Positions 1 to 32,000 are shown, numbered from the stretch's first letter. The stretch is 32,000 nt of DNA from Nitrosomonas europaea (GCF_900167395.1 NZ_FUWK01000032.1:914-32913); one strand, 5' to 3'. The notes: generated by a model not told the origin, from the letters alone. Numbers and translations are program-made.

Positions 1-657
1 TCCATCTTGGAGATAGACGATCAAGGCAGCCTGAAATTTCAAGGAAAATCCATTACTGCAGACGATCTTTATAGAGAATTATGCTCTATCGAGGTCACAC
101 TTCCTGCATCGAGCAAAGGAGATTCTGTTGACATGGATTTTGAGGGATTGCTGTTTCAACAGCGCATAGCCAACCATCCGGAAATTACAAAACTGACTGG
201 ATTTAAAATGCTGCAAACGATCAGAATCTGCACGCATGTAACCGATAATAATCAGGTTGAGATACTTTTCGCTTTTATGAAGCTTGCTGGCCAGGAAGGC
301 CTAGCCGATGCCTTTAATCTTGGCAAAACCGGTAATATGCTGGCAAAAATCGATCCAGCCACAGGCAAGTTTTGCAATGTCTATGCAATGGATCAGCAGC
401 AAGGCTATCTTGTAGAAACCACTCACCATGCAGTAACACAAGCAAATTTGCTAAATTTTACCGTTCCTCATTGGCAGGCATGTTTGACGCTAGCCATGAA
501 ATTATCCACCACTTTCCTGCCATTGCGTGCAGTCGGATGGGATATTGCCATTACTGACAACCGCCCTGTGGTACTCGAAGGCAATGACAACTGGGTGCCT
601 GTTGTCCCCTTTGATATCAACATCGATAAGCTCAAGCAATACAAACTGAAATCTTGA
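1..657 (+). CDS. sugar-transfer-associated ATP-grasp family protein (ATP-grasp_ST-like), C-terminal part; 5' end lies outside the window
   Basis: The frame is open from base 1, with stop TGA at 655-657. Several blocks align by eye with the 665-1750 ORF: VGWDIAITDNRPVVLEGNDNW vs IGWDVAVTNEGPFLIEGNVFW (ATP-grasp ExN Mg-binding motif), LQTIRI vs LQSLRL, and FTVPHW vs FTIPFW. Confidence 0.6.
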   Translation, partial: SILEIDDQGSLKFQGKSITADDLYRELCSIEVTLPASSKGDSVDMDFEGLLFQQRIANHPEITKLTGFKMLQTIRICTHVTDNNQVEILFAFMKLAGQEGLADAFNLGKTGNMLAKIDPATGKFCNVYAMDQQQGYLVETTHHAVTQANLLNFTVPHWQACLTLAMKLSTTFLPLRAVGWDIAITDNRPVVLEGNDNWVPVVPFDINIDKLKQYKLKS

Positions 658-664
658 TAGAAAT

Positions 665-1750
665 CTAGTTCACGAGAGGCGCATTCAGCGCCATAAGCAA
701 TTGACATATAGCCTGCATACTCCCCTCTTGAGGCGTTAACGGATCCCAGAAGACATTACCTTCAATTAAAAAAGGACCCTCATTGGTCACCGCAACATCC
801 CAACCGATAGTCCGTAATGGAGCAAATGCTTTCTGGGCATTCAGAACAAGCACTACACATTGATTCCAGAAAGGAATTGTAAATTCTGTTTTCTTTCCAC
901 TGATATCTTCAATATAGTCATAACGCACCAGATACTTTTTTATGTGATCATACTTAATGAAGCTCTCAATTTTTCCGTACTCATCAATTAAACATAGACG
1001 CCCATTACTTATTCCCCATGAAAAATTATCAATCAGGTTTCCTTGTTTAGGAAACTTGATTTTTCGAATAATCAGTTTGGGCTGACCATTTTCATCAAGA
1101 CAGGTAATCAAACGCAAGCTTTGCAAAACTGTATTCCCCGTAAATTCCGCAATAGCTTGATGACTGTATAACCTTTTTTGCAAGATATATCGATCAGGGT
1201 TTTCAGCTAGTATTTTCTTGAATACATCACGTAATGACAAACTTAAATCGGTAGTAAATCGATGTACACCATCCACAAAATCCAAAGCTGATACCCCTTT
1301 ACCATGGTAACCATAGACGGGCTTCATAATAATGTCAAAAGGATAACGAGCCAATCCATCCAACAAATTATTTTTGGTCTCAATGCCCTGCCCATTCTCC
1401 CAATAGGATTGGCCATTTGGGTCAAAAACTGCTACTAATTCGGGAACAGATAAGTTGTTCTTAATACAGTGATGATGAAATGCAATTTTATCTTCCGTTA
1501 GATACCAATGTGAAGCAGGATTCACTTTTTTCTGTAAATGCAGAAAGCATTCTTTACTGATCATCCCATTACGTTCTTCATTATTCCAGGATGGGTTAAG
1601 CAAATCTTCCATGAATATCTCCACTGGCGAATACTGCTCTGATGTCGCCAGCTGAAGAAAGCGCAGGTAGCTCGCTATTTTTGGATAATGATTAACTCTG
1701 GTTATCTCATTTACCTGCTTGACAGCAGCATACAATTTTTGAAGTTTCAC
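665..1750 (-). CDS. sugar-transfer-associated ATP-grasp family protein (ATP-grasp_ST-like)
   Basis: 361-aa ORF with GTG start at 1750 and TAG stop at 665-667. ATP-grasp features: IIMKPVYGYHGKGV (Lys/Gly-rich loop), YILQKRL, and C-terminal LIEGN. It is the last gene of the co-directional eps operon, 18 bp after the previous gene. Confidence 0.6.
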   Translation of the reverse strand: MKLQKLYAAVKQVNEITRVNHYPKIASYLRFLQLATSEQYSPVEIFMEDLLNPSWNNEERNGMISKECFLHLQKKVNPASHWYLTEDKIAFHHHCIKNNLSVPELVAVFDPNGQSYWENGQGIETKNNLLDGLARYPFDIIMKPVYGYHGKGVSALDFVDGVHRFTTDLSLSLRDVFKKILAENPDRYILQKRLYSHQAIAEFTGNTVLQSLRLITCLDENGQPKLIIRKIKFPKQGNLIDNFSWGISNGRLCLIDEYGKIESFIKYDHIKKYLVRYDYIEDISGKKTEFTIPFWNQCVVLVLNAQKAFAPLRTIGWDVAVTNEGPFLIEGNVFWDPLTPQEGSMQAICQLLMALNAPLVN

Positions 1751-1768
1751 TACGATATAGAGTATGGA

Positions 1769-2842
1769 TTAGGTTAGTTTTGAATATAAATGAGGAACTG
1801 GATCAGTTATTGCTTGAACAAATCCGCGCACACTACCCACCGAGAGATTTTTCCAACCTTTATGTGGTAACAACAATTGCTTCCATAAGGAACCAGCCAG
1901 ACAATAGCGCCCTTCTCCAGATTTTTCAGAAATTTTAGGCAACGTCCCTGTTTTTGTGTAATGAATGCCCATTTCGATAAAATTTAATCCCTGCCACATC
2001 GAAGCAGAAATGGTATACCAAGCTCTGGGATTACATTCGATCACATATAATTTGCCATCACGTGCATCAATACGCATGTCAAAATGAGCCAACCCCTCGT
2101 AATGGAAAGCTTGAACCAATCGTGTAGCAATCGCATGCATTTCCGGATGTTGAGTAAACTCAAGTACCCCATCTTCCAGCCAGGATTGGACGGTATTGCA
2201 CAGTATTCGATCATTCGCAGCCAGAATACTGATATCGATATCGCGCCCCGGTATATACGACTGTACAATCAACGGTAATTGTGCGTAGTGTGAGTCCTGT
2301 TCGATATACGTACGCAAAGCTTGAAGATTATCCAAACGCACCACCCCGTGACTAGACTCAGCCTCTAATGGCTTTACAATGAGTGGAAAACCAACTGGAT
2401 CAAGAGTGCTGGTATCAAGCTGATCAGAAGATGTCAACAGGATTGTCGGAGGGATAGGCAATCTATATTTCGCACAGGTTTGTGCAAAAGACCACTTATT
2501 ATGTAATGTATCCAGTATCACCTGATCACTACAAGGAAAGCATGGTAAATCTGGATAAGCCTTTTTTGTGGCCGCTAAGAACGCCGCACTGCCCATGTCA
2601 GATGGCAATATGATATCAAAATTCTCCCCTTGAACTCTCTCTCTCAGTAATTGCTGAGTCTTTACAGATGGCAGACCATCCTGCCAAAATTGAACCTCAC
2701 TATGTCCATCCGTATAACGAGAATATTTAAGTATTCGTGCACCGCGCGGCCCCGCTGTCTGAACAAAAGCATTCATGCCCTTCAAGCAATATAATACCTT
2801 CAACCCCAATGGACCAGATTCACAGAGCAACAATACTTTCAT
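1769..2842 (-). CDS. ATP-grasp domain protein (carboxylate-amine ligase type)
   Basis: 357-aa ORF. Motifs: PLIVKPLEAESSHGVVRL, LIVQSYIPGRDIDISILA, and HFDMRIDARDGKLYVIECNPRAW (the ExN motif of the ATP-grasp fold). Confidence 0.65.
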   Translation of the reverse strand: MKVLLLCESGPLGLKVLYCLKGMNAFVQTAGPRGARILKYSRYTDGHSEVQFWQDGLPSVKTQQLLRERVQGENFDIILPSDMGSAAFLAATKKAYPDLPCFPCSDQVILDTLHNKWSFAQTCAKYRLPIPPTILLTSSDQLDTSTLDPVGFPLIVKPLEAESSHGVVRLDNLQALRTYIEQDSHYAQLPLIVQSYIPGRDIDISILAANDRILCNTVQSWLEDGVLEFTQHPEMHAIATRLVQAFHYEGLAHFDMRIDARDGKLYVIECNPRAWYTISASMWQGLNFIEMGIHYTKTGTLPKISEKSGEGRYCLAGSLWKQLLLPHKGWKNLSVGSVRGFVQAITDPVPHLYSKLT

Positions 2843-2908
2843 GATATTTACATATAATCCAAATAATAAGACGATATAAGTTTAAGTAAAAACTACTCTG
2901 ACCTTAAT

Positions 2909-3847
2909 CTAGGCCTTGGATCGAAATAGTTTTTTTATGGCCGCTTTCACACCAAATTTATCCAGCATTCGAACAATGCCATCCGATAATTTGTCGCTGC
3001 TCGCATGCAGTGCCACTTTGATTAAATTGAGCCAGGTACGCCGAAAATAATACACATCTGCACAATATTGATTGTTGGTTGCAAAAAATGCCTTATGCGC
3101 ACCTTCTCCCTCGGTAAAATCAAAGATTTTTATATGACTTGCCGTAAACATACGCTGCAAAGCAAAATATTGCAGTAGAGTACCGGGAGACCAACGTTGA
3201 TATTCCGGGTCATGACCCACGTATTCGTAGAGAGCAATCCCGTCATGTACTGGACAATAAATATAAGCGATCGGCTTTTTCTGATAAAAAAGAAGATAAC
3301 CTCGTACGTTATCCTCAGCAGCAAGCGCTAGCATATTCTCTTGAAATTGTTGATCAGAAGGTAAACCACAATCGAGCAGCCGCTCCTGATAAGTTTTTTG
3401 TGAAACTTCCATTGCCAGCTTATAAAATTCATGCATTTCTTCCGGTTTGCAATATTCCCTCCAATCTATCTCTCCTCCTGATAACTCAGCAAATCTTTTT
3501 ATTTTTCGCAAGAGTGTGTTTCTGGATTTGGCAGAAAATTTTTTCAGATAATCTTCAAAATTGCCATCAAGTACGACCCAGTATCGTCGATAGCTTGAAG
3601 GAATATACTGAATCGCTTGGGGCAATATGCTTAGCTTAGCTAGCGATGATTCTATCGGATGAGAACGTGTCACTACTACGTCAACAGAATCTCTGAATAA
3701 TTTTGGAAGCTCTGCCGGTACGGTTGGATGGATAGGAAGTTTAGTGAAATGAGTTTTCAGTACGCAGGCATTCAATGGCCAGGCGAGAACACTCATTTCT
3801 CCCAATCGCACAGTGAAGTTTATTGATTGCCTGGACCATTCTTCCAT
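2909..3847 (-). CDS. CelD/BcsL-like GNAT-fold acyltransferase (Acetyltransf_6 / FemAB-fold)
   Basis: 312-aa ORF. Characteristic blocks: FSAKSRNTLLRKIKRF, GYLLFYQKKPIAYIY, WSPGTLLQYFALQ, FDFTEGEGAHKAFFAT. The ATG at 3847 overlaps the upstream TGA by 1 nt (TGATG). Confidence 0.6.
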   Translation of the reverse strand: MEEWSRQSINFTVRLGEMSVLAWPLNACVLKTHFTKLPIHPTVPAELPKLFRDSVDVVVTRSHPIESSLAKLSILPQAIQYIPSSYRRYWVVLDGNFEDYLKKFSAKSRNTLLRKIKRFAELSGGEIDWREYCKPEEMHEFYKLAMEVSQKTYQERLLDCGLPSDQQFQENMLALAAEDNVRGYLLFYQKKPIAYIYCPVHDGIALYEYVGHDPEYQRWSPGTLLQYFALQRMFTASHIKIFDFTEGEGAHKAFFATNNQYCADVYYFRRTWLNLIKVALHASSDKLSDGIVRMLDKFGVKAAIKKLFRSKA

Positions 3848-4839
3848 CAGAAAAACCTTGAATGGATCTGCTCAGCATAACGCTTAATCGTATGATGCAG
3901 ACGAGAATATAAAATTTTCTGTGGCCTTATTTCAGGAATCGTTATTGGATCAAGCTCGGAAAACAGAGTAGTTCTAAATTTATCGGGATGATCAGATAAA
4001 AATTTACACAAATGATTAAAGCGACTGATATTCAATTTATCCGGCAAACTTAATTTACCGATACTTCTGCCTTTAACTAGCTCAAAACTATGCAAGACAA
4101 TTACAAATGAAAACCAGCCTTGTCGCCAGGCATTGAGTAAGACTGTTTCCATTTCTTTTGTAGAACATGCTGCCAGTTGGACATGTCGCCAATGGTTTGG
4201 ATAATCCTGAAAAAAAGAAATAGGGAATTCCCATACACCCTCAATCTTACATGGCTGAAGCAACTGTTCATTCAGATCAATCTTGCAATCTTCGCCCAGA
4301 TAGCAAGAGTTATAGCTGGAATCAAACAACAGCTTATTTTGTGCTACAGCGCGTAACGTATCCCGATTAGCACCATAACCTCCAGCGCGAAAGGCATGTA
4401 GTTCTTTTACGCCAGCTGCCTGAAGACTGCGTATTCCCTTTGCAATTAAGGTCACCTGCTCATCTAAAGTGAATTGATGCATGTATTGCTTAAAATGGAC
4501 AGGAATAGTTGGATCATAAATTTCACTGAGCCATTCAGTATGCAAGTGTAGCTGGACTTCCTGGTCATTACGTTGAATCAAATCAACTATGTCTGCAAGA
4601 TGATTGCTGCCAATCCGGTCAGCAAACAGTGGCTCCAGAAAATAAGTGGCTTTTAATCCATACTGATTAAATCGCTCAATTTGATAAGGCAGCCCGAATT
4701 CACCTTCAGATGTTTTGCCATAAAAGCATGCAGCAATTTCTTCATCAAACGCTATTTTATACGGTGACAAGGCACGTACCGGCCAGCCATCGGAATAAGG
4801 CCATAGCTCAGTGTCAACGGTGAGATAAACGTTCAACAT
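3847..4839 (-). CDS. polysaccharide deacetylase-like (CE4/NodB-fold-like) protein
   Basis: 330-aa ORF with AGGAG 4 nt upstream of the ATG at 4839. Its motifs parallel the core deacetylase at 11955-12803: YLTVDTE vs LTIDVED, HLHTEW vs SHGYAHH, and FRAGGYG vs YRAPSFS. Confidence 0.45.
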   Translation of the reverse strand: MLNVYLTVDTELWPYSDGWPVRALSPYKIAFDEEIAACFYGKTSEGEFGLPYQIERFNQYGLKATYFLEPLFADRIGSNHLADIVDLIQRNDQEVQLHLHTEWLSEIYDPTIPVHFKQYMHQFTLDEQVTLIAKGIRSLQAAGVKELHAFRAGGYGANRDTLRAVAQNKLLFDSSYNSCYLGEDCKIDLNEQLLQPCKIEGVWEFPISFFQDYPNHWRHVQLAACSTKEMETVLLNAWRQGWFSFVIVLHSFELVKGRSIGKLSLPDKLNISRFNHLCKFLSDHPDKFRTTLFSELDPITIPEIRPQKILYSRLHHTIKRYAEQIHSRFF

Positions 4840-4887
4840 TGAACTCCTGCCCCCCAGTCGAGAATCCTATGTTTTATTAAATCAATA

Positions 4888-6822
4888 TCAGGCAACCTTT
4901 TTATCCTGCCCGGTATATGACATATTCCCCATACTAAGTATGTTGCGCAAAAAAGCCTCAAACATCAATAGTGTCCAGATAGGTGCACTGTAATCCCGTC
5001 TGCCGGATTGGTGCTGGTCAAGCATTTTTTTGATGAATCCCATATCAAAAATTCCGGTACCAGCCAGTGTATTGCCCAGTAACGCAGTGCGCACACGTTC
5101 ACGTAATGGGCCGCGGAACCAGCTGGCCAATGGTACTGAAAAACCCATCTTGTTCCGGTAAAGCACTTCGTTCGGTAAATAGGGTTCCAGTGATCTTTTG
5201 AGAATATATTTTCCTTCCTGTTGACGTAACTTCATGGAGGCAGGCAACCCCGAAACCCATTCGACCAGTTCATGATCCAGCAGCGGGACCCGCACTTCCA
5301 GTGAATGCGCCATACTGGCACGATCCACCTTGGTCAGAATATCGCCCACCAGATAAGTTTTCATATCCAGATACTGAATCAGTGATAAAGCATCTTTTGT
5401 CGGGCTTTTATCCGCATAATCACGTAATACCTCTACCGCCCGATAGCCCTGCAGATCACGATAAAAATCCCGGGTAAATAACTGCATACGCAGCTTATTA
5501 TCCAGAATGGATACGCTGTGGAAATAACCTTCCACGGAATCGCGCGCAAGTGATTCAAATGTAGTTTTGGCACGCAGGAATTTCGGTGCCCAGTCCGCCT
5601 TAGGATAAACACTGCCCAACAGACCAAATAAAGGTTTACGCAATCCCAATGGTAATTTTGAACGCAACCGTTCCTCTATCATGTGCCAGCGATAACGGCG
5701 ATAACCGGCAAAATTCTCATCTCCTCCATCTCCGGAAAGCGCTACTGTCACCCGTTTCCTGGCTAACTCACAGACACGATAAGTCGGAATAGCAGAGCTA
5801 TCAGCAAATGGTTCATCGTAGAGCGCAGCCAGTCGATCGATGAGATCAAAATCATCTTGCTGAACCTGTTCAGTAAAATGCCGGGTCTGGTAGCGTTCAG
5901 CAACCAGCCGGGCATAATCCGATTCATCAAAAGCGGGATCGGAAAAAGCGATTGAACAGGTATTGACCGGTTCTTTCATCAGCCCCCCCATCATCGCAAC
6001 GACAGCACTGGAATCCACTCCACCGGAAAGAAATGCACCCAGCGGTACTTCACTCATGAGGTGACTATCCACCGCATTTCGCAATCGGAGAATCAATTCT
6101 TCTGCAGCTTCCTCTTCACTCAGAGAACCGTGCGGTGTAAACGGTATATCCCAGTATTCGCGGGATTGCACAGTCTGTTGCCCACGCTGCAATGACAACA
6201 GATGGCCAGGATTCAGTTTGAAGGCATTTTTAAAAATAGTTTTTGGCTCGGGAATATAGCCATAAGCAAAATAGTCTTCTATCGCCCGATGATCGAACGT
6301 TTTGTCAAAATCCGGATGAACCAGCAAGGCTTTGAGTTCCGAGGCAAACAGAAATAATCCGTTATCCAGCAGGGTATAGTAAAACGGTTTGATACCCAGC
6401 CGATCACGTGCCATGAACAATGTTTGCCGGTTACGATCCCACACACCAAAGGCAAACATACCACTGAAACGTTCGACACAACGTTCACCCCATTCTTCCC
6501 AGGCATGTACGATCACTTCCGTATCGCAATGGGTACGAAATCGATGCCCCAGCGCTGTCAACTCTCCGACCAGTTTCTGGAAATTATAGATTTCACCATT
6601 GAAGACAACGACCACGCTGCCATCTTCATTGAACAATGGCTGCTGACCGCTGGATACATCCATGATCGACAGGCGACGGTGCCCTAATCCCAGCCCTGAT
6701 TCAACATATACCTCTCCTTCATCCGGACCGCGATGCGTCAGTGTTTCATTCATGCGATGAAGCAGATTACGGTCGATCTCACTTGTACTGCGCGTATCAA
6801 ATACACCTGTTATGCCACACAT
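4888..6822 (-). CDS. asparagine synthase (glutamine-hydrolysing) family; exosortase A system-associated amidotransferase type
   Basis: 644 aa. The N-terminal MCGITG supplies the Ntn glutaminase Cys2. SGGVDSS is the PP-loop. The gene follows the second glycosyltransferase, as in conserved XrtA loci. Confidence 0.9.
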   Translation of the reverse strand: MCGITGVFDTRSTSEIDRNLLHRMNETLTHRGPDEGEVYVESGLGLGHRRLSIMDVSSGQQPLFNEDGSVVVVFNGEIYNFQKLVGELTALGHRFRTHCDTEVIVHAWEEWGERCVERFSGMFAFGVWDRNRQTLFMARDRLGIKPFYYTLLDNGLFLFASELKALLVHPDFDKTFDHRAIEDYFAYGYIPEPKTIFKNAFKLNPGHLLSLQRGQQTVQSREYWDIPFTPHGSLSEEEAAEELILRLRNAVDSHLMSEVPLGAFLSGGVDSSAVVAMMGGLMKEPVNTCSIAFSDPAFDESDYARLVAERYQTRHFTEQVQQDDFDLIDRLAALYDEPFADSSAIPTYRVCELARKRVTVALSGDGGDENFAGYRRYRWHMIEERLRSKLPLGLRKPLFGLLGSVYPKADWAPKFLRAKTTFESLARDSVEGYFHSVSILDNKLRMQLFTRDFYRDLQGYRAVEVLRDYADKSPTKDALSLIQYLDMKTYLVGDILTKVDRASMAHSLEVRVPLLDHELVEWVSGLPASMKLRQQEGKYILKRSLEPYLPNEVLYRNKMGFSVPLASWFRGPLRERVRTALLGNTLAGTGIFDMGFIKKMLDQHQSGRRDYSAPIWTLLMFEAFLRNILSMGNMSYTGQDKKVA

Positions 6823-6834
6823 ATTTTTATCCGG

Positions 6835-7998
6835 TCAGTTGATCGTTTCAGTTTTTGATTTATAACCCAGTACCCGATCATAAACCGCAAGATAACCATT
6901 TGTCATTGAACGCATACTGAACTGCTGCTCAATGATTGCTCGTGCATGCTGTCCGTGCTTGTATACCGCGGTATTATCCTGATGATATTGACTTATTGCA
7001 CGGGCCAGCGCGACCGGGTCTCCCGAAGGCACCAGACGGCCGGTTTCCCCCTCCAGAACCAGTTCGGTATTGCCTCCCACTCGAGTTGCAATAACCGGCA
7101 GGCCACTCGCCATGGCTTCCAGAACAGTATTGGAAATTCCTTCCCCCAAAGAGGGCAGTACGAACACATCCATTGCCTGCATCAGCTGAGGAATGTCGTC
7201 ACGTTCTCCCGGAAGCCAGGCAAATTGCTCAACTCCGGCTGAGCGCAGCATGGCCTCGCATTCTGCTCTCGCCACACCCTCTCCTGCAATGATGAGCCGT
7301 AATGGCCTGTCGATTTCAGATAATTCATTTCGCAACATCAGAAAAGCCTGTACCAGTGTCGGAAAATCCTTGACTGCCGCCATTCGGCCAACACTCCCCA
7401 CAACGAATGGCCTGCCAGCGAAGAAATCCGGAGGAAATATCTCGACCGGAACAGTGCCACCTGGATGGAAACGCAGATGTTCCACGCCGTTATAAATCTG
7501 GTGTACTTTCACTGGAGATACCTTCACCGTATCAATCAACCAGTTTTCCAGATCTTTACTGACGGTAATGAAGTGGTGGATAAACGGGCGAATTGCCTTG
7601 CGCAACAGATTGTATTTCCAGTTTTTACCGTCGAGGTCAAAAATATCCCGGCCATGTTCCCCATGCACCCGTGCCTTCACACCTGCCACAGCAGCAACCA
7701 CCTGCGCTTCCATAGCTGTGAGATTACGCGTGTGCACGATATCCGGCTTAAGTTGCCTGAACACTCTGTAAAGTTTGCCGTAGACACTGAAATCTTTTCC
7801 TTCGCGTTTGTTCAGCGCAATGATCTCGACATCATCCCGGTTAAGGCGTTTGTGAAATTCCGAGAATCCCTTGAGGCAAATGATGGCATGCCGGTAACGA
7901 TCCGCAGGAATATGATTGATCAGATTCACCAGACCATTTTCGAGCCCGCCTACTCCCAGATGAAAAATCACATGCACAATCAGAGGAGGATGGGACAT
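6835..7998 (-). CDS. group 1 (GT4) glycosyltransferase, PEP-CTERM/EpsH1 system-associated type
   Basis: The ORF-track start at 8058 is a TTG that overlaps xrtA by 44 nt. I prefer the internal ATG at 7998 (MSHPPLIVHVIFHLGVGGLENGLVNLINH), which leaves a 16-bp gap. GT4 EX7E region: PSLGEGISNTVLEAMASGLPVIAT. Confidence 0.8.
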   Translation of the reverse strand: MSHPPLIVHVIFHLGVGGLENGLVNLINHIPADRYRHAIICLKGFSEFHKRLNRDDVEIIALNKREGKDFSVYGKLYRVFRQLKPDIVHTRNLTAMEAQVVAAVAGVKARVHGEHGRDIFDLDGKNWKYNLLRKAIRPFIHHFITVSKDLENWLIDTVKVSPVKVHQIYNGVEHLRFHPGGTVPVEIFPPDFFAGRPFVVGSVGRMAAVKDFPTLVQAFLMLRNELSEIDRPLRLIIAGEGVARAECEAMLRSAGVEQFAWLPGERDDIPQLMQAMDVFVLPSLGEGISNTVLEAMASGLPVIATRVGGNTELVLEGETGRLVPSGDPVALARAISQYHQDNTAVYKHGQHARAIIEQQFSMRSMTNGYLAVYDRVLGYKSKTETIN

Positions 7999-8014
7999 TA
8001 CTCTGATCTCCGCC

Positions 8015-9613
8015 TCAGTCAGTCTGTGCGCTGTGAACAGCCTGAAGTTTCCCGGCAATCACTGGCTTCATATCAGCCATAAACTCGCGCAGTACTGCTG
8101 CAGCCTCTTCCGGATCATGCTCATAGCCCGCAGCAATGATGATCTCGGCGCCATCATCTCCATTGCCCCAAACTCGATTTAGCGCCTGAATCATTTTGGC
8201 AACGTAAGGGTCAGCCGTTTCATAGCCGATCAGCCAGAACCACCTCCAGATCAGCAAGCGCTCTTTCGAAGCATGTAACTGATTCTGGTGCACAGTGAAC
8301 GGTGCATCACCCAGCGAAATATTCCGCTTGCTTCCATCCATATTTCGCCACCTGCTGTCCCGGTCACTCACCAGAACATTGCTGGAACTGACCAGTTTGT
8401 TATTCTGATCCTGATTCCGGTAATATGTTATATAAAGACCAACATGTTTATTTTCGCGATAGAAATGACCAATGAACTGCCTGGGAAAACCAATATAACC
8501 AGGTATCCAGTCAGTAAGAGAAGCTGAGGCCGTACTCCATTTACCGGAAAGATCTGCCACACTGATTTCCGATATCGGGCGTACATCGGATTTATTATTC
8601 AAATAATTCAGATAAACTGGCCAGATCATGGCGACTGCCACCACCAGTCCAGCCATGCCCAACGTTGATTTAATCGGGACGGAAGAAGATTCCAGACTAG
8701 CTGAGGAAGAATTTTCAACTGATACGGTTTCATCAAGATGATCTTCCCGCCAGAATGAGCCGATCCAGAACAGCAGCAACATGACCAGACCAAAAAAGAT
8801 CCAGCCATAAACCAGATGATCGACACCAACCGCCAGTTGCATATCACTGAGATGACCGGTCATGACGATCAGATATGCGCGCACCCCGTTGGCAACGATC
8901 GGTACTACGATCGAAAATGCAATGAATATCAGTCTCCGGCTGATACTGTGGTAGGTCAGATAGGCGTAAAGTGTTCCCAACGTCACCGAAGCAATCAGAT
9001 AACGCACTCCGCTACAGGCTTCCACAACCGACCAGTTACCGCTGGGAATACTGAAGAAACTCCCCTCACGATAAACCGGAATACCAGTTGCCTGTAACGC
9101 GCCAACGGTAAAATCAGCTGTAAAATCAATGAGAGGTGGAATGAATATTTCACCGAATGGTACAGCAAACAGCAGATATGCAAGTGGAAACAGAATGGCA
9201 CTAAAAGCGCGTAAACCAAGCAAAGCCCAGACGATCACTGGTATCATCGCGACCAGAGCGTACTGTTCCACCACCACAACACTTGCAGCAGAAGCCAGCA
9301 ACCACCCCGCCCCCAGCCCGACCAGCACCGATAATGGCATATAGTCAGGACGGTATTGAATCGTCGATAGCATTGCACGCTTTTTCCAGATCATGTACAC
9401 GCTGAACGGGAGGATCAGGTAACCATGAGCATAGGTATCAGACCGGTTCCAGATAGCTACCATCGATTCGACGGTTGTATGATAAATACCCAGGATGACG
9501 GCGATTACCAGCAAGGTGATCAATGCTGTCACACTTCGCCCGTTAATCATTCTGCTGCCGACAGCAGTACGTTGTGATTGAACTGTAATATTCATGGCAG
9601 AACCATCAGTCAA
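8015..9613 (-). CDS. xrtA: exosortase A (XrtA) fused to a C-terminal EpsI-family domain
   Basis: 532 aa. The N-terminal ~290 aa are polytopic membrane protein carrying exosortase signatures: VVEACSGVRYL (catalytic Cys, about residue 200), NGVRAY, and HLVYGWIFFG. The C-terminal ~220 aa form a soluble EpsI-like domain (HVGLYITYYRNQDQNNKLVSSSN). TTG start at 9613 is preceded by GGAAGG; an alternative ATG lies at 9595. Confidence 0.85.
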   Translation of the reverse strand: MTDGSAMNITVQSQRTAVGSRMINGRSVTALITLLVIAVILGIYHTTVESMVAIWNRSDTYAHGYLILPFSVYMIWKKRAMLSTIQYRPDYMPLSVLVGLGAGWLLASAASVVVVEQYALVAMIPVIVWALLGLRAFSAILFPLAYLLFAVPFGEIFIPPLIDFTADFTVGALQATGIPVYREGSFFSIPSGNWSVVEACSGVRYLIASVTLGTLYAYLTYHSISRRLIFIAFSIVVPIVANGVRAYLIVMTGHLSDMQLAVGVDHLVYGWIFFGLVMLLLFWIGSFWREDHLDETVSVENSSSASLESSSVPIKSTLGMAGLVVAVAMIWPVYLNYLNNKSDVRPISEISVADLSGKWSTASASLTDWIPGYIGFPRQFIGHFYRENKHVGLYITYYRNQDQNNKLVSSSNVLVSDRDSRWRNMDGSKRNISLGDAPFTVHQNQLHASKERLLIWRWFWLIGYETADPYVAKMIQALNRVWGNGDDGAEIIIAAGYEHDPEEAAAVLREFMADMKPVIAGKLQAVHSAQTD

Positions 9614-9675
9614 AATAACCTTCCGCTAATGTATCTGGATATGGCAGAAACGGCCCATTTTTACTGAACCTTAAC

Positions 9676-10872
9676 CTAGGGTGCCGCAAGCAACGCATCG
9701 ATTCGTGACAGATTAGCCGGCCAGGTGTAATCCTGCAGAACTCGTTCTCTCGCCAGTCGTCCCATGGTTACCTGTTCATCAGAGTCGAGAAGCAAGAGAA
9801 TCTGCTCAGCAAAATCCCCGGCATCCCCAGCCACGATCAGTTCCTTCTCTGATACGGCATGAATTCCCTCCATTGCCTGTACGGAAACAACAACAGGTTT
9901 TTGCATGGCCATTGCCTCCAGCACTTTGTTCTGGATACCCCGCGCAATCCGCAAGGGAGCAACTGCCACTGCTGCATGTATAAGATACGGCCGAATATCC
10001 TCTACAGCGCCGGTCACATAGATCCCCGGCAAATCTGCCAGCATCTGTACCTGTCTGGCGGGTTTAGCACCCACAATATAAAAATCGACATCCGGCTGTT
10101 TCGTGCGTATCGCAGGAAATACTGAATTTGCAAACCAGCTTACTGCATCGATATTAGCCCAATAATCCATGGCACCTGTAAACACCAGCACTTTCTTTGC
10201 AGCCGGATAAGGATTGAGATAACTACGCTGAGGGGAAAAAAAATCGGTATCGACACCATTATTGAAGAATGTCGTCTTACTTGCTGCATCCGGCGCAAGC
10301 TGCCGGAATAACTCCGCCTCTTTTTCCGAAACAAAAGTTGAATGGCTGAATTCTTCCGCCACTTTCCTTTCATAATTCAGCAAATATCGTGATTCCCTGT
10401 GATAAATCCGGTTGAACGGCCACTGCTTTGATAAAGCGTACTGCCGCCATTTATCCGAATCCACATCAACGAAATCGATGATGCGCCGACAACCAGATAA
10501 ATGTTCAACATACTGCGCCATGGCAGAAGAGAAAACCACAATATCCTGTATGGATTCATTGCTGAACAGCGCTTTAATCCACTGCATCAGCCTCGCGTCG
10601 CGATAATAAGCCAGTGTCAGCGGATCATTCCCGAACAACGCAAACAGGCTTCTTATCCTGGCCGACAGCGGATTCAGCCTGACAATGCATACATCCTGAC
10701 AATACTTTCTGACTTCATCTTCATACTGCCAGTCTTCTTCATCATCAATGAACGTTCCCAGGTACACACGATAACGCTTGCTGAGGTGCTGCAGAAGATG
10801 AAAAGAACGTATCTTGTCTCCCTTATTGGGTGGATAAGGAATTCTGTGTGTCAGATAAAGGAGTCCCCGCAT
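9676..10872 (-). CDS. glycosyltransferase, PEP-CTERM/EpsH1 system-associated type
   Basis: 398 aa. The N-terminus MRGLLYLTHRIPYPPNKGDKIRSFHLL is typical of the XrtA-locus sugar transferase family. The gene lies directly upstream of xrtA, as in conserved loci. Confidence 0.8.
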   Translation of the reverse strand: MRGLLYLTHRIPYPPNKGDKIRSFHLLQHLSKRYRVYLGTFIDDEEDWQYEDEVRKYCQDVCIVRLNPLSARIRSLFALFGNDPLTLAYYRDARLMQWIKALFSNESIQDIVVFSSAMAQYVEHLSGCRRIIDFVDVDSDKWRQYALSKQWPFNRIYHRESRYLLNYERKVAEEFSHSTFVSEKEAELFRQLAPDAASKTTFFNNGVDTDFFSPQRSYLNPYPAAKKVLVFTGAMDYWANIDAVSWFANSVFPAIRTKQPDVDFYIVGAKPARQVQMLADLPGIYVTGAVEDIRPYLIHAAVAVAPLRIARGIQNKVLEAMAMQKPVVVSVQAMEGIHAVSEKELIVAGDAGDFAEQILLLLDSDEQVTMGRLARERVLQDYTWPANLSRIDALLAAP

Positions 10873-10878
10873 CCTTTC

Positions 10879-11958
10879 TTAACCCAGATTTTTAACGATA
10901 TGCGGGCCGAGCATATTGGCCAGAGCCAAAGGCATCTTCTGCCAAGCCTTGATAAAAAGCTGATACTTTGGATTAAGCGGATTATGTTCAGGAATCGTTT
11001 TTGCTTGATGGAGCTGGTATTCATAAAACAACGGCTGCGGCTCAAACCCCCAGTTCTTTTTAAAACTGTATGATCCGGTTCCTCGCTTGCTGCGTCCGAA
11101 ATCGAAAACCCGGTAGCCCCGTTCACAGGCACGCCGCATCAGTTCCCAGTACATGAAATCATTACCCGCCAGATCTCGAGCCGCGTCCGTTCCACCGCCA
11201 TAATAAGGCAGCACTTCATCCCGGAAATAGAAACTCATGACTGCGCTGACTACATTTTCATCTTTAGTGATAATGAGCAGCTCACAATCTTCTGCAAAAA
11301 CACTTTTCAATAACCGGAAATATTTGCGGGAAAAAACTGGTGTACCCAGGCGATGTACACTGGCTGAATAGGCTCGAAAAAAATGGTCGGTATCCTGATC
11401 CAGATAGCTCTGCAACTCATATTTCATCCCTTTACGTACCATGGCACGCTGCTTGCGGGGAATTGCCAGCATGTTTTGCTCTACATCAGAATCCATGGTT
11501 TTGCGGAACGTAACGTATAAATCTTTAGTGGGCCAATCGTGGTGAAAAGGGTGAAGATGACGATATTCCAGATAATCAACCTTCAGATATGTTGCCAACA
11601 TCTGGGCTGCCTGATCAAGGCGGATTCGTGCGTCATCTGATATTGCAGCAATACCACCATACACACAAAATGGCAAAGCACTCAGGCTGTGCCCGAATAA
11701 CAAACTGTCAATCTCTGCCAGAGGCAATACACCTTGAATACACCCGCCCTCTTCTATATACAGGAACCAGGTTTTATGCCCGAAAGCTTGTTCTATCACC
11801 TGCTTCCATCCGGCACGGTGAAAAAAGGTCGCTTCAGGACAAGCCATGATGAACTCATCCCAAGCCTGGAATTTATCTGGGGATAACACAGAAATCCCGG
11901 GTAATGCGCCTGGAAACAAATAAGGCGTATTTTGCACAATAGAACCGCTGAAACTCAC
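10879..11958 (-). CDS. FemAB-family protein, PEP-CTERM system-associated type
   Basis: 359 aa. Blocks: EATFFHRAGWKQVIEQAFGH and FDFGRSKRGTGSYSFKKNWGFEP. The GTG start overlaps the upstream TGA (GTGA). Confidence 0.75.
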   Translation of the reverse strand: MSFSGSIVQNTPYLFPGALPGISVLSPDKFQAWDEFIMACPEATFFHRAGWKQVIEQAFGHKTWFLYIEEGGCIQGVLPLAEIDSLLFGHSLSALPFCVYGGIAAISDDARIRLDQAAQMLATYLKVDYLEYRHLHPFHHDWPTKDLYVTFRKTMDSDVEQNMLAIPRKQRAMVRKGMKYELQSYLDQDTDHFFRAYSASVHRLGTPVFSRKYFRLLKSVFAEDCELLIITKDENVVSAVMSFYFRDEVLPYYGGGTDAARDLAGNDFMYWELMRRACERGYRVFDFGRSKRGTGSYSFKKNWGFEPQPLFYEYQLHQAKTIPEHNPLNPKYQLFIKAWQKMPLALANMLGPHIVKNLG

Positions 11959-12803
11959 ACCGACTGTCGCAGGAAAATCTGATCCATACGCCCCCAGTCG
12001 AAATGTCGGATCAGGGCATCGAGCCGTTTTTCCATACGACCCAGATTAAGGTAATGACGAAAACGCGTCTTGAAGCTAATTCCCACTTGCCGGGGCTGAT
12101 CGGGATCGATCTCCCATGGGTGAAAATAAAAAATTGCAGGTTGACGATCAACTGAGTTGACTCTCTGCAAAAACCAGCGCGAAACCGCATAGGGCCAAAG
12201 ACGGAAATAGCCGCCTCCACCTGCTGGAAAATTACGATCCAGCAAGCGTACAGTAGTTACCGGTAATTCAAGTATTTTCCGGGAGCCAGTCGGATTAAAG
12301 GCAAAACGCGGAGCGTCCGGCATACCGTAATGATCATGCTCTACCGGATAAATACTGGAACTATATCGATAGCCTGCTTCTTCCAGGTAATCCAGCGCCC
12401 AGAGATTATCTTTATTGATAGAAAAACTGGGGGCACGATACCCCCAGACAGACTGCCCACCAATATCTTCCAGCAGGAATTTACTGCGAGCAATATCATC
12501 ATAAAACTGCCCGCGGCTCAGCTCAGTAACACGGTGATGGGCATAACCATGACTGGCCAGTTCATGGCCATTCTCAACAATTCTTTTCACCATGGACGGA
12601 TAACGCTCTGCTATCCAGCCCAATGTAAAAAAAGTGGCCTTGATTTTATGCTCGTCCAGCAACACGAGAATCCGGTCAATATTGCGCTCGACTCTGCATG
12701 GCAAACTATCCCAGGATGAACGCGGAATATACCGGGCAAAAGCCGATACCTGGAAATAATCTTCCACATCAATGGTCAACGCATTACGGATCATAAGATT
12801 CAT
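11955..12803 (-). CDS. polysaccharide deacetylase, PEP-CTERM locus subfamily
   Basis: 282 aa. Blocks: NALTIDVEDYFQVSAF, ELASHGYAHH, GYRAPSFSI. The start overlaps the upstream ATPase gene (ATGA). Confidence 0.85.
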   Translation of the reverse strand: MNLMIRNALTIDVEDYFQVSAFARYIPRSSWDSLPCRVERNIDRILVLLDEHKIKATFFTLGWIAERYPSMVKRIVENGHELASHGYAHHRVTELSRGQFYDDIARSKFLLEDIGGQSVWGYRAPSFSINKDNLWALDYLEEAGYRYSSSIYPVEHDHYGMPDAPRFAFNPTGSRKILELPVTTVRLLDRNFPAGGGGYFRLWPYAVSRWFLQRVNSVDRQPAIFYFHPWEIDPDQPRQVGISFKTRFRHYLNLGRMEKRLDALIRHFDWGRMDQIFLRQSV

Positions 12804-13633
12804 TCAGGAGAAACCGCCAGATCAAACTCTTTTTGAATATCGAGCATTACTTCATTCGCTTCAGCTTTACCCAAAGTCTGTAATTCTTCCAAACACCCCA
12901 TGATCAGCAATCTGTCACAAAACAGATTGATTTTACGAGGAATCCCGGCAGAAAAATTATGTATCACTTCAAAAATCTCATCCTGCAGTACAGGACTTCC
13001 ATTCCAACCGGCTTTTTGAAGACGATGTTCGATATAGGCCCTGGTTTCCGCCTGATCCAGCGGACCCAGATGATAGGTGGCAATCACTCTCTGGCGCAGT
13101 TGCTGCATTTGACTGCCGAGCAACGTCCTCCTGAACTCTGGCTGGCCAAGTAAAAAGGTTTGTAACAAAGGCCTGTTATCTGACTGAAAGTTCGATAACA
13201 TCCGCAATTCTTCAAGTGTCTGCGGAAGAAGATTTTGTGCCTCATCAACCACTAGTAAAACTCGTGTACTTTCCCGTTCACACTTACGCATAAATCGTTC
13301 GAGCTCGAGCAGCAATGCAGCCTTGGACAGACCTTCATAAGAAAGGCCAAAAGCAGCAGCTACCATTCTCAAGGCATCATCCGGGTCCAGCCGTGTACTC
13401 ACCAATTGTGCAGCCGCCACCCGCTCTTGCCTCAACTTCTGGAACAGGTAGCGCATCAGGGTTGTTTTGCCAGCGCCTACATCACCCGTAATGATGATAA
13501 AACCATCTTCCTGCGAAAGGCCGTATTCAAGATAAGCCGCAGCACGTTTATGGCCTCGACTGGGAAAAAAGAAATTCGGGTCGGGTTTTAACTGAAACGG
13601 CTTCTCAGCAAAACCATAGTAGGCTAGATACAT
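12800..13633 (-). CDS. ExeA/GspA-like AAA ATPase, PEP-CTERM locus secretion ATPase type
   Basis: 277 aa. Walker A is GDVGAGKTTL and Walker B is LLVVDEAQNL. The N-terminus MYLAYYGFAEKPFQLKPDP is typical of ExeA-like proteins. Confidence 0.8.
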   Translation of the reverse strand: MYLAYYGFAEKPFQLKPDPNFFFPSRGHKRAAAYLEYGLSQEDGFIIITGDVGAGKTTLMRYLFQKLRQERVAAAQLVSTRLDPDDALRMVAAAFGLSYEGLSKAALLLELERFMRKCERESTRVLLVVDEAQNLLPQTLEELRMLSNFQSDNRPLLQTFLLGQPEFRRTLLGSQMQQLRQRVIATYHLGPLDQAETRAYIEHRLQKAGWNGSPVLQDEIFEVIHNFSAGIPRKINLFCDRLLIMGCLEELQTLGKAEANEVMLDIQKEFDLAVSPE

Positions 13634-13647
13634 AAAATTTCAATTTT

Positions 13648-15222
13648 CTAAAAATTCATGTTCAAAGTAGCCGTTATCGCATTGGCATCATAGCTGCCGT
13701 TATTGCGATTAGACTCACGGTGGAGATGATAGTACATGATCGACCCGCTGATATTAGAAGTAAATCGCTTATTCAAGCCGGCCGTCACTATTATGTTGTC
13801 ATCTTCCTGACTGGTTACATCATAACTGGTTCTGATATACCCCAGATTGATATTGGCATTTGTTCTGGGAGACAACCGGTGATTCCACAATAGATTGCCT
13901 CCTGTCTGCGTAGTATCTCTAGTCAATGCTGCATTCTCGATACCAATCAAATCAGCATCTTCCTCATCTGAACTGAATGATTTTCTGGAATAGCTAAATC
14001 CACGAAATACCAGCGAATTCTTCTTACCATTCAAAGTAAGCGAAGCCTGTAAACGTCTAAGCAAAAACAAACGATTGGTCAGAAAATTATTCGGGTCAGA
14101 AAATGAGAGCGGAAGCCCCTGGTTCAATAATGCGTCTCCTCCCTGAATGCCGGAAAATAATTGACCCAACATAGAGGCACTCAAAATTGAACCACCAGCC
14201 AGAGATTGCTGACCGAAAGTAGTGATATCCTCTACATAACTCAGATTCCATACTGTACTGCGAGTACGGTGATCAACTGATGCTGCATAAGTATTACCGA
14301 AAAATCTTTTCCCTCCTGACGCATCAATTTTCGTCCTTTTGGTAGGAGTCCAAGAAAAACCAACTGTCCATAATGGGCTGGATGTCCGCCCTCTTATCGA
14401 AATAAAACTGTTGCGCTCATATCCCGCCGTACCGATCAGGCTAAATTGTGACGTCACTATATATCTAAGTGTGCCAGTAGTCCGCTCCAGCTCGATCGTT
14501 TGCAACCTCCCAAGATTGGATCTGGCATACTTTCTGTCGATCTGTGTATGACTGTAATTGACTCCCCAGCCAAGCGTCCTGAACGCCGAACCGCTATTCA
14601 GAGAAAAAATTGCCGCATCAGAGCTGCTATTGGAGAAACTATTGGCATTCGAACTGACTTCACCGTGAACGTAGCGAACTTCACCTGAAGCAAGATTACT
14701 GAAACGCTGGCGCACATAGGGACTGATATTCCACATGTAGATATTTCTCCGATTTCCCGTCAAAACGGCATTATCCGGCGCCTGTGGCCCAAACAAGAAA
14801 GCATTCTGCTGGGAGATTGTAGCTCGCCCATCTACAAAAAAATGATGCTTGATAATTTCAGCAGTGGCATCAGTATTCAATTGATTCCGTATCCGGAATC
14901 GCTCATTTTTTGCGTAAATGAGATTATTCAAAGTGTAACTAAGATTCGATTTAAAGCGACGCCCTTCACCGGTTATACTTACCCCCGGGTTAATTTGTGT
15001 AATAAACTCCCCTCCTCTGCCAGCTCCACCAAACCCTCCGAAACCTCCTCCACCTAACCCCACGTTATCAGTATAAGTCTCGCTGACTGTTAACCGTGGC
15101 TGAATATTCCACTCTGCTGCACTTACCTGAAACCCCCAGCTACTCAATCCAACAATACAACCAACCCTCAGACACATCCTCAAACGGGAGAAATTGTCAT
15201 TACCGCACCCAAATGATTTCAT
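13648..15222 (-). CDS. outer-membrane beta-barrel protein, PEP-CTERM system-associated type
   Basis: Signal-peptide-like N-terminus (...GLSSWGFQVSA/AE). Alternating amphipathic strands run throughout, and the protein ends in a terminal aromatic residue (...ATLNMNF). I prefer the ATG at 15222, which overlaps the epsG TGA by 1 nt; the track's start at 15225 is a TTG. Confidence 0.65.
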   Translation of the reverse strand: MKSFGCGNDNFSRLRMCLRVGCIVGLSSWGFQVSAAEWNIQPRLTVSETYTDNVGLGGGGFGGFGGAGRGGEFITQINPGVSITGEGRRFKSNLSYTLNNLIYAKNERFRIRNQLNTDATAEIIKHHFFVDGRATISQQNAFLFGPQAPDNAVLTGNRRNIYMWNISPYVRQRFSNLASGEVRYVHGEVSSNANSFSNSSSDAAIFSLNSGSAFRTLGWGVNYSHTQIDRKYARSNLGRLQTIELERTTGTLRYIVTSQFSLIGTAGYERNSFISIRGRTSSPLWTVGFSWTPTKRTKIDASGGKRFFGNTYAASVDHRTRSTVWNLSYVEDITTFGQQSLAGGSILSASMLGQLFSGIQGGDALLNQGLPLSFSDPNNFLTNRLFLLRRLQASLTLNGKKNSLVFRGFSYSRKSFSSDEEDADLIGIENAALTRDTTQTGGNLLWNHRLSPRTNANINLGYIRTSYDVTSQEDDNIIVTAGLNKRFTSNISGSIMYYHLHRESNRNNGSYDANAITATLNMNF

Positions 15223-16157
15223 CAATAATAGCCGTAGTATTCGGTGCTGCCATGTGCTCTGGCTTTGTTATAAATGAGGTTAACTACATCGCATGCCTCA
15301 ATCTGCTGTAAAGCCTCTTTTACCGTCTGCTGAGTTGTCCTCTCCGCCTCGACTACCAGCACGATTTGTCCCATCTGGCTTGCCAGCACTCGCGCCTCAC
15401 TGGTCAACAATAATGGGGGAGAATCAAAAATCACCACACGATCATGATAGCGTTGCGCAAGCTCTACCAGAATAGAATGCATACTCTGGCTGGCCAGCAA
15501 TTCAGTTGCATGTGTATGGCGCCTCCCTGCCGGTATCAGCGTCAACTTCTTTATATTGGTTTTCATCATCACATCAGATATCGACAGCTGTGAATCACGA
15601 AGCATATCCAGCAATCCCGGTTCTTCCGGACTAAAGCCCAAGGTTGCAGGAATAGAGGGACGCGCAACATCAGCATCCACCAGCAAAACCCGATGGTCCA
15701 TTTCCATTGCGATACTCATTGCCAAATTCAGTGAGCAGAAGCTTTTCCCTTCTCCGGACAAAGAGCTGGTAACCATGATCAGGTTACCGTTCTTTACTCC
15801 ACTGTCCGGGTTGAATGCGTTAGCAAGTAACGGACGCTTTATCAGCCGAAACTGTTCAGCTATTTCAGATTTAGTATGGTGAAGCGTGACAACACCCTTA
15901 CGGTGCAGATTTTCCAGATCGACTTCGATTCTTTTAACTGTCTTTTTTGTGTCAGCAGCTTTATTAATCCGATCGGCTCCCACCTCTTCTTTGATAATCC
16001 TGCCGTGCCCAGTTTTTTTACCCGGCACTCCATCAGATGAAAATAACGAATCGGGGCCGATTCCTTCACGAGAATCATGCTGCGACACACTGCCTGGCAT
16101 AAAGCCATTCATATCATTCTTTACAAGCTTGTCCGCAGCCCTTTCTATCAGGCTCAT
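15222..16157 (-). CDS. epsG: chain-length-determinant protein tyrosine kinase (BY-kinase), EpsG type
   Basis: Walker A is SSLSGEGKS, with VLLVDADVARP and VVIFDSPP following. The C-terminal Tyr cluster STEYYGYY is a BY-kinase autophosphorylation tail. The ATG at 16157 has GGAG 5 nt upstream; the track start at 16163 is a GTG. Confidence 0.8.
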   Translation of the reverse strand: MSLIERAADKLVKNDMNGFMPGSVSQHDSREGIGPDSLFSSDGVPGKKTGHGRIIKEEVGADRINKAADTKKTVKRIEVDLENLHRKGVVTLHHTKSEIAEQFRLIKRPLLANAFNPDSGVKNGNLIMVTSSLSGEGKSFCSLNLAMSIAMEMDHRVLLVDADVARPSIPATLGFSPEEPGLLDMLRDSQLSISDVMMKTNIKKLTLIPAGRRHTHATELLASQSMHSILVELAQRYHDRVVIFDSPPLLLTSEARVLASQMGQIVLVVEAERTTQQTVKEALQQIEACDVVNLIYNKARAHGSTEYYGYY

Positions 16158-16197
16158 ATCCACTCCATCATTATATTACAACCCTTACACCATCAAT

Positions 16198-17748
16198 TCA
16201 GGCAGCTGTCATCCCATGTGGCTTTACATAAATCATCAAGACAACATAGCATGCCATCAGCATCAACAGAGAAATACCAAACGCATAAATCTTCCTCTTG
16301 TCTTTTAATTTTTGCTGTTCTGTCCATACCATTGGAATCGTCCCCAGAATCGGCAAACCTGTCAGCTCCCTCAAAGTACTCTGGCTATGGAATGTTGGCC
16401 GGATCTGGCTAATAATGAAAGCAAAACCAATTCCTCCCGCTAGGGCTCCAATCAAAACAAGTGTAAAAAATTTCTTGCGATCCGGTCCGGATGGAGCTTC
16501 TGGAACCGTAGGAGGATCAACGATCCTGAAAGACATCAAGCCTGAAGTAGAAGTCAGCTCACCAGAGATTTCAGCAGATGCTCTACGCTCCAGCAGCTTC
16601 TCATAATTGGCTTTATTCACATTGTAATCACGGTTGAGCTGCTGCATCTCCACCTCTACGGCAGGAACCGTATTACTCATCGATTTCAGACGTTCAAAGC
16701 GGGCTTCATACTCCGCCACCCGCGCCTTCATGGATGCCACTTGTGCTTCGGATTCAGCCAGTGCGATATTCAGTTGCTGCATCATCGGATCATAATTTCT
16801 ACCACGATTATTGACTGTACCGGCAAGTTTGGCTTCTTCGACCTTACGCTCCTCCAATTGAGCAATCAGTCGTTTGGTGGCGACAACATCAGGATGTTGA
16901 TCGGTAAAATTCAACATCAAATTATCCAGATTCGTATTCAATGCCTGAATACGGGAATCGATCTCCGGATTGACAATACTTTGCGGTGATACTTCACCCA
17001 CTTCGAACAACAGCACCGGCTCATCACCCGTTATCTGTTTCTTGACTGCATCACGTGCCTGTTCAGCCTCAAGCAAGGTAAGCCTGGCCTTTTCCAACTC
17101 TTCTGCAGCCGATACCAGTTGACTGTAGTAATCCCCCCCCTGTCCGGGCAAAAAACCAATATTCTTCTGTTTGAAAGCCGTCAATGCTGCTTCGGCAGCA
17201 ACCAGCTTTTCCTCATAGGCAGCAATTTGCTGGTCGATAAAACGCAATGCAGAAGCTGAATCCTGTTTTTTACCTTCCAACCCACCTTCAACAAAAATAG
17301 TCAACAGTGACTGGACAATGTCCTTGGCCAGCCTGGGATCTTTATTATCATATGAAATCATGAAAATATTATCGCTACCCGTCGTTGAAAGCTTGATATC
17401 CTTCATCAGGGTAGTGACCAGCTTTTCTCTGGCACTGTCATCTGTAATCTTGATATCCAGATCAACCATACGAATGATTCTCTCGACATTCGGTCGACTG
17501 ATGAGCGTTCGGCTCATTATGGTAATCTGCTGGTCCGGGTTGGGGGATACCGTCATCCCGGCCATCAGCGGGCGCAGAATACTCTGGGTATCGACGTAAA
17601 TCCGTGCAGAAGCCTGATAATTGTCCGGCATCTGATAAACGAAGAACCAGCCCGCAATCGCGACAGTCCATGCGGTCGCAACTGAAGCCCATCTATATTT
17701 CCAGATACCCTTGATATAAACCAGCAGTTGAGCAATCAACTCACTCAT
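16198..17748 (-). CDS. epsF: polysaccharide chain-length determinant (PCP/Wzz-like), EpsF type
   Basis: 516 aa. It has an N-terminal TM helix (VATAWTVAIAGWFFVY), a long coiled-coil middle section, and C-terminal TM helices (FTLVLIGALAGGIGFAFII). GAGGTG lies 7 nt upstream of the ATG. Confidence 0.8.
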   Translation of the reverse strand: MSELIAQLLVYIKGIWKYRWASVATAWTVAIAGWFFVYQMPDNYQASARIYVDTQSILRPLMAGMTVSPNPDQQITIMSRTLISRPNVERIIRMVDLDIKITDDSAREKLVTTLMKDIKLSTTGSDNIFMISYDNKDPRLAKDIVQSLLTIFVEGGLEGKKQDSASALRFIDQQIAAYEEKLVAAEAALTAFKQKNIGFLPGQGGDYYSQLVSAAEELEKARLTLLEAEQARDAVKKQITGDEPVLLFEVGEVSPQSIVNPEIDSRIQALNTNLDNLMLNFTDQHPDVVATKRLIAQLEERKVEEAKLAGTVNNRGRNYDPMMQQLNIALAESEAQVASMKARVAEYEARFERLKSMSNTVPAVEVEMQQLNRDYNVNKANYEKLLERRASAEISGELTSTSGLMSFRIVDPPTVPEAPSGPDRKKFFTLVLIGALAGGIGFAFIISQIRPTFHSQSTLRELTGLPILGTIPMVWTEQQKLKDKRKIYAFGISLLMLMACYVVLMIYVKPHGMTAA

Positions 17749-17790
17749 ATCGGGTCACCTCTTCATTTATCACGATCACGATCAAATCAA

Positions 17791-18408
17791 TCAAAAAAAG
17801 CTTTCAGGAATAACCAGCACATCGCCCTGGTAAACCGGAACATTGGCGGAGATATCACCATCCCGAATCAGGTCTTCCAGTCTGACCCGGAATTGCTGCT
17901 GTTCACCATCGACATTCCGAATAATTCTTGCTCTGTTTCCTGCTGCAAAATCAGTCAACCCTCCCACCGCAATCATGACATCCATCAATGACATGTTTTC
18001 CCGGTAAGGTAATGCCTGTGGTTGCGCTGCCTCGCCGATCACCCGGATCTGCTCACTGAACGGTCCGACGAAACCAGTTATAACGACGGTGACTACCGGC
18101 TGCTGTAAATATTTAGAAAGAGTCTCTTCGATATTACGTGCCAGTTCGGTTGAAGTCTTTCCACTTGCCGGCAAATCCTCTACGAGTGGTGTAGTAATCT
18201 TCCCGTCCGGACGCACCGGCACACTCATGGATATTTCCGGATTGCGCCAAACGATGATATTTAATGTGTCACCCGGTCCGATCAGATAATCATGCGGCAC
18301 CTGTTCACCTTGAGTAGAAAGTAATGGATAAGTCGTGCAACCACCGAGTGCAAGCAGATAAAAAATGACTGATAGACTGACTATCCAGGCTTTAATGGAA
18401 ATATTCAC
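17791..18408 (-). CDS. epsE: polysaccharide export protein (Wza/Poly_export-like), EpsE type
   Basis: 205 aa with a lipoprotein-like signal (LLALGGC). The block YLIGPGDTLNIIVW matches the PGD motif of the Poly_export domain. GTG start at 18408 has GAGGG 6 nt upstream. This is the first gene of the operon. Confidence 0.8.
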   Translation of the reverse strand: MNISIKAWIVSLSVIFYLLALGGCTTYPLLSTQGEQVPHDYLIGPGDTLNIIVWRNPEISMSVPVRPDGKITTPLVEDLPASGKTSTELARNIEETLSKYLQQPVVTVVITGFVGPFSEQIRVIGEAAQPQALPYRENMSLMDVMIAVGGLTDFAAGNRARIIRNVDGEQQQFRVRLEDLIRDGDISANVPVYQGDVLVIPESFF

Positions 18409-19235
18409 TCGAAACCCTCAATAAAAAACAAATATGTCTCTAACCCCGGTTCTCACTACAATAACTACAGCTGCATATATTACTATTACTCGCCTGCAAA
18501 CCGAGTGTTAACTTATGTTTATCTATCAGTTCAGCAGCGTTCCGTAAAAATAACCGGAGCCGTAACGAAAAATCTGCTTGTGACAACGGAACAACTTATT
18601 ACACTTTTAAATAGCGGGATATGACTAATATCACTTTTTTTCACCCGGATATGGCACCAGATAAACATAACTCCGCTACCCATCAGAAATATTACGATTG
18701 AACCATATCGATAAATCAACCATCTAATATTTTTTAACACGACAGGCATTTTGGGAGTTATACAGTACACATTTACAACAGTGACCGACTGATCCAGGAT
18801 TGCTGCTAGTGTTTCCCTTCTCCGGCATGACATCGATGAGGTCTTGAACCAAACGATGTAAATTCTACTCTGAGCACTTCTCCACCCACTTTCTTGGCCA
18901 TTTCTCGAAATTCGGTAACATGTATCTCGGCCGGAACAATAAAAACTTGAACTTCCCCCGACTTATAATGAACTGTAATTTTCATACCCCCCCGATGATA
19001 AGTTCATATCCGCTCAGACAAACGACTCTACCCGCTTGATGGAATGCTTCACTTCTTCAGCGCCGGTATTTGCCTTTTACATTTTTGCCTTTTAATATAA
19101 TTAGATGTAAATCGTCTGCTCTGCCATACTGGCTGCCGGCTTTAAACTGTAGCTTTTTCTTATTAAATCCCGGCAGAAATTCCCCAGATTCTAGATTGTT
19201 CAGATCAATTCAAATTCAGGATTAATAAAGCATTT
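18409..19235. promoter_or_regulatory. 827-bp AT-rich divergent intergenic region, presumed to hold the promoters of the eps operon (minus) and ettA (plus)
   Basis: It is flanked by divergently transcribed epsE and ettA, and no ORF with a recognisable family lies in it. TTTGCCTTTTA occurs twice (19069-19079 and 19084-19094) and is followed by TATAAT at 19096-19101. No transcription start site can be assigned from sequence alone. Confidence 0.4.
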
Positions 19236-20903
19236 ATGGCCCAATACGTTTTAATTATGAATCGCGTCGGCAAAATCGTTCCTCCCAAACGCGTCATTCT
19301 CAAAGATATCTCGCTGAGTTTCTTTCCAGGAGCAAAAATCGGCCTGCTCGGCCTGAATGGTTCTGGTAAATCTACCCTGTTAAAAATCATGGCCGGCGTG
19401 GATAAAGATTTTGAAGGGGAATGTACACCCATGCCAGATCTCAAGATTGGCTACCTGCCGCAGGAACCGCAACTGGATCCCAAACTTACCGTGCGCGAAA
19501 CAGTTCAGGAAGGGCTGGGAGACGTGTTCAACGCACAACAACAACTGGAAGCGGTTTATGCAGCCTATGCCGAACCAGATGCTGATTTCGAAGTACTGGC
19601 AGCCGAACAGTCACGACTGGAAGCAATACTAACGACACAAAATGGGGATAATTTATCCCAACAGATGGAGATAGCCGCTGATGCACTGCGCCTCCCGGAA
19701 TGGGATGCTCATATCGAGCACCTTTCAGGAGGAGAAAAACGTCGCGTTGCACTCTGCAGACTGCTTCTATCCAAGCCGGACATGCTGCTTTTGGATGAGC
19801 CTACCAACCATCTGGATGCGGAATCAGTCGAATGGCTCGAGCAGTTTCTTGCACGTTTCCCCGGCACAGTAGTAGCCGTTACACACGACCGGTATTTCCT
19901 GGATAACGCAGCAGAATGGATACTGGAGCTGGATCGCGGCCACGGTATCCCCTGGAAAGGAAACTATTCAAGCTGGCTGGAACAGAAAGAAACACGCCTG
20001 AAACAGGAAGAAAGTGCAGAATCCGCCCGCCAGAAATCACTCAAACAAGAGCTGGAATGGGTACGGCAAAATCCCAAAGGCAGGCAAGCGAAATCCAAGG
20101 CCCGCCTGGCCCGGTTTGAAGAACTCAGTTCCCAGGAATACCAGAAACGCAACGAAACACAAGAGATCTTCATTCCCGTCGCAGACAGACTGGGAAATGA
20201 AGTCATTGAATTTATCAATGTCTCCAAGGGATTTGGAGATCGCCTGCTGATTGACAATCTGAATTTCAGAATACCGCCTGGTGCAATCGTTGGAATCATC
20301 GGCCCCAATGGTGCCGGAAAATCCACCCTATTCCGCATGATTACGGGAAAAGAACAGCCGGATACAGGTGAGATCAAAATAGGTGAAACAGTCAAAATCG
20401 CCCATGTGGATCAGTCACGTGATGCTCTGTCCGATAGTCAGACCGTATTCCAGGCCATCTCGGGCGGAAACGACATGCTCATCGTCGGAAAATATGAAGT
20501 ACCTGCACGCGCCTACCTTGGCCGCTTCAATTTCAAAGGTCCTGACCAGCAGAAAATTACCGGGACACTTTCCGGTGGTGAACGAGGCCGGCTGCACCTT
20601 GCCAAAACACTGATAGCGGGAGGTAACGTATTGCTGCTGGACGAACCTTCCAATGACCTGGATGTAGAAACATTGAGAGCACTGGAAAATGCCTTGCTGG
20701 AATTTGCCGGTTGTGTGCTGGTGATTTCTCATGATCGCTGGTTCCTGGATCGCATTGCCACCCATATCCTGGCCTTTGAAGGCAATTCACAAGTCACGTT
20801 TTTTACAGGCAACTACCAGGAATACGAAGCCGATAAACGCCAACGCCTTGGAGAAGAAGCGGCCAAACCCAAACGAATTCGCTACAAACCGATTACACGT
20901 TGA
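19236..20903 (+). CDS. ettA: energy-dependent translational throttle protein EttA (ABC-F ATPase)
   Basis: 555 aa. N-terminus [29 protein letters not shown]. Two ABC cassettes are present: [20 protein letters not shown] and [20 protein letters not shown]. Confidence 0.9.
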
Positions 20904-20970
20904 CCAGTCGCTTGCGCTCAGCAATTCCATAAAAACTCAACCTTTACTGTAATTTACTGTATACTTACCG

Positions 20971-21000
20971 CCCTGCCTCTATCAAGTCAAGGCAGGGTTT
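20971..21000 (+). terminator. candidate intrinsic terminator after ettA
   Basis: CCCTGCCT (20971-20978) pairs with AGGCAGGG (20990-20997) around an 11-nt loop. The tail TTTCAGGTTTC is only a weak U-tract. Confidence 0.4.
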
Positions 21001-21164
21001 CAGGTTTCATCGTTTCTGACCTCTCCAGATTTTTCTTCTCGAAATTGTGCAGTATCCCTGGTTAGCAGCGATGTTTTATAGATATGCGCCAGCGGTACCA
21101 GCATTGTTTGCTGCGGTATATTCCTGTTCGCGCATTAAATTTCTTCATTATCAGGAAAACCAAA

Positions 21165-22538
21165 GTGTCATTTGAAAATTTGAATCTGCATCCCGCAATC
21201 GTAAAAGCCGTACTGGCAGCGGGTTATACTGCCCCCACCCCCATTCAGCAGCAAGCCATTCCGGATCTGATCGCAGGCCATGATGTCATGGCAAGTGCAC
21301 AGACCGGAACCGGCAAAACAGCCGCCTTCATGCTGCCGGCATTGCATCGTCTGGCCACACCCGCACAAATTCGCGGACGTGGCCCGCGCATACTGGTTCT
21401 GACACCAACACGTGAACTGGCTCTGCAGGTTTCCGATGCTGCCAGCAAATATGGAAAATTCCTGCCACGTATCAATGTCGTCAGTATTCTGGGCGGTATG
21501 CCCTACCCCCTGCAAAATAAACTCCTGTCACAAACCGTCGATGTACTGGTCGCCACACCCGGGCGTTTGATCGATCACATCGAACGCGGGCGGATAGATT
21601 TTTCGCGGCTGGAAATGCTGGTACTGGACGAAGCAGATCGCATGCTGGATATGGGGTTCATCCAGGATGTCGAGCGCATCGCTCTCTCGACACCCGCAAC
21701 CAGGCAAACGCTGCTGTTCTCGGCAACGCTGGACGTTGCAATCGAGAAAATCGCCACACGTCTGCTGAAAGCACCGAAACGCATTCAGGTGGCTGCTCAG
21801 CATACCAAACTCGATCACATCGAACAGCGTATGCATTATGTAGATGATCTCACGCACAAAAACAGGTTACTGGACCATCTGCTGCGTGACACCACCATCA
21901 AACAGGCAATCGTATTTACTGCAACGAAACGTGATGCCGATTCCCTCGCAGATAATCTTTCTTCCCAGGGACACAAGGCTGCCGCCATGCACGGAGACAT
22001 GACGCAGCGTGAACGTACACGCACTCTGACCGGCCTGCGTCAGGGCCGGCTCAAGATTCTGGTGGCTACGGATGTCGCCGCACGCGGAATCGATATTGCC
22101 GACATTACCCATGTCATCAATTTCGATTTGCCAAAGTTTGCAGAAGACTATGTGCATCGGATCGGGCGGACCGGCCGGGCTGGCGCTTCCGGTATCGCAG
22201 TTTCGTTCGCATCCGGGAAAGATGTTGCTCATCTGAAGAGAATCGAACGGTTTACCGGCAATCGCTTTGAATTTCATGTCATACCCGGTATAGAACCACG
22301 TACCAAACCAAGATTTGGTCGTAGTGACGACAAACCAGGAAGAAGACCATCTTCCTCTGCTGCTGCACACAAAACCAGACGTTCATGGTCGGACAATCCC
22401 AATACACGCACGGCTTCCCCAGGTCACCGAGGAGACAAAGATGCTGGGTTCGGGCAACCATTTGGTCGTGAAACCCGTAAACGTCCGTTCAGGGACAGCA
22501 AATTCAACAGCGCCGATCGTTTTGCCCGCACGGAGTAA
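21165..22538 (+). CDS. rhlE: DEAD-box ATP-dependent RNA helicase (RhlE-like)
   Basis: Motifs: Q motif GYTAPTPIQQQAIP, AQTGTGKT, PTRELA, VLDEADRMLDMGF, SAT, HRIGRTGRAG, plus a basic Arg/Ser-rich C-terminal tail. I prefer the GTG at 21165 (AGGA 8 nt upstream, VSFENLNL...) over the upstream ATG at 21084. Confidence 0.85.
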   Translation: MSFENLNLHPAIVKAVLAAGYTAPTPIQQQAIPDLIAGHDVMASAQTGTGKTAAFMLPALHRLATPAQIRGRGPRILVLTPTRELALQVSDAASKYGKFLPRINVVSILGGMPYPLQNKLLSQTVDVLVATPGRLIDHIERGRIDFSRLEMLVLDEADRMLDMGFIQDVERIALSTPATRQTLLFSATLDVAIEKIATRLLKAPKRIQVAAQHTKLDHIEQRMHYVDDLTHKNRLLDHLLRDTTIKQAIVFTATKRDADSLADNLSSQGHKAAAMHGDMTQRERTRTLTGLRQGRLKILVATDVAARGIDIADITHVINFDLPKFAEDYVHRIGRTGRAGASGIAVSFASGKDVAHLKRIERFTGNRFEFHVIPGIEPRTKPRFGRSDDKPGRRPSSSAAAHKTRRSWSDNPNTRTASPGHRGDKDAGFGQPFGRETRKRPFRDSKFNSADRFARTE

Positions 22539-22691
22539 AACTGGATCTCCCGGGTATTGATTGTCACGTCGATACCCGGGTCATTTAGCTCGCTGCGTAA
22601 CTCACCACATGATTTATGTCGCTTTCTCCCGCCTGACAACCCACATACTGGCATTCATGCCGGAAAAATCTGCACATGATCTGTTCAGAAC

Positions 22692-24041
22692 TCAGAAAAG
22701 TGCGCTGACAGCTTCTTCTACTCGCTCCACAGCGATGATTTCGATTCCTTTGACAGCTTGCCTGGATTGATTGGCCTTTGGAATCACCGCACAGGTAAAA
22801 CCCAGTTTGGCAGCTTCTTTAATCCGCTCCTGTCCTCGCTGTACCGGCCGTACTTCACCTGCCAGTCCAATTTCTCCAAATATGACTGTTTTTTCAGGCA
22901 GAACCCGATTCTTCAATGACGAAACGATCGCCAGCATTACCGCCAGATCAGCTCCTGGCTCAGTAATTTTGACCCCCCCGACCGCATTGATGAAAATATC
23001 CTGATCGAAACAGGGGATACCGGCATGACGATGCAACACCGCCAACAACATTGCCAACCGGTTCTGTTCCAGTCCAACACACAATCTTCTGGGGCTGGGT
23101 GCATGTGCCTCATCCACCAGTGCCTGGATTTCCACCAGCAGAGGACGTGTGCCCTCTTGCGTTACCATCACACAAGTACCCGCTACACGCACACTATGGT
23201 GAGAAAGAAACAACGCTGAAGGATTTCCCACTTCCCGCAATCCTTTTTCAGTCATGGCAAAGACACCCAGCTCGTTAACTGCCCCAAAACGGTTTTTGAA
23301 AGCACGAATCAAACGAAATGTTGAATGCGTATCTCCTTCAAAATAGAGCACCGTATCCACCATGTGCTCCAGAACACGCGGCCCGGCCAATGCACCATCC
23401 TTGGTTACATGCCCTACCAGTACGATACAGGTACCACTGGTTTTAGCGAATCGGGTCAATCGTGCTGCACATTCACGCACCTGAGCCACCGAACCGGGTG
23501 CAGACTGTAATGTTTCGGAATAAATTGTCTGAATCGAATCGATAATTGCGATACGCGGACGATGCTCAGCCAGAATCGATTGGATCGCCTCCAGCCGGAT
23601 CTCGGTCAACAAATCAACCCTGGCCACATCCAGAGACAGCCGCCTTGCACGCAACGCTACCTGCTGCATGGATTCTTCACCGCTGACGTACAACACCCGA
23701 TGATGAACAGACATTCGGGACAATGCCTGTAGCAACAACGTCGATTTACCTATACCCGGATCGCCACCTAATAACACAACCCCGCCTTGTACCAGCCCCC
23801 CTCCCAGCACCCTGTCAAACTCATCCATTCCCGTCAGGAAACGAGGCATATCCTCAGTCTCGACCTCGCTCAAACTCAACACCTGCTTCTGCATCGAATC
23901 TGGCGAAAAACGCAGTACATTCTTCTCTTGTACAGTCTCAGTCAGCGTATTCCATTCACGGCAATGCGGGCACTGACCCTGCCATTTCAAAGTCTGTCCG
24001 CCACAAGAATTGCAAACGTAAAGTGTCTTGAGCCTGGTCAT
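22692..24041 (-). CDS. radA: DNA repair protein RadA/Sms
   Basis: 449 aa. Features: zinc finger CNSCGGQTLKWQGQCPHC, Walker A GDPGIGKST, the KNRFG motif (AFKNRFGAVNE), and a Lon-protease-like C-terminal domain. Confidence 0.95.
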   Translation of the reverse strand: MTRLKTLYVCNSCGGQTLKWQGQCPHCREWNTLTETVQEKNVLRFSPDSMQKQVLSLSEVETEDMPRFLTGMDEFDRVLGGGLVQGGVVLLGGDPGIGKSTLLLQALSRMSVHHRVLYVSGEESMQQVALRARRLSLDVARVDLLTEIRLEAIQSILAEHRPRIAIIDSIQTIYSETLQSAPGSVAQVRECAARLTRFAKTSGTCIVLVGHVTKDGALAGPRVLEHMVDTVLYFEGDTHSTFRLIRAFKNRFGAVNELGVFAMTEKGLREVGNPSALFLSHHSVRVAGTCVMVTQEGTRPLLVEIQALVDEAHAPSPRRLCVGLEQNRLAMLLAVLHRHAGIPCFDQDIFINAVGGVKITEPGADLAVMLAIVSSLKNRVLPEKTVIFGEIGLAGEVRPVQRGQERIKEAAKLGFTCAVIPKANQSRQAVKGIEIIAVERVEEAVSALF

Positions 24042-24215
24042 GAACAGATCACATAACTGGAATTTTCGGATAGATGACAGTAAAGCCCGCTATTACGACC
24101 AGCGCGCTCTTGCCAGATAGAACAGTAATACAAGTGATAACCCTTTACGCAAAGCAGCTCGACGATAAACAGGCTGAAAAACTGATAAAATAGCACCCGT
24201 TGTTCGCCGCAAACC

Positions 24216-24308
24216 GGAGAGGTACCGAAGTGGCCATAACGGCGCTGACTCGAAATCAGATGGTCAGGATTTCCTGGCACGTGGGTTCGAATCCCACCCT
24301 CTCCGCCA
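24216..24308 (+). tRNA. tRNA-Ser (anticodon CGA), type II with a long variable arm and encoded CCA
   Basis: Acceptor stem GGAGAGG/CCTCTCC, discriminator G, then CCA. Anticodon loop CTCGAAA. Variable arm CAGG-ATTT-CCTG. T-arm GTGGG-TTCGAAT-CCCAC. Confidence 0.9.
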
Positions 24309-24754
24309 AATGCCAAGTATATATCAAACATTTTCCACCCTCGCCAGATAGCCCTGAGTAACCACATCCTCCAGCAGCAAAGCAGAATAAAACCAGAATA
24401 GGTTTATACCCTTTTACTTCTTACCCTACTTCCCCGTAATAAAACTGACTGATCCACTCATTGCAACCAGAGAACCCGAAAGCTGTATCACAGCAGCTGT
24501 GCTCGGTCACATTTCAGCCGGCGCATCGCGTGATATCAAGGAATGGCTGAAATCGGATCGTTGCCGGTGCTATAATTTCGCAAATCCGACTGGTAATGCT
24601 GCCAAATTTTCAAAAATATCACTTCCGTGTTTCCGGTTTTACCCTTCAATTCCGCACATCTGCTGGTCTTTATGAACGACCGGGACCCTCACCGGCAGTA
24701 TTCATACATCCCAGTATCCACACATAACATCATATTTAATCCGTTGGAGGAATA

Positions 24755-25705
24755 ATGAGTCATACCCTGTATGAAACCAAAACACCGCGTGTACAGCGCT
24801 GCGAACTGGCTGTTCCGGGTTCCCGTCCCGAAATGTTTGAAAAAGCGCTGAAAAGCGGAGTGGACTTCATATTTCTGGATCTGGAGGATGCAGTCGCACC
24901 AGATGACAAGATCCAGGCAAGAAAAAATATCATTCAGGCAATCAATGATCTGGACTGGAAAAGTCACGGTGTCACGCTTTCTGTACGCATCAATGGTCTC
25001 GATACCCAATATATGGTGCGTGATGTGGTCGATCTGGTAGAGCAGGCCGGGCACAAGATCGATACGTTGCTGATTCCCAAAGTAGGTGTTTATGCTGATG
25101 TTTACATGGTCGAAGCCATGCTCAGCCAGCTTGAAATGCAGCAGGGGCTGAAAAACCGAATTGGTGTGGAAGCACTGATCGAAACGGCACTGGGGATGGC
25201 CAATGTTGAAGATATCGCCCGCAGAGGAACGGCCGGGCGTCTGGAAGCATTGCATTTCGGTGTAGCTGACTACGCTGCCAGCAATCGTGCACGTACCACC
25301 AATATCGGCGGGCTCAATCCGGATTATCCAGGGGATCAGTGGCACGCAGCCATCAGCAGAATGACCGTTGCCTGCCGCGCATTCGGCCTGCGACCAATCG
25401 ATGGCCCATTTGGTGACATTCAGGATCCCGAAGGTTACAAACAGGCAGCCAGACGTGCTGCAGCACTGGGTTGTGAAGGTAAATGGGCAATTCATCCGAC
25501 ACAGATCGCGCTGGCCAATGAAGTCTTTACGCCGCCCACAGCAGAAGTCGACAAAGCCAAACGCATTCTGACAGCATTGAAGGAAGCTGCAGCTCAAGGT
25601 AAAGGTGCAGCCTCACTTGATGGCCGCCTGATCGATGCCGCTTCGGAAAGAATGGCAAATAACATCGTCAAAATGGCGGAAGCAATTGCTGCCAAAAGCA
25701 AATAA
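24755..25705 (+). CDS. mcl: malyl-CoA lyase (HpcH/HpaI aldolase / citrate lyase beta-like family)
   Basis: 316 aa with GGAGG 4 nt upstream of the ATG. The blocks ELAVPGS, FLDLEDAVAPDDK, LIETALGMANVE, FGVADYAAS, GLRPIDGPFGD and GKWAIHPTQI match my recollection of Methylobacterium Mcl closely. It lies adjacent to mtkAB-like genes. Confidence 0.8.
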   Translation: MSHTLYETKTPRVQRCELAVPGSRPEMFEKALKSGVDFIFLDLEDAVAPDDKIQARKNIIQAINDLDWKSHGVTLSVRINGLDTQYMVRDVVDLVEQAGHKIDTLLIPKVGVYADVYMVEAMLSQLEMQQGLKNRIGVEALIETALGMANVEDIARRGTAGRLEALHFGVADYAASNRARTTNIGGLNPDYPGDQWHAAISRMTVACRAFGLRPIDGPFGDIQDPEGYKQAARRAAALGCEGKWAIHPTQIALANEVFTPPTAEVDKAKRILTALKEAAAQGKGAASLDGRLIDAASERMANNIVKMAEAIAAKSK

Positions 25706-25780
25706 ACAAGTATCCGGGAAAACGCTGAGAAATTATTGCACACCCAGCCATCTCGCGTTGGAATCAGGTACAAAATGCTC

Positions 25781-25807
25781 GTTTACTCTGCGTAAACCAA
25801 GTTTTTT
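25781..25807 (+). terminator. weak hairpin plus T6, a possible attenuator or partial terminator between mcl and mtkA
   Basis: GTTTAC (25781-25786), loop TCTGC, GTAAAC (25792-25797), then CAAG and TTTTTT (25802-25807). The stem is short and AT-rich. Confidence 0.3.
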
Positions 25808-25896
25808 GCCTGATTTCATCCTGACTGGCTAATTGATCACACCTTTCCAGAATTTTTTCAAATCCAACAATTCCATCAAATTCAAGGGAGAAGATA

Positions 25897-27069
25897 TTGG
25901 ATATCCATGAATATCAGGCCAAGGAAATCCTGGCTGAATACGGTATCAAGCTGGCTGAAGGCGGATTGGCGCACACTGTGGAAGAAGCGGTACAACGCAG
26001 CCGGGAAATCGATGGCAATGTGTGGGTCGTCAAGGCACAAATCCATTCCGGCGCCCGTGGTAAAGCAGGCGGTGTCAAAGTATGCCGGACACATGAAGAA
26101 ATCGAAGTCGCAGCTGAATCACTGCTGGGGAAAAAACTGGTCACACACCAAACCGGCCCGGCGGGTAAACTCTGCTCCAGACTGTATATCGAAGCCGGTA
26201 CCGAAATTGCCCGGGAAGTGTATCTCGCTTTCATGATCGATCGCAGTCATGAACGTATCGTCATGGTGGGTTCCGCACAGGGGGGAATGGATATCGAGAC
26301 CCTGGCAGCCACGAATCCTGATGCCATCAAAAAAATTCACATCGAGCCTGCTGTCGGCCTGCAGGATTTCCAGGCAAGAACCATGGCTTTTGCACTGGGT
26401 CTGGAAGATGTTCTGCTCAATCACGCCGTCAAGACGATCAGAGGTTGCTACCGCGCCATGCGCGATCTGGATGCGAACATACTCGAAATCAACCCGCTGG
26501 TTGTCACGCGCAACAACGAGCTGATCGCACTGGATGCGAAGATGAGCTTTGATGAAAATGCACTGTTCCGGCGCCACCGGATTTCCGAATTGCGTGACAA
26601 CTCACAAATCGATTCGCGCGAAATTGCTGCAGCGGAAGCAGGCTTGAGCTACGTCGGGCTGGATGGAGACATCGGCTGCATGATCAATGGCGCCGGGCTG
26701 GCAATGGCCACCATGGACATGATCAAACTGGCCGGCGGCGAACCGGCCAATTTTCTGGATGTCGGCGGCGGCGCATCTGCCGAGCGAACTGAAAAAGCAT
26801 TCCGGCTGGTACTGGCGGATAACAACGTAAAAGCCATGCTGGTCAATATCTTTGCCGGTATTAACCGCTGTGACTGGATTGCCGAAGGTGTGGTTCAGGC
26901 TGTACGGAATATCGGAATGACGGTCCCTCTGGTCGTGCGCCTGTCTGGCACCAACGTGGAAGAAGGCCGCCGTATCATCGCTGACAGCGGGTTGCCGATC
27001 ATTACTGCAGAAACCCTGGCCGATGCAGCAGAGAAAGTAGTGCACGCTCGCAACCAGGCTGCAGTTTGA
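25897..27069 (+). CDS. mtkA: malate--CoA ligase (malate thiokinase) beta subunit; SucC-like ATP-grasp
   Basis: 390 aa. TTG start is preceded by [21 protein letters not shown] is SucC-like; GINRCDW and the [10 protein letters not shown] blocks are present. The call as malate thiokinase rather than succinyl-CoA synthetase rests on the linkage to mcl and on recalled similarity to MtkA. Confidence 0.7.
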
Positions 27070-27099
27070 ATAACACGAACAAAAAAGGGGAATAGAAAA

Positions 27100-27987
27100 G
27101 TGGCAATTCTCATCAATGAGCAGACGCGGATCATCGTACAGGGCTTTACCGGCCGGATCGGCACCTTCCATGCTCAGGAAATGATCGATTACGGATCTAA
27201 TGTAGTGGGAGGCGTAACGCCCGGCAAAGGCGGGCAGAAACACCTGGGGCTGCCAGTATTCAATACCGTCCGGGAAGCAGTCGAGCAGGCAGGTGCGGAA
27301 GCCAGCATTGTATTCGTCCCGCCGGCATTTGCGGCTGATTCGATTATGGAAGCAGCCGATGCCGGTATCAAATATTGCGTATCCATCACCGATGGCATTC
27401 CAACCCAGGACATGATGACCGTCAAAAACTTCTTACGCCTCTTCCCTGAGGAGGACAGAATGATGCTGACCGGCCCCAACTGTTCAGGCACTATCAGCCC
27501 CGGACGGGCGATGTTGGGCATCATGCCGGGGCATATTTACAGCCGTGGGGTCGTTGGTGTCGTCGGCCGTTCCGGTACACTGGGTTATGAAGCTGCCGAC
27601 CAGATGCGACGGCTGAATATCGGGATTTCGACTTCGGTAGGTATTGGCGGAGACCCGATCATCGGCAGTTCGCACCGGAATGTGCTGCAAAAGCTGGAAG
27701 AAGATCCGGAAACCAAAGTCACGCTGATGATTGGTGAAATTGGTGGCCCAATGGAAGTAGAAGCCGGACTGTTCGCAAAGGAAAACATGAGCAAACCGCT
27801 GGTTGCCTACATTGCCGGCCTGACTGCACCTCCCGGAAGACGGATGGGGCACGCCGGAGCAATCATCTCTTCAGCCGGTGAAAGCGCAGCAGAAAAAGTG
27901 GAAAGACTGAAAGAACTGGGCGTCACCATCTGCCCGACTCCGTCTCTGATGGGTGAAACCGTCGCAAAAGTTCTGGCCGGACTCTAA
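27100..27987 (+). CDS. mtkB: malate--CoA ligase (malate thiokinase) alpha subunit; SucD-like
   Basis: 295 aa with a GTG start. Blocks: IIVQGFTGRIGTFHAQ (CoA-binding Rossmann fold), GPNCSG, and MGHAGAII (phosphohistidine loop). Confidence 0.7.
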   Translation: MAILINEQTRIIVQGFTGRIGTFHAQEMIDYGSNVVGGVTPGKGGQKHLGLPVFNTVREAVEQAGAEASIVFVPPAFAADSIMEAADAGIKYCVSITDGIPTQDMMTVKNFLRLFPEEDRMMLTGPNCSGTISPGRAMLGIMPGHIYSRGVVGVVGRSGTLGYEAADQMRRLNIGISTSVGIGGDPIIGSSHRNVLQKLEEDPETKVTLMIGEIGGPMEVEAGLFAKENMSKPLVAYIAGLTAPPGRRMGHAGAIISSAGESAAEKVERLKELGVTICPTPSLMGETVAKVLAGL

Positions 27988-28083
27988 TCTGGACCGGATA
28001 CCCTGCCCGGACAGCATTCTGTCTGAAGAAGCAAATTATTAGGCAGCCAATTTCGCCAGCTCACCGCATCCTGCGGGTTGGTA

Positions 28084-28129
28084 TCCAAAAGGGCACCCAA
28101 CTTGACTTGATTACAGCCAGGTTGGGTGC
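28084..28129 (-). terminator. candidate intrinsic terminator after katG
   Basis: On the minus strand, GCACCCAAC (28129-28121) pairs with GTTGGGTGC (28101-28093) around a 19-nt loop, followed by CCTTTTGG. The large loop and short U-tract lower confidence. Confidence 0.3.
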
Positions 28130-28143
28130 ATAGCGAAGTAAAA

Positions 28144-30372
28144 TCAGCGTGTGTCAAACCGATCCAGGTCCATCACCTTTGCCCATGCCTGAGCAAAGTC
28201 GTGTACGAATTTCTCTTTGGTATCGTCCGATGCATAAACTTCGGCAACCGCACGCAACTCGGAGTTGGAACCGAAGATCAGATCAACGGGCGTAGCTATC
28301 CATTTAATCTGGCCGGTAGCGCGATCCCGCCCCTCGTAAAGACCCTCGGTTGCCGACCTTGCCCATTTAGTAGACATATCGAGCAGGTTCACAAAGAAGT
28401 CATTGGTCAAGGTACCGGGCCGGCTGGTGAATATCCCGTGTCGGGAATGACCAGCATTGGCATCCAGCGCCCGCATGCCGCCGACCAGCACCGTCATTTC
28501 AGGTACGCTCAAGGTCAGGAAGTTCGCACGCTCGACCAGCATTTCCGCAGGCGAATACGCATTACCCTTACCAAAATAATTGCGGAAGCCGTCGGCTTTA
28601 GGCTCCAACACCGCGAACGACTCGACGTCGGTTTGCGCTTGCGCGGCATCCATACGGCCCGGTTTGAAAGGTACCTGCACCTTGTAACCGGCTTTCCTGG
28701 CAGCTTCTTCCACGGCCGCGGAACCACCCAGCACGATCACGTCAGCAAACGACACTTTCTTGCCGCCTTTCAGCGTACGATTGAAGTTGTTCCGGATGGA
28801 TTCCAGACGAGTCAGCACCTTGGCCAGTTCGGCTGGATCATTGACTTCCCAATCCTTTTGTGGTGCCAGGCGAATGCGCGCGCCGTTGGCACCGCCGCGC
28901 ATATCGGTACCGCGGAAGGTAGCAGCGGAAGCCCATGCCGTCCGGACCAGCTCAGGTATCGTCAAACCCGAGGCCAGGATCGCCGACTTCAGCCTGGCGA
29001 TATCCTGGGCGTCGATCAGCTTGTGATCAACTTTGGGGATAGGATCCTGCCAAATAAAGTCTTCCGCAGGTATCTCAGCACCGACGTAGCGGGCCTTGGG
29101 TCCCATGTCGCGATGGGTCAGCTTGAACCACGCCTTGGCAAACGCAATTCCGAATTCCTTGGGATTATCGAGAAAACGCTTGGAGATTTTCTGGTACTCA
29201 GGGTCCACTTTCAAAGCGATATCGGTTGTAAACATGATCGGTGCATGGCGTTTAGTCGGATCGTGCGCGTCTGGAACGAAGTTGTCGCCTTTGCCGCCCT
29301 TCGGAATCCATTGCGTCGCACCGGCCGGACTCTTGGTTGTTTCCCATTCGAAAGCGTACAGCCAAGTTAAATAGTCATGCGTCCAGCGCGCCGGATTGGT
29401 CGACCACGCCCCTTCCAGACCACTGGTGACTGTATCGACGCCATAGCCGCTGCCACATTTATTGGCCCAACCCAAACCTTGCTCCTCGATACCAGCCGCG
29501 GCCGGTTCCTTGCCAACGCATTCTTCCGGCTTATGCGCCCCGTGCGCCTTGCCGAAGGTATGGCCACCGGCGATCAGAGCCACCGTCTCTTCGTCATTCA
29601 TCGCCATACGGCCGAAGGATTCGCGGATATGCCTGGCAGCTGCCAACGGATCGGGGTTACCGCCCGGCCCTTCCGGGTTGACGTAGATCAGCCCCATCTG
29701 CACGGCAGCCAGAGGCTTCGCCAGTTCACCTCTTTTATCATGGCGCTCATCGGCGAGAAATTCCTTTTCTGTTCCCCAGTTGACGATCTCGGCTTCCCAA
29801 TCATCCGGTCGCCCACCCGCAAAACCTATGGTTTTGAATCCCATATCCTCCAACGCCACATTGCCGGCCAGCACCATCAGATCAGCCCAGGAAAGCTTGC
29901 TGCCGTATTTCTATTTGATCGGCCATAACAAGCGCCGCGCTTTGTCCAGATTGACGTTATCCGGCCAACTGTTGAGCGGTTCGAAGCGTTGCTATCCGCC
30001 GGAAGCGCCACCACGTCCGTCGAAAATGCGGTACACGCCGGCACTATGCCAGGCCATGCGAATGAACAATGGTCCGTAGTTGCCGTAGTCCGCCGGCCAC
30101 CAAGGCTGGGAAGTATGCAGCACGTTCGCGATATCCTCTTTCACCGCTTTGAGGTTGAGCGTTTTAAACTGTTCGGCATAGTTGAACGCTTTGCCCAACG
30201 GGTTAGACTCAGCCGAATTCTGGCGCAACGGTCTCAGATCCAGTTGATCCGGCCACCAAAAACTGTTCATCGTCGGTTGCGGTTGCGACTCGGCCTGGAT
30301 CGGATTGACCGTCAACACGGTGGATATGGCAACTGCCATTGCAGAAACCAGAAATGTTTGTTTCATTTTCAT
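28144..30372 (-). pseudogene. katG: catalase-peroxidase KatG with an N-terminal signal peptide, interrupted by two in-frame TAG codons
   Basis: A single frame runs from ATG 30372 (AAGGAG 6 nt upstream) to TGA 28144-28146. TAG codons lie at 29992-29994 and 29911-29913. KatG signatures are intact: [40 protein letters not shown]. The ORF track splits the gene into 29992-30417 and 28144-29877. Confidence 0.85.
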
Positions 30373-30664
30373 AAGTACTCCTTTACTCTTTGTTGGGAGG
30401 GTAATGTGAAAAAACATACCGGAGAATTTCGAGTTTAGACTCCTCCGGCGAAAAGAACCAGCGACTTGTCAACACCTGGCCCATCGCCGCGAATAAAGGG
30501 ATAATGAACGATCAGAATGGCGCTGCCTTTTCGTTTTTCATGGGAACTCTCCCGGATGAGTAACAGACCTATGGATCAGGTGCACCCATGCAGAGTACTA
30601 ACGTGCCAAGCTCGGGAGCGCACCCTTGCGGTGTATCTCTTGGAGCAATAGGTTGGATGTCACT

Positions 30665-31243
30665 TCAGTAGATGGAAAGAAGAGTTGCATTACCTGCTCG
30701 TACCGTGTGCTCAAAGAAAGTTTGAAGTTCCTTGACCATACTCCATAGTTCTTCCAATTGCCGTTGCCGTTCAGTATGTTCGGAAGAAACTTTCCAATAG
30801 ATCTCGGTCGCTTCAATCTCACTGGCGACATAAGCAGAGTCCAGCATCTTGAACGACTGAGTATCGAGAAATCCAGCGACAGCCCTGGAAAGCTCAGAGT
30901 CAAAGAGACGAATTGGCCCATAGCCTTGGTCAGGCCCGATCTCCTCGCCTCCTGATATGAGAAATCCGCCAGGCCATGGACTTTCTGCATTGGTGCCAGA
31001 AAACAGGAAATGCAGGATATGCCAAGCTTGATTGAGTTCAAATATGTCGCTTTCTGCGACAGGTTCGAACTGCTGCCCTGAAGAAGAAAGTTGTTTCGGG
31101 GGCTTCCCAAAGAGCTTTGAGAGGAAGCTGACCTTCGGAGGAGGCGCAGTAAAGCCAACCAACTCGCCGATCGCGTCGGGAAAATCTTTCAGCTTTGTGA
31201 CCTGCTCAGGGGTGATTCGATACAAGCTGCACAACATGCTCAT
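30665..31243 (-). CDS. DUF1877 / YfbM-like family protein
   Basis: 192 aa. The blocks NQAWHILHFLFSGT, EIYW and the C-terminal GNATLLSIY resemble E. coli YfbM as I recall it (KRWDFLHFGLTG..., GNHALTVIV). Confidence 0.55.
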   Translation of the reverse strand: MSMLCSLYRITPEQVTKLKDFPDAIGELVGFTAPPPKVSFLSKLFGKPPKQLSSSGQQFEPVAESDIFELNQAWHILHFLFSGTNAESPWPGGFLISGGEEIGPDQGYGPIRLFDSELSRAVAGFLDTQSFKMLDSAYVASEIEATEIYWKVSSEHTERQRQLEELWSMVKELQTFFEHTVRAGNATLLSIY

Positions 31244-31318
31244 GATTTATGATCTCCGTGCAGTGTAAGTGAAGTGCTCCTGTTGAACGATCGGGCTCAT
31301 TGTGGAGTAGGCTGCACC

Positions 31319-31678
31319 TTACCAACGAAAAAGCGCCCTGAGAACGGGTGGCTTTGAGTAAATATCCGCCGGAGCGCTAAACAGCTCTTCGTCACGATCA
31401 GGGCGCTTCCCAGTCATCATAGACACTATTTCGAAAACGATATCTTCACCGAGTGCATCTAGGGTAAATGTTTCGCCATCGTCGTCCACATAGACAATTT
31501 CTCCATCACCGTTAGAGATCTCTGCGTACTGACTTGTCACTTTCCGCTCGGCGGACAACACCTTGCCTGTGCTTGCAAAAACACCGTCGTCGCCCGAAGC
31601 AGCGAAACAACGCTTCAACTCTCCCTTTTCGTAAAGCGCAAACGCCGCAAGATTAACGACACTATGCAATACGCAACA
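31319..31678 (-). pseudogene. hypothetical protein, probable 5'-truncated fragment (reading frame runs into the IS3 element)
   Basis: The formal ORF is 31319-31840. Its only in-frame ATGs before the C-terminal MM pair (31840 and 31810) lie antisense inside the IS3 orfA coding sequence. No ATG exists in the non-IS part before MMTGKRPD near the C-terminus. I recognise no family. Confidence 0.3.
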
Positions 31679-32000
31679 TGAATCGCCCCGGGTTTTGAGG
31701 AGGCTCCAACTTTTGAGAGAATGGAGCCATGAGCAATCAAACAAAGTTTTCCCCTGAAGTTCGTGAACGATCTGTTCGTCTGGTACAGGAACATCGAGGC
31801 GAATATCCATCGCTATGGGCGGCGGTTGAATCAATTGCACCCAAGATTGGCTGTGTGCCCTCCACGTTGCTGGAATGGGTTAAACGTAGCGAAATTAACA
31901 ATGGCGCACGCGAAGGTCTGACAAGCAGTGAACGTGATCGCCTCAAGGCGTTGGAGCGTGAGAACAGGGAACTGCGCCGAGCCAATGAGATATTGAAAAC
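31679..32000 (+). mobile_element. IS3-family insertion sequence, left end (continues beyond the window)
   Basis: orfA starts at 31729. A TG-initiated candidate left terminal repeat, TGAATCGCCCCGGG..., starts at 31679, 50 bp upstream. The boundary is inferred because the right end is not available for comparison. Confidence 0.65.
31729..32000 (+). CDS. IS3-family transposase OrfA (HTH and leucine-zipper region), partial at the window end
   Basis: This ORF is not in the track because it has no stop within the window. Translation: [90 protein letters not shown]. That is a typical IS3 OrfA architecture. Confidence 0.85.

Follow-up and report, generated by a model that had tools for sequence, protein, structure and literature searches.

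A strain-variable set of ATP-grasp, acyltransferase and CE4-like genes at the distal end of the Nitrosomonas europaea XrtA exopolysaccharide cluster

Downstream of the XrtA exopolysaccharide (EPS) operon of Nitrosomonas europaea ATCC 19718 lies a tail of five genes that we read, with moderate confidence, as the strain-variable tailoring end of the cluster (positions 1-4839 of the window, the 32,000-nucleotide stretch of DNA analysed here). Judged by the protein families that it encodes, this segment would serve to decorate a lipid-linked repeat unit through amide bonds. If this is so, the EPS repeat unit would bear amino acids or short peptides as amide-linked side groups, and their composition would depend on the strain.

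Gene order at the distal end of the XrtA cluster

The XrtA core occupies positions 18408 to 4888 on the minus strand, and its final gene encodes an AsnB-type XrtA/PEP-CTERM amidotransferase (4888-6822, minus strand) that matches TIGR03108 over its full length (1150.9 bits; cut-off 816.9) and also carries Asn_synthase and GATase_7 matches. The rest of the core (6835-18408, minus strand), all of whose members score above NCBIfam cut-offs, includes genes for an export protein, a chain-length determinant, a tyrosine autokinase, a TIGR03016 OMP, an ATPase, stp1, an XrtA-EpsI fusion and stp2. Within this span are found the XrtA-system polysaccharide deacetylase (11955-12803, minus strand; TIGR03006, 480.1 bits) and the core FemAB-family protein (10879-11958, minus strand; TIGR03019, 555 bits), the genes of which overlap by 4 nt. 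The 11 genes upstream of the tail all match exosortase-A-associated models of NCBIfam/TIGRFAM, and the five tail proteins have no match among the XrtA-associated NCBIfam models; the amidotransferase gene is thus the last with such a match, as a previous sequence-only reading of this DNA had proposed.

Beyond the amidotransferase gene there are four co-directional genes followed by one convergent gene. The first, separated by a 48-bp spacer, encodes a divergent CE4/NodB-fold protein of 330 aa (CE4L; 3847-4839, minus strand), and its stop codon overlaps by 1 nt the start codon of a gene for a 312-aa Acetyltransf_6 acyltransferase (CelD/BcsL-like, GNAT clan; 2909-3847, minus strand). A spacer of 66 bp leads to the gene for a generic ATP-grasp carboxylate-amine ligase of 357 aa (AG; 1769-2842, minus strand), which is followed after 18 bp by that for ST1, an ATPgrasp_ST ('sugar-transfer associated') ligase of 361 aa (665-1750, minus strand). 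The second ATPgrasp_ST ligase, ST2 (1-657, plus strand), is cut by the window, its start lying outside and its C-terminal 218 aa inside; the full-length protein has 373 aa (11094-12215 of L002). ST1 and ST2 meet 3′ end to 3′ end with their stop codons 7 bp apart, so that the arrangement previously termed head-on is a convergent one. Recomputed coordinates reproduced the ORFs and spacings of the sequence-only reading as well as its tally for the locus of three ATP-grasp, two Acetyltransf_6-type and two deacetylase-like proteins and one amidotransferase.

With spacers of up to 66 bp, the tail is closely packed with the XrtA operon, and no terminator signal above chance was found among the tail genes behind that of the amidotransferase. 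The tail region continues for about 2.6 kb past the window start. All five ORFs are intact and full length compared with their homologues, and none of the five proteins contains a hydrophobic segment; all are predicted to be soluble and cytoplasmic. A search for published experimental or expression data on the tail genes found none.

Family and fold assignments of the tail proteins

The description of the first tail protein as CE4-like failed at the level of Pfam and held at the level of the fold. CE4L scores 13.7 bits against Polysacc_deac_1 (PF01522; E 0.061), below the gathering score of 23.1, and has no Pfam or NCBIfam match above threshold. Its AlphaFold (AF2) model (pLDDT 92.7) finds ArnD (8t0j, E 1.7e-8) and the CE4 deacetylases 3rxz, 2cc0 and 3qbu as top Foldseek matches, with a probability of 1.0 to ArnD, 3rxz, 2cc0 and HP0310 and TM-scores of 0.5-0.7 on the target, and the modelled structure is a CE4/NodB fold (a deformed beta/alpha barrel), an assignment made at the fold level only. 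CE4L has at least 432 homologues; among 24 of them residues D9, E11, H100, E102, R151, D173 and H250 are invariant and H98 is near-invariant, and the spacings D9-x-E11 and H98-x-H100 are variants of the canonical CE4 motifs TFDD (D-D) and H-x3-H. Since these metal and catalytic motifs are unlike those of canonical CE4 enzymes, another hydrolytic activity is possible; CE4L is predicted to de-N-acylate an amino sugar carried on a nucleotide or a lipid.

The adjoining acyltransferase matches Acetyltransf_6 (PF13480) over residues 107-252 (62.6 bits, E 6.1e-17; gathering score 22). Its earlier designation as a FemAB-fold aminoacyl transferase was not borne out: there is no match to the FemAB Pfam models (PF02388, PF04339), its family profile retrieves no PDB chain at E<=1, and hhalign gives a probability of 0.8% between its family and the core TIGR03019 FemAB family. 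These comparisons lend no support to an identity of the tail protein as a FemAB/FemX aminoacyl-tRNA-dependent transferase. Similarity to FemX belongs to the core acyltransferase family, whose profile finds in the PDB FemX, the lipid II:glycine glycyltransferase and an aa-tRNA-dependent peptide synthase.

The two ATPgrasp_ST calls and the generic ATP-grasp call were upheld by Pfam/NCBIfam profiles. ST1 (117.2 bits, E 1e-33) and the ST2 fragment in the window (184.3 bits, E 3.5e-54) are clear members of PF14397 ATPgrasp_ST ('sugar-transfer associated ATP-grasp'; gathering score 31.4), a name that reflects computational association with sugar-transfer genes, and are about 25% identical to each other. 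The family was reportedly first described by Iyer et al. in 2009. No characterised member or solved structure of PF14397 was found, and ST1 has no relative in the PDB by sequence; its AF2 model (pLDDT 89.8) has an ATP-grasp fold that matches RimK, Ddl, LysX and DcsG (TM 0.4-0.55) as well as PurK, and its catalytic residues K143, D318, E330 and N332 are invariant. AG scores above the gathering score for Dala_Dala_lig_C (2.9e-12), ATP-grasp_3 (3.7e-10) and ATPgrasp_Ter (9.5e-10), has RimK and Ddl as its nearest PDB sequences (E about 5e-6), and contains the Mg/ATP motif VIECNPR. All three ligases, which share Mg-binding E-x-N motifs (LIEGN, VLEGN, VIECN), are assigned on these profiles and motifs, and for ST1 also on the modelled fold, to the ATP-grasp superfamily. 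No match to the TupA-like model was obtained at E<=0.01 for ST1, ST2 or AG, nor was there one in the other tail proteins.

AG falls far below the cut-offs of the Ddl, RimK, LysX and GSH-S equivalog models (for Ddl, 47.8 vs 245.65 with TIGR01205 and 46.2 vs 243 with PRK01372), and its 18 bits against GSH-S_ATP lie under the cut-off of 23. Scores below the equivalog cut-offs rule out AG as a housekeeping Ddl or GshB, and the sequence-only reading, which depended on the ATP-grasp genes standing apart from housekeeping Ddl and glutathione synthetase, survives on these model scores.

Recurrence, strain variation and erosion

Neighbourhoods of 78 CE4L loci were surveyed, with 20 kb seen. An exosortase gene is present in 16, an AsnB-like gene in 27, an adjacent Acetyltransf_6 gene in 26 and an ATP-grasp gene in 13, and genes for exosortase, AsnB and GT4 are over-represented in these loci. 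CE4L directly follows the XrtA amidotransferase in seven other Nitrosomonas-clade loci and five Oxalobacteraceae loci, and CE4L and Acetyltransf_6 form a widespread pair in several phyla. All five tail genes recur only in N. eutropha Nm57. Four of them (CE4L, Acetyltransf_6, AG and ST1) recur in the metagenome-assembled genome (MAG) L010, where ST2 and genes for MurF-like ligase/peptidyl-tRNA-hydrolase fusions (MurL-Pth) are absent from the neighbourhood, implying that the four co-directional genes can stand alone. N. eutropha Nm24 and HPC101 have other genes in place of the ATP-grasp trio, so that the ligase set is swapped between strains. The idea that the tail co-occurs as one unit across XrtA loci was thus not sustained, the conserved part being CE4L with or without Acetyltransf_6.

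Related loci extend the theme. In Nm57 the tail runs on into two MurL-Pth genes and a Wzx flippase gene. At the corresponding place, Nm24 has second Acetyltransf_6 and AsnB genes together with genes for a GNAT, an ATPgrasp_ST, a RimK-like protein and a flippase, and islands of this kind are also present in Azoarcus PA01, Nitrosomonas HPC101 and Marinobacter. Sister loci thus add amide-bond enzymes and then a MOP/Wzx flippase or Wzy, an association consistent with a glycan that is decorated with amino acids or peptides. The same islands, in which MurF-like ligases and a MOP flippase recall the logic of peptidoglycan precursors, could also be taken to mean that the cassette equips the EPS or a lipid carrier with a short peptide or amine handle, onto which exosortase A would load PEP-CTERM proteins; such a handle would be the Gram-negative equivalent of sortase A's pentaglycine bridge, which FemXAB builds. 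This would accord with the deacetylase and FemAB-family pair that the XrtA core always has, with the match of its profile to FemX and the lipid II:glycine glycyltransferase, with the repetition of this deacetylase and acyltransferase logic in a tail that adds peptide-bond ligases, and with the exosortase and PEP-CTERM proteins adjoining a MurL-Pth gene in Marinobacter. We consider it very unlikely, however, because the argument is one of pure analogy, because an essential acceptor should be conserved and the tail is strain-variable, and because 62 of the 78 loci, among them sets of CE4L, Acetyltransf_6 and ATP-grasp genes, show no exosortase in the 20 kb seen.

Parts of the module are also found away from EPS genes, which means that its target need not be EPS. 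In L087, an Acetyltransf_6 gene and an ATPgrasp_ST gene that overlap by 4 nt form an isolated pair amid housekeeping genes (ABC-F, Dus and RNA modification). In L086, a convergent ATPgrasp_ST pair with three MurL-Pth genes has genes for AMP-binding and acyl-CoA dehydrogenase proteins as neighbours, and no glycosyltransferase gene occurs within 9 kb. A Syntrophales locus (L091) has two tandem MurL-Pth genes outside any EPS context. Together with ATP-grasp structures that match RimK, LysX and Ddl equally well, these loci speak for a module that merely adjoins the EPS operon and makes or modifies a different product, such as a small peptide metabolite, a precursor of peptidoglycan or lipid, or a protein by RimK-style tailing. 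Such a target is unlikely in our judgement, given that the tail is closely co-directional with the amidotransferase gene and XrtA, that CE4L has a sugar-deacetylase fold and the gene associations described above, and that flippase, Wzy, glycosyltransferase or exosortase genes adjoin MurL-Pth in 5/7 contexts examined.

The tail segment is strain-variable and is partly eroded just outside the window. Of a MurF-like+Pth gene only the last 76 codons remain there, interrupted by an 861-bp IS with 25-nt inverted repeats; the ~540 codons that preceded them have been lost. The Wzx flippase gene is split by a frameshift and lacks ~190 C-terminal residues. This distal erosion means that the pathway may be incomplete in N. 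europaea. The GC content of the tail is the lowest within the window (0.413, compared with 0.474 for the XrtA core and 0.50-0.55 for flanking housekeeping genes; GC3 0.375 and 0.474 for tail and core, respectively). The drop that had been estimated by hand is therefore real, but the later acquisition that it was taken to hint at is too simple an account, because the tail is common to Nm57 at core-like divergence and the GC of the CE4L gene tracks that of the core in other genomes.

The erosion and the low GC would also be expected of a decaying remnant that is functionless in ATCC 19718 today. We think this quite unlikely, since the five ORFs are full length and the four-gene set of MAG L010 stands without ST2 or MurL-Pth. 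Moreover, the five tail genes have dN/dS values of 0.08-0.16 relative to Nm57 (core 0.05-0.12, with similar dS) and are under purifying selection, a measure that integrates over the whole N. europaea-Nm57 divergence and is compatible with a very recent loss of function.

A candidate tailoring pathway and its precedents

With all enzymes predicted to be cytoplasmic, any decoration would be made on the precursor before export. The proposal of amide-linked decoration, which the additional amide-bond enzymes of related loci fit, is consequently best taken as tailoring of a precursor rather than of the exported polymer. For the preferred reading we infer substrates, an order of steps and the XrtA-linked polysaccharide as target. 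The tail enzymes would act on a nucleotide-sugar or undecaprenyl-linked repeat unit, from whose amino sugar CE4L would remove an N-acyl group (acetyl or formyl), a type of reaction that ArnD carries out on a sugar bound to a lipid. The Acetyltransf_6 enzyme, whose gene is translationally coupled to that of CE4L, might then attach a different acyl or aminoacyl group to the amine so exposed, and the three ATP-grasp ligases could form further amide bonds via acyl-phosphate intermediates, either adding amino acids to the substituent or amidating uronic-acid carboxylates in the manner of Campylobacter Cj1438. Finally, the upstream AsnB-type enzyme would amidate a carboxylate with glutamine-derived ammonia.

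Several known systems resemble parts of this scheme. ArnD, the undecaprenyl-phosphate-4-deoxy-4-formamido-L-arabinose deformylase, is the closest structural match to CE4L and is a CE4-fold enzyme whose substrate, an N-acylated amino sugar attached to a lipid, is processed at the cytoplasmic side; CE4L differs from it in motif residues and in lacking an arn operon context, and the two share 14% identity and a TM-score of 0.49-0.58. The core TIGR03006 and TIGR03019 pair, like the tail pair, consists of a cytoplasmic CE4-type enzyme followed by an Acetyltransf_6-domain acyltransferase with overlapping stop and start in the same operon, but the two pairs did not arise by recent duplication (BLASTP E 0.02 and 0.34; probability 0.8% with hhalign), and only the core pair matches XrtA-associated models.

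The peptidoglycan pathway (MurC-F, Ddl, FemXAB, MurJ) likewise combines a Ddl-like ATP-grasp enzyme with a transferase of the FemAB family and a flippase of the MOP family that work on a lipid-linked sugar, and Mur-type ligases occur in the Nm57 sister locus and, in remnant form, in N. europaea. Scores are nevertheless far under the housekeeping equivalog cut-offs (murF 204 vs 288.6; Ddl 47.8 vs 245.65), and the MurF-like proteins differ from peptidoglycan Mur ligases in the absence of the N-terminal domain, in their C-terminal peptidyl-tRNA hydrolase domain and in their EPS locus context.

The closest precedent is the C-terminal domain of Cj1438, a TupA-like ATP-grasp domain that amidates GlcA in the Campylobacter jejuni HS:2 capsule (PMC11800379). 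As in the tail, an ATP-grasp enzyme is encoded in a surface-polysaccharide locus; that of Cj1438 joins an amine to the C6 carboxylate of the sugar GlcA through an amide bond, in the cytoplasm and before export (PMC11800379 and references therein). Because Cj1438 is of the TupA-like family and the tail ligases are of the ATPgrasp_ST and generic ATP-grasp families, the likeness is one of functional analogy only. In Cj1438 the ligase domain shares a polypeptide with a GT2 polymerising glycosyltransferase; the tail ligases are free-standing and three in number.

The tail genes and their families

The core exopolysaccharide (EPS) genes of the exosortase-A (XrtA) locus end with an AsnB amidotransferase (4888-6822, minus strand), and a 48-bp spacer separates this gene from a tail of five further genes. 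The first encodes the CE4-like protein CE4L (330 aa; 3847-4839, minus strand) and overlaps by 1 nt the gene for AT6, an Acetyltransf_6 protein (312 aa; 2909-3847, minus strand). A 66-bp spacer leads to AG, a classical ATP-grasp (357 aa; 1769-2842, minus strand), and one of 18 bp to the ATPgrasp_ST protein ST1 (361 aa; 665-1750, minus strand). The convergent gene for a second ATPgrasp_ST protein, ST2 (1-657, plus strand), has its last 218 codons in the window, the full gene encoding 373 aa. This map of open reading frames (ORFs) agrees with the layout given in the sequence-only reading. A protein identical to ST1 is encoded in the N. europaea ATCC 19718 chromosome (AL954747.1), and gene order relative to NE1797, listed as the EpsH/EpsI of N. 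europaea (Haft et al. 2006, PMC1569441), makes the tail genes probably NE1794 to NE1790; a literature search on locus tags NE1790-NE1795 found nothing. A scan of 1-7000 gave 21 promoters (17.5 expected) and 5 terminators (6.3 expected), which is chance level and neither supports nor breaks the operon reading.

All 11 genes upstream of the tail score above NCBIfam cut-offs for exosortase-A-associated families: export, chain-length determinant, tyrosine autokinase, TIGR03016 outer-membrane protein, ATPase, TIGR03006 deacetylase, TIGR03019 FemAB-family, stp1, XrtA fused to EpsI, stp2, and TIGR03108 amidotransferase. The fused exosortase is a single 532-aa ORF (8015-9613) with an EpsI-family C-terminal domain, and as listed this ORF overlaps the start of the stp2 ORF; because a gene caller sets other starts for XrtA (526 aa) and stp2 (387 aa), long TTG-start ORFs in the mechanical ORF list are probably over-extended. 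Between the first gene of the locus and the divergent ettA lies an 830-bp gap of lower GC (18409-19235, about 0.42-0.43), from which the EPS operon is presumably transcribed and regulated; its sole ORF (100 aa; 18531-18833) has no family match.

CE4L falls below threshold for Pfam Polysacc_deac_1 (13.7 vs 23.1) and has no NCBIfam match either, yet its predicted model (pLDDT 92.7) finds ArnD and many CE4 deacetylases as structural matches, so that the earlier CE4-like label holds in structure and not in Pfam. In 24 homologues, residues D9, E11, H100, E102, R151, D173, and H250 are kept and H98 is nearly invariant, the family signature being an invariant D-x-E ... H-x-H ... R ... D ... H. In all, at least 432 proteins from many phyla belong to this family, which matches no Pfam or NCBIfam model above threshold and would deserve a profile model of its own.

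The Acetyltransf_6 call for AT6 was upheld (62.6 bits), but the FemAB fold that had been proposed for it was not: AT6 has no FemAB match, no PDB relative by sequence even with a 16-sequence profile, and no significant similarity to the core FemAB family in profile-profile comparison (probability 0.8%). The core family matches FemX, the lipid II:glycine glycyltransferase, and aminoacyl-tRNA-dependent peptide synthase, so that only the core gene is established as one for a FemAB-fold aminoacyl transferase. Comparison of the pairs also ruled out that CE4L and AT6 arose by recent duplication of the core deacetylase and FemAB genes.

ST1 and ST2 are clear ATPgrasp_ST members, as first assigned (117 and 184 bits; gathering score 31.4). 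AG passes three general ATP-grasp models and lies far below all housekeeping equivalogs (Ddl 47.8 vs 245.65; GSH-S 18 vs 23), and equivalog-model scores rule out Ddl, GshB, RimK, or LysX as the identity of the ATP-grasps; the sequence-only reading thus survives its own refutation test, a place of these proteins in housekeeping clades. ST1 is modelled (pLDDT 89.8) as a generic ATP-grasp to which no solved structure is close, and it has no PDB relative by sequence; its invariant residues include K143, D318, E330, and N332. Literature searches on ATPgrasp_ST/PF14397 and on "sugar-transfer associated" ATP-grasp found nothing.

A conserved pair and exchangeable ligases

The GC content of the tail genes is 0.39-0.44 (pooled 0.413; GC3 0.375) against 0.474 in the core (GC3 0.474), with the step at the AsnB/CE4L junction, and the lower GC first estimated for 665-4839 than for 4888-9613 is thus real. 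Neighbouring housekeeping genes have a GC of 0.50-0.55, a per-gene range that leaves out the ORF at 28126-29370 (plus strand), since the pooled value included this ORF and it is not the real gene at that place. It has no family match, is probably spurious, and overlaps a 577-aa ORF (28144-29877, minus strand) with two peroxidase-domain stretches, shorter than expected for a catalase-peroxidase.

The sequence-only reading took the drop in GC as a hint of later acquisition. As a recent event private to N. europaea this is ruled out by comparison with N. eutropha Nm57, which has all five tail genes in identical order with 71-87% identity; dS between the two is 0.64-1.30 for the tail and 0.99-1.57 for the core, and dN/dS is 0.08-0.16 and 0.05-0.12, respectively. 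In other genomes the GC of CE4L equals that of the core (e.g. 0.72 vs 0.71 in Oxalobacteraceae), and among the genomes compared the dip is greatest in N. europaea. The low GC of a variable polysaccharide region explains the dip as well as fresh acquisition does, and replacement by an allele from a lower-GC relative could also account for it.

For comparison of gene neighbourhoods, 79 CE4L loci were fetched from Beta-, Gamma-, and Alphaproteobacteria, Planctomycetota, Acidobacteriota, Synergistaceae, Rokubacteria, and others, and window proteins were mapped by tblastn and iterated HMMs; the maps rest on crude ORF calling and home-built HMMs, with Pfam spot-checks of the labels of 20 proteins. 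CE4L lies directly behind the XrtA amidotransferase in seven other Nitrosomonas-clade loci (L007-L012, L016) and in five Oxalobacteraceae loci, where glycosyltransferases instead of Acetyltransf_6 come next. Acetyltransf_6 adjoins CE4L in 26 of 78 loci, mostly directly downstream and co-directional, and the same 78 include an exosortase in 16, an AsnB-like gene in 27, and an ATP-grasp gene in 13 (nine within 5 kb; ten labels verified with Pfam). The AG-ST1-ST2 set is confined among the CE4L loci to N. europaea and Nm57, and a metagenome-assembled genome has AG-ST1. N. eutropha Nm24 and strain HPC101 retain CE4L and Acetyltransf_6, followed by a second, longer Acetyltransf_6, and Nm24 additionally carries a GNAT, a different ATPgrasp_ST, a RimK-like ligase, a Wzx flippase, and a second AsnB.

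The tail had been expected to co-occur as one unit across XrtA loci; the ligase set instead differs between strains, and the distribution of CE4L, Acetyltransf_6, and ATP-grasp genes shows a conserved two-gene unit (CE4L/Acetyltransf_6) joined to a strain-variable, swappable set of ligases, a pattern as in the variable stretch of O-antigen and capsule loci. Elsewhere (L087, 8060-10110), an isolated Acetyltransf_6 gene and the ATPgrasp_ST gene that follows it with a 4-nt overlap lie among housekeeping genes for translation and RNA modification, a setting which suggests that such a pair is able to act on a target other than EPS.

An eroded continuation and a Mur-ligase/Pth family

In Nm57 (L008, 15378-19190), behind the convergent ATPgrasp_ST gene come two tandem genes for proteins of about 625 aa that fuse a Mur ligase to a peptidyl-tRNA hydrolase (MurL-Pth), and then a MOP/Wzx flippase gene. 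In each fusion the middle and C-terminal domains of a Mur ligase (204 bits with the best model, murF, which is below its cut-off) are joined to a complete peptidyl-tRNA hydrolase domain that passes its cut-off with 133-139 bits. In the N. europaea genome locus (L002, where window position w is L002 position 11751 - w), an 861-bp insertion sequence (IS) with a two-ORF DDE transposase lies within 12296-13370, about 0.5-1.6 kb beyond window position 1, bounded by 25-nt inverted repeats (12348-12372 and 13184-13208). It sits inside a fusion-gene remnant, present on both sides of the IS, that covers residues ~541-616 only (52-70% identity), the last ~76 codons; the first ~540 are absent. The flippase gene is a frameshifted pseudogene (L002 13498-14396) in two fragments of 119 and 169 aa in different frames, is ~190 residues short at the C-terminus, and adjoins a low-molecular-weight phosphotyrosine phosphatase gene (L002 14393-14893); it is the only flippase seen beside the N. 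europaea XrtA locus. Because IS, remnant, and broken flippase stand where Nm57 has intact genes, the N. europaea region is what remains of a larger module.

A search for the MurL-Pth family gave 2666 matches, of which the best 120 are essentially all three-domain fusions, with a few truncated, that are called "aminoacyl-tRNA hydrolase" or MurF-type ligase where named. In the loci inspected (L008, L086, L088-L092), Mur_ligase_M and Mur_ligase_C are fused to a complete peptidyl-tRNA hydrolase. The genes are often in tandem and often beside ATPgrasp_ST, GNAT, AsnB, and flippase/Wzy genes: an Azoarcus sp. PA01 island has four ATPgrasp_ST, another ATP-grasp, and two Mur-type ligases with a GNAT, an AsnB, a flippase, and two CE4 genes, and a second HPC101 locus has a flippase, two Mur-type ligases, a RimK-like ligase, ATPgrasp_ST, GNAT, Wzy_C, and AsnB. 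Two Marinobacter loci lie within or beside EPS, exosortase, and PEP-CTERM genes. There are counter-examples, however, in a metagenomic contig (L086) with a convergent ATPgrasp_ST pair and three fusion genes and no glycosyltransferase within 9 kb, and in a Syntrophales contig with two fusion genes outside EPS context. A literature search combining Mur ligase, Pth, and ATP-grasp found no publication on this family, and the Lipocone paper had no relevant passage.

Proposed pathway and relation to known systems

Members of the CE4 family remove N- or O-acyl groups from sugars by hydrolysis, and for ArnD the substrate is a lipid-linked sugar on the cytoplasmic side. Amines are acylated by Acetyltransf_6 enzymes of the GNAT clan and by FemAB enzymes, and carboxylates are amidated by AsnB enzymes. 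ATP-grasp and Mur ligases form an acyl-phosphate from a carboxylate and then join it to an amine, and MOP flippases export lipid-linked oligosaccharides. None of the five tail proteins has a hydrophobic segment and all are therefore cytoplasmic. From family knowledge, cytoplasmic location, and gene order, the best reading is that the EPS repeat unit would be de-N-acylated by CE4L, then re-acylated, and then subjected to ATP-dependent amide ligation, all before flipping, giving a unit whose amino-acid or peptide side groups differ between strains; all substrates in this scheme are assigned by inference. The amino-acid or peptide decoration first proposed is retained in this best reading, with its site moved from exported polymer to precursor, and the first interpretation has partial support.

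A farther-reaching and quite improbable reading sees the tail, with its eroded continuation, as part of a widespread, uncharacterised pathway that would build a short peptidoglycan-like peptide stem on a lipid-linked EPS sugar, as exosortase A acceptor for PEP-CTERM proteins. A cytoplasmic CE4-fold de-N-acylase, Acetyltransf_6/FemAB-type transfer, and ATP-grasp and MurF-like/Pth ligases would act in turn, and PEP-CTERM proteins would be transferred onto the stem after flipping; in Gram-negative bacteria, exosortase A and stem would then correspond to sortase and the pentaglycine bridge. In the literature searched, no publication describes the chemistry of an exosortase-A-linked polysaccharide or says to which acceptor exosortase attaches its substrates, and searches for exosortase with FemAB or with asparagine synthetase found nothing.

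Among nitrifiers and other bacteria of soil and wastewater, flocculation and biofilm formation are driven by exosortase-A systems. The N. europaea locus shows that the variable end of their clusters is made up of amide-bond enzymes and not of glycosyltransferases alone. Concrete candidates for first biochemistry are the conserved CE4L and Acetyltransf_6 pair, with ATPgrasp_ST and MurF-like/Pth ligases as swappable parts, and two large, effectively unannotated families, CE4L and the Mur-ligase/Pth fusion, are flagged. If strain-specific, the decoration would serve phages and grazers in nitrifying biofilms for recognition, much as a serotype determinant does.

Five points go beyond the sequence-only reading: the conserved pair is separate from the swappable ligases, the enzymes would act in the cytoplasm on a precursor, AT6 does not bear out its FemAB label, the N. 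europaea region is eroded, and there is a link to an uncharacterised Mur-ligase/Pth fusion family. Amide decoration of surface polysaccharides by ATP-grasp enzymes is itself of an already known kind, at which the Pfam name of ATPgrasp_ST hints. The closest experimentally proven precedent is Cj1438, whose TupA-like ATP-grasp domain amidates glucuronate in the C. jejuni capsule (PMC11800379). This domain is of a different ATP-grasp family from the tail ligases, and the likeness is therefore one of mode of action only, not of membership.
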